Shown: positions 1-64,000 of the stretch, piece by piece | Numbering within the stretch: the stretch's first letter is position 1 | How the letters are laid out: each line of letters starts with the position of its first letter | Source: Centroscyllium fabricii | Taxonomy: Eukaryota | DNA: 64,000 bases | Assembly: GCA_051313645.2 (NCBI GenBank) | Contig: JBNRSN020000007.1 | Span: 247,132,001-247,196,000 of the forward strand | Direction: 5' to 3' | Translations under genes and position numbers: made by a program | The notes under the pieces: model-generated | Seen by the model: the letters and a program-made list of their open reading frames with translations, nothing else | The model's database searches: none | Told to the model about the DNA's origin: nothing

Positions 1-539
1 TCCGATTTTAAGTTAATTTACCTGTTTCAAATCGCTAATTTTTAAAGTTAAATTTCTGAAATTTTTAACTATCTAGCTATTGTAAAACAGCTAAGAGAAA
101 AAATGGCAGACTTACCTAGCGTTTCTTCCTCTGAGAAGCTGCTGTGCCCGCGCTGCTCCCCGCCGAGTCTGAGTGCAGCTCCGCACTTCCCTGCTCTCAC
201 AAAGGTCCGACTTGGGATCTGTGCGCATTTTTAAATTTAAATTAGGGATCTGGGGGCGTTTTTTATTTAAATTTGGGATCTGTGGGCGGGGCATACACTG
301 CGCACCTAGCGTGGCTGGACTGCCACGCAGCGCAGGAACGGGGAGGAAAGTCAGGGAGCAACTTCTGTGCGATGTTGGTGCGTGCGATAGGTGTCCGCAG
401 GGTCCTAGCGCACGCACCAACCTGCACAGAGGAAATTCTGGCCCCATGTGTGCTGACGTAAAGTATTTGATATATTTCAGATCAGCTGGTTGTATGACCT
501 AGAATTAAAACCTATGATAAATACACCAACCGTACTATA

Positions 540-845
540 AGATGAGCTGTTAAACCATCTGCCTTGTCGGGTGGGCATAAAAGATCCCATGGCTCCACTC
601 GAAGAAGAGCAGGGGAGTTCTTTCTCCCTGATGTCCTGGCCAATATTTATTCCTCAACCAACCTCATTATAAACAGATTATCTGGTCATTATCACATTGC
701 TGTTAGTGGGATTTTTTCGTGTGCAAGTTGGCAATCATGTTTCCTTATATTACAACAGTGACTACTCTTCAATAGTACTTTATTGGCTGTGAAGTGCATT
801 GGGTTGCCCTGAGGTTGTGAAAGGCACTATATAAATGCAAGTTTG
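540..845 (+). mobile_element. Deu-domain SINE remnant (SacSINE1/AmnSINE-like)
   Basis: Contains AAAGATCCCATGGC..GAAGAAGAGCAGGGGAGTTCT..GTCCTGGCCAATATTTAT..GATTATCTGGTCATTATCACATTGCTGTT, recognised from memory as the DeuSINE central domain. Related copy at ~34105-34305. Confidence 0.6.
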
Positions 846-1999
846 TTCTTCTTTACAAACTAACAGTATAAACAACACAAAGACTTCTCAAGTAATGAAA
901 GCTATCTTTCTGACTGCATTTTGAGTTGCCTAGTGTGACATAGTACTATTCTTAATCATTCGTTCTGACTAATGACATTGTATGCAAGACAATTCCACTA
1001 ATATTCTTTGACTTTGATTACTATTACTATTGGTGTCAGCCTTGGATTTGAGAGTTGGGTGCATGCCATGTAGACAAATGGAAGGTTACATGGTTTTTGT
1101 ATGGACGTGATTGAAAATGTAATAAAAATTTCTCTCAGCTTGAGAGATTGAGAACTGTGGTCATTAACATATATGTAATAAAAGTCACAAGTTATAAAGA
1201 CTAAGCACTTAATACTTTAACCTTTAGCACACAGCACAGAAAGAAAGTCACTGCAAATTTCAAATCTTTGAAACTAACATTTATTTGTTTCTGTCCTAGT
1301 TAGCTTTATTTTGTTGTAATATGTATATTTCATCAGTGGAAAAACTATCTAGGTCCACTTTTAGGTGATTGGGCATTGTTACCAATTCTTATTGTGTAAG
1401 ACTCCAGTATTTTGTTAGTCATAACTTCATTCAGTATTTGTTCATTCATGTTTTACAGTTCTAGTTAGCTCCTCCCCTGCCACATGAGTGCACTTCACCT
1501 ACTTCATATAAAAAGGGGGGAAATCCCTACTAAGATTAAATCTTAAAGTAGAGGTGAGAATTAACTGGAAAAACGCAAACAAGTGATCATTATTTAACAT
1601 TTTGATGAATTTATGAAATTATTAAAGGATAAAATATTGCAGGTGGATTAACATCAGCCCTGTGTGTAGAAGCTTCTGATTGGCGCTGTAGAGGAATAGC
1701 TTGTTTTTGTAGCTCTTTTCTTGTGAATTAATTGGACTCTTGTGAATTTTTATGCTCATCAAAGTGATGGGCGGATGTTTTCACATTTCAAGCACCGGTG
1801 CCCTCAATCCACTCTTCGGTTAGATGCACTGAGACTCGATGTGTTCTGCCCAAATGATCTACCCAACCTCCGAAGAACATCTACCGTGGCAGTGTGCAAC
1901 AGGTGGCTCACAGGCCAAATCCAGCACACCAGCTCCTTTCACCCAGCCCCGCTGCTTCTATTAAATGCACTAAGCCAGTTCCAACTATTGGTTCCAACA

Positions 2000-2152
2000 G
2001 CAAAATACTGCGGATGCTGGAAATCTGAAACAACAGCAGAAAATGCTGGAAATACTCAGCAGGCCAGGCAGCATCCGTGGAGAGTTAATTCTCCAGCCTT
2101 TTCAAGTTCTGATGAAGGGTCCCAGACCTGAAATGTTAACTCTGTTTCTCTC
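2000..2152 (+). mobile_element. Penelope-derived short repeat with minimal hammerhead motif
   Basis: GGATGCTGGAAATCTG..AAATGCTGGAAATACTCAGCAGG arm followed by CTGATGA(2109)-stem-GAAA(2130). Related pieces at 22035-22205, 53415-53490 and 21180-21218 (minus). Confidence 0.6.
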
Positions 2153-2258
2153 CAACTATTGGTTCCTTTCACTGGCAGCTGAAACTAATTGTAGTTAAAA
2201 TCAGTTTTGTGTGCTTATTATGAGAAGAACTGGGCCCCATGTAATGACTCCGCTGAAG

Positions 2259-3152
2259 TCATAGAACATATTAGAACATACAGCACTGTACAGGCCCCTG
2301 GGCCCTCAATGTAGTGCCGCGCTTAGTCCGTCTCTGATTTTTCCTGTCCCCCCTACTCTTCCTTCCCCTCCATGTACCTATCTATCGTCCTTTTAAAAGC
2401 TCCCAGACTGTCCGCATCCACTATTTCAGATGGTAGCCTATTCCACTCCCCGACCACACTCTGTGTAAAGAACTTGCCCCTGCCATCCCTTCTGAATCTT
2501 TCTCCTTGAATCTTGTGTTCGTGCCCTCTTGTTGTCGTTCTTCCCACCCGGGGAAACAGTCTCTGCACGTTTACTCTATCGAACCCCTTCATCATCTTAA
2601 ACATCTCTATTAAGTCCCCCCTCTTCTTTCTCCGCTCCAGGGAGAAGAGTCCCAGCTCCCTCAACCTCTCCTCGTACGACTTTCCCCCCATTCCCGGCAG
2701 CATCCTGGCGAATCTCCTCTGTACCCTCTCCAACGCCTCCACATCCCTCCTGTAGTACGGTGCCCAGAACTGCGCACAGTACTCCAAGTATGGTCTCACC
2801 AGTGACCTGTACAGCTGTAGCATGACCTCCTGGTTCTTAAACTCTATTCCCCTGTTGATGAAGGCCAATACACCATAGGCCCTTTTTACTGCCTTATCCA
2901 CCTGGGTGGCAGCCTTCAATGATCTGTGTACATATACTCCCAGATCCCTTTGCTTCTCTGCTTCGCTCAGGACCCTGCCGTTGACCCTATATTCCCTATT
3001 CCTATTTGCCCTACCGAAGTGTATCACCTCGCATTTCCCCGTGTTGAACTCCATTTGCCATTCTTCAGCCCAGCTCTGCATCCTATCTATATCCCTCTGA
3101 AGCCTTCTACTTCCTTCCTCCTCGTCCACTACTCCCCCAATCTTTGTGTCCT
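2259..3152 (-). mobile_element. 5'-truncated CR1 LINE (RT C-terminus)
   Basis: ORF 2353-3129 has WQMEFN..KCEVIHFG, LVRPYLEYCAQFWAP and LERVQRRF motifs. Short-repeat tail ATAGAACAT at the left end. Confidence 0.9.
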
Positions 3153-4257
3153 TTTAAAGTTTTAAATGTCGTGAACCTGGAGGACTCAAAAAAGGCTGCT
3201 TTCTGATTTGCTGATCCAATTACTGCTCCAGCTTCATTTAGAGGGGGAGGAGTGTTCTGGGGGGGGGGGGGGATTGTTGGTGATGGGAGGGGTCCTTTGA
3301 ATTTTTTCTCTGTGGGGTCTCACTTTTTTTGTTGGATGGGACATCTCCATTTTTTTGCGTGAATGGTGCTTTTTTTGTGTTATGGGAATGTTTGAATTTT
3401 GAATCCATTTGAAGTTTAAATTAGGACTTGCATTTCTGCAAAATACTGCAACCCACTCGCTGGGTTTACACTAGCATCCAGTTCCCAAAGGTTAGACGTT
3501 CTCATTTTCCATACTGACCAGACTGTTGCCTCTTTGAGTAAGGATACTAATTAGAAAAGAAAGCAGTACACAACCAATTAATTACTTTTGAAGAGCGATC
3601 ATTGTTACATAGGCATAGCCAAATTCAAGTTAGTTTTCAGTTGTGGTCTTGTGCTGACTTGGAACTGGATTGAGATTGTCCAAACTAATTTTATATTGAA
3701 TCCTTATAACCAAGCTAGTGGACAGAAGAGACTTTCTACCCCATTTATGTGGGTGTATTTATATAATCCCAGATGCATTGTTGGTTCTCAAATAACTTTC
3801 CTAAAATGAAATTTAATAAAGTTTATACTTCAAATGTGGAGCAAGCACAAGACTATATTTACCTTGTTTCTCTTTCCTCCCCCAGTTATTCTGACTCTAT
3901 ATGTAGTCTGGAAATTTGCAACATGATCATTCTTTCCTCCCCAAGCATAAATAAAGGTCCTGAATTTAGACCATGAAATACTAGCTAGCAAGCGGGCATT
4001 GTGCATTCATTTGAAATTCCCTTTTACTATTTTAGAACGGGTCTTGACCAAGTTAATTTAAGCAAGTTAATGCCTCTGCTGAACTAGCATAAAGAAGAAT
4101 TTCAGACTAATGCGAGTATTTCTTGGTGTGATTTTTTTTTTTTAGGGCCAACTTCTGAAGGATTCTCCCATGTATATTTTTCTTGGTTACATAATATTAT
4201 TGACTGCAATGTTAAAGCCTAGACTAAGTATATAGGTGCTGTAAAGGATTAGTAGTA

Positions 4258-4994
4258 CAGGTTGAGCACCAGTAATCCGTTACCCAAAAAACCGGCAGCT
4301 TCGAACGTCCGGCAATAATTCCCCCGACTGCGCCGCGAATGCGCAAAATGGCCGCCGCGATTGATGCTTCGGTGACTATGCGCAGATCAAACGATGAGCG
4401 CATGCGCAGATCATTCACTGGCCCTCTGAGCCCAGCCCTGCCTGTCCGAGCCCTGCCGGCCTCTCCGAGCCCCGCCCAGCCTCTCCCGAGTCCAGCCTCT
4501 CCAAGCCCAGCCCAGCCCCGCCTTTTCGAGCCCAGCCCCACCTCTCCGAGCCCCGCCCAGCACCTTCGAGCCCAGCCCCACCTCTCCGAGTCCAGCCCCG
4601 CCCGGCCTCTCCGAGTCCAGCCCCGCCCGGCCTCTCCGAGTCCAGCCCCGCCCGGCCTCTCCGAGCCCAACCTCGCCTCTCCAAGCCCAGCCTCGCCTCT
4701 CCACGTCCCGCTCCACCTCGCCAAGCCCAGCCTCTCTGAACCAAGCCTAGCCTCACCTCTTGGAGCACAGCCTCGCGCCTCCGAGCCCAACCTCGCCGGG
4801 CCTCTCCGAGGCGATCCCGGGCCTCCCCAAACGACAAGCGCATGCGCAGACCACTCAAAATGGCCGCCAGCCTTTCGCGGTGGCCATTTTGAATGGTCTG
4901 CGCATGCGCTCACCGAAGCTTCAATCATTCGGGATTTTCACTTTCCCGGCACGGGCCTGGTCCCGCTCGTGCCGGATTAACGGTGCTCAACCTG
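4258..4994. mobile_element. Tc1/mariner (Tigger/pogo-like) MITE with internal GC-rich minisatellite
   Basis: TA|CAGGTTGAGCACC ... GGTGCTCAACCTG|TA TIRs and TA TSD. Degenerate CTCTCCGAGCCCAGCC repeats at ~4420-4810. Confidence 0.9.
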
Positions 4995-5224
4995 TACTGG
5001 AATATACAGCGTTACTTGGGTTAATTGAACTCTTTCCCACTCACCCCTCCCCAATAATTGGCTGAACTGATGGGTTCAATCCACTGGTGGTGTCTAATGT
5101 TTCATTAAACACACATTGGAACAAGTAACTTGGTGTTAACAAATATAAAGTCTGTTTGGTATTTTCTGATGTTTACAGATAGTAAGTAAGTAAGTAGGCC
5201 CAATTGATACATTAACTGATATAA

Positions 5225-5979
5225 AGGGGCTGTCACACCTTGACGTTTTAGCCAGCGTATGCAAATTTGGCTAAAACGCTGGTTTACGTCGGATACGTTA
5301 TGGGTACGTTTTGTATACGTTATGAGTACGCTGGCCATACGTTGCATACGTCGTTGTACTTCGAGTAAGTCGAGATTTTTTGAGCATGCACAAAAAATCT
5401 CGACGTATCTAGCGTATGATTCACATGTTCCGCATACGCTGGCCATACGTTGTAGGCACGTTAGGCGATCGTTGACACACGTTACTTGTAAGTTAGTCAT
5501 ACGTTAAAATACGTCGAGATAATGTCTAGCGTACCCGGAACTTATGTCTAACCTATGAGTAACGTGCTTTGAACCTATGTGTAACGTATCTCCAACGCAT
5601 ATTGACGTATTTGACGTCTTCCGGACGACCACAGAACTTATGCCCCTGTCATGCCCTGTCACACCTTGACGATTTAGCTAGCGTATGCCGACGTATCAAA
5701 ATTTATCTAAAACGTCGGCGATACGCTGCCGCGCGCTATGCATACGTTAGACTATCGTTGGGCATAAGTTGTGAACGCCGACAACACGCTAAGCATTCGT
5801 TGGTATAAGTTATCTGTAAGTTATCGATACGTTCTGTGTACATTACTAATACGTTATGCATACGTCCAACTCGTTATGAATACGCTATTATACGCCCAAA
5901 ACTGAAAAAAAGGTCAAAAGTTCAGTGTTTTAGCCAAATTTGCATACGCTGGCTAAAACGTCAAGGTGTGACAGGGCCT
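5225..5979. mobile_element. PIF/Harbinger-type MITE
   Basis: ~55-bp TIRs (AGGGGCTGTCACACCTTGACGTTTTAGCCAGCGTATGCAAATTTGGCTAAAAC and its reverse complement). TAA TSD at 5222-5224 and 5980-5982. Many internal CATACG/CGTATG motifs. Confidence 0.85.
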
Positions 5980-6849
5980 TAAGTCAGGTCGTTTTGCACT
6001 AATTCAGTTTTAAAACTACTCGTGCTTTTGTTTATATATTTGCTAGCTATTCACTGTGGTCAGTGTACCAATCAATTCAAGGGCAGTGCTCATAAAATGA
6101 ATGCTGATGCATACTAAATTACTGAATGTTATATGTTGTAAGTGTTTCAGATTATCAGACCCAAGAGTCTGCAACTGTATTGATAAGTTGTTGACTTACT
6201 AATATGCTGCTCTAGAACCCATACTAAAAATGGCATCAAAAGCAAAATACAGCGGCTGCTGGAAATCTGAAACCGATGAAGTAGTTCCATGATTCTGTTG
6301 TCTAGTAGGATGTGAATGAAGTTGAAATGTTATCAGGCATCATAATACAGCTTTAAAGCAAACTTTTCCTGATTTGGATCCTGGCCAGTTTTTTTTTTCC
6401 AAATCCTCTTGTCCAGCAATAGAGTGTTGTATTATGCAGTAAGGCTTTTCAAATTGGCTGACTAAAATAGTTTGTGGACAGATAACTTATTATATTGCAA
6501 CTGACCCAGAAAGACTAAGCAAATATCTAAATGTCTAAAGATGGCTATGTTGAAAGAAAATATGATTTAAAATTAAATTAAACAATGGTTTCTAGTTGAT
6601 GCATCTTGCTAGTGGTCAATAGTTACAAGGAAGAACAAATATAACTTCCTGTTGAAGAGGGTACTTGATGTCCAAATGGGTCATCCAATAAGCACAACCA
6701 TTTTTGCATAGCCTTGTGGTTATTAAATGCTATATATTGGGGGCTGTAATAAAAATGAAACCGTATTACAGAAGATATTTCCTTTCTTGTATGAAACTTG
6801 ATACGTTGTAAAAAAAAAATACAGGGTACCAGCATTTTTAAAAATCATT

Positions 6850-7160
6850 CTTTGGATTGTGGGTGTCGTTAGTAAGGTGGGCATTTATTGCCCATCACTC
6901 GGTTGCCCTGAGTTTGATGCAACTGAGTGCTTTGCTGGGCCTCTTCAGTGGGCAGTTAAGAGTCAACCATATTGGTGTGGGCCTTGCCTAAAGGACATTC
7001 ATGAACCAGTTGGGCTTTTTACAATAATCCCAACAGCTTCATGGTCACTTTAACTGATACCATTTTTAAAACAATTCGAATTCTTAAAGTGCCATGGTGG
7101 GATTTGAATTTGTACCCCCTGGATTATCAGACCAGGCCTCTATTGTTGAACTAACCTAAC
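6850..7160 (-). mobile_element. degenerate SINE/LINE-tail repeat
   Basis: B-box-like GGTGGGATTTGAA on the opposite strand plus repeat-like body; family not resolved. Confidence 0.35.
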
Positions 7161-7174
7161 CACTGCACAACTGT

Positions 7175-8433
7175 TCTCCTCTTCTTAGGCAGTCCCTTGG
7201 AATCGAGGATGACTTGCTTGCTTAAAAATGAGTTCTCAGGTGACTGATGAGTCCAATGCGGAACCTACAGTCTCTGTCGCAGGTGGGGCAGACGGTAGTT
7301 GAAGGGGTGGCTGGGTGGAGTGCTTGGGTTGATGTGCGCTCCTTCCGCTGTTTGCGCTTGGCTTCCGCTTGCTCCCGACGAAGAGACTCGGTGTTCGGCA
7401 CCTTCCTGGATGCTTCTCCTCCACTTGGTGTGGTCTAAGGCCAGGGATTCCCAGGTGTCGGTGGGGATGTTACACTTTTTCAAGGAGGCTTGGAGGGTGT
7501 CCTTGAAGCGTTTCCTCTGCCCACCTGGGGCCCTCTTGCCATGCCGGAGCTCCGAGTAGAGCGCTTGTTTTGGGAGTCTCGTATCGGGCATGCGGACAAT
7601 GTGACCCGTCCATCGGAACTGATCGAGCGTGGTCAAAGCTTCGATGCTAGGGATGTTGGCCTGAGCGAGAACACTGACGTTGGTGCGCCTATCCTGCCAA
7701 TGGATTTGCAGGATCTTGCAGAGGCAGCGTTGGTGGTACCTCTCCAGTGCTTTGAGGTGCCTGCTGTACATGGTCCATGTCTCTGAGGCATGTCTCCCAG
7801 TGGCCGAAGATCTCCTCCCAGAGTCGCAATGCGGATTCCGCCCACTAAGGGGCACAATGGACGTGATCTTCACTGCACGGCAATTATAAGAGAAATGCAG
7901 GGAACAGCACCAACCGCTGTACATGGCGCCTTTGATCTCACAAAGACCTTCGATTCAGGGCGGCACGGTGGCATAGTTGTTAGCACTGTTGCCTCACTGC
8001 GCTAGGGGCCCGAGTTCAAATCCGGCCTTGGGTGACTATCTGTGTGGAGTTTGCACATTCTCCCCGTGTCTGCGTGGGTTTCCTCCGGGTGCTCCGGTTT
8101 CCTCCCACAGTCCAAAGATGTGCGGGTTAGGTTGATTGACCATGATAAATTAACCCTTAGTGTTAGGGGGATTAAATATGTGGGGGTTATGGGGGTAGGG
8201 TGTGATTTGTGTCGGTGCAGACTCGATGGGCCGAAATGGCCTCTATCTGCACTGTAGGGATTCTATGATCCGGTCAACCGTGAGGGATTATGTAGTGTGC
8301 TCCTCAAATTCGGCTGCCCTCAAAAGTTTGTCGCCATCTTCAGCCTGCTTCATGATGACATGCAAGCCGTGATCCTGACCAACGGTTCCACCACAGACCC
8401 AATTCATGTACGAACTGGGGTCAAGCAAGGCTG
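7175..8433 (-). mobile_element. RTE-clade (BovB-like) LINE with 5' inversion
   Basis: Minus part 7175-~7790 encodes RTE RT C-terminus (ALERYHQRCL..WQDRRTN..GHIVRMPDTRLPKQ). Plus part ~7790-8433 encodes PESQCGFRP..DVIFTARQL..GVKQGC. TSD TGCACAACT(G/A)T at 7164-7174 and 8434-8444. Confidence 0.85.
7958..8269 (+). mobile_element. tRNA-derived V-SINE (HE1-like), nested in the RTE element
   Basis: GGGCGGCACGGTGGCATAGTTG A-box head, GAGTTCAAATCC B-box, V-domain GTGGAGTTTGCACATTCTCCCCGTGTCTGCGTGGGTTTCCTCCGGGTGCTCCGGTTTCCTCCCACA. Confidence 0.9.
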
Positions 8434-11400
8434 TGCACAACTATACTCATACAGGTACCTGAACATTTGTCTAACTATTGGTTGTGAACAAATGAACAGC
8501 TGCTAGTGAAACACAGTAGTGTTCATAATGGCAGGACTGGTTTAACCACTCTCTGCATTTTTCTCCAAAAAGAATGTTGCCATATTCCGGGGTGGGGGTG
8601 GAAGGATCTCAAAATTAACTTGCATTGTCTGACTTGTAATAGGAAGTGGATACTGTAAAATTGCATTCACATGCTGGCACTGCAAAAATAACTACAAGGA
8701 GTGTAAGATTTATCTCTGGTTTTTAGGTTGCCATTGTTTTTGTCTAGATATTTTGTAAATCAAATATGCAACTTTTTTTAATTTAATGAATGTAATTGCG
8801 GAATGTAGTTTAATGATGTATGTGCATGTGTGTGTGTCTCTATTGCTACATTTACTAATATTGCAGTGTATTTAATTGAAAAGCCTGCATTTATGTGGGA
8901 AGCTTGCATTAGGAATGCACCTCCAATAGCAACCTTGCATTGTTTAATGTTGCTGTTGGCTTTTTCCAGGGCCGGCAGCTCTGCCACCTCAGTAGCCATG
9001 AGCAGTACACTTTTTAAAAACCTGGATAGAAAAAGATAAGCTTTGTTTGCTTGCTGTGAAATGTGTTCATATGTTGTATAGAAACTTGAAATTTGCCTGC
9101 TTTATAGAAAGGATTTTCTGTTCCTGGTCCCAAGTATTTTAATCCCTTGGAGGTTCTGGGAAGAGGGGGTGGATGTGTGAAGAAAGAGAGAAAGGTAAAC
9201 TCTTCCCTGGGGACTTGATGTGTCATCCTGGCTATTTTCAACCAGCTGTTGATTTGAGTGGCTTCAGCAGTGACCTGGGAATAGATTACCTGCCTGCCGT
9301 CTTGCCTATGGAATGCAGCAACATTTTTGGCGGTGTGGGGGGAGCAGGCAAGTCTGTTTAATTTATGAATGAGAGTTAAAGTGAATATAACATATGGTGG
9401 GAATTCATTGTGCTTCATCATTATCTCGCACACTTATTTAGCGTTGAAACTGGGAACGCCTGGTGCTGATGCACGCGCAACAAGTGATGAAATAGACGCC
9501 ACATTTTTTAACTTTGCTGCCAAAAATGTTTTAGAAAAATCACCCTTGTAGATTTGGCAGGTAAATCTACAAGTGTGTGTTGGAAATGGGCAGTTTCACT
9601 TGCCGGCAATGCACACTGTCCACAATTTTCTGTTAATTGCTTGAGGAAAGCAAAGTTCCCTGTCGCAACCGTGTGCTCGAAAAATCGGCTCTTTGATATT
9701 AACAGTTTTATTTTCTCAACATTTTGACTGCTTCTTGACTTTCCAGTGTTTTATTGGTTCTTTCTTCACTGGGGGAGTTTTGTGAGTATTGCTGACATTT
9801 CAGTGCTATTCTCTATTGTTTTTAATATTGGCCCGTATTTTCCGATGCCTATGGGTGTGCACATGGAAACATAGATAGGAGCAGGAGTAGGCCATTTGGC
9901 CCCTCGAACCTGCTCTGCCGGGTAATGAGATCATGGCTGATCATCCAAATTCAGTACCCTGTCCCTGCTTTCTCCCCATATCCCTTGATCCCTTTAGCCT
10001 TAAGAAATATATCTAACTCCTTAAATATATTTAATGAATTGGCCTCAACTGCCTTCTGTGGTAGAGAATTCCTCAGGTTTACCACTCTCTGGGTGAAGAA
10101 ATTCCTCCTCATCCCTGTCCTAAATGGTTTACCTCTTATCCTTAGACTGTGACACCTGGTTCTGGACTCCCCCGCCATCGGGAACATTCTTCCTGCATCT
10201 AGTCTGTCTAGACCTGTTAGAATTTTATAAGTTTCGATGAGATCCCCTCTCATTCTTCTAAACTCCAGCAAATATAAGCCCAACCGACCCAATCTCTCCT
10301 CATACGTCATTCCTGCCATCCCAGGTATCAGTCTGGCGAATCTTTGCTACACTCCCTCCATGGCAAGAACATCCTTCCTCGGATAAGGCGACCAAAACTG
10401 CACACAATACTCAAGGTGTGGTCTCACCAAGGCCCTGTACAATTGCAGCAAGACATCCTTGTTCCTGTACTCGAACCCTCTCGCTATGAAAGCCAACATA
10501 CCATTTGCCTTCTTAACCACCTGCTGCACCTGCATGCTTACCTTCAGCGACTGGTGCACAAGGACACCCAGGTCTCGTTGCACTTCCCCTTCTTCCAATC
10601 TATTGCCATTCAGATAATAATCTGCCTTCCTGTTTTTGCCACCAAAGTGGATAACCTCGCATTTATCTACATTATACTGCATCTGCCATGCATCTGCCCA
10701 TATAATCACCCAACCTGTCCAAATCATACTGGAGTTTCTCTGCATCCTCCTCACCGCACACATGCCCACCCAGCTTTGTGTCGTCTGCAACCTTGGAGAT
10801 ATTACATCTACTTCCCTCAACTAGATTATTAATATATATTGTGAATAGCTGGGGTCCTAGCACCGATCCCTGCGGTACCCCACTAGTCACTGCCTGCCAC
10901 TCTGAAAAGACCCGTTTATTCCAATTCTTTGCTTCCTGTCTGCCAACCAGTTCTATCCAACTCAGTACCTTATCCCCAATCCCATGTGGTTTAACTTTGC
11001 ACGCTAATCTCTTATGTGGGATCTTATCCAAAGCCTTCTGAAAGTCCAAATACACCACATCCACTGGTTCTCCCTTATCTATTCTACCAGTTACATCCTC
11101 AAAAAATTACAATAGATTAGTCAAGCATGATTTACCTTTTGTAAATCCATGTTGACTTTGTCTGATCCTGTCACTGTATTCCAACTGCTCTGCTATTACA
11201 TCTTTTATAATGGACTCTAGCATTTTCCCCACTATCAATGTCCGGCTTACCGGTCTATAATTCCCTGTTTTCTCTCTACCACCTTTTATAAATAGTGGGG
11301 TAACATTAGCTACCTGCCAATCTATGGGAACTGTTCCAGAGTCTATAGAATTTTGGAAGATGACCAGCAATGCATCTAATATTTCTAGGGCCACTTCCTT

Positions 11401-12365
11401 AAGTACCCTAGGATGTAGATTATCAGGCCCTGGGGATTTATCGGCATTCAATCCCATCAATTTCCCTACAAACACTGATTTCATTCAGTTCCTCCCTCTC
11501 ATTAGACCCTATGTTCCCTGACATCTCTGGGAGGTTATTTTTGTCCTCCTTTGTGAAGACAGAACCCAAGTATGTATTTAATTGGTCGGCCATTTCTTTG
11601 TTCCCCATTATAAATTCCCCCGATTTCTGACTGCAAGGGACCTACGCTTGACTTCACCAATCTTTTTTTCTTCACATATCTATAGAAGCTTTTACAGTCA
11701 GTTTTTATGTTCCCTGCAAGCTTTCCCCCTCTTAATTAATCCTTTTGTTTTCCTTTGCTGGATCCTAACTGCTCCCAATCCTCAGGTTTGCTGCTTTTTC
11801 TGACCAATTTATATGTGCTCTTCTTGGATCTTATGCTATCCCTAATTTCCCTTGTTAGTGACGGTTGCGCCACCTTGTTTTATTTTTATGCCAGACAAGG
11901 ATGAACAAATTCTGTAGTTCATCCATGCGATCTTTAAATGTTTGCCATTGCCTGTCCACCGCCAGCCCTTTAAGTAACATTCCCCAATCCATCCTAGCCA
12001 ACTCGTGGCTCATACCATCGTAGTTAACTTTATTTAAATCGGCATCATCAGAGCTAATATCTTTCCTTACGATTGTGTTACTCTCCTCTTTAACCAGCAA
12101 TGCTACCCCACCTCCTTTTCCTTTTTGCCTGTCCTTCCTGAATGTTGAATTCCCAGCCTTGGTCACCCTGGAGCCATGTCTTCGTAATCCCAACTATATC
12201 ATATCCATTCAGGGCGCGACTAAACCGCTTGCCCGGGGCAAGCAAAATGAGCCTTCGGGCAAGCAAAAGAAATTCGCACTTGCCCGACCGGGCAAGCGAT
12301 GTGCGGACATGACCCGAGCCTGCACAGTGGCCAGTTTCGGCAATAGCGCTGCGGGTGTGCGAGAG

Positions 12366-12790
12366 GGGGTGAAGAGGCGGACCGGCCGGCCGCGGGGTGA
12401 AGAGGCGGACCGGCCGGCCGCGGGGTGAAGAGGCGGACCGGCCGGCCGCGGGGTGAAGAGGCGGACCGGCCGGCCGCGGGGTGAAGAGGCGGACCGGCCG
12501 GCCGCGGGGTGAAGAGGCGGACCGGCCGGCCGCGGGGTGAAGAGGCGGACCGGCCGGCCGCGGGGTGAAGAGGCGGACCGGCCGGCCGCGGGGTGAAGAG
12601 GCGGACCGGCCGGCCGCGGGGTGAAGAGGCGGACCGGCCGGCCGCGGGGTGAAGAGGCGGACCGGCCGGCCGCGGGGTGAAGAGGCGGACCGGCCGGCCG
12701 CGGGGTGAAGAGGCGGACCGGCCGGCCGCGGGGTGAAGAGGCGGACCGGCCGGCCGCGGGGTGAAGAGGCGGACCGGCCGGCCGCGGGGT
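12366..12790. repeat. 28-bp GC-rich minisatellite, 15 copies
   Basis: Unit GGGGTGAAGAGGCGGACCGGCCGGCCGC; no variants seen by eye. Confidence 0.97.
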
Positions 12791-13264
12791 CACAGCCTAC
12801 AAAGCTTATTTTGGGTTATTCTGCTGTCCTGGTGTGTGTTTTTAACAATATGCTCGCCCCTCCTCTGCTGAAGCTGCAGGCTCCTGCTGGGTCCCAGATC
12901 CATAGCACCTTACCCCAGAGGTTATTCTTCAGGCTAATCAAACACAGAGTCTGATCTTGTCCCAACGTCCAGTCAAGAAGACTTGCCATCAGCTGTTATT
13001 AGATAGCAATCAGAGTTTGGCGGGGTGCGGGGGTAACTTGGTATGATTGTCACCCTCTTAGTCCATGGGGTGCTGAGGCCAATTGTAGCCCACCCTAACA
13101 CTTGCACCAGCTGAAATCAGCCAGCTCAACAGACTAGGAGTAGAACCTGGGATCATAGAAGATAGGAGCACGAGTAGGCGGGGTGAAGAAGCGGCGATGA
13201 AGAGGTGGTGAGCAGCGATGAAGAAGCGCTCTCCGTTGGTCATTTGGCCAGGCACTGCAGTCGA

Positions 13265-13383
13265 ATGGCGGGCCCCGGTTGGGGCCGGGGGTTGGCGCTG
13301 CTCTTCTGTCTGGCTGGAGCTGCTGCTGCTTGGGGAGTATGTGTCGGGGCAGTCCCGGGGTCAACGAGCGTTGAGGCTAATCG
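13265..13383 (+). pseudogene. captured first-exon-like fragment encoding a signal-peptide-like sequence (gene unidentified)
   Basis: ATGG start, MAGPGWGRGLALLFCLAGAAAAWGVCVGAVPGSTSVEANR, ending at consensus donor CG|GTGAGT (13384). GC-rich and inside the TIR element. Confidence 0.55.
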
Positions 13384-13593
13384 GTGAGTGCCGGGCCGGG
13401 CACACTATTATAGTACTTATAATACAAAAATATAGTACAAAAATAACAGATGGCCAGCCAATAAATTACCTGAATTAAATAGTTCTGATGTTTAAACCTG
13501 TGGTTGCAGTTTATTACATCATCAGAATCCTGCATGTCAAATACTGTCATATCTTCCTGCCATCCATCATTACCCAATATTTGTTTTTACAAA

Positions 13594-13960
13594 GTCATAG
13601 TCATAGCGTTTTACAGCACAGAAAGAGGCCCTTCTGCCCATCGCATCCGCACCGGCCATCAAACCCTTTCTATTCTAATCCCATTTTCCAGCATTTGGTC
13701 CGTAGCCTTGTATGCTATGGCATTTCAAGTGCTCATCCAAATGCTTCTTGAATGTTGAGGGTTCCTGCCTCTACCACCCTTTCAGGCAGCGAGTTCCAGA
13801 TTCCAACCACCCTCTGGGTGAAAAAGTTCCTCCTCAAATCCCCCCCTAAACTTCCTGCCTTTTACCTTGAAACTATGCCCCCTGGTTATTGATCCCCTCT
13901 ACTAAGGGAAAAAGTTCCTTTCTATCTATGCCCCTCATAATTTTGTACACCTCAATCAGA
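13594..13960 (-). mobile_element. CR1 3'-end fragment inside the cargo element
   Basis: Highly similar to the CR1 3' end at ~30603-30980 (CAGCACAGAAAGAGGCCCTT..CATTTCAAGTGCTCATC). Confidence 0.85.
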
Positions 13961-16900
13961 TCCAATAGTTATAGCAATACATATTCTTCAGTATATCTCT
14001 CTCCAAACTGTTTTTTAACCTATACCAGATCAGTGATGGGCAAGATTGATGGCAGACCTAAAAGGTACACTAACTACAATCACAATCTATGGCTTTATAT
14101 TGAAGCATTTTAATAAAAATGTAAAATCTTTATTTATTTCTTTAAAAATTTCGGGCAAGTGAAATTTGTGTTCGGGCAAGTGTTTTAGAAATCCACTTGC
14201 CCGACTGGGCATGTGGGGAAAAAAATAATTTGTAGCGCCCTGTCCGTTTACATCTATTTGCGCAGCTAATTCATCCACCTTATTACGAATGCTCCTCACA
14301 TTAAGACACAAAGCCTTCAGAGTTGTTTTTTTTAAACACTTAATCCTTTCAGAATTATTATTTACTGTGGCCCTGTTTGATTTACACCCTTGATTTCTCT
14401 ACCTTCCACTTTTGCTTTTCTCCTTCCTGTCTTTTGCTTCTATCCTTGCCCCCCTTTCCTCTGTCTCCCTGCCCACTGCTATTTTAGTTTAAACCCTCCC
14501 GAACAGTATTAGCAAACACTCCCCCTAGGACATCGGTCTCAATCCTGCCCAGCTGCATACCGTCCAGTTTGTACTGGTCCCACCTCCCCCAGAACCGGTT
14601 CCAATGTCCCAGGATTTTGAATCCCTCTCGCACCATTCCTTCTACTCTGACTAGCACGTGGCACTGGTAGCAATCCTGAGATTGCTACCATTGAGGTCCT
14701 ATTTTTTAATTTACCTCCTAACTCCCTATATTCAGCTTTTAGGACCTCAATCTGGTTTTTTACCTATATCGTTGGTACCTATGTACACTATGACAACTGG
14801 CTGTTCACCCTTCCCCTTCAGAATGCCCTGCAGCCGCTCCAAGATATCTTTGATCCTTGCACCAGGGAGGCAACATACCATCCTGGAGTCTCGTCTGCGG
14901 CCGCAGAAACGCCTATCCCCCTTAAAATAGAATCCCCCATCACTATAGCTCTCCCGCTTTTTCCTCCCGTCCTGTGCAGCAGAACCACCCATGGTGCCAG
15001 GAAGTTGGCTGCTGCTACCTTCCCCCAATAATCCATCTCCCCCAATAATTTCCAAAGCGGTATATGTTTGAGAGGGGGATGGCCGCAGGGGAACCCTGCA
15101 CTACTTGCCTGCGCCCACTACTCTGCCTGGCGGTCACCCATTCCCTTCCTGCTTGTGCAGCCTTTACCCACGTTGTGACCAACTCCCTAAACATGCTATC
15201 CACGACTTCCTCAGCATCGCGAATGCTCCAGTATGTATCCATTCGCAGCTCCAGCGTCTCAATGCGGTCTGCTAGTAGCTGCAGCTGGATACACCCTCCC
15301 GCACGCATGGTCGTCCGGGACACCGGAAGTGTCCCTGATTTCGCACATAGTGCAGGAGGAGCTTGCTACAGGGCCGAGCTGTGCGGCCATGACTTACCCT
15401 TTAATTAATTCAAATTAAATTAAATCAAACCAATACCACAAATTACACAAAAAATAAATGATATACTCAAGGGCCCTTGATTGCTAGCACTCCCCACGAC
15501 ACAACAGAGACCTTAGAAAGTATAAATCACAAAAGTTAAGTTTGTACACACCCATAGGGACATCGGAAATGCCGGTTTTAGACACGTGAAGCGCATGTGC
15601 TGAAAACCGGCATTTCGGGTCTGTCAAGAATGCTCCTGCCCTGGGGAAGAGCCTTTGCGGGTGGAGAGTTCCGCTTTTTGCAGAACTGCCGCCTGCTGAA
15701 AACCCTTGGAAGGCCTGCTTTTACCAGTATAAGAGTTGGAAAAAAGTTTTTTTTTTTTTAATTAGTTTTCGCTCATTTATAATTGAAAAAAAGTTTTTAA
15801 AAGGGGAAGTTTATTTTTAGCCCCGTAAAAACTTTAACTTTTTTTATTAAAAATTAAATTTTGTTTAATGTAATTTTAACTCATTTTCAAAATGTGATGG
15901 TTTTAAAAAAATGTATTTAGTGTTTTTTGGGGGTGATCGCCATTCATATATTTGACAGGTTTGTCAAAAGTATGAAGGGAGATTCCCTTCTCCTATTGGC
16001 TGGCCTGGCCCACGTGACCCCAGGGACGCTGCGAACTTCATGCGCCCCTGGGATACGTGGGCTCTGCGTATTTCGACTGGAGCGGCCCAGGAGCCCTCGG
16101 ATAAATTAGTCGATTTTTTTCCCGATAGGAGGCATCCACGCGCAGGAAGCCTCCTATCGGAAATTACGGGCCATTATTTAAAGTGGCAAGTCAAGGAGTT
16201 TCTTCGCCCCAAACCATTGAAAGTGTTTGTTTTTGCGTTTACTGCCCTTAATATAGGCAGACGGTAACGCAGATGTAAATGTTCTTCCTGATTTACAGGT
16301 ATTTACCTTTTTTTGTATTTTTTTTAAACTATTGATCTTAAATGTGTGTGTTTATACAGCACAACAAATGCAAGATTTAATTTAGGTCCATGCATATAGT
16401 TGGGTGTTGGAAGGTCTAAATAAGCAAGGGACATGAGGTTAGAAAATGTACTAAAGTGTAACTACAGCAGCAAAGTAGCTCCTTGCCACATAATTGGATA
16501 TTTGCACTCATTTGGGGAGATTTTCATGTCCCCATGAGGCGGGGTTTTCGGCGGCTCGGCCGGCAAAATACCGCAACCAGGGGGTTGCGATCCCCGCCGC
16601 TTTATCATTTTCCTCCCGCCCCAAAACCTTCTGCCGGCCGGCGGGGATGGATTGTCACCTCGTTAAGGGCCCTTAATTGGCATGTTTAATGCCATTTTAA
16701 GGGCCCTCAGCCATTTTGAGCTGTTTCCCGCCCTAACCCCGTCACCTTAAACCCCGCTGGGTCATTACATTCTCCTTCAAGGTGTGAAGGACCTGCTGCC
16801 AAATGCTTGGCATGCCTCCAGCACCTTTGAGGAATAAGTTACTCCGTTCTGTCTGCACCAGTTGTGAGCAAAAACTGAGAAATCTCCGCTCTGTACATTT

Positions 16901-17273
16901 GCTCACAGCCGGTGCAACTGTCAAGGATTCGGAGCCCGCCCACCTGTCAGTCACCAGCACTTGACCTTTCCCATTGGTTCCACTCTTGCGCTATTTGTCC
17001 CTCTCAGTCCTCTGTGAACCTTAATTCTCCTCTGTTTCATCCTGGTGCCCATCCCCCTGCCAAATTAGTTTAAACCCTTTCTCTCTTCCCTCCCTGGCCC
17101 CCTCCCCCCACCATCTAGCCCTATATTTTCCTTTTTATGTTCTTTGCCATCCTCACTGCATATTTCTCTAACGTTGACCTCTTGTCGACCTTTACCCTTC
17201 CTCCCTTACCCCACCATTGGTGGCAGAGCTTTCAGCTACCTGAATATTACTGTCTACAATTTACTTTCGCTTA

Positions 17274-17308
<35 letters not shown>

Positions 17309-17456
17309 CTTCAAAATCCATCGCTTTTTGACCAATCTTTTGCTAACTCCTCCTAATCTCTCCTTTTCTAGCTCTCTCTCTGTTTTCAGGAGCCTTTCTG
17401 TAAATCACCTTGAAGCATTTTTGTACTTACAGGTGGCAGTACAGTAATATACAGTC

Positions 17457-20017
17457 AGGAGAGAGTGGCCCTAGGAGTCATCAACCTTGATTCCGGACCC
17501 CATGAAGTCTCGTGGCTTCAGGTCAAACATGGACAAGGAAACCTCCTGCTGATTACCACCTACTGCCCTTCCTCAGCTGATGAATCAGTACTCTTCCATG
17601 TTGAACACCACTTGGAAGAAACACTCCGGGTAGCAAGGGCACAGAATGTACTCTGGGTGGGGGACTTTAATGTCCATCACCAAGAGTGGCTCGGTAGCAC
17701 CACTACTGATCGAGCTGGCCGAGTCCTGAAAGACATAGCTGCCAGACTGGGCCTCTGCGGCAGGTGGTGAGAGAACCAACACTAGGGGGAAAAACCTACT
17801 TGACCTCGTCCTCACCAATCTACCTGTCGCAGATGCATCTGTCCGTGACAGCATTGGTAGCAGTGACCACCGCACAGTCGTTGTGGAGATGAAGACCCGT
17901 CTTCACACTGAGGACACCTTCCATCGTGTTGTGTGGCACTACCACCGTACTAAATGGGATAGATTCAGAACAGATCTAGCAGCTCAAAACTGAGCATCTA
18001 TGAGGCGCTGTGGGCCAGCAGCAGTATCAGAATTGTACTCCACCATAATCTGTAACCTCGTGGCTTGGCATATCCCTCACTCTACCATTGCCAGGGGTGG
18101 ACCAACCCTGGTTCAATGAGGAGTGCAGAAGAGCATACCAAGAGCAGCACCAGGCGGACCTAATAATGAGGTGCCAACCTGGGAAAGCTTCAACACAGGA
18201 CTACATGCATGCTAAACTGTGAAAGCAGCATGTTATAGACAGAACTAAGCGATCCCACAATCAACAGATCAGATCAAAGCACTGCAGTCCTGCCACATCC
18301 AGTCATTACTGGTGGTGGACCATTAAACAGCTAACAAGAAGAGGAGGATCCATGAATATACCCATCCTCCGTGATGTCTGAGCCCAACACGAGTGCAAAA
18401 GACAAGGCGTTTACAACCATCTTCAGCCAGAAGTGCCTGGTGGATGATCCATATCCGCCTCCTCCTGACGTCCCCACCATTGCACAAGCCAGTCCTCAGC
18501 CAATTCGATTCACTCCACGTGATATCAAGAAACGTCTGAGCGCACTGGATGCAGCAAAGGCTATGGGCCCCCGACAACATCCAGGCTGTCGTGCTGAAGA
18601 CTTGCACTCCAGAACTAGCCGCACCTCTAGCCAAGCTGTTCCAGTGCAGCTACAACACTGGCTGACAATGTGGAAAAACTGCCCAGGTATGTCCTGTCCA
18701 CAAAAAGCAGGACAAATCCAATCCAGCAAATTACCACCCCATCAGTCCACTCTCAATCATCAGCAAAGTGATGGAAGCTGTTGTCGACAGTGCTATCAAG
18801 CAGCACTTACTCACTAATAACCTGCTCACTGATGTGCAGTTTGGTTTCCGCCAGGACCACTTGGCTCCTACCTCATTATAGTCTTGGTCCAAACATGGAC
18901 AAAAGAGCTGAATTCCAGAGGTGAGGTGACCGTGACTGCTCTTGACATCAAGGCAGCATTTGACCGAGTGTGGCATTAAGGAGCCCTAGTAAAACTGAAG
19001 TGAATGGGGATTGGGGAAAACTGGCTGGAGTCATATACAAAAGAAGATGGTTGCGGTTGTTGGAGGTCAATCATTTCAGCTCCAGGCCATGGCTGCAGAC
19101 ATTCCTGGCCCAACCATCTTCAGATGCTTCATCAATGACCTTCCCTCCATCATAAGGTCAGAAGTGGGGATGTTTGCTGATGATTGCACAGTTTTCAGTT
19201 CCATTCGCAACTCCTCAGATAATGACGCAGTCCATGCCCGCATGCAGCAAGACCTGGACAAGATTCAGGCCTGAGCTGATGAGTGGCAAGTAACATTTGC
19301 GCCACACAAGTGCCAGGCAATGACTATCTCCAACAAGAGAGAGTCTAACCACCGCCCCATGACACTCGACGGCATTACTATCATTGAATCCCCCAGCATC
19401 AACATCCTGGGGGGTCACCATTGACCAGAAACTTAACTAGAGCAGCCACATAAATACTGTGGCTACAAGAGCAGGCCAGAGGCTGGGTATTCTGCAATGA
19501 GTGTCTCCTTTCCTGACTCCCCAAAGCCTTTCCACCATCTGCAAGGCACAAGTAAAGAGTGTATTGGAATGCTCTGTACTTGCCTGGATGAGTGCAGTTC
19601 CAGCAACACTCAAGAAGCTCGACACCATCCAGGACAAAGCAGCCCGCTTGATCGGAACCCCATCCACCACCTTTAAATATTCATTTCCTGCACCACTAGC
19701 GCACCGTGGCTACAGTGTGTACCATCTACAAGATGCACTGCAGCAACTCGCCAAGGCTTTTTTGACAGCACTTCCAAAACCTGCGACCTCTACCACCTAG
19801 AAGGACAAGGGCAGCAGGTGCCTGGGAAAACAATCACCTGCAAGTTCCCCTCGAAGTTACATACCATCCTGACTTGGAAATATATTGCCGTTCCTCCTTC
19901 ATCGCTGGGTCAAAATCTTGGAACCCCTCCCTAACAGTACTGTGGGACTACCTTCACCGCAAGGGCTGCAGCGGTTCAAGAAGGCAGATCACATCCCAGA
20001 AACGAATATAAAAAAAC
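17457..20017 (+). mobile_element. degenerate CR1-group LINE ORF2 (subfamily distinct from the other CR1 copies)
   Basis: EN motif VLWVGDFNVHHQEWLG; RT motifs FINDLP..MFADDCTVF and KKLDTIQDKAARLI; multiple stops. Confidence 0.8.
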
Positions 20018-21443
20018 CAATGCAAGTTGTATTATTGGTTCCTTTTCACTATTTTCTTTCCTAATATGTACTGCTTCACATTTCTCTACATAGGTCTGTC
20101 ATCTATGTTCGTACTCCATTAATCTTTCTTTCTTCCTATATCTTGCATTTTTCCTTAGAGTTTGCCATGTCTAATTTGGTATCAATAGATATGAACATAA
20201 TTCCTCTTATCTTTTGTCCAAATCATTTTTCTAAATGAAAAGCAGAAGATTCCCCATCAGAGATGGTGTATTGCAGAATTGTGTAACACAGTGTGGGATA
20301 TCAATCTCTTTTCAACAAAGTAAATTCTTGATCTGAGGTAGAGAAAATTGGAGGGCAAGTTGATTCATGCTGCTTTTGCATAGTTGGCAGCGTGTGGAAG
20401 CCTAGCAATGGGTTGCAGCAGTGCCCTTGACATTGGTGAATGACACACATGCAACAAAGAAATGCTGTTTTAGTTAATGGTGATTGATTTCACATTGTCC
20501 ATGCTGCCTTCCAGGAGCGGAAAGCCAAAATGTAAGTCCCTGTACTAGGCATTTGGTTCACGAATGAGTACTAGCATTATCAGCGCCATTTGTGCATAAC
20601 ATGCCTTCGAAGAACATTGTGGCCTTAGCTGCGGTTATTCTTGATGCAGGTGTGTGATATATCCATCCACACCCAACACCTTTTTGTTTCTGAAAATTGG
20701 ATACATTTGCATTTGTTAATGTGACTAACTGGTATATGATTCTCTTATTAAAGATACATCAGCATTTTATTGAGGTGCAGTGGTCCAACATGTTAGCACG
20801 AGCCAATTTTACCCCTTCTATGTTTCATTCCCCTCATTCTTCTAAACTCCAGCAGGGCGCGATAAAACCGCTTGCCCGGGGCAAGCAAAATGAGCCGAAG
20901 GGCAAGCAAAAGAAAATCGCACTTGCTCAACCGGGCAAGTGCAAAGTATTTCACATTGGCGACGGATACGGGTGGGTGGATCCCGCCCTGGAGGCGGGTG
21001 CGGAGTGGGGGGGGGGGCGTGCGGCTCGGCGGGGATTGGAGGAGGCGGCGTGTCAATCGGGAGGAGCAGCAATCAAGTTAGGTGGAGCGGGCTGGTAGAA
21101 CGTGGCAAGAGTGGGTCGGTAATAATAGCAGAAAGTGCTGGGGGGGTGGGGGGCTCGGCGGGCCGGGCACCACCGGTGGAGAGAGGTGTGGAGTTGACGT
21201 TTCGGGTTGGGACCCTTTGAGGGGCGCTGGGATTCCTGCTCCTCCAGGCAGCTGGGAGTGTCCGAGCGCCGGGTTCAATCCCTTTGTGAGGTTCAGGTCC
21301 CCGCTGAAGAGTTTTTTGTGTGTGAGGTTACATAAACCCATTGAGAGAATGCGGTTTAAAAGTTAATCTTGATTGGGGGGGGGTCCCAACCCAAAACACA
21401 ACTCTGTGTTTCTCTCCACCGATGCAGCAGCGGGTGGGCTCGC

Positions 21444-21536
21444 CATGATGTGAATGTCCTTGCTGAGTCTCCGCTGCGGTTTATGCCTCCTGATGACGGC
21501 CTGCAAGCTGCTCCGGGGAACCGCGCGCTTCACCAT
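21444..21536 (-). pseudogene. CENPW: captured CENP-W-like first coding exon
   Basis: GCCCGCCATGG Kozak, MVKRAVPRSSLQAVIRRHKPQRRLSKDIHIM resembles the vertebrate CENP-W N-terminus (chicken-type MRRTVPRGTLRKIIKKHKPHLRL, from memory). Similarity stops at a phase-0 donor-like GCGAGC. Confidence 0.7.
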
Positions 21537-22363
21537 GGCGGGCGCTCGGGACCCGCCCATTTAAAACTCTGCGCCAGCCACCGCGCCCTGAAGTCACAGA
21601 CACCCCGCCCCGTCGTGCAGGAGTCGCGCAGAGTGAGTGTTGATGTTCAGTACATGATTAATAATTACTCGCAGCAAAATTGGCTTAACTGTTTGAAGGT
21701 TCTAAATCGTCTCCCTGCTTAGTGTTTTTAATGTTTTGTATAACCATTTCAACATTTTTTTTTTAAAAACAACTTACCTTTCAATAAACAAATTGTTCTT
21801 GCAACTTTTAACGAAATTAATCAATGTAAAAATCTATAAGAATGTGGGACTCGCTTGTAGTTAAACATAGAAACATAGAAACATAGAAGATAGGAGCAGG
21901 AGTAGGCCATTTGGCCCTTCGAGCCTTGATGCAAATAGCATTGATGCAGTTAATGGGAAGCTAGGTAAGTATGCAAGGGAGAAAGGAAAAGAAGGTTATG
22001 TTGATCGGATGAGATGAAAAAGAGTTGGGAGGAAATAACAACAGAAAATGCTGGAAAAACTCAGCAGTTCAGGCATATCGATAAAGAGTCCCGACCCGAA
22101 ACATTGACTCCTACTTCTCTCTTACGGATGTTGCCTGAACTGCTGAGTTTTTCCAGCATTTTCTGTCGTTATTTCGGATTTCCAGCATCTGCCGTATTTT
22201 GCTATCGTACAAGAGTGGGTCGGTGCCGTCGACCCGCTGAGGGGGAGAGAAAAAACCGGAGCGGCTTCTGAGAAGAAAAAAAACCAACAACAGCTCGGTC
22301 TTTATTCTTTCGATCAATTATAAAATCTTTATATTTTCCCCCTCTGAGGAGTAATTATAAAGA

Positions 22364-22605
22364 ATGGTGGGGGAAATGGAAGTGAGGGAGAAGCCGAGAC
22401 CCAGTCCCGAGGTGGGGGGGGGGTGAATGGGAGTGAAGGAGAAGCCGAGACCCAGTCCCGAGGGAGGGGGGTGGAAATGGGAGTGAAGGAGAAGCCGAGA
22501 CCCGGTCCCGACTATTTGATGCAGCTGATGAATGACAAGAAGCTGATGTCGAGTCTGCCCAACTTTTGCGGCATCTTCACCACCTGGAGCGGCTGCTGGA
22601 CGAAG
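22364..22605 (+). pseudogene. QKI: captured, disrupted QKI (Quaking) exon 1
   Basis: [37 protein letters not shown] then, after a 1-nt frameshift, HLERLLDE and a phase-1 donor G|GTAGG (22606). The 5' part is triplicated, and the frame from ATG 22364 hits TGA. Confidence 0.9.
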
Positions 22606-23212
22606 GTAGGCGGGGAGAGAGAGTGAGGGAGCCCGCGGCCTGCGGAAGCTTCACAAAGTTTGGAAGAGACAAACGAAGAAATGGAGTGAATGCTTGAGGA
22701 AATAGATTTTTGAAAAGACTTTTAAAGGTGGAATAGGATGGAGAGGCCAATAGTGTTAGGGCGAGAGGGGCAGAAACCGGGCCAATGCAACTAAAGGCAC
22801 AATCACAATCTATGGCTTTATATTGAAGCATTTTAATAAAAATGTAAAATCTTTATTTAAAAATATCGGGCAAGTGAAATTTGTGTTCGGGCAAGTGTTT
22901 TAGAAATCCACTTGCCCAGAATTTTTTTTTTTTGTGGCACCCTGCTCTAGGGAATATCGGCCCAGTCTACTCAATTTCTCCTCCTAAGACAATCCCCCCA
23001 TCCCAGGAATTCTTCCTCCCCTTTACAAAAAAGTTTGTTCTTTTTATGAAGTTTATGAAATAATGGATTATTTTAATTCAATCTACTGCAATAGCAAACG
23101 AATCTACACCCTTTAGATGACATTATTACATATAATATACAGCACAGGAACAGGCCATTCAGCCCAACCAGTCCATGCTGGCATTTATGCTCCACTCAAG
23201 CCTTCTCCCTCA

Positions 23213-23598
23213 TAGAAACTAGGAACAGGAGTAGGCCATTCGGCCCTTCGAGCCTGCTCCGCCATTCAATGAGATCATGGCTGATCATCCAAACCCTGTA
23301 TCCCGCCCCTGCCCTCTCCCCATATCCCTCTCAAGCCTGCATCGACACATATCCCACCCTATCCCCGTAACCCCACATATTCAATCCCCCTAACACTAAT
23401 GGTCAATTTATCATGGCCAATCAACCTAACTCGCACATCTTTGGACTGTGGGAGGAAACCGGAGCACCCGGAGGAAACCCACGCAGACACGGGGAGAATG
23501 TGCAAACTCCACACAGATAGTACCCGAGGCTGGATTTGAACCCGGGTCTCCAGTGCTGTGAGACAACAGTGCTAACCACTGTGCCACCGTGCCGCCCA
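23213..23598 (-). mobile_element. HE1-like V-SINE with CR1-type 3' tail
   Basis: Reverse complement of the 7958 head and V-domain, joined to the AATGGCGGAGCAGGCTCGAAGGGCCGAATGGCCTACTCCTG tail. 5'-truncated copies at 24225-24474 (+) and 33409-33620 (-). Confidence 0.85.
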
Positions 23599-24498
23599 TA
23601 TGCTTATCTAGCTTCCTGTAAAATGCCTCAACTACTCCCTTATTATCTGCCATAGTTTGCATGTTCACATTTGAAAGTTTGACTCTTTGATACCAATTGG
23701 ATTTTTCCAACACCTACTGGTGCTGCTCATCCCACCATTGTATAATTTTGTAAAAATTCTGTTATCAAACGAAAGCTGAATGAGGCACTGGTTGTTAATG
23801 TTGCTGCATTTATAACACCTATGTTTTGTATCTAGTGAAAAGGTGAGAGTTGGTTTGTGGCTTTGGCCTGCCACTGAACTCTGACAAGGACCAAAGATAT
23901 TGGCCGGAATTTTGCCGGCCCTCAGGGCGGGTTTGGAAGTGGGACCTCTGGCAAAATTGCAAAGATTGACCAGGCAGGAAACCGCTGTCAACTCCCCTCC
24001 AATCAATCTTCCCAAGTGTCGGGTCCCCGATTTACACATGGACCCAACACCTAGCAGCGGGAAGAGGATTATAGCCACTTAACTGCCTTTTAACAACCTT
24101 TAACAGACAGTTAACAGGCTCTTTTTCAATTTTGATACTTCTACTTCAGGCTTCCCGATGTCTGGACACCACGCCAGGTAAGTGTGGTGTGTTGTGAGTC
24201 TGCTGTAATGTTTCTACATTGATCCAAAGATGTGCGGGTTAGGTTGATTGGCCATGATAAATTGACCCTTAATGTTAGGGGGATTTAATATGTGGGGTTA
24301 CGGGGATAGGGTGGGATATATGTGTCAGTGCAGGCTCGATAGGGATCGAGGGATATGGGGAGAGGGCAGGGACGGGGTACTGAGTTTGGATGATCAGTCA
24401 TGATCTCATTGAATGGCGGAGCAGGCTCGAAGGGCCGAATGGCCTACTCCTGCTCCTATCTTCTATGTTTCTATAACAGCTGCAGAAATGGTGTAAAG

Positions 24499-24822
24499 CA
24501 GCGGTCCCCAACCTTTTTTGTTCCGCGGACCATTTTGAGCTAGACAATTTTTTCACGGACCGGGGAGGGGGGGTGCTCGGGGCGGGTGGGGGGGGAATCA
24601 AGCGTTAAACGAGGCACAGACGGAAGCGGTCCAAAAAAAGCGTCGTAATTTAAACGAGGCACAGACGAAAGCAGTCCAAAAAAAGCGTTGTAATTTAAAC
24701 GAGGCACAGACGGAAGCGGTCAAAAAAAAATTTATTGACTCAATAAAATAAAAATTAAAACGCTTTCTTCATTCCTTCCGCGGCCCGGTACCGGTCCGCG
24801 GCCCGGCGGTTGGGGACCCCTG
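24499..24822. mobile_element. hAT-Charlie (MER1-like) MITE
   Basis: TIRs CAGCGGTCCCCAACC / GGTTGGGGACCCCTG; perfect 8-bp TSD GTGTAAAG; internal ~45-bp unit x3 (24604-24730). Confidence 0.9.
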
Positions 24823-25571
24823 GTGTAAAGGATCCAGTGGGGCACTGGTGAGTTTCAGAGGTAAGAACATTTTGAGAAATTCTTTTTTAATGCATTTATA
24901 CTTTTCTGTAGGTAACAAGTTTTGAATGTTATGTCTAGTCCACCTCATTGGGAGAACCTCTCACCAGTGACTGATCGCTTCTGTAACCTCAGCTGTAGCT
25001 GCCATCTGTTCGAGCCTAAGGAGGGAGTCACTGGGGAGTCTGGGTGCAGGAGCTCACCTTTGTACAGTGATTGCAGCATCTCAATGTTGTCAAACACTGA
25101 GAAATCAGCTGTCAAAAAAAATTGTGCGTGGTGCCTTTTAAGAAAACTGGCAGATGACGCGTCTTCAAATGACGTCATTGGACTGGCTTCATCTTAAGTG
25201 GCCGGCAAGCCCGCAGGGCAGGCTTAACAAGATCAATTGGCATGAAATCATGTCTGTGGGCCGAATGTAGTTAGGGGCAGGACTGGAAACCGAAAGCCAC
25301 CTGACCCGCACCCAAGCCGCATCGATCGAGAAAATTGCGGCCCGGTGTTTGTATTAACCGGACTCCTACCTTCGTGCACAAGCTTTGTAAGAAGCCGGTC
25401 TTGTCAACGGACTATTTTGTTCTTTGCTGAAAACATACAAAATTCTTACAGGGTAGATGCAGGAAGATGTCTCCCCTGGCTGGGGAGTATAGCACCTGGG
25501 GTTACAGTCTCAAGGGTTGGCCATTTAGGACTGAGATGAGAAGTTTGTTCACTGAGGGTGGTGAATCTTTG

Positions 25572-28500
25572 AAGAAATTTCTCCTCATCTCTGTCCTAAA
25601 TGGCTTACCCCTGATCCTTAGACTGTGACCCCTGGTTCTGGACTCCCCGGCCATCGGGAACATCCTTCCTGCATCTCGCCTGTCTAGTCCTGTTAGAATT
25701 TTACAAGTTTCGATGAGATCCCCTCACATTCTTCTAAACTCCAGCGAGTATAAGCCCAATCGACCCAATCTCTCCTCATATGTCATTCCTGCCATCCCAG
25801 GTATCAGTCTGGTGAATCTTTGCTGCGCTCCCTCCATGGCAAGAACATCCTTCCTCAGATAAGGCGACCAAAACAGCACACCATACTCTAGGTGTGGTCT
25901 CTCCAAGGCCCTGTACAATTGCAGCAAGACATCCTTGTTCCTGTACTCGAATCCTCTCACTATGAAGGCCGACATACCGTTTGCCTTCTTAACCACCTGC
26001 TGCTTACCTTCAGCGACTGGTGCACAAGGACACTCCGGTCTCGTTGCATTTCCCCTTCTCCCAATCCATTGCCGTTCAGATAATCTGCCTTCCTGATTTT
26101 TTCACCAAAGTGGATAACCTCGCATTTATCCACATTATATTGCATCTGCCATGCTTCTGCCCAATCACCCAACCTGTCCAAATCATACTGGAGTTTCTCT
26201 GCATCCTCCTCACAGCAAACAACCCCACCCAGCTTTGTGTCGTCTGCAAACTTGGAGATATTACATCTTGTTCCCTCGTCTAGATCATTAATATATATTG
26301 TGAATAGCTGGGGTCCCAGGACCAATCCCTGCGGTACCCCACTAGTCACTGCCTGCCACTCGGGAAAAGACCCCTTTATTCATCAGTGGTAGGGAAATTA
26401 TTGGAAAAAATTCTGAGGGATAGAATTAGTAGTCACTTGGAGGGACAAGGATTAATCAAGGATTGTCAGCATAGCTTTGTCAATGTCTGACCAACTTGAT
26501 TGAATTTTTCGAGGGGGGTGATTAGGTGTGTGGATGAGGGTAGTGCAGTGGATGTGGTATACTTGGTTTTCAGTAAGGCTTTTGATAAAGTCCCGCATAG
26601 GAGACTGGTCAAGAAGGTAAGAGCCCATGGGATCCAGGGCACCTTGGCACAGTGGATCCAAAACTGGCTTAGTGGCAGAAGGCAGAGGCTGATGGTCGAA
26701 GGTTGTTTTTGTGGCTGGCAGCCTGTGTCCAGTGGGGTACCGCAGGGATCAGTGCTGGGTCCCTTGCTGTTTGTAGTCTATATTAATGATTTGGATATGA
26801 ACGTAAAGGGTATGATCAGTAACTTCGCTGATGACACAAAAATTGGTGGGGTGGTGAATAGTGAGCAGTGAAGCCTCCGTCTGCAGGATGATATAGATGG
26901 GTTGGTCAGATGGCCAGAGCAGTGGCAAATGGAATTTAAGTCTGAAAAGTGTGAGGTGGTGCATTTTGGAAGGACTAACAAGGCAAGGGCATACACAATG
27001 AATGGTAAGACCCTAAGAAAGACAGAGGATCAGAGGGACCATGGTGTGTATGTACATGGATCCCTGAAGGCAGCAGGACAGGTAGATAAGGTGGTTAAAA
27101 AGGCATATGGGATACTTGCCTTCATTAGCCGAGGCATAGAATATAAGAGCAGGGAGGTTATGATGGAGCTGTACAAAACGCTGGTAAGGCCACAGCTGGA
27201 ATACTGTGTGCAGTTCTAGTCACCACACTATAGGAAGGTGTGATTGCCTTGGAGAGGATGCAGAGGAGATTCACCAGGATGTTACCTGGGCTGGAGCGCT
27301 TCAGCTATGAAGAGAGACTGGACAGGCTGGGGTTGTTTTCCTTTTGAGCAGAGAAGGCTGAGGGGGGACCTGATTGAGGTGCACAAAATTATGAGGGGCA
27401 TAGATAGGGTAAATAGAAAGGAATGTTTTCCCTTGGTAGAGGGGTCAATAACAAGGGTGCATAGTTAAGGGGCAGGAGGTTTAGAGGGGATTTGAGGAGG
27501 AACGTTTTCACCCAAAGGGTGGTTGGAGTCTGGAACTCACTGCCTGAAAGGGTGGTGGAGGCAGGAACCCTCACAACATTCAATAAGCATTTGGATGAGC
27601 ACTTGAAGTGCCATAGCATACAAGGCTACGGACCAAATGCAGGAAAATTGGATTAGAGTAGACAGGGCTCGATGGCCGGCACAGATCCGATGGGCCCAAG
27701 GGCCTCTTTCTGTGCTGTAAAACTCTATGACTGTATTCCAACTCTTTGCTTCCTGTCTGCCAACCAGTTCTCTATCCAAGTCAGTACCTTGCCCCCAGTC
27801 GCATGTTCCTTAACTTTACATGCTAATCTCTTATGCGGGACCTTATCGAAAGCCTTCTGAAAGTCCGAATAGACCACATCCACTGGTTCTGCCTTATCTA
27901 TTTTACCAGTTACATCCTCAAAAAATTCCAGTAGATTAGTCAAGCATGATTTACATTTTGTAAATCCACGTTGACTTTGTCCGATCCTGTCACTGTTTTC
28001 CAAGTGTTCTGCTACAGGGTATTACATGTTTTATAATGGACTCTAGCATTTCCCTGCTACCGATGTCAGGCTTACAATTCTCCACTTTCTCTCTACCACC
28101 TTTTTTGAAAGAGGGGTAACTTTAGCTACCCTCCAATCTATGGGAACTGTTCCAGAGTCTATCGAATTTTGGAAGATGACCAGCACTGCATCTACTATTT
28201 TTAGGGTCACTTCCTTAAGTACCCTAGGATGTAGATTATCAGGCCCTGGGGATTTATCAGCCTTCAATCCCGTCAATTTCTCTAACACCATTTCCCTACA
28301 AAGACTGATTTCTTTCAGTTCCTCCCTCTCATTAGACCCTATGTTCCCTGACATCTCTGGGAGGTTATTTGTGTCCTCCTTTGTGAAGCCAGAACCAAAG
28401 TACTGTATGTATTTAATTGGTCTGCCATTTCTTTGTTCTCCATTATAAATTCCCCTGATTCTGACTGCGAGGGACCTACGCTTGATTTCACCAATCTGTT

Positions 28501-29866
28501 TCTCTTCACATATCTATAAAAGATTTTACAGTCAGTTTTTATGTTTCCTGCAAGCTTACTCTCATACTCTATTTCCCCCCTCTTAATTAATCACTTTGTT
28601 CTCCTTTGCTGAATCCTAAACTGCTCCCAATCCTCAGGTTTGCTGCTTTTTCTGGCCAATTTATGTCTTTTTCTTGGATCTTATGCTAACCCTAATTTCC
28701 CTTATTAGCCACGGTTGAGTCACTTTTTTATTTTTATGCCAAACAGGGATGAACAAATTCTGTAGTTCATCCAAGCGATCTTTGAATGTTTGCCATTGCC
28801 TATCCACCGTCAACCCTTTGAGTAACGTTCCCCAATCCATCCTACCCAACTTGTGCCTCGTACCATCGTCATTTCCTTTATTTAAATTCAGGACCCTAGT
28901 CTCTGAGTCAACTACTTCACTCTCCATCTTAATGAAGAATTATATCACATTATGATCGCTCCGACCCAACGGGCCTCGCACAAAAAGATTGTTGATTAAT
29001 CCTTTCTCATTACATAGTACCCAGTCTAAGATGGTCTGATCTCCAGTTGGTTCCTCGATGTATTGGTCCATGAAACCATCCCGTACTCACTCCAGGAATT
29101 CCTTCGCCACAGTATTGTTACTAATTTGGTTAGCCCAATCTATGTGTAAAGTCACCCATGATAACTGCTGTGCCCTTATTGCACGCGTCTTTAATTTCCC
29201 GTTTAATGTCATCCCCAACCTCCGCATTACTGTTTGGGGATCTGTATACCAATCCCACTACTAACGTTTTCTGCCCCTTGGTATTTCTCAGTTCTACCCA
29301 TACGGATTCCACATCGTCAGAGCTATTATCCTTCACAATTGTGTTAATCACCTCTTTAACCAGCAATGCTACCCCACCTCCTTTTCCTTTGTGCCTATCT
29401 TTCCTGAATATTGAATACCCCTGGATGTTGAGTTCCCAGCCTTAGTCACCCTGGAGCCATGTTTCCATAATCCCAATCATTTACCTCTATTTGCCCAGTT
29501 AATTCATCCACCTTATTACGAATGCACCTTGCATTAAGACACAAAGCCTTCAGGCTTGTTTTTTTAAAAACTCTTCGACCTTTTTGAATTATTATTTACT
29601 GTGGCCATGTTTGATTTAAACCCTTGTTTTCTCTCACTGCCACCTTTGTTTTTCTCCTTCCTTTCTTTTGCTTCTATCCTTGTTTCCCTTTCCTCTGTCT
29701 CCCTGCTCAGGTTCCCAACCCCCTGCCATTTTAGTTAAACCCTCCCTCAGAGCACTAGCAAACACTCCCCCGAGGACATCGGTCCCGGTCCTGGTCCTGC
29801 CCAGGTGCAAACCGTCTGTTTTGTACTGGTCCCACCTCCCCCAGAACCGGTTCCAATGTCCCAGGA
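25572..29866 (-). mobile_element. degenerate CR1 LINE split by a nested CR1
   Basis: RT fragments 25724-26349 and 27725-28354, EN fragments 28661-29366; closely related to the 9866-15400 copy. Confidence 0.9.
26382..27733 (+). mobile_element. 5'-truncated CR1 nested in opposite orientation
   Basis: RT ORFs 26500-27468; flanked by TATTC (26377-81 / 27734-38). Confidence 0.9.
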
Positions 29867-30012
29867 ATATAAAATCTGCCTTTCAGCTTTGTTGTGTACA
29901 ACCATGTAACTTCTTATAATGGATGAATTTTTTTCTATGGAAAATTCAGTCTTGATGTTGCAAAGTAAAATAGGGCTCAGATTTTGGACAGAACATTTTG
30001 CACAATTGATCC

Positions 30013-30116
30013 TTGTTTATGCCTGCAGCATTAACAAACCACAGTTAGTAACACAACTGTGGTTTGTTTATGCCTGCAGCATTAACAAACCACAGTTAGT
30101 AACACAACTGTGGTTT
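30013..30116. repeat. 51-bp tandem duplication with internal hairpins
   Basis: TTGTTTATGCCTGCAGCATTAACAAACCACAGTTAGTAACACAACTGTGGT x2. Confidence 0.9.
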
Positions 30117-30602
30117 ACTGCTGGCCTCCAGCTAATTCAAGTATGCTCCACGGTGTCTAAATTGTCAGATTGCTTGTTCAACATACAGTTCTGTATGAGC
30201 AAATATTTTCTCCAATTAAATATTGGGAAGACCGAAGCCATTGTTTTCGGTCCCCACCAGAAACTCCGTTCCCTAGCTACCGACTCCATCCTTCTCCCTA
30301 ACGTCTATTTGAGGCTGAACCACACTATTCGCAACCTTGGTGTCATATTTGACCCTGAAATGAGCTTCCGACCACACATCCGCAGCATAACTAAGACCAC
30401 CTTCTTCCACCTACGTAAAATCGCCTGTCTCTGCCCTTGCCTCAGTTCATCTGCTGTTGAAACTGTCATCCATGCCTTTGTTACCTCTAGACTTGACTGT
30501 TCCAATGCATTCCTGGCTGGTCTCCCACATTCCACTCTACGTAAACTTGAGGTCATCCATATTGCCCATCACCCCTGTGCTCGCTGACCTACATTAGCTC
30601 CT

Positions 30603-32449
30603 CATAGATTCATAGAGTTATACAGCACAGAAAGAGGCCCTTCGGCCCATCGCGTCCGCGCCAACCATCAAGCCCTGTCTATTCTAATCCCATTTTCCAG
30701 CATTTGGTCCGTAGCTTTGTATGCTATGGCATTTCAAGTGCTCATCTAATTGCTTCTTGAATGTTGTGAGGGTTCCCGCCTCCACCACCCTTTCAGGCAG
30801 TGAGTTCCAGATTCCAACCACCCTCTGGGTGAAAACGTTCTTCCTCAAATCCCCTCTAAACCTCCCGCCCCTTACCTTGAAACGATGTCCCCTTGTTATA
30901 GACCCCTCTACTAAGGTAAAACGTTCCTTTCTATCTACCCTATCTATGCCCCTCATAATTTTGTACACCTCAATCAGGTCCCCCCTCAGCCTTCTCTGCT
31001 CCAAGGAAAACAACCCTAGCCTGTCCAGTCTTTCTTCATAGCTGAAGCGCTCCAGCCCAGGTAATATCCTGGTGAATCTCCTCTGCACCCTCTCCAAAGC
31101 AATCACATCCTTCCTATAGTGTAGCGACCAGAACTGCACACAGTACTCCAGCTGTGGCCATACCAGCATTTTGTACAGCTCCATCATAACCTCACTGCTC
31201 TTATATTCTGTGCCTCAACTAATGAAGGCAAGTACAGGTTGAAAACCATTAATCAGGCACGGGCGGGACCAGGACCACGTCGGTATAGTGAAAAAGCCGG
31301 AAGAATGAAGCCATCCAGTGCGCATGCGTACACCATTCAAAATTGCCGTGCGCATGCGCAGAACATTGGAAATGGTCGTCGCGAAATTTTGAATGATCTA
31401 CGCATGCGCCGCCGAACGGCGAGCACATGCGCAGATCATGCAATATGGCCGCCGCGAAGTTCTGAATGATCTGTGCATGCGTTCGGCGCATGCGCAGATC
31501 ATTCGCCGAAGCATCAATCCGGCCATTTTGCGCATGCGCAAGGCAGTCAGGGCAATTTATGCCGGACGACTGAAGTTGCCGGCTTTTCGGTTACCGGATT
31601 AACGGTCTTCAACCTGTATCCCATATGCCTTTTTAACCACCTGTCCTGCTGCCTTCAGGAATCTATGTACATGCACACCAAGGTCCCTCTCATCCTGTCT
31701 TTCCTAGGGTCTTACCATTCATTGTGTATTCCCTTGCCTTGTTAGTCCTTCCAAAATGCATCACCTCACACTTTTCAGGGTTAAATTCCATTTGCCACTG
31801 TTTCGCCCATCTGACCAACCCATCTATATCGTCCTGCAGACTGAGGCTTCCCTCTTCGCTATTTACCACCCCACCAATTTTCGTGTCATCAGCGAACTTA
31901 CTGATCATACCTTTTACATTCATATCCAAATCATTAGTGTGGACTACAAACAGCAAGGGACCCAGCACTGATCCCTGCGGGACCCCACTGGACTTCCAGT
32001 CACAAAAACAACCTTTGACCATCACCCTCTGCCTTCTGCCACTGAGCCAGTTTTGTATCCAGTGTGCCAAGGTGCCCTGGATCCCATGGGCTCTTACCTT
32101 CTTGACCAGTCTCCTATGCGGGACTTTATCAAAAGGTTTACTGAAATCCATGTATACCACATCCACTGCACTACCCTCATCCACACACCTAGTCACCCCC
32201 TCGAAAAGTTCTAATCAAATTGGTCAGACATGATCTTCCCTTGACAAAGCCATGCTGATTATCCTTGATTAATCCTCGCCTCTCCAAGTGGAGACTTATT
32301 CTGTCCCTCAGAATTTTTTCCAATAATTTCCCTACCACTGATGTTATCACTGGCCTGTAATTCCCTGGTTTATCCCTACTACCCTTCTTGAATAATGGTA
32401 CTACATTAGCTGTTCTCCAGTCCTCTGGCACATCCCCTGTTGCCAGAGA
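30603..32449 (-). mobile_element. 5'-truncated CR1 nested in L2
   Basis: RT ORFs 30684-31187, 31690-32196 and 32189-32431; GCTCCT on both sides. Confidence 0.9.
31235..31616. mobile_element. Tc1/mariner MITE (same family as 4258) nested in CR1
   Basis: TA|CAGGTTGAAAACC ... GGTCTTCAACCTG|TA. Confidence 0.9.
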
Positions 32450-34309
32450 GGCTCCTGGTTAAGCAGTGCCGCGATTTCAAAATTCTCATCCTTATTTTCA
32501 AATTCCTCCATGGCCTCGTCCCTTCCTATCTCTGTAATCTCCTTCAGCCCCACAACCCCACCCCTGGCAAAATCGCCCTGAGTGTCAGCAAGCAGTTCAT
32601 TTGGGTCAACATTATAACCTCATCTGGCATCCATTACTTTCTCGTAGGAAAAATAACTTGCGTACGTATACTTTACATATAATGAATTACTTTGAAATGC
32701 AGTGATTGTTATGTGGGTGAGGAGAATTAGTGCTGTGTGTTCTTTAATGACCACTAGAACAGACGGACAGTTTAACATTTTATTTGAACATTGTAATCTC
32801 CAAGAGTGCTGCGCCTTCTCAGTGCTGCACTGAAGTATGAGCCTGATTTGCGCTCAGGATCTGGAGTAGCACTTGTACCTGCAACCTTCTGACTAGTGTA
32901 AGTACTACCAACTAAGCCAAATCCCATTGGGAGCAAGATTGAGACCAGTTTTTTTTTTTTTCTCCCCTCCCTTGACCACCAAGACCAGTTGAGCAGCCCA
33001 ACTGCAACATTGGTAACTCACAACAAATCAAAGTTCAAATCTGGGACCTTTGTGATATTTGTATGGCTCAGCGCTGTCTCTGTGCTGCATTTCCTTCCTG
33101 AGCCATGGTGGAAGTTGCTCAACTGTAAAGTTTATATATGTAAAATTCTTCACGTAGTTGGGAATTTGTCGGGGCAGTTCAATGAATGTCTGCTATTCAT
33201 GTTTAAAAGTGCCAAAGTCTTTTGGCAGCTGGCAGGTTCCAAAAGAAAAAGATTTTAATCCTATCTGTCTAAATTGAATTTGCATCGCCCAATTCCATTA
33301 ATCTTGTTTAAATTTTATTTCCATTTCGTCACAGGTAGAAATTTCTTTGGCAATCAGACTTGTTCCTGGGACAAAAGATAGAAGACTTAATTTTGGTAGC
33401 TCTCATAATAGAAACATAGAAACATAGAAGATAGGAGCAGGAGTAGGCCATTCGGCCCTTCGAGCCTGCTCCGCCATTCAATGAGATCATGGCTGATCAT
33501 CCAAACCCAGCACCCCGCCCCTGCCCTCTCCCCATATCCCTATCGAGCCTGCACCGACACATATCCCACCCTATCCCCGTAACCCCACATATTCAATCCC
33601 GCTAACACTAAGGGTCAAGGGTTAATGTGAAGTATTAGACTCTCAACCAGAGAGTTTTGGGTTCAAGTGCAAGTCTTAACTAACAATAGAACTTCACAAG
33701 TATTGCCAATCTTGTCTCCGTCAAGACTGGGCATAGTGTTGGCAAGTTTCATAGAAGAGGGAAAAAACTGAGTCACTGAAGTGCATCTTCCTTATTGAAT
33801 ATCCCCATATAAAGTGTTGATCACCATCACTGTTCAAACTCTGATGCACGTCAGAGAAGAGCAGTGAGGCAGATCCCTAGCATAGGGGGCTGAGTAATGT
33901 GGAAAGATGGAAGAAACTTAGGCTTTTCAGCATTAAAATAATGCAACTGAGAAATGACCATATGATGTACATCGGTAGTAAATGGTATGGGAATTTTTTT
34001 TGGAGAAAAGGGGGAGTTTAGAGTTGGGGCAGTAGTTTGCCAGGCTAGTGTTCACTGGTGGGTTTTTTTAAGGGATGGAGCAATATCTGAAAGAAGAGCT
34101 TTTGGATGAGACGTTAAAACAAGGCCCCACTTTGCCTACTCCGATGAATGCAACAGATCCCATGCCACCATTTGAAGAGAAGTAGGGGAGTTCTTGTTCC
34201 CTAGCCAACATTCCTCCCTCATTGCTTCAACATCACCAGAACAGATTGGCTGGTCATTCTTTCATTTGCTGTTTGTGTGTTATGTGCAAATTGGCTGCTA
34301 TGTTTTAGA

Positions 34310-34872
34310 AACGCAGGAGTAGGCTGTTCGAATGGCGGCGCAGGCGCGAGGGGCCAATGAGATCATGGCTGATCATCCAAACTCAGTACCCCGTTCCTGC
34401 CTTCTTCCCATATCCCTTGATACCTTTATCTCTAAGAAATATACCTAACTCCTTCTTGAATATATTTAATGACTTGGCCTCAACTGCATTCTGTGGTCGA
34501 GAATGCCACAGGTTCACCACTCTCTGGGTGAAGAAATTCTTCCTCATCTCTGTCCTAAATGGCCTACCCCTTATCCTTAGACTGTGACCCCTGGTTCTGG
34601 ACTCTCCGACCATCAGGAACTTTCTTCCTGCATCTAGTTTGTTCAGTCCTGTCAGAATTTTGTAAGTTTCGATGAGGTCCCCTCTCAATCTTCTAAACTC
34701 CAGCGAGTACAAGCCCAATCACCCCAATATCTCCTCATACGTCATTCCTGCCATCCCAGGTATCAGCCTTGTGAATCTTCGCTGAATTCCTTCCATGACA
34801 AGAACATCCTTCCTCAGATAAGGTGACCAAAACTGCACACAAAAGGTGTGGTCTCACCAAAGCCCTGTACAA
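34310..34872 (-). mobile_element. CR1 3' fragment
   Basis: ORF 34383-34718 GLYSLEFRRLRGDLIETYK. Confidence 0.85.
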
Positions 34873-35624
34873 CTATCTCAGCTGTAATTGCACTTCAAAA
34901 GTTATCCATTGGTTTTAAAACACTTAAAGCACCTCATCACATCCTCAGAATGTTGCAATGTAAAATCATTTTGGTCTTGCTCCAAACATATAATTTTACC
35001 TCTATGCACCAGTGCCAACTGCAGTTGATATTACAGGAATATAGCCTTACCAAGAGAAAGCTAAATTGGAAACTCATTATTGAAAATGAAAGGGCAAGAA
35101 TGGCTCGCCACCCTCCCCACAAATGTTTTGTGGCAGAGCCCAGATGTGTCTGCATGTGCACCTTTTATGGGAGTTTTTGTCTGGGGTATCAAATGTATTT
35201 AAAATAGTTTAGTAACAATGGAGAAGAGAATGTGATGAGTTTACAGGGTACATAAGAACATAAGAAATAGGAGGAGGAGTAGGCTAATCGGCCCTTCAAG
35301 CCTGCTCCACCATTCAACAAGATTATGGCTGAGCTGATCCTAACCTCAAATCTACTTTCACTCTCCATCCCACCCGAGCCCATGTGATCTCCCGGGAGAG
35401 GCGCAAAACCAGACAAAAAGCCCAGTGGGTAAAATTGTTTTGTAATCGTACAGCTGTTGTCATTACACTTAAATATTTAAATTGAGCATGGCTATGTTGA
35501 GTTTGTTCTATTGGCAAAATCTTAATTGTTGTTCAGGTTAAAAACTGCTGTAAAATCTGGTGACTAGGATATAAGGTAATAATCTCTGGATTACTACCTG
35601 AGCCATGAGTAAATTGGCATAGGG

Positions 35625-38600
35625 TCCATAAAATCAGAGTTGAATGCATGGCTCAAGGATTAGTGTGGGAGAAATGGGTTTCGATTCATGGGGCACTGGC
35701 ACCAGTACTGGGGAAAGAGGGAGCTGTTCCCTTGGGACAGCCTTCACTTGAACCATGCTGGGACCAGTGTCCTGGCGAATTGAATAATTAGGGTTGTAGA
35801 TAGGGCTTTAAACTAAATAGTGGGGCAGTTGGTTCAAGCGAGGAGAAATTTAGAATGTTGAGGAGAAAGGACAAGGCAATAGTACAGGGTAGCAATATGG
35901 GCAATGAAAACCAGAGTGTGACAGGAAGGGACAGAGCGTGCAAACGTAATAATGCATCAGCAAAAAGGTCAGAGTAGGGGAAAATTGTAAGGCAAAATTA
36001 AAGGCTCTTTACCTGAATGCATGCAGTATTGGCAACAAGATAGATGAATTGACAGTACAAATAAATGGGTATGATCTAATAGCCATCACCGAGACGTGGT
36101 TGCAATGTGACCAAGGCTGGGAACTGAACATTCAGGGATGGTTGATATTTTGGAAGGATAGACAGAAAGGAAAAGGAGGTGGGGTAGCTCTGTTAATAAA
36201 GGATGAGATCAGTACAATGGTGAGAAATGATCTTGGCTCTGAAGTTCCAGATGTAGAATGAATTTGGGTGGAGGTAAGAAATAGTGAGGGAAAGAAGGCA
36301 CTGGTGGGAGTGGTCTATAGGCCCCCTAACAGTAGCTACACTATAGGACAGAGTATAAATCAAGAAATAATGGGGGCTTGGAAGAAAGGTTCTGCAATAA
36401 TCGTGGGCGATTTTAATCTTCATATGGATTGGACAAATCAAATTGGCAAAAGCAGCCTTGAGGAGGAGTTCATAGTGTTTTCGGGATGGTTTCTTGGAAC
36501 GGTTTCTTGGAACAATACGGTGTGGAACCAACTAGGGAACAGGCTATTTTAGATCTGGTAATGTGTAATGAAACAGGATTAATTAACGATCACACAGTTA
36601 AGGATCCTCTAGGGAAGAGTGATCATAACATGATAGAATTCCACATTCACATTCAGTTTGAATGTGAGAAACTTGGGTCTGAAACTAGAGTATTAAACTT
36701 AAATAAAGGCAATAACAAAGGTACGAGGAGAGAATTGGCTAAAGTGGACTGGGAAAATAGATTAGAAGGTAAGAGGGTAGAAAAGCAGTGGCAGACACTT
36801 AAAGAGCTATTTCATGACTCTCGGCAAAGATATATTTTAGTGAGAAAGAAAGACTCGAGAAGGATGAACCAACCATGGCTAACCAAGGAAGTTAAGAATG
36901 GTATCAGATTGAAAGAAAAGGCATACGATGTTTTAAAGATTAGTGGTAGGCCAGAAGATTGGGAAAACTTTAGAAACTGGCAAAGGACGACTAAAAATAT
37001 AATTGAACGAGAAAATAGCTTATGAGAGCAAACTAGGAAGAAATATAAAAACTGACATTAAGAGCTTCCACAAGTTTATAAAAAGGAGAGTAGCTAAAAT
37101 AAACGTTGGTCCCTTGGAGGACGAGACTAGGGAAATAATAATGAGAAACAAGGAAATGGCAGAGGCATTGAACAAATATTTTGTATCTGTCTTCACAGTA
37201 GAGGACACTAAAAGCATCCCAATAATAGTAGAAAAACAAGGGGCAAAAGGGAGGGAGGAACTTGTTTTATCACTAGAGAAAAAGTGCTAGGCAAACTTAT
37301 GGGTCTAAAGGCTGGCAAGTCTCCTGGATCTGATGGCCTACATCCTAGGGTCTTAAAAGAAGTGGATACAGAGATAGTGGATACGTTGGTTGTAACCTTC
37401 CAACGTTCCCTTGACTCTGGAAAAGTCCCTGCGGATTGGAAATCCACAAATGTACCGCCCTTATTCAAAAAAGGAGGGGGACAGAAAGTAAGAAAGTAGG
37501 AAACTATAACCAGTTAGCCTAACACCTGTCATTGGCAAAATGCTCGAATCCAATATTAAGGAAGTAGTAGCAGGGCATTTAGAAAATCATAATCCAATCA
37601 AACAGAGTTAACATGGTTTTATGAAAGGGAAATCTTGTTTGACAAATCTATTAAGAGTTCTTTGAGGAGGTATCGAGCAGGGTGGATAAAGGGGAACCAG
37701 TAGATGTAGTGTGTTTGGATTTCCAAAAGGCATTTGACAAGGTGCCACATAAAAGGGTACTGCATAAGATAAGAGCTCATGGTGTTGGGGGTACTATATT
37801 AGATTGGATAGAGGATTGGCTAATGGCTAACTAACAGAAAACAGAGAGTCAGGATAAATGGGTCATTTTCAGGATGGCAATCTGTAACTAGTGGGTTGCC
37901 ACAGGGATCAGTGCTGGAGCCTCAACTATTTACAATCTCTATATTAATGACTTGGATGAAGGAAGCCAGTGTATTGTAGCCAAATTTGCAGACGATACGA
38001 AGATAGATGGGAAGTTGTGAATAGAACATAGAGTCTGCAAAGGGATTTAGATAGGTTAAGCGAGTAGGCAAGAATTTGACAGATGGAGGAAAATGTGAGG
38101 TTATCCATGTTGGTAGGAAAAATAAATAAGCAAATTATTATTTAAATGAAGAGAGACTACATAATGCTGCGGTACAGAGGGATCTGGGTGTTCTCGTACA
38201 TGAAACACAAAAAGTTAACCTGCAGGTGCAGAAAGTAATTAGGAAGGCAAATGGAATGTTGGCCTTTATTTCAAGGGGGATAGAGTATAAAAGTAGGGAA
38301 GTCTAGTGAGACCACACCTGGAGTACTCCATACCGTTTTGGTCCCTTTATTTAAGGAGGGATAGACTTGCATTGGAGGCAGTTCAGAGAAGGTTCACGAG
38401 GTTGATTCCTGGGATGAAAGGGTTGTCTTATGAAGAAAGGTTGAGCAGGTTGGGCCTACACTCATTGGAGTTCAGAAGAATGAGAGGTGATCTTATTGAA
38501 ACATAGAAGATTCTGAGGGGGTTGGACAGGGTAGATGCAGAGAAGATGTTTCCCCTCGGGAAATCTAGAACTAGGGGGCATAGTCTCAGAATAAGGGGTC

Positions 38601-39345
38601 GTCCATTTAAGACATAGAAACATAGAAGGTAGGAGCAGGAAAGCGAGTGTATTGGAGCTATCCGACCCCTCGAGCCTGCTCCGCCATTTAATGAGATCAT
38701 GGTTGATCATCCAAATTCAATACCCTGTCCCTGCTTTCTCCTCGTATCCCTTGATTCCTTTAACCGTAAAAAATAAATCTACCTCCTTGAATAAATTTAC
38801 TGAACTGACCTCAACTGCCTTCTGTGGTAGAGAATGCCACAGGTTCACCACTCTGGGTGAAGCAATTACTCCTCACCTCGGTCCTAAATGGCTTACTCCC
38901 TGCCATCGGGAACATCCTTGCTGCATCTAGTCTGTCTAGTCATGTTAGAATTTTATAAGTTTCAATGAGATCCCTTCTCATTCTTCGAAACTCCAGTGAG
39001 TACAAGCCCAATCGACCCAATCTCTCCTCGTATGTCATTCCTGCCATCCCAGGTATCAGTCTGGTGAATCTTCGCTGCACTGCTATTACAAGATGAAGAT
39101 GAGGAGGAATTTCTTCTCTGAGGGTCATGAACCTTTGGAATTCTTTATCCCAGAGAGTTGTGGAAGCGGAGTCATTGAATATATTCAAGGCTGAGATAGA
39201 CAGAGATTTTTGAGCAACATGGGAGTCGAGGGTTATGGGGAACGGACAGGAAAGTGGAGTTGAGGCCAAAATCTGAGCAGGATTAAAATCTGATCTCATT
39301 AAATGGCAGAGCAGACTTGAGGGACTGAATGGCCTGTACCTGCTC
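35625..39345 (+). mobile_element. degenerate CR1 LINE (end of ORF1, EN, RT) with an opposite-strand CR1 3' fragment nested at ~38612-39083
   Basis: NGYDLIAITETW, GVVYRPPN, KSPGSDGLHPRVLKE, RPHLEY motifs. Confidence 0.9.
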
Positions 39346-39916
39346 CTATTTCTTATATTGAAGCAGCTCCTCCAAGGCCATGAGCATTAGGAACTCCTTT
39401 TGTGAACGATATTTTTGAGCGCATCGCAGGTGAAGCTTCCCGCCTGGCCCAGCAGAACAAGCACTCTCATCAACACCAGGGCGATACAGAGCGTGATGCA
39501 ACTGCTGCCGCTTGGGGAGCTGGCCAAGCATGCTGGAAGGGACAGAGGCTATGACCAAGCTCAAAGTAAAACTTCACAATGAATTGAAAAACCCCACAGG
39601 GTCACTGAGCTAAAGTAGGTAGAGAAGGGTGCAAGTGTTATAATGCTACCAGAGAGATTACGCAGGATTATTTGCAATGTTGTAGAGATAAAAATATATT
39701 TTGTAGCAACACTGACCAAATGCTCAGTTTTGATCCTGCTACTACCCTGTTAACGAAAATCGCCCCCTTAGGAGCTTAAGATTTTTAGGGTTCACAAGAT
39801 CATTTTGGATGACAAAAGCCTTTCAGATCCAATCTTTCCAGAATACCAAGCCTGCCATTTCCCCATGACAGCATTTATTTCTTAAATGAACCAAGAATCA
39901 AATGCCCTTTCTGACC

Positions 39917-40720
39917 GGGGGGGATTTTCACAAAGGTGTGGGAAACTGGCGGGATTTGGGCGGATCAGGTTTCTGACACGAATGTTCAAGGGCCTGGGAG
40001 CCCCATGCAATTTTGGCTTAATTGGCCAATTAATTGCCCGTGTGTCAGAGCCCCTGCCAATTGACTGATTCCAGTCAGAAAACGGTGGCGCTGCAGCTGA
40101 CAGCCGGAGGTTTGATTGACCGGGCTAAGGACTGTGTGTTGTTAGTTTCTATGGAAACAGTGCATTGTGACATCACAGTGGAGTGCAACCAATCTCAAAG
40201 CCCAAGTGGGTTGAGTGACAGGTCTAAGGACTCGCTGGAAAGCTCTCTGTTAGGGGACGTCTCTCTCTGAAGCATTTCCATTCAACTGTCAGGTAAGTTT
40301 GTGAAAGGTTTTTTCCACAGCTGCTCTTCAGACAAGGGAGTCACTTACACCTCCAGGGTGTTGAAGGCTTGGAAGGCATTCTGCTACAGGTCCTTCAATG
40401 CCTTGAAGGTGAAAGTGACCAAGCCGAATGTGATCCCGCTAGGTTTCACCGGGGCTCTTAAAATGGGATTAGCCATGGCAATTAAGGGCCCCTAATGAGC
40501 ACAACGATCAACCCCGCCGGTGGCGGGCGGGAAAAATTCGGGCCGGAAAGACACTCCGGCCGAAAATTGCAAAGCGGCGGAGATCCGGCGGGAGGGATCG
40601 GGACCCAAAAACACCCCCCCCCCCCCCACCCCCGCGGTTTTCCGATTAAAAAAATAAAATAAAAAATTTAAGTCCCGCCCTGCCGGAAACACGCCCTCAC
40701 GGCCCTCTAAAAATCCTCCC
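39917..40720. mobile_element. probable short-TIR non-autonomous DNA element
   Basis: Ends GGGGGATTTT.. / ..AAAATCCTCCC with GC-rich subterminal blocks; similar ends at ~16513, ~23900-25343 and ~57094-57850. No clear TSD. Confidence 0.4.
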
Positions 40721-42819
40721 CTCTTAACAAGTCTATGTAAAGAAATGTTTCCTAGTATCTAGTCATCATGCCGCAGATGCGGCCTAATCAGGAACACTGA
40801 ACAACCTCAGCATGACCTCTGGAGATTTGCACTCAACTGATTTTGGAAATTTACTCCCAACATGATAAGGAAGGTCAATCTTGGCTCATTAATCCCAACA
40901 AACCTTGCATTCCCTCTATCACATCATCTAACTGTATCTTGAATTAATCTAAGGTTTTGCCCTAGCTGAAAGACTATTCCAAGTCACTGACATCTGACTT
41001 AAATTGTTCTTTCACTAGTTTTAGCCCATACCCCTCTTGGATTACCTTGAAACCTTATTTATACCAACTTCTTTCACTGTTAAAGCGCCCCATTTTCTCT
41101 AGTCTTTCTTTGTAATTCATTGTTTGACATCAGTAAGTCCAGTGGCTGTTCTCTACACTGTCTCCATGGCTTGAATTTTTGTCTCCCTTGTGTCTTGCTA
41201 ACTAAAACTTAATTCGAGATGTGGTCTGATCAGGGTATTGTACAGTTTTCACATGACACTTTCTGTCTTGTACTGCAGTGATCTAGTGATATATTGAAAC
41301 TGTACGAGGAATCTGGTGGCCTAGATATTGCCGACCGCCAGCTTGAATCACTTGATACTGCTCCTCGAGCCCAATGGGAAGAGTCAACCTCGCAGTTGGA
41401 TTTTAGTCGCTCAAGTCAGAAAAGGAGAAGCCTCGTTGATTGTCTAGGCGCTGGTCAACATCCACCAGCACAGACTTGATCCATCTGCTATTGTGCTCCC
41501 ATTTGAGCTCATTCACCATTCACGAAGTTGGGGGATACTCGACTGCGCCTCCTGTCAGGCATATTGTGCCCTACTCCCCTCCCATGGTTAGCAGTGCTCT
41601 GCAAAATAGCTCTTCCACATCTTTGTCGTTCAGATGCAGTAGCAACAATGGTGACTAGATTTGACCTAAAACCCTTTAAAAGTAAGAACTTGTAAGCATT
41701 ACTATATAATAGTCTTTACATGGAAACTAGACCATTGCTCTTTTTGGTGGTTTACAGGATTCTTGAATCTTTTGTATGGGAGTTCTTCACAATGAGGTGG
41801 GTGATCTGTATACGACCTACTCCTACAGACACCTTGCAAATATTCTATGGCTCTGCAAGTATTGACACATGACGTATCGTCAATAAGACAAAGACGAGTA
41901 GTTACCTTAACTAGAGGCTTTTAATCACTTTACAATGGAGCTACTCTCCAGTCGAACATTGAGTACAGAATGAATGGGGGCAGGTCAGACCTCACCTATA
42001 AGGCGCTCACCTGAGGGGAGGAGTTAGAGGTGTGGCTGACCTGACCTCGCGACAGTGTCGTTATACAAAACTACATACAATGCACCCAGCCACTATACAT
42101 GCTGGTCTGTAGTGTGCTCAACTATATACACTGGTAATCATGATTACCACATTCACCCCTTCTTTGAAAATTAAGTCCGGCGGGGTGAATGGACAGAACC
42201 TGTTATTGCAAGGAAAAGAATTTTTTTTGTATAGTATGAGTCCAGCTCAACAGTTCACAATGAGTCTCTCCGGCGGTTGTGTCTGCCTTGAGGACCGCCG
42301 GGGTTCTGGTAGCGGCGCTGGTGCCGGTTGTGGCGGCGGGACCGGGTCCTCCGGCCGCTGTGCCTGCAGTGTGGCGTCTGGTTCTGGGTCCTCAGCTGGT
42401 AGTGTCGAGGGCCCCGGTGTGTGCGTGTGCCTAGGCCAGTATCCGGTGGGTTGTGGTTGATGTGTAGGCCAGTGGCCGGTAGGTGGTGGCTGGTCGGGCT
42501 GAGGCTCGACCAGGGGCTCTGCTGTGGTGCTCCCGGCGGGCGCTAGGTCCCTGATGGAAACTGTGTCCTCGCGTCCGTCCGGGAACTGCACGTATGCGTA
42601 CTGCGGGTTGGCGTGCAGCAGCTGCACCTTTTCCACCAGGGGGTCGGTCTTATGGCTGACGTATCGTCAATAATCTAATAAAACTAAAGACGCGTAGTTA
42701 CCTTAACTAAAGGCTATTATTAGCTTTACAAAGGAGCTATGCTCCGGTCGAACATCAGGGACAGAATGAATGGGGGCAGGTCAGACCCCACCTATAAGGC
42801 ACTCACCTGAGGGGAGGAG

Positions 42820-44928
42820 TTAGAGGTGTGGCTGACCTGACCCCGCGACAGTGTCGCAATACAAAGCTGTGTATAGTGCACCCAGCCGCGACACATGCTG
42901 GTTAATATTGTGCAACAATATTACGGTGGTAATAGGCATTATATAACGGTTACCATATTCACCCCTTCTTTGAAAATTAAGTCCGGCGGGGTGAATGGGC
43001 AGAGCAGTGGAGGGGAGGGGGCCTTTGAAGTCCACGCTTAGACGTTCAAAGGGGCGGGTGGCCTTAATGAGGTGTGGCGTGTCTGGCCTGTAAAATTGGG
43101 GTTTGCACTCAGCGCAAACAGGGCACTCTCGGGTCATATCCTTGATCTCCGAGATGGGGAGGCTACGGGATTTAACGAAATGGGCAAGTCTGGTGATACC
43201 CGGGTGGCAGAGGCGATCGTGGAGTTCCTTCAGCCGGTCTAACTGGGCACTGGCGCACATTCCCCTGGACAGTGCATCCGGGGGTTCATTGAGTTTGCCT
43301 GGTCGGTAAATAATGTCGTACTCGTAAGTCGAGAGCTCGATCCGCCACCGCAGGATCTTATCATTCTTGATTTTACCCTTTTGTTTATTGTTAAACATAA
43401 ACGCGACCGACCGTTGGTCGGTGAGCAGGGTAAAACGCTTACCGGCCAGGTAATGACGCCAGTAGCGCACGGCCTCCACGATGGCCTGGGCCTCCTTTTC
43501 CACTGCAGAGTGGCGAGTTTCGGGTCCCTGTAGGGTGCGGGAGAAAAACGCTACGGGCCTGCCTGCCTGATTCAGGGTGGCGGCAAGGGCAAAGTCCAAA
43601 GCGTCACTCTCCACCTGGAAAGGGATGGACTCATCAACGGCGTGCATGGTCGCCTTGATAATATCTTCCTTGATCCGGGCGAACGCCGTGTGGGCTTCTA
43701 TCGACAGGGGGAAGATGGTGGCCTTGAGGAGCGGTCTGGCCTTATCCGCGAACTGGAGAACCCATTGCACGTAATAAGAGAAAAATCCCAGACATCTCTT
43801 CAGGGCTTTGGGGTTGTGAGGAAGGGGCAGTTCCTGTAAGGGACACATACGCTGTGGGTCGGGGCCAAAGACCCCGTTTTCCACCACGTATCCGAGGATG
43901 GCGAGCCGATCTGTACTAAAGACGCACTTATCTTTATTGTACGTGAGATCGAGCCGTTTCGCCGTGTGGAGAAATTTGGCCAGGTTGGCATCGTGGTCCT
44001 GCTGGTCATGGCCGCAGATGGTCACGTTGTCCAGGTAGGGGAAAGTAGCCTGCAACCCGTTCTGGTCAACCATGCGGTCCATCTCCCTCTGGAATACCGA
44101 CACTCCGTTGGTCACGCCGAAGGGGACCCGGAGGAAGTGGTAGAGCCGACCGTTCGCCTCGAAGGCGGTGTACGGGCGATCGGCTTTCCGGATCGGGAGC
44201 TGGTGATACGCCGACTTAAGGTCGATTGTGGAGAACACCTTGTACTGGGCGATCTGGTTAACCATTTCCGAGATGCGGGGAAGGGGGTAGGCGTCGAGCC
44301 CGGTGTAGCGGTTAATGGTCTGGCTGTAGTCGATCACCATTTGCTGTTTCTCGCCAGTCTTAACCACTACGACCTGGGCCCACCAGGGGCTGGTGCTGGC
44401 TTCAATTATCCCCTCCTTCAGCATACGCCCGACCTCCGACCTGATAAATGTCCGATCCCCTGCACTGTAACGCCGACTCTTCGTAACAATGGGTTTGCAG
44501 TTTGGGTCGAGGTTGGCGAACAGCGAGGGGGGGTCGACTTTCAGGGTGGAAAGGCCGCAAGTCGGGCTCCGCTTTAAGAAGGGATTGTCCCGGCTACTGA
44601 CGGTGAGGGGGGCCAGGGTCCCGCCGAACTCCATTGTCACGCTCTTCAGGTGGCACTGGAAATCCAGTCCCAGTAAGACTGGGGCGCACAACTGCTGGAG
44701 TATGTACAATTTAAAGTTACGGTACACGCAGTGCCTGACTGTGAGCGTGACGGAGCAGTAGCCGGTGACGTCCGCCGTGTGGGACTTTGAAGCAAGGGAG
44801 ATTTGGTAGTGCGTGGGCAGGGTCTCCAGTCCGTAGCGCCGCACTGTGTCAGGGTGAATGAAGCTCTCTGTGCTTCCGGTGTCGAACAGGCAGTTGGTGA
44901 TATGGCCGTTAACTTTAATCCCCATCAT
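42820..44928 (-). CDS. pol: Gypsy Pol (protease, RT, RNase H, integrase N-terminus), running into the internal LTR
   Basis: LFDTGS protease, YLDNV RT motif, RNase H (VESDA, EKEAQA, TDQRS), HHCC; integrase breaks after SVDFKGPLPS (~43005). IN C-terminus resumes at 42247-42656. Confidence 0.9.
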   Translation of the reverse strand: MMGIKVNGHITNCLFDTGSTESFIHPDTVRRYGLETLPTHYQISLASKSHTADVTGYCSVTLTVRHCVYRNFKLYILQQLCAPVLLGLDFQCHLKSVTMEFGGTLAPLTVSSRDNPFLKRSPTCGLSTLKVDPPSLFANLDPNCKPIVTKSRRYSAGDRTFIRSEVGRMLKEGIIEASTSPWWAQVVVVKTGEKQQMVIDYSQTINRYTGLDAYPLPRISEMVNQIAQYKVFSTIDLKSAYHQLPIRKADRPYTAFEANGRLYHFLRVPFGVTNGVSVFQREMDRMVDQNGLQATFPYLDNVTICGHDQQDHDANLAKFLHTAKRLDLTYNKDKCVFSTDRLAILGYVVENGVFGPDPQRMCPLQELPLPHNPKALKRCLGFFSYYVQWVLQFADKARPLLKATIFPLSIEAHTAFARIKEDIIKATMHAVDESIPFQVESDALDFALAATLNQAGRPVAFFSRTLQGPETRHSAVEKEAQAIVEAVRYWRHYLAGKRFTLLTDQRSVAFMFNNKQKGKIKNDKILRWRIELSTYEYDIIYRPGKLNEPPDALSRGMCASAQLDRLKELHDRLCHPGITRLAHFVKSRSLPISEIKDMTRECPVCAECKPQFYRPDTPHLIKATRPFERLSVDFKGPLPSTALPIHPAGLNFQRRGEYGNRYIMPITTVILLHNINQHVSRLGALYTALYCDTVAGSGQPHL

Positions 44929-45000
44929 GGAATTTGATAGGGTGTGCGGCTTAGCCTGGTCGACCGTGGCTGAGGCCGAAGTGTGTGTGGGGGCCCTCCG

Positions 45001-46203
45001 CTAGCTGGGGCCGTGCACAAGATGGCGGCGCCCGTGGTTCGCACACAGCCGACCGTGGTGGACAAGTTGGCGGCGCCGAGGGGTCGCACATGGCTGGCCG
45101 CTGAAGACAAGATGGCGGCGCCCGTGATTCGCACGCGGCGGGCTGCGGTGGCGGTGCCCGTGGTTCGCACGTGGCGGACAGCGGTGGCCGAGTCGGCGGC
45201 GCCCGTGGTTCGCACGCAGCGGGCCGTGCTGGGCGAGATGCCGGCGTTGGGGGGCCAGCCGCGGCCGTCTTTGGCGTGGCGGTGCCCATGCCGTGTGCGC
45301 GGCCGGCCTCTGCCGTATCAGGGTGGGAGACGGGGGCGCTTGTAATCTCCCCCCGGACCGCTGCTGGGTCGCGCTGCAACAGGGGCTTACCTGAGGCCAT
45401 GGGATGGCGTTGGAGCTCTCGCAGGCCGCGCTGTTGTGTCTGGAGCTGGGCGCTGGGGCCGACTTGCAGGCCCTGGCGTAGTGTCCCTTTTTACTACATC
45501 TCTCACAGGTCGCGGTCCTCGCGGGGCATTTCGCTCGCGGATGCAGTCCCTGGCCGCAGAAGTAGCACTTTCTGTCCGCCGGCGTCTTCGCAGCTGCCGC
45601 TGCCATTGTGGAGGTCTCGACCTGTCGTGGGGCCGCCCAGGAATCGAGGGTGTCGTGTGGGCCTTGGCCGCTATACGCCTCTAGCCTGCGGCATGCTCCA
45701 TCCACCGCGTTAGAGATGGAGATCGCCTCTTCCAACGATAAAGTCTCTTTTTCCAGCAATCGCTGGCGGGCCTGGCTGGATCTGATCCCCGTCACGTAGG
45801 TGTCTCGAACGAGAAGATTCGTCTCCTCCTGCGCCGTTCGTGGCTGGCAGTCACAGGCCCGGGCGAGGGCTTGAAGCGCCAACAAATACTGTTCATTAGA
45901 CTCACCGAGCCGTTGTTGTCTGGTCGCCAGCACGTGTCTGGCATAGACCGAGTGGACCGGGCGCACGTAGCATGCCTTCAGTTTCTCCACGGCCTCTTTG
46001 TACGTTGTTGCGCCGCATTTGAAGGAGTACACCCGGCTGGAGATCCTGGACGAGAGAACGTGGAGTTTGTTCCCGTCGGTCGTCGCCTTGGCGGCCGCCA
46101 TGTAGGCCTCAACAAGGCTGAACCAATGTTCAAACGTATTGGTGGCGTCTGTTTCCTGTGGATTAATATCCAGCTTTTCGGGTTTCACAGCGCCGCTCTC
46201 CAT
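45001..46203 (-). CDS. gag: Gypsy Gag
   Basis: 400-aa ORF with CYFCGQGLHPRAKCPARTATCERCSKKGHYARAC zinc knuckles; homologous to 60403-61725. Confidence 0.85.
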   Translation of the reverse strand: MESGAVKPEKLDINPQETDATNTFEHWFSLVEAYMAAAKATTDGNKLHVLSSRISSRVYSFKCGATTYKEAVEKLKACYVRPVHSVYARHVLATRQQRLGESNEQYLLALQALARACDCQPRTAQEETNLLVRDTYVTGIRSSQARQRLLEKETLSLEEAISISNAVDGACRRLEAYSGQGPHDTLDSWAAPRQVETSTMAAAAAKTPADRKCYFCGQGLHPRAKCPARTATCERCSKKGHYARACKSAPAPSSRHNSAACESSNAIPWPQVSPCCSATQQRSGGRLQAPPSPTLIRQRPAAHTAWAPPRQRRPRLAPQRRHLAQHGPLRANHGRRRLGHRCPPRANHGHRHRSPPRANHGRRHLVFSGQPCATPRRRQLVHHGRLCANHGRRHLVHGPS

Positions 46204-47163
46204 TTCGAAAATTTTAAGTGATTAAAATTGACGTATCGTCAATAAGACAATGATGAGTAGTTACCTTAACTAGAGGCTTTTAATCACTTTACAATGGAGC
46301 TACTCTCCAGTCGAACATTGAGTACAGAATGAATGGGGACAGGTCAGACCTAGCCTATAAGGCACTCACCTGAGGGGAGGAGTTAGAGGTGTGGCTGACC
46401 TGACCTCGCGACAGTGTCGTTATACAAAACTATATACAATGCACCCAGCCACTATACATGCTGGTCTGTAGTGTGCTCAACTATATACACTGGTAATCAT
46501 GATTACCACAACACACTCCCAGGATTCCGCTGTAAATATTGACAAAGTATGGGGAACCACATTCCTAATTTGTATTTATTTCACTGCCATTTTTTGGACA
46601 TTCATTTCAAATAAGTGTATATTTGTAAGACTGTAACATTTACTAGACCTGTTGCATAAGAGAGTTTTTTGCACAGCTGCCTTGGCAGCATGGGTTGGAG
46701 CTCCTCAACTAGGTTCTCGCTCCTGCTACTAATAGTTTTAACGTGGCCCTTGCAGGGCGTGGAGGGATCTGAAGGATGAAAAAGCTACTTAACTTTCTGC
46801 AATGTTGAGCATCCTTCAAACACAGTGATCTCTCTCCTCCCAACAATCCCTTTAGGCCCTACTCTGGTTTCTTTTGGGGTTGGTTTGGGATATTAAGGTG
46901 AAGATCACAGTGATAAATGCACAGATTAATGTGATAAACTATAATCTGTGCATTTATCACTATCACAGAAATTAGCTTCAGTCAAAAATAAAATGGAAAT
47001 TGAAAGTGGCATTGTAGAAAGAAATATCCCAAGCTTTCAGTTTGGGTTTTCTCAAAGTTTTGACTACAAGGTGAAGTTTTCTTTTTCTGTTCCTCTTGGG
47101 AGGAGAAAGAATATGTCTCTGTGCACTCTCTTGTTTTACTTTACAGTAATGTGTTTTTTTCAT

Positions 47164-47418
47164 TTAAGGGTTAAAATTCTCAAGCCAGTTCTGTGGTAAA
47201 CCACTAATCTGCCTCTGCAGAACTTGTCTGGGCATGCCTCAGCTGGCTCTGCCCCTGGCTCCACCCCCAAGCCCAGGTATAAAGGTGATTGACCTCCAGT
47301 CCCCCTGGCTTTAAGGATCGGTCTACCAGCAGAGGCATGCTCGTATTCTTTTGTTAATAAAAGCCGACTTGTTATACGTTTAACTCTTAGTCTTTTGGGA
47401 GTTACTGATGGCACATCA
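47164..47418 (+). mobile_element. possible solo LTR
   Basis: GGTATAAAGG TATA-like, AATAAA (47356), ends ..CATCA; 5' TG and TSD not clear. Confidence 0.4.
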
Positions 47419-48296
47419 AGTTCAAAATACACCTTAACATGTGGTGACTTGTTTTGAAATGTCATGCATCATGGGGATCTACGACTTGATGAAAATAATT
47501 TGTTTTGTATTCGCGGGTCTCTTTTCAAATCTCTGTATTGCAGTAAGAATTTTTATAAAGCCTGACAGGGAATGCGTAAGAAACTCTCCTTGTTCTACTC
47601 ACTTTCTCTTCCATGTCTTATTTTGTTCCAATTTCATCTATTATCTTGTTCAAGTGGCACTGCTAATGAACTATCCTGACCATATATCTGGCTCCTGCCC
47701 GTTGTTCCAAGCACATGCATCACATCTGTTTGCTGCCTTCCTAAGTAGTTCTAGCTCACTGTATGGTGCTTCTTGAGTTCAGAATCTTATTGCTCTCATG
47801 GTGCAGCACATCAGTGACTGACCTGCTCTGCCACTAAATTGTTTTGTGTCATACATCAGCAGTTTAAAGGAGTGAAACAGTACTGGAAACTGTTTTCAAA
47901 ATTGCATTTTACTTCATGTATTTGTCAGCATGTTTTGAGCTGCAAAAGTGTAATTCTGTCTTTTTCTTTTCTCTTCCACCTGCTTTTGGTCACCCTTTCC
48001 TCTCCCTCGTGCTCGCTCTCTCTCTCTCCCCGCCCACCGTCCTTGTGCTCTCTCTTGTTTTACTTTACAGTAATGTGCTTAATTAGCACCCTTTTGTAAA
48101 ATGTATAAATGTTCTAGAAGAAAAGTGTGTTGCATAAAAAAAATCATCATTTTGTGGAGCACTATCACAGTTTAATATTCTTGTATGATTCCTCCTTCAC
48201 AATTTTAATTTGCTCAGTCGTGGATGTTGATCACCAGTTTTCAGTTGTAGTGCTTCTTGCTCAGTTGAAGGGGAAGGGACGGGGGCAGCTAAGATA

Positions 48297-48754
48297 CAGG
48301 CTGAACACCGTTAATGCGGCAGGGTCGGGACCAGCACCCTGCCGAATTGTTGAAAACGCCGAATGATTGAAGCTTCAGCGGCGCATGCGCAGATCATTCA
48401 AAATGGCGGCCGCAAAACTTTGAATGGTCTGCGCATGCGCTTACCATTCTGTGGCGCATGCGCAGATCATTCTAAATGGCCGCCGCGAAGTTTTGAATGG
48501 TCTGCGCATGTGCTCGCCATTCGGCGCCGCATGCGCAGATCATTCACCGAAGCATCAATCGTTCGGGGAGGCCCGGGCATGCGCAGCCAAGCACGGCAGC
48601 CATGTTGCGCATGTGCAGACCAGTCGGGGAGGCCCGGGCATGCGCAGCCACACGCGGTGGCCATTTTGCGCATGCGCAGGGCAGTCGAGGAAATTGTCGC
48701 CGGACGTTTGAAGCAGCCGATATTTCGGGTAACGGATTAACGGTGCTCAGCCTG
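48297..48754. mobile_element. Tc1/mariner MITE (4258 family)
   Basis: TA|CAGGCTGAACACC ... GGTGCTCAGCCTG|TA; GCGCATGCGC arrays. Confidence 0.9.
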
Positions 48755-49494
48755 TATATATACATTGTCTGGTTTTCTCTAAAGTGAAGGATACACACCT
48801 TTTGCAGTATTCCAACTTTAAAATGGCATAAATCTGGGGCACACAGCTGGCAGATTCACGTGTAGGCCATGAAAGCGACTTGGAACCACCAATCACAATG
48901 CTGTAAAATGCAATTTATTGAGGCTGGATTGCTTTCACTGTAACTGGCCTGTAAATTGCATTGATGATTGTAGTCTGTTATTGCTGACTTCCCACCCAGA
49001 TGCAGACAGGTGCATTTAAATTGGGTAGTAAAGTTGGAGTGGTGCGGTAAGTCAAATTTTCTGTCATTCTCAATTCCGTAACCCTGGGCACTATGAATGG
49101 CAGGATTCCACAAGCAATTCAATTCAATTCAAGTTTTATTGTCATTGCAGAGTACTAGTACAATGCAACGAGACGAAGACTCGACTCTCCCGAGAGTAGT
49201 GCAAATAAATTACATGCAAATTGCATACAGTAAAGTACATTATCAGGCGTGCAGGTACCGGAGTCTGATGCAGGTAGCATCCAGCATTATTGGATAACAA
49301 GATATGGAGTTGTTAAACGGCACTATAAAAATGTGAATGAAGAAAGGATATCCCATCTAAAACACCTGGGGTGGGGGGGGCGGTAATTGAGCTGCTCAAT
49401 TTCGCAGGAGGCATTGGTGGCGCCGCGCCCGGGCACTAGTTGCTTTGCACCCCAATGGGAGGCGCAAAGCAACCAAATTTTTACGCCCTTATTA

Positions 49495-52400
49495 CAGGTA
49501 CAGAATCCTTTATCCGCAACTCCAAAAACCGAAAAGCTCCAAAAGCCGAAGTCCAGGGTTGCGCCAAATTAACATTTTTTCTTAAATAAGTTGAAGGAAG
49601 TGACCAGCTGCAGCAGAAAAAATATGTTTTTACCTTGAGTTCGTGCTGTTGATGACTTGCTGAGGAAGGAGCAGCGCTCCGAAAGCTTGTGATTTCAAAT
49701 AAAACTGTTGGACTATAACCTGGCGTTAGAATCATAGAATCATAGAAACTTTACAGTGCGGATAAAGGCCATTCGGCCCATCCAGTCCGCACCGGCCCAG
49801 GAAACTCCTCACTATACTAACCCCATTTGCCCGCATCTGGCCCATAACCCTGTATGTTACGGTCCTTCATGTGCTGGTCCAAATATTTTTTAAATGTTGC
49901 GATGGTTTCTGCCTCCACCACCCTTACAGGCAGGGAGTTCCACACTTCCACCACCCTCTGAGTAAAGAAATTTCTCCTTACCTCCCCCCTAAACCTCCCC
50001 CCCCCTAATCTTGAATCTATGTCCCCTGGTACTTGACTCTCCCACCAAGGGAAACAATGCCCCTTTATCCACCTTATCGTGTCCTCTCATGATCCTGTAT
50101 ACCTCGATCATGTCACCCCTCAATCTTCTCTTCTCCAAGGCAAACAACCCCAGCCTGTCCAGCCTTTCCTCGTAGCATAAGTCCCCCAGACCAGGTATCA
50201 TCCTGGTAAACCTTCTCTGCACCCTCTCCAGGGCAACCACATCCTTCCTGAAGTGCGGTGACCAGAACTGCACACAGTACTCCAGCTGAGGTCTCACCAG
50301 CGTGTTATACAAGTTTAACATTACCTCCCTACTTTTGTACACTATGCCCTGGTTAATAAAGGCCAGAATTCCGTATGCCTTCTTAACCACCTTGTTTACG
50401 TGTCCAGCAACCTTCAGGGAGCTGTGCACCTGTACCCCAAGGTCCCTCTGTTCCTCGGTCCTACCTAACGTTTTTTTGTTCATGGTATATTCCCTTACCC
50501 CATTTGGTCTGCCGAATTGTATGACCTCGCATTTCTCTGGGTTGAACTCCATTTGCCATTTTTCTGCCCAACTAACCATTACATTTATATCTTCCTGGAG
50601 CCTTTTACTATCTTCATCGTTATTTACCACCCTTCCAATTTTCGTATCATCAGCAAATTTGCTGATCGTACCCCCTACTCCCGTGTCCAAATCATTAATG
50701 TATACTAGAAACAGTAAGGGTCCCAAAACCGATCCTTGGGGGACACCGCTGGTTACTGGTTTCCAGTCACAGAAGCAGCCCTCTACCATTACCCTTTGTC
50801 TCCTGTCCCCCAGCCAATTTTGAATCCACTGTGCCACGTTGCCCTGTATCCCATGTGCTTTTACCTTTGTTATCAGTCTCCTATGTGGGACTTTATCAAA
50901 AGCCTTGCTGAAGTCCATATACACCACGTCGACCGTACTCCCTTCATCCACCCTTTTTGTTACCTCTTCGAAGAATTCCAAGAGATTAGTTAGGCACGAC
51001 TTACCTTTGACGAAGCCATGTTGACTATCTCTTATCAGACCCTGCCTTTCCAAATGCAGACTGATTTTGTCCCTCAGAATTTTTTCCATTACTTTCCCCA
51101 CTACAGATGTAAGACTGATTGGCCTATAGTTACCCGGTTTGTCCCTACTACCCTTTTTAAACAGGGGTACTACATTAGCCGTTCTCCAGTCCTCGGGTAC
51201 CTCCCCTGACGCGAGAGAGGACCTGAAAATTTGAGACAGGGGGCCCGCAAGCTCTTCCCTGGCCTCGAACAGCAGCCTGGGGAACATCGCGTCCGGCCCT
51301 GGTGATTTGTCTACCTTTAAGCTTCCCAAGATTTCTAGTACTTCTTCCCTTGTAATGGTAATATCCTCAATTACCCCCCCTACACTCTGTCCGATTACGA
51401 TGTCGGTTCCGTCCCTCTCTCTTGTGAATACTGAAGAGAAAAATTCGTTTAGTACCTCCCCCACCGCCTCGGGCTCGACGCACAGCTTTCCGCTATCGTC
51501 CTTAATGGGCCCCACTCTTTCCCTCGTGATCCTTTTGTTTTTTATATAACTGTAAAATGCCTTAGGGTTATCCTTGATTTTGCCGGCCATTGCAATCTCA
51601 TGACCCCTCTTGGCTTTTCTTATCTCCTTCTTTAATTCCCCCCTATACTTCTTATACTCCCCTAGCGCCTCCTCAGTTTTTAGCCGTTTATATTCATTGA
51701 AGGCCCCCCTTTTTTTCTTCATTGATTTACATATATCCCTAGACATCCAAGGTTCCCTTTGTTTACCTCCCCCGCCCTTGATTTTTGCAGGAACATGTTC
51801 CTCCTGTATCTTCCCGACCTTCCCTCTGAAGGCCTCCCACTGCTCTGATGCAGATCTTCCTCTGAGAAGATGGCCCCAGTCTACTGCGGCTACATCGCGC
51901 CTAATTTTAATGAAATCCGCCTTCCCCCAGTTTAGTACTTTTACCCCTGGTCCATTTTTATCCTTCTCTATTACAATCTTGAAACTAACTGAATTGTGGT
52001 CGCTATCCCCGAAGTGCTCCCCCACTGTTACCTCCTCTATCTGCCCGTCTTCGTTCCCAAGTATTAGGTCTAGTACCGCCCCCCCCCCTTGTAGGTGACC
52101 CAACATATTGCTTCAAAAAACTCTCTTGGCTGCATTTTAAGAATGCTGAACCTTCCGTGCCCCTCACACTCTGACAATCCCAGTTGACGTTGGGGAAATT
52201 AAAGTCCCCTAATATTATTACTTTGTTATTTTCGCTTATCTTCGTGATTTGCTCACATATCTTACCCTCCATCTCCCCTTTACTGTTTGGTGGTCTATAA
52301 TATACTCCCAGTAAGGTGCCCCCCCCCTTTTTATTTTTTACCTCCACCCATAGTGCCTCGTTTGAGGAATCATCCATTAGGCCGACCCGCCTGATGGCTG

Positions 52401-53945
52401 TGATTGAATCCTTAATCAGTATCGCTACCCCCCCTCCCCTTTTTCCCTCGTCTCTGTCCCGCCTGAAAATTCTATACCCCGGAATATTTAGCTGCCATTC
52501 CTGCCCCTCCTTCAGCCACGTCTCCGTGATAGCTACTATATCATATTCCCATGTGTCAACCAATACCTTTAACTCATCCTCCTTGTTAGTCAGACTCCTT
52601 GCGTTAAAATATATACCTTTCATTCTCTGACCTAATACTACCTTGTTTTGCTGTCTAGTCTGCTTTCCTTTATTAGGTTGTATTCCCCTACCCTTTATGC
52701 CTTCACTCTGGGTCCCCTCCCCCTGCCAATTTAGTTTAAACCCACCCCAACCCGACTATCAAACCTTCCCGCAAGGATATTGGTCCCATTCCGGTTCAGG
52801 TGCAACCCGTCCGGCATGTACAGGTTCCACTTACCCCAGAGGCAAGACCAATTGTCCAAAAAGCTGAAACCCTCCTTCCTACACCAACTTCTTAGCCACG
52901 AATTAAGCTGCTCTATCTTACGGTTCCTATACTCACTAGCTCGTGGCACTGGGAGTAATCCAGAGATTACAACCTTTGGGGTCCTGCTTTTTAGCTTTTT
53001 ACCCAGCTCCCTAAATTCTCTTTGCAGGACCTCGTCCCCCTTTTTTCCTATGTCGTTGGTGCCAATGTGGACCACAACTTCTACCTGGTTCCCCTCCCCC
53101 CTCAAGATGTCCTGCAGCCGATCCGTGACATCCCGGACCCTGGCACCAGGGAGGCAAGTAACCATCCTGGTGTCACGTCTGCGGCCGCAGAACCGCCTCT
53201 CTGTGCCCCTTACGATTGAATCCCCTATTACTACTGCTGGCACATTAGTTTCCCTCCCATTCTGGGCAGCCCCAGCACCCCTAGTGCCAGGAAGTAGGCT
53301 GCTGCTGCCCTCCCGCGTTGTGTGACTTCTTACATTTGTCCACCCCAGTCCAACACCGGCACCTCCACATCAGGAAAAAGACGGCCAATCTCCTGTTCCA
53401 AACAGCCGATATGCCTGAAACGTCAACTCTGCTCCTCTCTCCACCGATGCTGCCTGGCCTGCTGAGTTTCTCCAGCATTTTCTGTTGTTGTGGCCGATAT
53501 GCCGTTCCCGCTTGTAGAGCGCGCGCACTCGTGCCACGTGGCTGTGCGTCTCCCTGGCAACAATTGTCCCAGCCACGCGGCCCGCGTCACCGGTCCTGCT
53601 CACCACAACCCACAGTTTCACTTGTGTAATCTTTCCACCAAGGTACGACACGGATATTACTCCGAATGAATTGTCTATATTCCCGGGCTCGCGGGAGAAT
53701 CAGTACATAACTCTACAATTCCGCGCTATGTTTAAAACTAATTGAAAAGGGACCGTCATTGTATGTTGATAAATGTCATGTTTGGTAAAGTTATTTTCGT
53801 GGATATTTCGTATATATTCCGACTGCGAACTGGGCCGCAAACACGGCAATGCGCATGCGCACTGGGCCAACTCTAAAAAATGAAATTATCCCAAAACCGA
53901 TACCCGCCCGGTCCCGAGGTTTTCGGATCAAGGGTTGTGTACCTG
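49495..53945. mobile_element. Tc1/mariner-type non-autonomous element containing Penelope-derived repeats and a CR1
   Basis: TA|CAGGTACAGAATCCTTTATCCG ... CGGATCAAGGGTTGTGTACCTG|TA. Confidence 0.7.
49728..53314 (-). mobile_element. young CR1 LINE (ORF1 esterase part + complete ORF2 with homopolymer frameshifts)
   Basis: ORF1 SGNH motif VIGDSIVRG (52731-53243), EN 52003-52623, RT 49989-52106; ATCATAGA tail repeats; GCGTT TSD (49723-27 / 53315-19). Confidence 0.95.
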
Positions 53946-55108
53946 TAGTTGCATTTACGTCTGAGGCAGGTTTTGGAATCCTTCAGTTGCAGTCACTTTC
54001 TGCCACACCCCACCCCTTGTGAAGAGCTTCCTCCAAGCACAGGTGGCAGCACCGCTGGGAGTTGCTGACAATATTCAGTGAGACTGACTGGAAATTTTGC
54101 TGGGGTCTGCAGCAGATGGGTGGAGGACCTGGCCTGCCACACCTCTGGGAACACTGCCACCAGAGGGGAAAATTTGGCTTGCATGTTTTAGTGTTAAGAT
54201 TACCAACAAACTGATATTGAGACTGGACCAAGCTAGGGATGTACTTTAAACAGCCCCAACAGCAAAAAAAACAACTTAATGAAGTTTAAAAAAATAAAAA
54301 TTTCAGTAGTTGGATTCAGCATTATGTGGTGCAACATTGTTTTAGTGTGGAACAATTGTTGACATTCTGTACCTTCATAGACTGTCTTAACCTAATGGGC
54401 CCATCAACGTTTGATTGTATGTACCTTCTTTCCTGCTTAACTTAAGGATTTTGTAGGGCAGGGTTGTATGAAAACATTGCTGTCTAACCATATTTTTTAA
54501 AATAAGTTTCCAATGTCTTATTGTTAGATGACTGTGTTTGAGGAAAGATTAGAAACGCCTTAAATTGCTTAATGAAAGAGGACCTTGGAGAGGTATGTAA
54601 AATACTAAATGAAATGGAAAGGGTCCTGAATACTGTTTCACGCTAAACCACAACTGCAGGGCAAGGGGACATGGGTACAAACTGTACTGTGCAAGTTCAG
54701 GACTGACACTTAACACAGTGATTTAATACTTTGAACGGCTTTCTGAATTGTGTATTGGAGGCAAAAACTCTGGAGTAGTTGAAAAGGGATTTGGATGCTG
54801 TGGTAATAATAATGGGTCCATAGGTTTCTGTGAAAGGATGAGTGAGATGGGCTGAATGTCATCTTTCATCTTCATACCTTGTGCATGAGTTTTGTGTTCT
54901 TTTAGAGGGATGTAGTTTGTTCACCTTGTTGCTTTTCACCTTTTTAATGCTGCCCTAGATGATTGAGTGCAACCTTCTTTGTTGCAAATCTTGCTTTCTT
55001 AGAATCTTACTGCACTGAACCGAAGGAGGCCATTCAGCCCATTGTGCCTGTGCTGGTACTTTGAAAGAGCCTTCCACTGTCCTGCTCTTTCCCATTAGCC
55101 CTGCATTA

Positions 55109-55480
55109 AGTAGAACACTCCCCGGGGCCCGGAGCGCGCGGGTAGAACGCTCCCCGGGGCCCGGAGCGCGCGGGTAGAACGCTCCCCGGGGCCCAGAGCG
55201 CGCGGTTAGAACGCTCCCCGGCGTGGTTAGGATGCTCCCCGGCGCGGGTAGGACGCACCCCGGCACGGGTAGGACGCTGCCCGGCGCGGGTAGAACACTT
55301 AAAAGAACTGAAAAACCAGCAACCCAAACGCCTGACGCCTTCAGCGCTCGCCCACCCTTCATGGGAAATGGCGGCGCCGCCAAGTGGCTGCTCCACAAAC
55401 TGAAGGCCACCGGTTCCGATTCGTGCCGAACCACTGAAGTTGCCGAACCATCGGGTGCCGGATTACCGGTGCTCAACCTG
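55109..55480. mobile_element. partial MITE with 32-bp GC-rich tandem repeat
   Basis: GTAGAACGCTCCCCGGGGCCCGGAGCGCGCGG repeats at 55109-55298; single right TIR GGTGCTCAACCTG|TA at 55480. Confidence 0.7.
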
Positions 55481-55642
55481 TATTTATTTCTGCCAAGTTC
55501 TGGCAGAAGTTCCATTTTGTATTTCTTTTTGTCTAATTTTTCTAGCTAGATTAATGGGTAGCAGCAGACCCAGCTGCATCTGAAAAGAGAAATGACAGGT
55601 GCACACATTAACCTTTTTTCGAACTGGAATGTATTTGCAGTA

Positions 55643-56045
55643 CAGGTTGAGCACCATTAATCCGGCACGGGCAGGACCAGGCCCGTGCGGGAAAGTGAAA
55701 ATCCCGAACAATTGAAGCTTCGGCGCGCGCATGCGCAGACCATTCAAAATGGGCGCCGCAAAAGGCCGGCGGCCATTTTGAGTGGTCTGCACATGCGCTT
55801 ATCGTTCGGGGAGTCCCGGCCCAGCCCACGATCGGCGAGTCCCGGCCCAGCCCAGTATTGGCTCGGAGAGACCATTGTGAATGATCTGCGCATGTGCTCG
55901 CTGTTCGGTGGCGCATGCGCAGATCATTCGCCAAAGCATGAATCGCGGCGGCCATTTTGCGCATGCGCGGAGCAGTCGGGGAAATTATTGCCGGACGTTC
56001 GAAGTTGCCGATTTTTCGGGTAACGGATTAATGGTGCTCAACCTG
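55643..56045. mobile_element. Tc1/mariner MITE (4258 family)
   Basis: TA|CAGGTTGAGCACCATTAATCCG ... CGGATTAATGGTGCTCAACCTG|TA perfect TIR. Confidence 0.92.
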
Positions 56046-56714
56046 TATTTTGTTTTTATTTCAGATTTGTAGTTTGTTCTTTTTATCTGAACAGGATTAA
56101 AATTAGAAGTTTTATTACAAAATAAAATGCTGGTCACTATTCTCAGAAATGAAGTCTCATTTTAAGTCTATATACTTTCAGAGTAGATTTTGAAAGTGTC
56201 CCAGCAGAGATTTGCATACCTGATTCGCCGTGCTCTGGAAAATCACTCGCCTATGTCAGTTCTCCGACCTGCACTCATCCAGTGTGGCAGTGGAGTCTTA
56301 AAACTGTAAACTGGCAAACAATTTTACACCTGAAAATGTTGAAATCGATGGACAATGTTGAAAAAAGCCACTGATTTGTAAATCTTCTAATGTGATCAAT
56401 CAGAAAAGAGAACAACCATTCAAAATGGCTTGTAAGTAGAGCATTATCTTTTTAACTCTGTCCAGATCTTGACAGGTTGGTATTGCAAGTTCCCACTTCA
56501 ATTCAATTCAATTCAATTAGACTTGTTGTCTATCAAATCCTGAGCAGACGGTCAGTTGTTCATGGATAGCAGATTGACAGAAATAACTGTCTAGAGTCTG
56601 GAGCAGAGTTTAGGTCAATGGCCTCTACTCTAAATTCAAGTTTACTTTACTGACATAGCTAGGGTTTGCAACTGATGGCTGCATGTTTCGGGTGAGCAGG
56701 GCAGCATTGTGGTA

Positions 56715-57079
56715 CAGGTCTGACACCGTTAATCTGGCACCGGCGGGACTAGGCCGGTGCCGGATTAGTGAAAAATCCAAACGATTGAAGCTTCGGCGAG
56801 CGCATGCGCAGACCATTCAAAATGGCCTCCGCGAAGGCCAGTGGCCATTTTGAATGGTATGCGCATGCCGAAGCATCAATCGTTTGGGGAGACGCCTGGG
56901 TATGCGCAGCCAAGCGCGGCGGCCATTTTGCGCATGCGCAGAGCTGTCGGGGAGAGGCCCGGGCATGCGCAGCCAAACGCGGCAGCCATTTTGTACATGC
57001 ACAGACCAGTCGGCCCGATTCGTTCCAGACGACTGAAGTTTCCGGATTACCGGTGTCCGGATTAACGGTGCCGGACCTG
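56715..57079. mobile_element. Tc1/mariner MITE (4258 family variant)
   Basis: TA|CAGGTCTGACACCGTTAATC ... GATTAACGGTGCCGGACCTG|TA. Confidence 0.88.
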
Positions 57080-59342
57080 TACTTTGTGTCTGGGGGCTGG
57101 ATTTTCTCAATGGAGACGTGCTGGAGGCGGGATCTCTGGTTTCCAGGTTTCAGTCCTGCCGCCAGCGACGTCTGAACAACCCACACTATTTTCCCTTGAT
57201 TGGCCTCGTTAACTCCGCCCTGGAAAGCTGGTGACAAATGACATCAACGTTTGATGCTTCATCAGTCGTCAATTGCTTCAGACGCTGTCAAAATCTGACA
57301 ATCCCTATTCTAAGGTGAGCCCTTGCACATAGGCTCACCAGACCTCTCAGCAGAAAGCGGATGGCTGCTACATCTGAGAATGAGCAGCCATTCTGTCATC
57401 TCTGCCGTTGAGATGAGGCACCTCTGGATCCTCAAAGATTGAAGCCTGCAGAAAGAAGCAACGGTAAGGAAACTTTTTCCAACATTTTACACTCGCATCT
57501 CATACTTGCCTGTCCACACTTGCACCCATTATTCACCTCTACAGCTGACATTTCGACCCCTCTCACCCCCGCAGACCCACTGCTCACCTCGCTGACCCTG
57601 GTCCGCAGCCGCCGGGAAGCCCGCAATTGCAGGTGTAAAATGGGGAAAATCCTCAAAACTACTTGTTAACAGGCAGTTAATTGGCTCTAATCCCCTTCCC
57701 GCCTCAAAGAGAAGGGTCCCTGCGCGACTTGGGGACCCATCTCCTGAGAAGATGGCACGGAGATGGGTTGGGAGCAGGTCAGTACCCGCTCCCAGTTTCT
57801 GCCATTTTCCCGGCAGTCCCGCCTCCCCAGGGCTGGGAAAATTACCCCCTTACCCCCTCGTCGTCTGGCCAGTTCAAATGAAGTTCTCTGAGCTGAATTT
57901 AGTCTTTTAGTTTGGGGCTTTTTGTCAGGTAAGGCTTTTGGAAATAATTTTATATGTTTGGAATCGTGTTCCTTTTCTTTCAAGCAGAAGTTAGTTCCAC
58001 TGTTGCATTTTCACTTTTAATGTAGTTGTATCTTAGTTGGCTTTCAAGATGCAATGTTTACCTAAAAGTGCCAGTTGAAGTCATCCAGCCCGTTCTCATT
58101 TATTGTGACCTTTTTATAAACTTTATTTTTTACACTCAAAAATGTTTAATTACATTTTTCTTCATTCTAAGTAACTTTATAATAAATGACACGTGACCGC
58201 ACTGGAGCTACTGTTTCCACAGTACCTGTAGTAGCATAGTTTGAAGGTAGTCAGACCTTTAATAATATACAAACAGGATCCGATTACAGGAGCCATGTCC
58301 TTTCCATTTTCAGTGGAGTTTGCAATAAAAGCGAAGTTATGACTATCATGGAATTCAGTAGAGTGGTTTTCAAATGTTTCTTTGGGAGAGGGGAAATTGC
58401 ACAATATCGTGACACTGAGGACCGACTTCAAACTTCCATCCTAACTTCTGAAAGATAGTGTCATTTACCCAAACAGTACTATTCTAGCAAAAAAACATTT
58501 TTATTGGTATACAGCAACAGAAACTTTGGGCTAATATAAGTACAGAATTCTCTCAGAGCCCGCGCTTGAGGCACCCACTTTGAAAGCCTGTGATTTAGAA
58601 ATGTACCGCAATTTTTCTCTGGAGGTGGGGGCACCTATTTAGAACTTGGGGCCCTTCGGATAAATCAATAATTGTTTTCAGTAGCTACGGTGGAATATTA
58701 TGGTGCATTTTGATTGGGAATTTTCTTTTTATTACAGCTTTAAAAATATATAATGCATAAGATTAACAAAAATATTCTTGCGTTGGGTGTGATAATTTTG
58801 ATGACTCTCTTCTGTTATCTTGACTGGGCATTAATAATGAAACATTTCAGAATTCCAAAGGGGAAATATATGGTTATTTCCTGTTGCCCAATAGTGTTCT
58901 GGTTTCCAAAGACAAATCCTTTGATTGGTAGCAGTATTAATCTGTTTGTCAGCATTCTGCCTTTGGTAATCATCGTCGGAATCTTGGTTGTATTTTTTTC
59001 AGTCATTGTGAAGACGATTGGGGAAGGGGAGAAACCACGAATGATTGAAAATGTTTGTCTCAGACCTGCCAATGATGTAATCAAATCTTTTAGATGTTCT
59101 CATGATTCAGCACTAATAAACAGTTTTTAGTTTTCAGATTCACAAACAAAGTTCATCAGGTAAACTTGGATTAAACTGATGAAGTTTGTATGTAAATCTA
59201 GTATTCACGTCCTTGCCAAGTTCAAAAACAGCCCAGATTATTTTGCTAAAGCTTTCAGAAAAGCAAGGGAAAGAAAATGGCTGCAACTTCCTACCATGGG
59301 ATTTTCATTTTAACTACCATAGCCACTATGCAAAGATCAGTT

Positions 59343-59475
59343 CATAGAATCCCTACAGTGCAGATAGAGGCCATTTCAGCCCATCGAGCCTGCACCGACA
59401 CATATCCCACCCTATCCCCGTAACCCCACATATTTAATCCCCCTAATTTATCCTGGCCAATCAACCCAACCCGCA
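59343..59475 (-). mobile_element. HE1-like SINE 3' fragment
   Basis: Reverse complement of ~8125-8268. Confidence 0.8.
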
Positions 59476-60090
59476 GAGTTCTGAACCTTCAGTGTAACAA
59501 ATATTGGGGTTGACAAAATTGGAATGAGGAAACAGCCTTTTATATCACTGTGGTACAAAATTGCCAATAAATGTTACTTGTGTGCGCACACACACACGCC
59601 TTTACAAAAATACCTCTCTGATATGTGTTCTGCATGCATATAATAGTGAGAAATAATAAACTCGGGTTTGTCAACTAGCTGGAAATATTAGGGAAAATAT
59701 TATGGACTAAATTAACTAATCAAAGAATTGAATTCCCCTCTCTCCTGTTTTTTAATGCATTGTACCAGACAGAGAGCTTGCTTAGCTGCGAGGTAATATA
59801 TTAAGTTTTGCATGTCTACTGGTCACATCTCCTCCTGTTGTGGAGGTGGCAGTATGAGAGGATAGAAAGCTAAAATGCTCCTGTTATCCCAAAGGTGATC
59901 AGGTCAGGAGGACCCACACCTAGCAAAAACAACAGAAAATACTCCTTAGTTTCTCTTTGCAGTCAGCATTGCACTCAAAGCTGTATTTAGTTCTACCGTG
60001 ACAGCTGAATGCAACATTCCAGCAGAGCCTTGAACAGCTGTTGAAAAATTGAATAGTTGGTTTATATATAGATCAGAACTTTAAAGACAC

Positions 60091-62083
60091 TGTGGTAACC
60101 ACTATATTACCACTATATTACCACTGTATAACCACTGCTAATAATGGGCTGTGCAACTGTTAGGCACAGCCCTGTTTGTTATGACACTGCCGAGAACCAG
60201 GTCAGCCACACCCCCGACTCCTCCCCCAGGTGAGGCCCCGGTATAGGTGTGGTCTGACCCAAGTTCATTCATTCCTGTACTGTAACTCGTGAGGAGAGTA
60301 GCTCCAGTCTTTAGCAATTAAAAGCCTTGTATTTCGGTACTTACTTGTCGCCTTTTAATTGAGCTAGCGACTACGCTACAATTTTAATTGCTAAACTTAA
60401 AAATGGAGAGCAACTCGGTAAAGCCTAGGGAGCTGGACGTTAGCCCCCAGGATGCCGCGGCACCAGCTACCTTCAAGCACTGGTTCGGCCTACTACAGGC
60501 CTATACAGCAGCCGCCAAGGCTACTAAGGACGAGGACAAACTACAAGTCCTGAGATCCAGGATCTCCAGCAGGGTCTTCACCCTTGTCCAGGATCTTACA
60601 ACCTACGAGGAAACTGTGGCGACCCTCAAGAAGTGCTATGAGCGCCCGGTCCATTCCGTCTACGCTCGACACATACTAGCGACCCGATCTCAGCTACCCG
60701 GTGAGTCGAACGATGAGTTCGAGCAAGCGCTCCGGGGCCTGGTGCGGGCCTGTGGCTGCAAGGGCGGATTGACTGTTGCACAGGAGGAAGACCTCCTCCT
60801 CAGGGACGCTTATGTTTCTGGACTAAGATGCGGAGTAGCCCGTCAGAGGCTACTGGAGAAGGATAACCTGACCCTTGAGGAGTCAACCATGTTAGCCAAA
60901 TCGGTGGAAGGGGCCCGTAACAAATCACAGACATACGGTGGCACAAATCAACAAGTCTACAATGTATGGGCCGCGCCACAACAGGCGTCACGGACCGAGA
61001 GCCCCACGATGGCCGCGACGGCCACCACGGACACTAAACACAAACATTGTTACTTCTGCGGCCAAGGATTGCATCCCAGAGCAAAATGCCCGGCCAGGAT
61101 TGCGACCTGCGAAAAATGCGCTAAGAAAGGACACTTTGCCAAGGCCTGCAGATCGGCTCCAGCAGCAGTTCCAAAAAGGTACAACAGTGCAGCCTGTGAG
61201 AGCAACCACCAACAGGTAAGCTACAATTGCAGTGCAATCCAGCGACGGCAAGCCGCCCCTTCCCCCATCCCGATGCAGCGGCGACCGGCCAAGCGCGACC
61301 CTACAACGCGGCCGGCTGCGTGCGAATCACAGGCACCGCCAACCAGACCACCGCGGTTCGCTGCGTGCGAATCACGGGCACCGCCAGCGCGTTCACCGCG
61401 GTTCGCTGCTTGCGAATCACGGGCGCGTCATGGCCCCTCAAACGCCGCTCCACAACGTACCGCCAGCGAGTTCACCGCGGTTCGCTGCGTGCGAATCACG
61501 GGCGCCGCCAGCGCGTCAGGGCCCCTCAGAAACGCCGCTCCACAACCTAGGCCCCTCCATGTGCGAGCCAGGGGCGGCGCCATTTTGTATACGGGGTCCC
61601 ATCAGCTGCGGGCCAGGGGCGACGCCATCTTGCATCCAGGGCCCCGCCATGTGCGAGCCAGGGGCGCCGCCATTTTGTGCACAGTCCCTATCAGCAGGGA
61701 CTGCTGCAGCCAGAACCAGAGTTAGTCAAAGCAGGCCCCATCACCTGTCTAATTCAATAATATCGATCGCTATTAATAGCCATACTGTCGACTGCCTTCT
61801 TGACACGGGCAGTACCGAGAGCTTTATTCACCCTGATACAGTGCGGCGCTGCGGACTGCAGGTCCTGCCCACCAACTACCAAGTGTCCCTAGCTTCACAG
61901 TCCCACACCGCGGACGTCACCGGCTACTGCTCCGTCACGCTCACCGTCCAGGGACGCGTGTACCGTAACTTTAAGTTGTATACCCTCAAACAGTTGTGTG
62001 CCCCAGCCTTACTAGGCTTGGATTTCCAGTGCCACTTCAGGAGCGTGACAATGGAGTTCGGTGGGACCTTACCCCCCCTGCTG
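60091..62083 (+). mobile_element. 3'-truncated Gypsy element (5' LTR 60091-60380, gag, protease), related to 41870-46510
   Basis: LTR TGTGGTAACC..GCTACA; gag from ATG 60403 (MESNSVKPRELD, CCHC knuckles); protease LLDTGSTESFIHPD; similarity ends after TMEFGGTLPPL. Confidence 0.92.
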
Positions 62084-64000
62084 CTGTGGGGAAAGGCTAT
62101 GTATCACAACTGCAGAGCAAGCATCCTCTTCCCTTGCAATGTTTCATTGCCAAAAGAGCTATTGCAGTTGAGTGGTTGTGACAGTGAAGAGCTGGATATG
62201 TTTAGATTTTCTTAGGAGCTTCTGCTTCCCCTTAATTATTTGTTTGTCTTTTCCTTGTCCATTTTCTCTTCCTAAAAGAGTACACTTGCATTGAGGCTGC
62301 GTTTAACTCCAATGTTCTTTTTGGTACGGCCATCAAATTGGCAGAAGTAAATTCTCTGCTTTTGTGTTACCACGTCATCCGCATGATGCAAAGCCTGGAA
62401 GCGATTGCGTTTCTTCCACACCCGGCTCGTTTAATTTATTCTACAAATAGCAGGAGCAGAGGAGACAATCTAGCCAAATCTTCCCTCTGTGACTGGATGC
62501 TTCGTGCTTCCCTTTCTCCGAGGAACTTCCTTGTTTCACAATTTTGGAGGGGGCTATGATTTGCAGGGAACCAAATCTATTTCAGTTTGTCCAAACATCA
62601 GTATAAAATGGCTCCTGAAGACCCCTGCAGTACAGTATTTGAACTTCAAATAGTTTAGGTTTTAACTTCTTTGTCCTACAGTTTCCAATGTAAGAATTGG
62701 ATAAAGCTGTGGACTCTGGACTCTCCGTAGTCTCTAACGTGCTTTTTAGCGTCTCGCTCGCGGAGCAGAAATAAAGCGAGCAATGTTGTGGGGATTTCCC
62801 CTTCGGTTGGGGCTCAGGATGATGCTGATAGATAACAGCTTCTTGATGAGCCGGTCTCTGAGTTTTGATTGGCACTTATTATTTTATTGAATAAAATTGC
62901 TGCTTCATTCTTGTGGATACGTTTTGCTAGTTATCAGTGTCGAAGTGTCTTGTATAAAAAGTCTAAAGGTTTTGTTTAGCACTTAAGAAATTTAGCCCAA
63001 TACCCGAGAGTTCAGCCAACTTAGAAACCGAACTCTGCGGAGGAAGTGTGAGGTTTTAATGCTATGGGGCAGGAAGGTTTTATGGTTATGAGGAGATGAT
63101 GTCACTGAAATCAGCATTTGTTTATAAATAGATTTCTGATATTTAAGCACAAAATGTTGGGGCCAAATTATTGCTTTAGAGCTATGGATTATTTTTGAAA
63201 TGAATATTTTAAAGATTATCCTGCAAAGTTATCTCAGCCAATTTAAGGTGTGGGTTTATTTACTGAACTGTGTGAGAGTGCGCATACATACACATACATT
63301 GCAGAAGGAATGGACTTTGAGCCCTGTTGGTAGACTTGGGAGAAGTTACGGAAAGCTTAGTTGAAAAGATGGATTTTAAGGTTTTTAAAGGTGAAGTGTG
63401 GCTCAGGGTGGGAGTTCCAGACAGCAGGGCTGGTAGATGGATTTATCTTTCTCATGCATTTCATTTTTATCTTTTGTTCCTCCCACAAAACTCCTGCGAA
63501 GGAAAGTGCTATCATTGTTTTTAACCCCAGAGTTCTGAGGTTTTGCTTTGTGTTGATTGAACATTTGTAATAATGGCAGGGAGCTCTAAAATAGTCGGAC
63601 ACATGTTTCCCCAATGATTATCCACATGAGCTTTTCAACAGGCGGCGTGAGGAGATAAAGTACCTCCTCCCTCCTCCTGCTGTATCTATTCCCCACCCGC
63701 AAAGAGGGGAAGAGAGAGGGAGGGGAAAACATCAAGCGCCTATCCATACTGTTCACAAACTACCTTGCAGTCTACTTTTAGAAGAAGCCAGAACAAATGT
63801 TGCTTGCCTCACTCCCTTTGGGGGTGGGGGGAGGAACAAAATTAGGCAGAAGCAAATTTTTTTATTTTTTTTAAGTGGAAGAGGAGGAAAGTGTTTGGCA
63901 CAGTTTATAAAAAAAAAAAAAAAAAGCGACTGTGCATTTCTGCCTTGGTAATCCGACTCTGCTAACACAGGCTGTTTGCTGAAAAAATTGAGTTCAGGTA

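Follow-up and report, generated by a model that had tools for sequence, protein, structure and literature searches.

Two gene starts within one transposable element

A stretch of 64,000 nucleotides from Centroscyllium fabricii (GCA_051313645.2 JBNRSN020000007.1:247132001-247196000, hereafter the window) contains a non-autonomous element of 2,092 bp with terminal inverted repeats (TIRs), element 1, at positions 20853-22944. It encloses exon 1 of CENPW on the minus strand and exon 1 of quaking on the plus strand. An earlier note on this DNA had proposed CENPW as a second donor gene in the same element as a quaking fragment, and both are indeed found within 20853-22944. A sister, element 2, lies 6.6 kb away. 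The outer features are as follows.

20847-20852, unstranded: left target-site duplication (TSD) of element 1 (CTCCAG), inside a CR1 relic; 5/6 identical to the right copy
20853-20939, plus: left end of element 1, 79/87 identical to element 2; imperfect TIR and subterminal CTTGCCCG motifs
22799-22944, plus: right end of element 1, 118/119 aligned positions identical to element 2; TIR
22945-22950, unstranded: right TSD of element 1 (CTCTAG), in the split CR1
12210-14242, plus: element 2, with ends as in element 1, a 6-bp TSD (TCCATT/TCCGTT) and unrelated cargo; splits a CR1 reading frame

The element boundaries were set by the common ends and the split CR1s, because a generic scan for TIRs with TSDs gave too much noise to be of use. 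When aligned to two intact CR1 copies, the flanks of element 1 share exactly 6 columns; those of element 2 duplicate two codons of the CR1 frame. The 6-bp TSD is verified in this way in 2/2 copies, each 5/6 identical. Both elements have imperfect TIRs of 13-14 bp that start with CAGGG (CAGGG..CCCTG), and all 11 CTTGCCCG sites in the window fall within their four ends (1.6 expected). Their interiors are unrelated. With ends of one family, a TSD and host gene sequence inside, element 1 has the anatomy of a Pack-TIR.

Short TIRs beginning with CAGGG fit hAT ends. The 6-bp TSD of both copies, together with these TIRs, resembles hAT6, the hAT group with 6-bp TSDs (PMC12730594, in part). The hAT6 label denotes likeness only, because no hAT transposase domain is found among the window ORFs scanned. 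Two other groups with 6-bp TSDs were rejected: IS3EU needs ends of the type TAYGG..CCRTA, and GingerRoot needs TA..TA or TG..CA ends with TIRs of 100-150 bp. A small hAT-like MITE at 24499-24822 forms a contrast to the 6-bp family: its TSD is 8 bp long and perfect (GTGTAAAG), and its interior holds three 45-bp repeats.

The cargo of element 2 includes a GC-rich unit of 28 bp in 15.2 identical copies (12366-12790), after which ~390 bp seemingly interrupt GC-rich sequence. It also holds an exon-1-like ORF (13265-13383) that is signal-peptide-like and ends at a GTGAGT donor; an alternative reading in a second frame, with a phase-1 donor, is conceivable. This ORF is possibly a third captured gene start. 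Neither the ESM Atlas nor Pfam gives it an identity, and none of the 76 candidates compared reaches E 10 or better.

CR1, other LINEs and Gypsy-like ORFs abound in the window as a whole, 43% of which is covered by internal repeats. No host gene was found among 150 of the 153 remaining unique ORFs of at least 58 aa, which yield only LINE domains and one weak Pfam match to CD59 (23668-24078, E 0.0018, without PDB support). An exon-like stretch with a good acceptor at 23718-23831 (minus strand) overlaps the CD59 match and is probably due to chance; two splice-site scans of the window gave no convincing exon chain. Long Gag/pol-like ORFs at 42820-46221 (minus) and 60388-62215 (plus) were read by eye as relics of Gypsy-type LTR retrotransposons, and two CR1-like copies at 26403-27736 and 30604-32321 form a long inverted pair, ~91% complementary. 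A repeat family rich in TGCGCATGCGCA, with GC-rich internal tandem repeats, occurs at ~4224-5065, 31249-31590, 48294-48855, 55415-56054 and 56712-57243 and is likely a non-autonomous DNA transposon.

Identity of the CENP-W-like exon

21444-21536, minus: CENPW exon-1 coding sequence, orphan, 31 codons (Pfam, PDB, ESM Atlas); no exon 2 found in ~21 kb downstream
21438-21443, minus: GC-type or decayed splice donor GCGAGC, phase 0; boundary as in zebrafish cug2
21537-21610, minus: Kozak context, GC boxes and CHR-like and CDE-like candidate motifs; CHR variants after PMC4176359 (in part)

On the minus strand a strong Kozak context (GCCCGCCATGG, ATG at 21536-21534) opens a frame of 31 codons (21536-21444) that encodes the peptide MVKRAVPRSSLQAVIRRHKPQRRLSKDIHIM. 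GCGAGC follows directly after codon 31, in phase 0 from position 21443; read past it, the frame reaches a stop after 57 codons. Start context, peptide and GCGAGC are thus all present at 21536-21438, as the earlier note had described.

Comparison of the 31-aa peptide with the 24,736 families of Pfam shows CENP-W as the sole family matched (E 0.015, profile positions 13-38), at a score weaker than the curated gathering cut-off. In the PDB search the best four of six matches are CENP-W (E 0.0023-0.016) and the remaining two are Sleeping Beauty PAI (E 0.17 and 0.45). Neighbours of the peptide in the ESM Atlas are N-termini of histone folds and serve as leads; the CENPW cluster itself reaches only 0.79. 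Pfam and PDB both choose CENP-W, and the reading as exon 1 of CENPW origin, together with promoter-proximal sequence, is supported. A word-index search of proteins of 31-100 aa gave no homologue of the peptide, and phmmer gave none at E 0.001 or better over 1.84 billion representatives. Such blank results are weak evidence because a query of 31 aa is too short; as both searches were blank, the shark CENP-W parent was not retrieved.

The window piece corresponds to the N-terminal 31 residues of CENP-W/CUG2 (PF15510) up to the end of exon 1, and the remaining histone fold (exons 2-3) is missing from it. Residue 31 of the peptide aligns to residue 42 of human CENP-W in the PDB alignment; exon 1 of human CENPW has 42 codons. 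In the same alignment a leucine common to chicken and human CENP-W is R in the window peptide. A morpholino against exon 1 of zebrafish cug2/CENP-W gives the exon end as TTG ATG, followed by GTGAGT with an immediate in-frame stop (PMC3171718, in part). In the window ATC ATG (I-M) precedes GCGAGC where zebrafish has L-M and GTGAGT, in phase 0 and at an equivalent place, with a difference of 1-2 residues from the residue count of the zebrafish paper. The exon-1 boundary suggested earlier therefore agrees with the zebrafish cug2 donor, as far as that source goes. The GC donor at 21443 scores only 1.4 bits on a rough splice matrix.

For exon 2 we scanned 149 of the 157 other minus-strand ORFs of at least 36 aa in 1-21443 (the 8 omitted are CR1 or tandem-array frames). 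None of the 149 matches CENP-W, which the control did; two reach comparable scores against other families. Neither exon 2 nor exons 2-3 of CENPW are found in the ~21 kb downstream within the window. The CENP-W exon is an orphan and likely a dead copy of a gene start.

Sequence upstream of the CENP-W start codon

The earlier note had also pointed to TTTAAA beside GGGCGG upstream of the ATG. Both are located, at 21560-21565 and (minus strand) 21553-21558, 17-30 nt 5' of the ATG, and GC boxes occur at 21553 and 21605. TTTAAA is a genuine CHR variant in mammals (PMC4176359, in part), but taken alone it is uninformative because it occurs 61 times in the window. A CDE-like GGCGC (21571-75) lies 4 nt upstream of TTTTAA, a distance equal to the CDE-to-CHR spacing of 4 nt given in PMC3287175 (in part). 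The window has two sites of this kind, this one included, against 0.33 expected; two sites are reached in 3 of 100 shuffles, for a pattern that was defined post hoc from the site seen. CpG o/e is 0.96 at 21453-21652.

Two further observations concern the same strand. An upstream in-frame ATG at 21560, overlapping TTTAAA, would lengthen the CENP-W-like peptide by 8 residues. Some 240 bp upstream of the CENPW ATG, an exon-like stretch of 56 nt (21778-21833) ends at a consensus donor AAG/GTAAGT at 21777; it is one of four such donors in the window and may be due to chance.

The quaking fragment

20940-21105, plus: promoter-like segment, GC-rich and CpG-rich, with an ATTGG box and GC boxes; putatively of quaking
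22225-22363, plus: putative quaking 5'UTR, unique sequence just before the quaking ATG
22364-22605, plus: quaking (likely quaking-A) exon-1 coding sequence, orphan; STAR_dimer E 2.4e-9, PDB quaking E 1.2e-15
22606-22798, plus: putative start of quaking intron 1, unique sequence following the donor

The first ~50 nt of the quaking exon are triplicated, a 1-nt frameshift is present near 22579, and a GT donor follows at 22606. Later quaking exons are not found in the window with tblastn. To the left, 20940-21153 shows a GC content of 0.64 and a CpG o/e of 1.0.

All three quaking repeats read KPRP. For comparison, 35 named records were chosen from 120 listed of 383 matches, a table without a shark QKI orthologue. 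Among the matches listed, the KPRP-type R is present in 6/6 chondrichthyan records of quaking-A or quaking-like, tetrapods have KPKP in 11/11 records, and teleosts are mixed (R in 10/18, including several quaking-B records). Skate quaking-A is, again among the matches listed, nearest to the first repeat (13/16). At the GIFNH site of the QKI orthologue, the T/N position in the window is blurred by the frameshift. On these residues, and with a table without a shark QKI orthologue, the fragment is likely quaking-A rather than the orthologue of the gene at human 6q26. The paralogue qkia was lost in tetrapods (PMC4699748, in part), and linkage on human 6q is therefore probably inapplicable. The argument of the earlier note from the joint location of CENPW and QKI on human 6q is accordingly unsupported: with KPRP as in chondrichthyan quaking-A, it probably concerns the wrong gene.

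A nested, probably separate insertion in the quaking segment

The CENPW exon belongs to a block of 1,089 bp (21121-22209) that is nested in the quaking segment and bounded by an exact direct repeat of 15 bp. The features of the block, and of two related copies elsewhere in the window, are listed below.

21106-21120, unstranded: left copy of the 15-bp direct repeat, exact (15/15)
21121-21218, plus: P1L, degenerate inverted pLTR-like arm without the ~35-nt tail, at the left end of the block (by alignment)
21375-21430, minus: P1R, second degenerate arm, ~10 nt into the CENPW intron; 78% over 45 nt to P1L
21863-21926, minus: CR1 3' tail relic inside the block, 81-98% to other window copies; tandem tail unit
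22032-22209, plus: P2, young palindrome with the ~35-nt tail at its end, at the right end of the block; arms 43/44 complementary
22210-22224, unstranded: right copy of the 15-bp direct repeat, exact (15/15)
1980-2166: solo pLTR-like copy with exact 16-bp flanking repeats and a minimal hammerhead-like motif at 2109
53405-53503: solo pLTR-like copy with exact 11-bp flanking repeats

An exact repeat of at least 15 bp occurs in 2 of 500 composition-matched local shuffles. The ends of the block are outward-facing arms of one palindromic repeat family and abut both copies of the 15-mer. P1L starts within ~3 nt of the start of two other tail-less arms, and the right arm terminates in the tail. P1L is 74-75% identical to other family copies and 58-67% to the P2 arms. 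Exact flanking repeats are also present in two of the three other family copies tested (16 and 11 bp). For P1 taken alone there is no flanking repeat, and for P2 taken alone none longer than 6 bp. At ~22019 a sequence matching the 15-mer in 10/15 positions could be taken for a TSD of P2 by itself; we rejected it, since the P2 arms are 98% complementary while this site is far more decayed. A 14/15 match to the 15-mer at 17681-17695 lies inside a LINE endonuclease frame and has unrelated flanks.

In structure the family follows the Penelope pLTR hallmarks of inverted arms and an optional tail of 30-40 bp (PMC3846280, in part; PMC11167929): it has inverted pLTR arms, an optional tail at one end and a TSD of variable length. 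Minimal hammerheads occur in Penelope pLTRs (PMC4209133). A hammerhead descriptor of our own gives a single match in the window, at 2109 in a family copy, where it folds no more stably than shuffled sequence (z 0.8), and the motif has decayed in the block's own arms; Rfam reports no hammerhead, nor anything else, in the window. No Penelope ORF (RT plus GIY-YIG) is found among the window ORFs scanned. By its structure we describe the family as likely Penelope pLTR-like.

Having its own 15-bp duplication and Penelope-like ends, the CENPW block appears to have entered the quaking segment as a separate insertion. It probably interrupts a single quaking 5' region, because a promoter-like CpG-rich stretch lies on its left and the quaking ATG follows after 139 nt on its right. 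Removal of the block would likely restore one quaking promoter, 5'UTR and exon 1, and since excision likely restores one 5' end in this way, the likely order of capture is quaking before CENPW. The capture in sequence that had been suggested is thus in agreement with the nesting, whereas local hopping from one chromosome is unsupported, given the block's own duplication and Penelope-like ends. The divergent arrangement of CENPW and quaking described in the earlier note is a by-product of nesting and not a shared promoter.

Proposed origin and alternative explanations

The reading that we favour, with a probability of about 0.55, is that CENPW was copied into the TIR element by a Penelope-type RT acting in trans on arms that would flank the 5' end of the parental gene. 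In a first step the hAT6-like element would have taken up ~1 kb of quaking(-A), from the promoter through exon 1 into the beginning of the intron, forming a Pack-TIR. The anatomy of this step is directly visible; as to mechanism, the quaking 5' end may have been acquired through the gap-filling or template-switch routes of Pack-TIRs (PMC8277862, in part). For a second step, two pLTR palindromes are postulated at the parental CENPW gene, an old one where intron 1 begins and a young one that precedes the ATG by ~500 bp. Together they would act as two outward-facing start sites of reverse transcription. Unspliced sense and antisense transcripts of the CpG island between the arms would then have served as template, and the copy would have entered the quaking segment at a cut with a stagger of 15 nt. 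Here the boundaries are visible and the mechanism is a proposal; promoter and intron would have been carried along because the transcripts copied between the arms were unspliced. A further step, which may have preceded or followed the second, is seen directly: a CR1 relic holds the whole 2,092-bp element, flanked by the 6-bp duplication.

The block, which ends at the tail on one side and at a tail-less point on the other, with unspliced cargo between them, fits the Penelope cases of anole and rotifer. The low identity of P1L to the P2 arms implies that the block is not the remnant of one young insertion; as the TSD is nevertheless perfect, the CENPW locus likely carried both palindromes before the transfer. 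Against a Penelope route counts the composition of the 15-mer target (60% GC), unlike the preference of anole Penelope for AT-rich targets (PMC11167929).

The alternative that survives best, although we consider it unlikely, is gap repair: a single pLTR palindrome inserted into quaking with a 15-bp TSD and later suffered a break, during the repair of which a template switch to related arms flanking CENPW copied the DNA that lies between those arms. Palindromes are fragile DNA. The order of capture would be unchanged and no RNA step would be needed for the cargo, while TSD, both pLTR ends, promoter and intron are all accounted for; moreover, Pack-TIRs in animals arise chiefly by gap filling (PMC8277862, in part). 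The difficulty is that P1L is unlike the young P2 arms from the first 20 nt and that the TSD is 15/15, so that the switch would have to occur exactly at the edge.

Chances are smaller still that the TIR element captured first quaking and then CENPW within a single chromosome, through local hops or gap filling, with the 15-bp repeat due to chance or microhomology. Such a history would be in keeping with animal Pack-TIRs, which draw their cargo from the same chromosome in 59.8% of cases (PMC8277862, in part), and with the nature of both cargos, gene starts of high GC content like those in Pack-MULEs of rice (PMC6839031, in part). However, the null rarely yields such a 15-bp repeat, and each of its two copies meets a pLTR boundary. 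In addition, the quaking piece looks like quaking-A instead of the 6q26 orthologue, and the sister element 6.6 kb away holds unrelated cargo.

We regard it as highly improbable that the exon is live, with a natural GC-AG intron and exons 2-3 beyond window position 1. Its frame is open, its Kozak context strong, its CpG o/e 0.96 and its CDE/CHR-like site intact; yet it is enclosed by two nested TSD pairs in a CR1 relic, beside a frameshifted quaking exon, with a weak donor and no exon 2 in 21 kb. A chance match or another histone-fold protein in place of CENPW is just as improbable, for despite a Pfam match under the cut-off, two of the 149 other ORFs that score as well and two large blank searches, Pfam and PDB both choose CENP-W, the match runs from the ATG to the point at which exon 1 ends in zebrafish, and upstream of the ATG lies a promoter motif of the cell-cycle type.

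Neither CENP-W nor quaking protein can be made from this window alone. At most the cassette is predicted to give a short or antisense RNA, or to splice to something outside, and the fragment is probably inert and without function.

Comparison with known capture systems

Capture by TIR elements and copying by Penelope are both already known. Among animals, 370 Pack-TIRs have been found (Tan et al. 2021); they have a median length of 224 bp, are rare and mostly single-donor, and were mostly made in place in old elements. The elephant shark, the sole cartilaginous fish screened, gave none in that study (all PMC8277862, in part). Like these, the window element holds non-TE gene sequence between the TIR ends of one family and has a TSD. 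It differs from them, as far as described there, in that the cargo fills nearly the whole interior, that two donors and a nested insertion are involved, and that two family members with different cargo lie within 9 kb. Mutator elements have long TIRs and a 9-bp TSD. With rice Pack-MULEs the element shares a size of ~2 kb and a cargo of GC-rich 5' gene ends (PMC6839031, PMC8277862, both in part), whereas it has short TIRs, a 6-bp TSD and an animal host.

For the nested block the nearest parallel is Adineta vaga (Arkhipova et al. 2013), in which intron-containing host genes were moved in trans between pLTRs, with a TSD (PMC3846280, in part). The features in common, as far as described there, are host DNA with introns that is flanked by direct pLTR arms, an inverted arm on one side, a tail on the opposite side, the TSD, and the absence of internal Penelope sequence. 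In contrast to the rotifer, the window is of a vertebrate and holds a promoter and first exon instead of a whole gene; its ends are arms of different age, and the landing site is the cargo of a DNA transposon. In anole, Penelope insertions end at two reverse-transcription start sites that delimit a tail of 30-40 bp (PMC11167929). Neither the nesting of the two processes, nor Penelope-type capture of host genes in a vertebrate, nor capture elements of sharks were found in print in our search, the scope of which was the literature outside Repbase and most subscription sources.

Implications

Two cargo-bearing copies of one family within 9 kb suggest that the family is common and Pack-MULE-like. 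Screens for retrocopies would miss Penelope-type copies such as the one proposed here, because promoter and intron are retained. As a tentative suggestion, which we hold to be doubtful though conceivable, cartilaginous fish may have a relay in which Penelope lifts modules of promoter and first exon from CpG islands between outward-facing pLTR relics, and the hAT6-like non-autonomous family, being abundant, collects and spreads them; some of these cassettes may still start transcripts. If true, such a relay would be a vertebrate counterpart of Pack-MULEs.

Follow-up and report, generated by a model that had tools for sequence, protein, structure and literature searches.

The locus analysed here raises the question of whether a stretch resembling the first exon of the quaking gene (QKI) belongs to the gene itself or is a copy carried by a transposon, as an initial annotation made from the letters alone had proposed. 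The fragment lies in a 64-kb window, the whole stretch of DNA that was analysed (64,000 nucleotides of the Centroscyllium fabricii assembly); positions refer to this window, and features are on the + strand unless stated otherwise, the two transposons E1 and E2 and the nested insert being given without strand. The window is filled with repeats (43% self-repeated), including remnants of CR1-type and LTR retroelements. A screen of its 392 non-repeat frames of at least 45 amino acids, from which short exons could escape, brought up no exon of a host gene. Weak Pfam matches below the cut-off were obtained for zf-C2H2 (7225-7434) and CD59 (23668-24078), and the two Rfam matches over 12000-23300, both below the gathering score, were taken as chance hairpins. 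Read evidence came from the short-read contigs of four of the 22 listed runs, namely X1 and X2 (organism A), X11 (organism D) and X6 (organism B).

Several other elements were observed in the window. A small hAT-type MITE at 24499-24822, whose 8-bp duplication (GTGTAAAG) is perfect, contains a 45-bp tandem, and an LTR retrotransposon at about 41857-46510, with terminal repeats 96% identical, encodes protease, RT and RNase H in a frame of 726 aa and has a shorter relative in the opposite orientation at 60388-62200. Related short palindromic elements occur at about 4220-4990, 31240-31610, 48340-48760, 55400-56050 and 56700-57090, several of which contain tandem repeats (20-32 bp) that are rich in GC.

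The peptide encoded at 22477-22581, initially described as coming from the QUA1 region, matched Quaking in PDB (E 6.4e-16) and STAR_dimer in Pfam (E 1.5e-9, above the cut-off), and in tblastn 33 of 36 residues were identical to shark quaking-A (92% over 36 aa), all three results agreeing with that reading. The closest proteins were shark and skate quaking-A, which points to a cartilaginous fish as the source; intact versions of shark quaking-A are known from other species. Past 22580 the quaking-A alignment resumed in another frame with HLERLLDE, indicating a 1-nt deletion at 22580/22581, within the QUA1-coding part of quaking-A exon 1 (22477..22605). The frameshift that had been called thus holds, but the base missing is a G, as seen in sibling copies, and not the C that had been expected. 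Exon 1 of quaking covers the QUA1 domain only in part (up to the frameshift, positions 1-26 of the 53 in the profile), so that a dominant-negative peptide made by the E2 copy would be unlikely. Further upstream, the original start codon at 22364 opens a frame of 20 codons (22364..22426) that ends at TGA 22424-22426, which is the in-frame stop reported beforehand, and it is preceded by a putative quaking 5' UTR (22225..22363) with a CpG o/e of 1.12. From the ATG at 22477 a 49-codon frame remains in this copy, which reaches the donor in a phase other than that of quaking.

The 3' limit of the exon was examined with 156 quaking proteins, 155 of which had the LERLLD motif (106 long, 49 short). After this motif the long proteins continued with E-E-I, as expected for spliced products, in 102/106 cases, while the short genomic ORFs had a G in 45/49, corresponding to read-through of G|GT; GT 22606 was therefore assigned as the exon-1 donor, and the annotated phase-1 donor coincides with the end of quaking exon 1. 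The donor and the high-copy sequence on its intron side extend over 22606..22798 (summed depth of 56,000-73,000 in X1). About 40 bp of intron-like sequence had been described; donor and intron side are indeed present, but the stretch carried along with the exon exceeds 40 bp, because the element-specific stretch past the donor stays high-copy to about 22800. No other quaking exon was found by tblastn in the 64-kb window, where the remaining matches all had E values of at least 0.03 and were scattered, and no KH domain was detected in the 392 non-repeat frames of at least 45 amino acids. The lack of a QKI exon 2 downstream is in this way corroborated; taken alone, it is weak evidence for a captured copy.

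The beginning of the coding region is expanded as a head-to-tail triplication (22366..22511) of a 45-bp unit, equivalent to 15 codons, that begins at the G of the ATG. The three units measure 45, 51 and 50 bp (22366-22410, 22411-22461 and 22462-22511), and each of them starts with GGTGGGGG. A unit of ~38 bp repeated three times with G-rich spacers had been reported; the sequence is triplicated, but as a tandem of 45, 51 and 50 bp in which the 'G-rich spacers' are expanded versions of the unit starts. In the second and third units (51 and 50 bp) the G-runs are longer, and the two units have one change in common, which suggests that the tandem expansion took two steps. Depth at the first tandem junction was 523 in X1, 1,622 in X2, 15.5 in X6 and 0 in X11, and contigs with other G-run lengths across this junction were at about 3 times single-copy depth, indicating that the tandem form is a minority lineage of copies.

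The parent gene was approached through two residues, R (KPRP) and T (IFT), which occurred together in 37/37 cartilaginous-fish quaking-A-type proteins and in 0/68 others, a count that classified 105 of the 156 quaking proteins and had no verified shark ortholog of tetrapod QKI among them. The paralog qkia is found in fishes and was lost in tetrapods, according to excerpts of PMC4699748 and PMC11457510. This distribution assigns the cargo to the quaking-A type and makes qkia, rather than the ortholog of human QKI, its likely, not proven, parent.

The fragment is enclosed by element E2 (20853..22944), a 2,092-bp non-autonomous TIR DNA transposon composed of a 988-bp core and a nested insert that makes up about half of it. 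Its ends, CAGGGCGC/CAGGGTGC, form 8-bp TIRs with 7/8 bases inverted, and they contain seven GGGCAAG motifs in either orientation as subterminal repeats. The left terminal region (20853..20939), with the GGGCAAG repeats, was 91% identical over 87 bp to positions 12210-12296 of the sibling element E1, and the right terminal region (22799..22944), also with subterminal repeats, was 93% identical over 127 bp to E1 positions 14076-14202. E2 is inserted in a CR1 remnant and is flanked by the TSD copies CTCCAG (20847..20852) and CTCTAG (22945..22950), alike in 5/6 bases; a length of 6 bp gave the best score for 3/3 references. In the empty-site test, removal of E2 plus 6 bp restored a gap-free CR1 in 4/6 junction-spanning matches. 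An 8-bp TSD was rejected, as removing 0 or 8 bp leaves gaps in the CR1 host. The probability that a 5/6 flank likeness arises by chance at both E1 and E2 is 2.7e-5. There is no transposase inside E2, nor any transposase domain in the 392 non-repeat frames of at least 45 amino acids in the 64-kb window. On the length of its TSD and the shape of its termini, E2 is likely of the hAT6 kind, a matter of likeness and not of membership.

Inside the left end, a GC- and CpG-rich segment (20940..21105; GC 0.66, CpG o/e 1.07 vs 0.58 for the window) is contiguous with position 22210 in copies that have no insert, and it is possibly the captured promoter or 5' leader of quaking. The nested insert of 1,089 bp (21121..22209) has inverted arms, which belong to a common repeat, and contains a CENP-W-like exon as well as a 3' fragment of CR1/SINE type. 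It is bordered by a perfect 15-bp direct repeat (21106..21120 and 22210..22224), taken as the TSD of the insert; the pair are the sole occurrences in the window (chance about 0.002). The empty-site joint 21096-22210, with the 1,104-bp nested insertion missing, was found in sibling copies of 4/4 runs, at depths of 238.6 (X1), 384.2 (X2), 2.5 (X11) and 5.6 (X6). The insert is likely of retro-type, with a conceivable Penelope-like origin. Its inverted arms are a common palindromic repeat that was also observed near 2000 and 53450.

The CENP-W-like frame, on the - strand (21444..21536), would be a first coding exon of 31 codons from the ATG followed by a donor-like site of the GC form, a weak assignment. 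CENP-W was its sole Pfam match (E 0.015, below the cut-off), the top four PDB matches were also CENP-W (best E 0.0023, weak), Atlas gave histone-fold matches at 0.90 and a CENP-W cluster at 0.79, and two larger searches yielded no match. The exon region (21440-21565, - strand) was observed to be more abundant than the quaking piece. Depth at 21483 was 277,200 in 84 contigs of X1 and 662,010 in 101 contigs of X2, so that a counted contig has on average some 500 times the single-copy level; just outside, depth falls to a few hundred. Both majority differences within the frame (21483 and 21506) are silent, and this exon may form the centre of an amplified family distinct from that of E2.

Element E1 (12210..14242, 2,033 bp) also sits in a CR1 remnant; its ends are as in E2, with TIRs alike in 8/8 bases, and its interior is unrelated. 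Its flanks, TCCATT/TCCGTT, form a 5/6 near-duplication, for which the empty-site test fits 6, 7 and 8 bp alike. The interior is a GC-rich cargo differing from that of E2, and it includes a signal-peptide-like frame of 40 codons (13265..13389) with a GTGAGT donor at 13384 and a CpG o/e of 0.84, which had no match in Pfam or in further database searches. Within E1, at 12366-12790 and 13178-13400, 15 identical 28-bp tandem units were observed, matching 16/17 bases in the leader of its exon-like cargo; the GC-rich cargo is tandemly expanded in both E1 and E2.

The number of copies was approached through contig depth. Unique flanks had depths of 6.4-7.4 in X1 and 13.8-16 in X2, and at position 22554 of the exon the values were 19,447 and 39,779, respectively. 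Mean depth per counted contig at the exon was 65 (X1) and 59 (X2) times single copy, the depth sum divided by 31, the assumed maximum overlap with 31-letter words, was 99 (X1) and 93 (X2) times, and the plain sum of about 3,000 times is a ceiling. Summed contig depth is not a copy number, and some differences in X1 and X2 were left uncounted. These figures set a floor for the quaking exon of about 60-100 times the single-copy depth, with a ceiling of about 3,000. A single contig over the 3' end of the exon had 21 times the single-copy depth. Depth was high across the whole E2 core, both ends included, and unbroken from the exon to the right end.

Sibling copies were present in three organisms (A, B and D). 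Contigs identical to the assembly at single-copy depth covered 20500-20880 (X1 and X2), 22922-23163 (X2) and 21274-21456 (X1), indicating that the E2 locus is real in organism A, with the reservation that the identical junction contigs reach 28 and 23 letters past the junctions, below the 31-letter bridging rule, and that one run may be the source sample. A contig of X6 (organism B) aligned from exactly 20853 with another flank, revealing an independent insertion. High depth, sibling variants and this one other left junction were thus seen, a full sibling with its own TSD not being among the contig pieces listed; in other copies no contig piece spans from TIR to exon, the linkage consisting of overlapping pieces and the 21096-22210 joint.

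Within the exon, the listed sibling pieces differed from the E2 copy at 6/132 to 15/147 letters (4.5-10%), mostly by transitions, and among the 33 contig pieces listed (268,593 more being unlisted) none had zero differences over 22364-22605. In-frame siblings, with the extra G behind 22580, accounted for 29% (X1), 22% (X2), 68% (X11) and 45% (X6) of depth at that position, so that the G-less state is likely common to many copies rather than an error. Joints from 22255/57/64 to 22584-94 revealed derivatives without about 328 bp, and the stretches 22255-22277 and 22582-22604, which both mark the deletion joints, resemble each other with a score reached by 3/2000 shuffles. Contigs of X11, guessed to be RNA, cross the donor into the intron, which says nothing on expression. 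Scans for the sibling-copy pattern gave 0 hits in metagenome, viral contigs and prokaryote genomes, where little shark DNA is expected.

These results make it quite probable that the quaking exon-1 piece is carried as cargo by a cut-and-paste transposon, non-autonomous and likely hAT6 in kind, which likely captured it once at the DNA level and then spread, E2 being one decayed copy. A retrocopy is disfavoured because the match ends at the exon-1 donor and no exon 2 is joined to it. The initial proposal of a DNA-level captured copy, distinct from the real locus, is likewise backed by the donor with its intron-side sequence, the TIRs, the 6-bp TSD in the CR1 remnant and a depth far above single copy. 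Capture between the element ends would have taken in the CpG-rich leader together with exon 1 and the first part of intron 1, probably through template switching while DNA was repaired or replicated, for which models are outlined in passages of PMC8277862. The unit would then have been mobilised in trans by a transposase from elsewhere, reaching a copy number between about a hundred and a few thousand. Derivatives would have arisen by a 328-bp deletion between the two similar 23-bp stretches, by loss of one G in many copies and, in a minority lineage, by tandem expansion of the 45-bp unit in two steps. The E2 copy would have landed in the CR1 remnant, and later been entered by the younger 1.1-kb insert, likely of retro-type, with its 15-bp duplication.

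It is scarcely credible that the fragment represents the genuine first exon of quaking, followed by a very long intron, and that its lesions are assembly errors. A long first intron could place exon 2 beyond 41 kb, the lesions border G-runs, and the stop and the deletion of the E2 copy itself are known from the assembly alone; but the exon lies between TIRs flanked by a TSD, all within a CR1 remnant, it stands 60-fold or more above single copy and differs by 4.5-10% from sibling contigs, and both the tandem junction and the G-less state are present in short-read contigs. Very little weight is also given to multiplication of the exon by another route (a satellite, a segmental duplication or a different element), its presence in E2 being limited to this copy and due to gap filling. 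The joint that connects the left part (21096) to the quaking leader (22210), found in 4/4 runs at about 28-37 times single copy in X2 and X1, and the unbroken high depth from the exon to the right end run against this route, even though depth is uneven along the element, no contig spans from TIR to exon and, in excerpts of PMC8277862, most animal Pack-TIRs are explained by gap filling.

Unlikely, too, is a portable promoter-first-exon cassette that is partly functional, some copies giving rise to putative transcripts spliced from the quaking donor into neighbours or to small RNAs acting on quaking-A. A CpG o/e of about 1.1 is kept upstream, the donor is intact, and in-frame siblings represent the 29%, 22%, 68% and 45% of depth given above for X1, X2, X11 and X6; there are also precedents, as 30% or more of Pack-TIRs are transcribed as chimeras in the excerpts of PMC8277862, and a bat Helitron with NUBPL exon 1 is fused to an SGSM3 transcript in those of PMC4224331. 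In the E2 copy, however, the frame is broken by a stop and a frameshift, and a 1.1-kb insert separates the exon from the GC-rich segment; the 392 frames yielded no recognisable host exon, and many siblings are without most of the exon. The chimeric or antisense transcripts suggested initially are hypothetical. If exon 1 is instead the cargo of a transposon that spread it, most copies, E2 included, are likely neutral passengers in decay, with function most likely none.

A broader proposal, which we regard as doubtful, is that cartilaginous fishes have their own Pack-MULE-like system, in which a hAT6-type family would repeatedly take CpG-island first exons (quaking-A in E2, a signal-peptide gene in E1 and a CENP-W-like exon via the nested element) and seed promoter-exon-donor cassettes by the hundreds to thousands, a part of them perhaps initiating chimeric transcripts or contributing to the control of the parents by small RNAs. 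Repeated capture of first exons would rest on the E1 and CENP-W-like leads, weaker than the quaking case. The likely parent, qkia, has a role in muscle development (excerpts of PMC11457510), and with hundreds of look-alikes of quaking exon 1, errors can enter the mapping of reads, gene models, primer design and the calling of methylation; the copies also offer a neutral clock, of use for dating and for the relationships among sharks.

Among known systems, Helitrons are rolling-circle elements without TIRs or TSDs and with TC...CTRR ends, Pack-MULEs are plant Mutator-like elements with long TIRs and TSDs of about 9 bp, and hAT elements have short TIRs and subterminal repeats. A Helitron identity was rejected for E2, which has TIRs and a TSD, and so was a Pack-MULE identity, given the 8-bp TIR, the 6-bp TSD and the vertebrate host; long TIRs and a 9-10-bp TSD are the Pack-MULE features in excerpts of PMC8277862. 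The hAT families with 6-bp TSDs are termed hAT6 in excerpts of PMC12730594, and E2 is hAT6-like in its 6-bp TSD, its short TIRs starting with CAG and its subterminal repeats. IS3EU elements also have 6-bp TSDs, but with TAYGG ends according to the same excerpts, and this identity was discarded because E2 has no TAYGG ends.

The features of Pack-TIRs are found in E2, with TIR termini at both ends, a 6-bp TSD round the whole unit, a host-derived interior (criterion of 100-5000 bp) and DNA-level capture. The animal Pack-TIRs in excerpts of PMC8277862 resemble it in being non-autonomous TIR elements, mostly hAT, with a short host fragment; in the frog, hAT-N8_XT carries a 291-bp piece of the CAPSL 5' UTR at three places with distinct TSDs. 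The same excerpts (Tan et al. 2021) count four multicopy cases among 100 reference genomes of animals and 0 in the elephant shark, and 'QKI' had 0 occurrences in the 12 supplements of that paper (PMC8277862). Its pipeline, as excerpted, needs a unique best parental match, so that a family such as that of E2 would likely be missed. No earlier report of the E2 family was found in the open-licence literature, a scope outside which Repbase and Dfam lie, and the family may already be deposited there as an unnamed hAT consensus.

The bat Helitrons in excerpts of PMC4224331, among them HelibatN3 with about a thousand copies, are like E2 in the amplification of a first exon together with its promoter, its 5' UTR and some of the intron that follows, in the bias of captures to gene 5' ends and in later nested insertions, while the rice Pack-MULEs in excerpts of PMC5861414 are like E1 and E2 in combining one set of TIR ends with different GC-rich gene fragments. 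Capture of the Pack-TIR type is known; the copy number here is far above that of the published animal cut-and-paste Pack-TIRs, which are nearly all single copy, the E2 family having about a hundred to thousands of copies in three organisms against three copies in the frog example (excerpts of PMC8277862). Mass amplification of first exons in vertebrates has been described for bat Helitrons, and a hAT-type family doing so in cartilaginous fishes would, if true, extend the plant Pack-TE pattern to vertebrates and make it testable whether a 5' CpG-island cargo aids the spread of an element.

Follow-up and report, generated by a model that had tools for sequence, protein, structure and literature searches.

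A widespread animal Gypsy lineage that probably primes reverse transcription with its own RNA

The window analysed here, a stretch of 64,000 nucleotides from Centroscyllium fabricii, carries two Gypsy elements, A and B, in which the primer-binding site (PBS) position forms the complement of a segment of the element's own long terminal repeat (LTR). This PBS–LTR pairing is a real and strongly conserved feature. Judging from sequence, we conclude that a widespread animal Gypsy lineage probably primes reverse transcription with its own RNA, a reading to which we give a probability of about three in four. Self-priming is considered likely because the register of the pairing is fixed at the LTR end, the changes on its two sides are coupled across 39 families, and no TGG is present. 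The initial annotation had proposed self-priming and/or occlusion of the poly(A) signal; the former is well supported by the sequence, and the latter is plausible as a second role of the same helix. Self-priming itself is already known from Tf1, and the lineage would thus use another form of a known mechanism.

In element B, the sequence TTTTAATTGCTAAA (60382–60395, plus strand) is the exact reverse complement of the 14 nt at 60310–60323, and in element A, which lies on the minus strand, positions 46227–46216 are the exact complement of the 12 nt at 46289–46278, just as first described. In both elements the complement begins 1 nt past the terminal CA of the 5' LTR, and the paired LTR segment (hereafter, the arm) contains ATTAAA (60317–60322 in B, 46284–46279 in A). 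The 1-nt spacer preceding the PBS of B is A60381. When the pairing was swapped (the LTR of A with the leader of B, or the reverse), only 7 nt matched, as against 12–14 nt within each element, which agrees with the earlier remark that pairing is kept in spite of the differences between A and B. None of 20,000 leader shuffles gave a match of at least 12 nt, either for A or for B. No TGG follows the 5' LTR of A or B, and the distance from the LTR to the Gag ATG is 22 nt in B and 25 nt in A; both observations had been made correctly before. It should be noted that a claim of covariation has to rest on relatives, since A and B alone give few covarying columns. A location of the "PBS" inside the LTR, hinted at by a 295-nt repeat, was considered and rejected, as the 3' LTR ends in CA and is followed by the target duplication.

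Element B is present in the window with its 5' LTR only and has no 3' LTR there. This LTR (TG...CA, 290 nt, 60091–60380, plus strand) was delimited from the sequence and by alignment to the LTRs of A and of a third element, C, its end being inferred from the terminal CA and the alignment with A. The gag and protease region of B follows at 60403–62079; its likeness to A stops at 62079, and B is a 3'-truncated copy. The reading frame is broken in a GC-rich repeat zone (units of ~45 nt) between the Gag knuckle and the protease at 61300–61730 (plus strand), and the corresponding repeats of A lie at 45001–45300 (minus strand). For the segment 60050–60500 of the window, the B family appears in contigs by the thousand in those sequencing runs where it is best represented. 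The depth of its LTR is several times that of the internal part, which suggests many solo LTRs.

Element A has a 282-nt 5' LTR at 46229–46510 (all on the minus strand), with the arm at 46278–46289 and its complement, after a 1-nt spacer, at 46216–46227. The gag gene with a CCHC knuckle (45001–46203) terminates in a stop codon and is followed by pol (42820–45000), which encodes a protease, reverse transcriptase (RT), RNase H and the start of an integrase whose core is missing. The polypurine tract (42152–42165) and the 3' LTR (41870–42151) complete the element, and a TGTGT target duplication flanks both LTRs, which are identical at 275 of 282 positions. The LTR ends of A were therefore set independently, by the 3' LTR and the 5-bp duplication. 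A single in-frame stop separates gag from pol in A, and the relatives mostly have one open reading frame of ~1200 aa in a span of ~4 kb.

By its structure (282-nt TG...CA LTRs, TGTGT duplication, purine tract), A is a Ty3/Gypsy element. The order of its pol domains according to Pfam is protease–RT–RNase H–integrase, and the best PDB match of the RT is Ty3 (E 4e-47). Among the best 120 of 2213 matches, sharks and rays supply the closest named proteins (80–81% over RT–RNase H), followed by cnidarians, Trichinella and a damselfly (58–62%). An atlas search confirmed a Gag-like protein and gave nothing further. No Chromo family was found in the full Pfam lists of two full-length relatives or in the precomputed domains of the 120 listed of 2213 matches, and the integrase tails were of low complexity in all six relatives inspected. 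As no chromodomain was seen, the lineage probably lies outside the Tf1/sushi chromoviruses.

For the survey of the pairing, relatives were fetched with an alignment of eight Gag N-termini, which gave 80 of the 207 confirmed metagenome loci and six prokaryote-assembly contigs. Together with A and B they formed 51 clusters at 85% Gag identity; three clusters without 100 nt upstream were left out, and the first id of each of the others was taken as its representative, blind to pairing. Of these 48 representatives, 37 had at least 9 perfect pairs starting one base past a CA, and 32 had at least 12 at this position, while only 27 of 2256 cross-family pairings, mostly between close kin, reached 11 pairs. 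When up to one mismatch per 12 nt was allowed, 39 of the 48 representatives were positive as against 59 of the 2256 cross-family pairings; complementarity is kept in most other families. The nine that failed this test comprised three with two mismatches in register and six without a match, two of the latter being matches to 5'-truncated Gag and four of these six having CA..TGG somewhere in the leader, which is not a demonstrated LTR end. Target duplications of 5 bp were found at 18 of the 26 loci with both ends placed (these 18 include duplicates and span five families), which confirms the CA as the true LTR end there. In all 39 positives the pairing stops one base from the LTR end, and the register stays unchanged over loops of 23–75 nt. 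As the initial annotation had stated for A and B, a TGG-type site is missing: none of the 39 positive families has TGG after the CA.

No tRNA genes were detected in the window and 40 loci, nor were Rfam matches found in the window. None of the relatives' loci ended in poly(A), three scans found no relatives in viral contigs, and a search for the Gag N-terminus among proteins of 96–308 aa gave none from 331 candidates. The six contigs from bacteria-labelled genomes (L081–L086) carry an animal retrotransposon family and are likely host contamination.

The coupling of the two sides was examined on the Gag tree of the 39 positives. Over helix columns 1–13, the LTR side required 96 changes, the PBS side 97 and both sides jointly 101, and the joint changes rose to 179 or 157 when the register was slid by one base. 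The covariation among family members noted at first from two elements is thereby borne out, on a weak tree (15 of 36 inner branches are open) and with columns 1–12 having helped to select the positives. Column 13 played no part in this selection; it pairs in 35 of 39 families, as compared with a mean of 24.5 and a maximum of 31 in 5000 permutations that ignore kinship. The coupling of LTR and PBS fades beginning at column 14. Within one young family, locus L037 (~98% identical to its siblings) differs by one base in both LTR arms and by the matching base in the PBS, and locus L030 has an arm change in both LTRs and an unaltered PBS. Since the states of L037 and L030 fit the copying of a primer into the PBS, the mechanism itself, and not selection alone, may keep the two sides coupled, although one case of each is a thin basis. 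In host contigs, arm variants are common at 60314 and 60315, with no partner change in the PBS among the rows listed, the PBS depth there being about one third of the arm depth.

By analogy with Tf1, the arm of the 5' LTR would fold onto the PBS, and the RNase H of the element would cut past the last A of the arm, at the junction with a small hairpin of the form GCC/ACC...GGT. The freed 3' end would then prime minus-strand DNA across U5; the helix terminates one base from the end of the LTR, and minus-strand DNA has to start there. Plus-strand synthesis would copy the primer back into the PBS, so that both sides would stay matched. The same helix would, in a second role, hide the poly(A) signal of the 5' LTR, whereas the copy of this signal in the 3' LTR would have no partner and stay free.

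The predicted cut site is accompanied by conserved features. The last base of the arm is A in all 37 families with at least 9 perfect pairs, and GCC or ACC comes next in most. This triplet pairs with a downstream GGT/GGC to form a hairpin, and 27 of 37 families reach at least 4 bp in it, as compared with a mean of 6.6 and a maximum of 13 in shuffles. Its sequence is for the most part conserved, and in B (60324–60338, plus strand, directly past the predicted cut) it has only 3 bp. It may mark the cut site, by analogy with Tf1, for which a further RNA structure is reportedly needed. The whole leader does not fold more stably than shuffles do (z -1.06 to -1.81), and this second hairpin is missing from the fold predicted for B. 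Another small hairpin, GGAG..CTCC, lies upstream of the arm (60293–60305 in B); its stem is one pair longer in C, and the predicted fold forms it in A and not in B.

The length of the primer would depend on the transcript start. The TATA-like box TATAGG (60242–60247 in B, 46354–46359 on the minus strand in A), a putative promoter element, and CATTCATTC are invariant in the LTRs of A, B and C, whereas U3 differs in its 5' part. The initiator-like TCATTC (60269–60274 in B, 46332–46327 in A) resembles the initiator consensus TCAKTY given in the available text of PMC3601003. The spacing from TATAGG to CATTCATTC is 29 nt, and the start predicted for B, A60271, accordingly lies 29 nt past the TATA-like box and 53 nt ahead of the arm end. 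In both A and B, the TATA-like box lies 82 nt and the initiator 53 nt ahead of the end of the arm, and in locus L001 a similar pair lies 75 and 45 nt ahead of it. Such a pair was found in only 3 of 37 families. These motifs suggest that, in contrast to Tf1, transcription begins ~40 nt ahead of the paired segment. The analogy with Tf1 drawn at the outset presumes that the paired segment is the transcript 5' end, whereas the promoter motifs point to a start that may lie ~40 nt further upstream.

An upstream start would make a primer of ~50 nt and not of 11, which is uncertain. In 12 of the 39 families, B among them, the A of an initiator-like YYAGY falls on helix position 11, which would imply a primer of the size of that of Tf1; a primer of 11 nt is disfavoured because positions 12 and 13 pair too well. 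As a tentative proposal, which we hold to be possible rather than probable, the lineage could have evolved self-priming separately from Tf1/sushi and in another form, with a capped primer of ~45–55 nt, a cut at the AAA|GCC helix junction inside the repeat, a helix that both primes and hides the poly(A) signal, and a PBS that is rewritten in each cycle.

Loci L002 and L012 begin at or just before the arm, but their distances of 55 and 77 nt from the LTR end correspond to word lengths often used in assembly, and these beginnings were not read as transcript starts. A GCCGCCAT-like motif, which we take to be YY1-like, follows an initiator-like site ~35–45 nt before the arm end in L001, L004, L008 and L081, and may mark the start sites of those families. 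In the U3 of A, B and C, an inverted repeat GGTCAG...CTGACC is kept around the TATA-like box (60200–60259, plus strand; 46405–46342, minus strand). Also kept in all three is CAGGTGAG after a pyrimidine run; together they resemble a splice acceptor and a donor placed back to back.

The arm is present in both LTRs, and the primer might instead be the copy in the 3' LTR, that is, the 3' end of the RNA, acting in cis or coming from the second packaged RNA. The 5' end would then stay whole, and strand transfer would have a longer repeat at its disposal; with an upstream start, ~40 nt of repeat would precede the arm, whereas a cut at the 5' end would leave for transfer no more than the few bases between the cut and the poly(A) site. 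However, the 5' arm lies only 23–75 nt from the PBS and should pair first during transcription, and Tf1 and Tf2 take their primer from the 5' end according to the available descriptions. We therefore regard a primer from the 3' LTR as unlikely.

A slightly poorer prospect is that concealment of the 5' poly(A) signal is the sole task of the helix while something else primes. In retroviruses, a hairpin can occlude the 5' poly(A) signal. Among the 37 arms, 26 contain AATAAA or ATTAAA and another 7 a variant hexamer (by a list of variants to which we added GTTAAA). Meanwhile, four arms have no hexamer of this list and keep both the pairing and its register, so that hiding of the signal is not the whole reason for the helix. 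Nor would hiding call for a helix whose end is set precisely one base from that of the LTR whatever the loop length (23–75 nt), and no other primer site is visible. The overlap of the helix with a poly(A) signal is common, yet the pairing is independent of the signal. The occlusion suggested in the initial annotation is thus plausible as a second role and fails as the whole explanation.

More improbable still is priming by a tRNA half or another host small RNA, as in some Copia groups, with the match to the LTR arising as a by-product. Priming by half-tRNAs without TGG is known (PMC6317226 and PMC10886601, in their available parts), and the arms have a common A-rich 3' end and a G at position 10 in 31 of 37 families. 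However, the PBS varies between families at most columns and tracks its own LTR, for which a host RNA gives no reason. Least credible of all is the assembly of the primer by splicing inside the LTR, to which an AG at arm positions 11–10 past a T-rich run (24 of 39 families) and the donor-like CAGGTGAG upstream in the LTRs of the window could point, but the positions that would be replaced, 12 and 13, match the LTR in its unspliced form in 39 and 35 of 39 families, respectively, and the TATA-like box is found only downstream of the donor-like site.

Self-priming from the 5' arm may be compared with known systems. In Tf1, bases 1 to 11 of the transcript form the helix with the PBS, and base 11 is followed by the RNase H cut, as the available text of PMC7175516 describes; Tf2 and Tj1 (of S. 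japonicus) are described as self-primed like Tf1 in the available parts of PMC5341516 and PMC4600332. Like Tf1 and Tf2 of S. pombe and Tj1, as so described, the lineage has no tRNA site, a PBS complementary to an LTR segment and the Ty3/Gypsy domain order with RNase H. Unlike in Tf1, the pairing here extends over 12–13 columns and overlaps a poly(A) hexamer in most families, the predicted start lies upstream, and no chromodomain was seen.

Self-priming has likewise been predicted from PBS–LTR complementarity for the Tf1/sushi and Tcn1 chromoviruses of fungi, vertebrates and mosses, and also for the TAR lineage of plants (Houba/Osr-1), which belongs to the Copia superfamily (PMC6317226, in the part available). 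The Tf1/sushi and Tcn1 groups, which thus include vertebrate members, are defined by a chromodomain and an RT clade of their own, whereas the integrase tail of the present lineage lacks a chromodomain. As TAR lies outside the chromoviruses, self-priming is known to recur.

Most copies of Skipper from Dictyostelium likewise lack a TGG-type PBS; the available text of PMC5006619 gives this chromodomain element a polypyrimidine PBS and no complementary LTR segment, unlike the lineage described here. Saci2/lennie elements have a tRNA-type PBS and mostly 4-bp target duplications according to the accessible portions of PMC4558846 and PMC12471100, whereas here no TGG and 5-bp duplications were found. 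As regards the Cigr-1, Mag and MolGy clades, motif searches in paper text and three supplement sets gave no match. In Gmr1, the integrase lies upstream of RT, whereas here it follows RNase H. A search of the literature outside subscription journals and Repbase Reports turned up no report of self-priming in a Gypsy group of animals other than the chromoviruses. The title of one Repbase Reports entry is said to announce a self-primed Gypsy of the purple sea urchin, annotated from PBS–LTR complementarity; it is possible that this element belongs to the lineage and constitutes a prior annotation of it.

In fission yeast self-priming has been proven, and for chromoviruses and one Copia group of plants it is predicted, as far as the available parts of the sources cited above describe it. 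Its presence in an animal lineage without a chromodomain, if true, would mean that self-priming arose more than once or is old, and would bear on the proposal that hairpin priming preceded tRNA priming (PMC3601003, available text). Such elements would be independent of the tRNA supply of the host and would lack the site targeted by 3' tRNA fragments (PMC7472051, in its available part). Annotation tools that require a tRNA site would overlook or mislabel them. The claim is directly testable, since an exact cut site is predicted and the adjoining hairpin is conserved.

The remaining observations concern other parts of the window. The polypurine tract and the LTR of element C (42657–42974, minus strand; a third LTR, 81% alike) lie inside the integrase of A, so that at 42657–43010 (minus strand) the 3' end of C with its purine tract and LTR stands in place of the integrase core of A. 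The LTR of C begins with TA and not TG, its arm is without a canonical hexamer, and a PBS of its own is absent. The position of C inside A likely reflects a nested insertion that was followed by a deletion. Tandem arrays with units of 28 nt and ~20 nt are located at 12282–12874 and 4424–4822, respectively.
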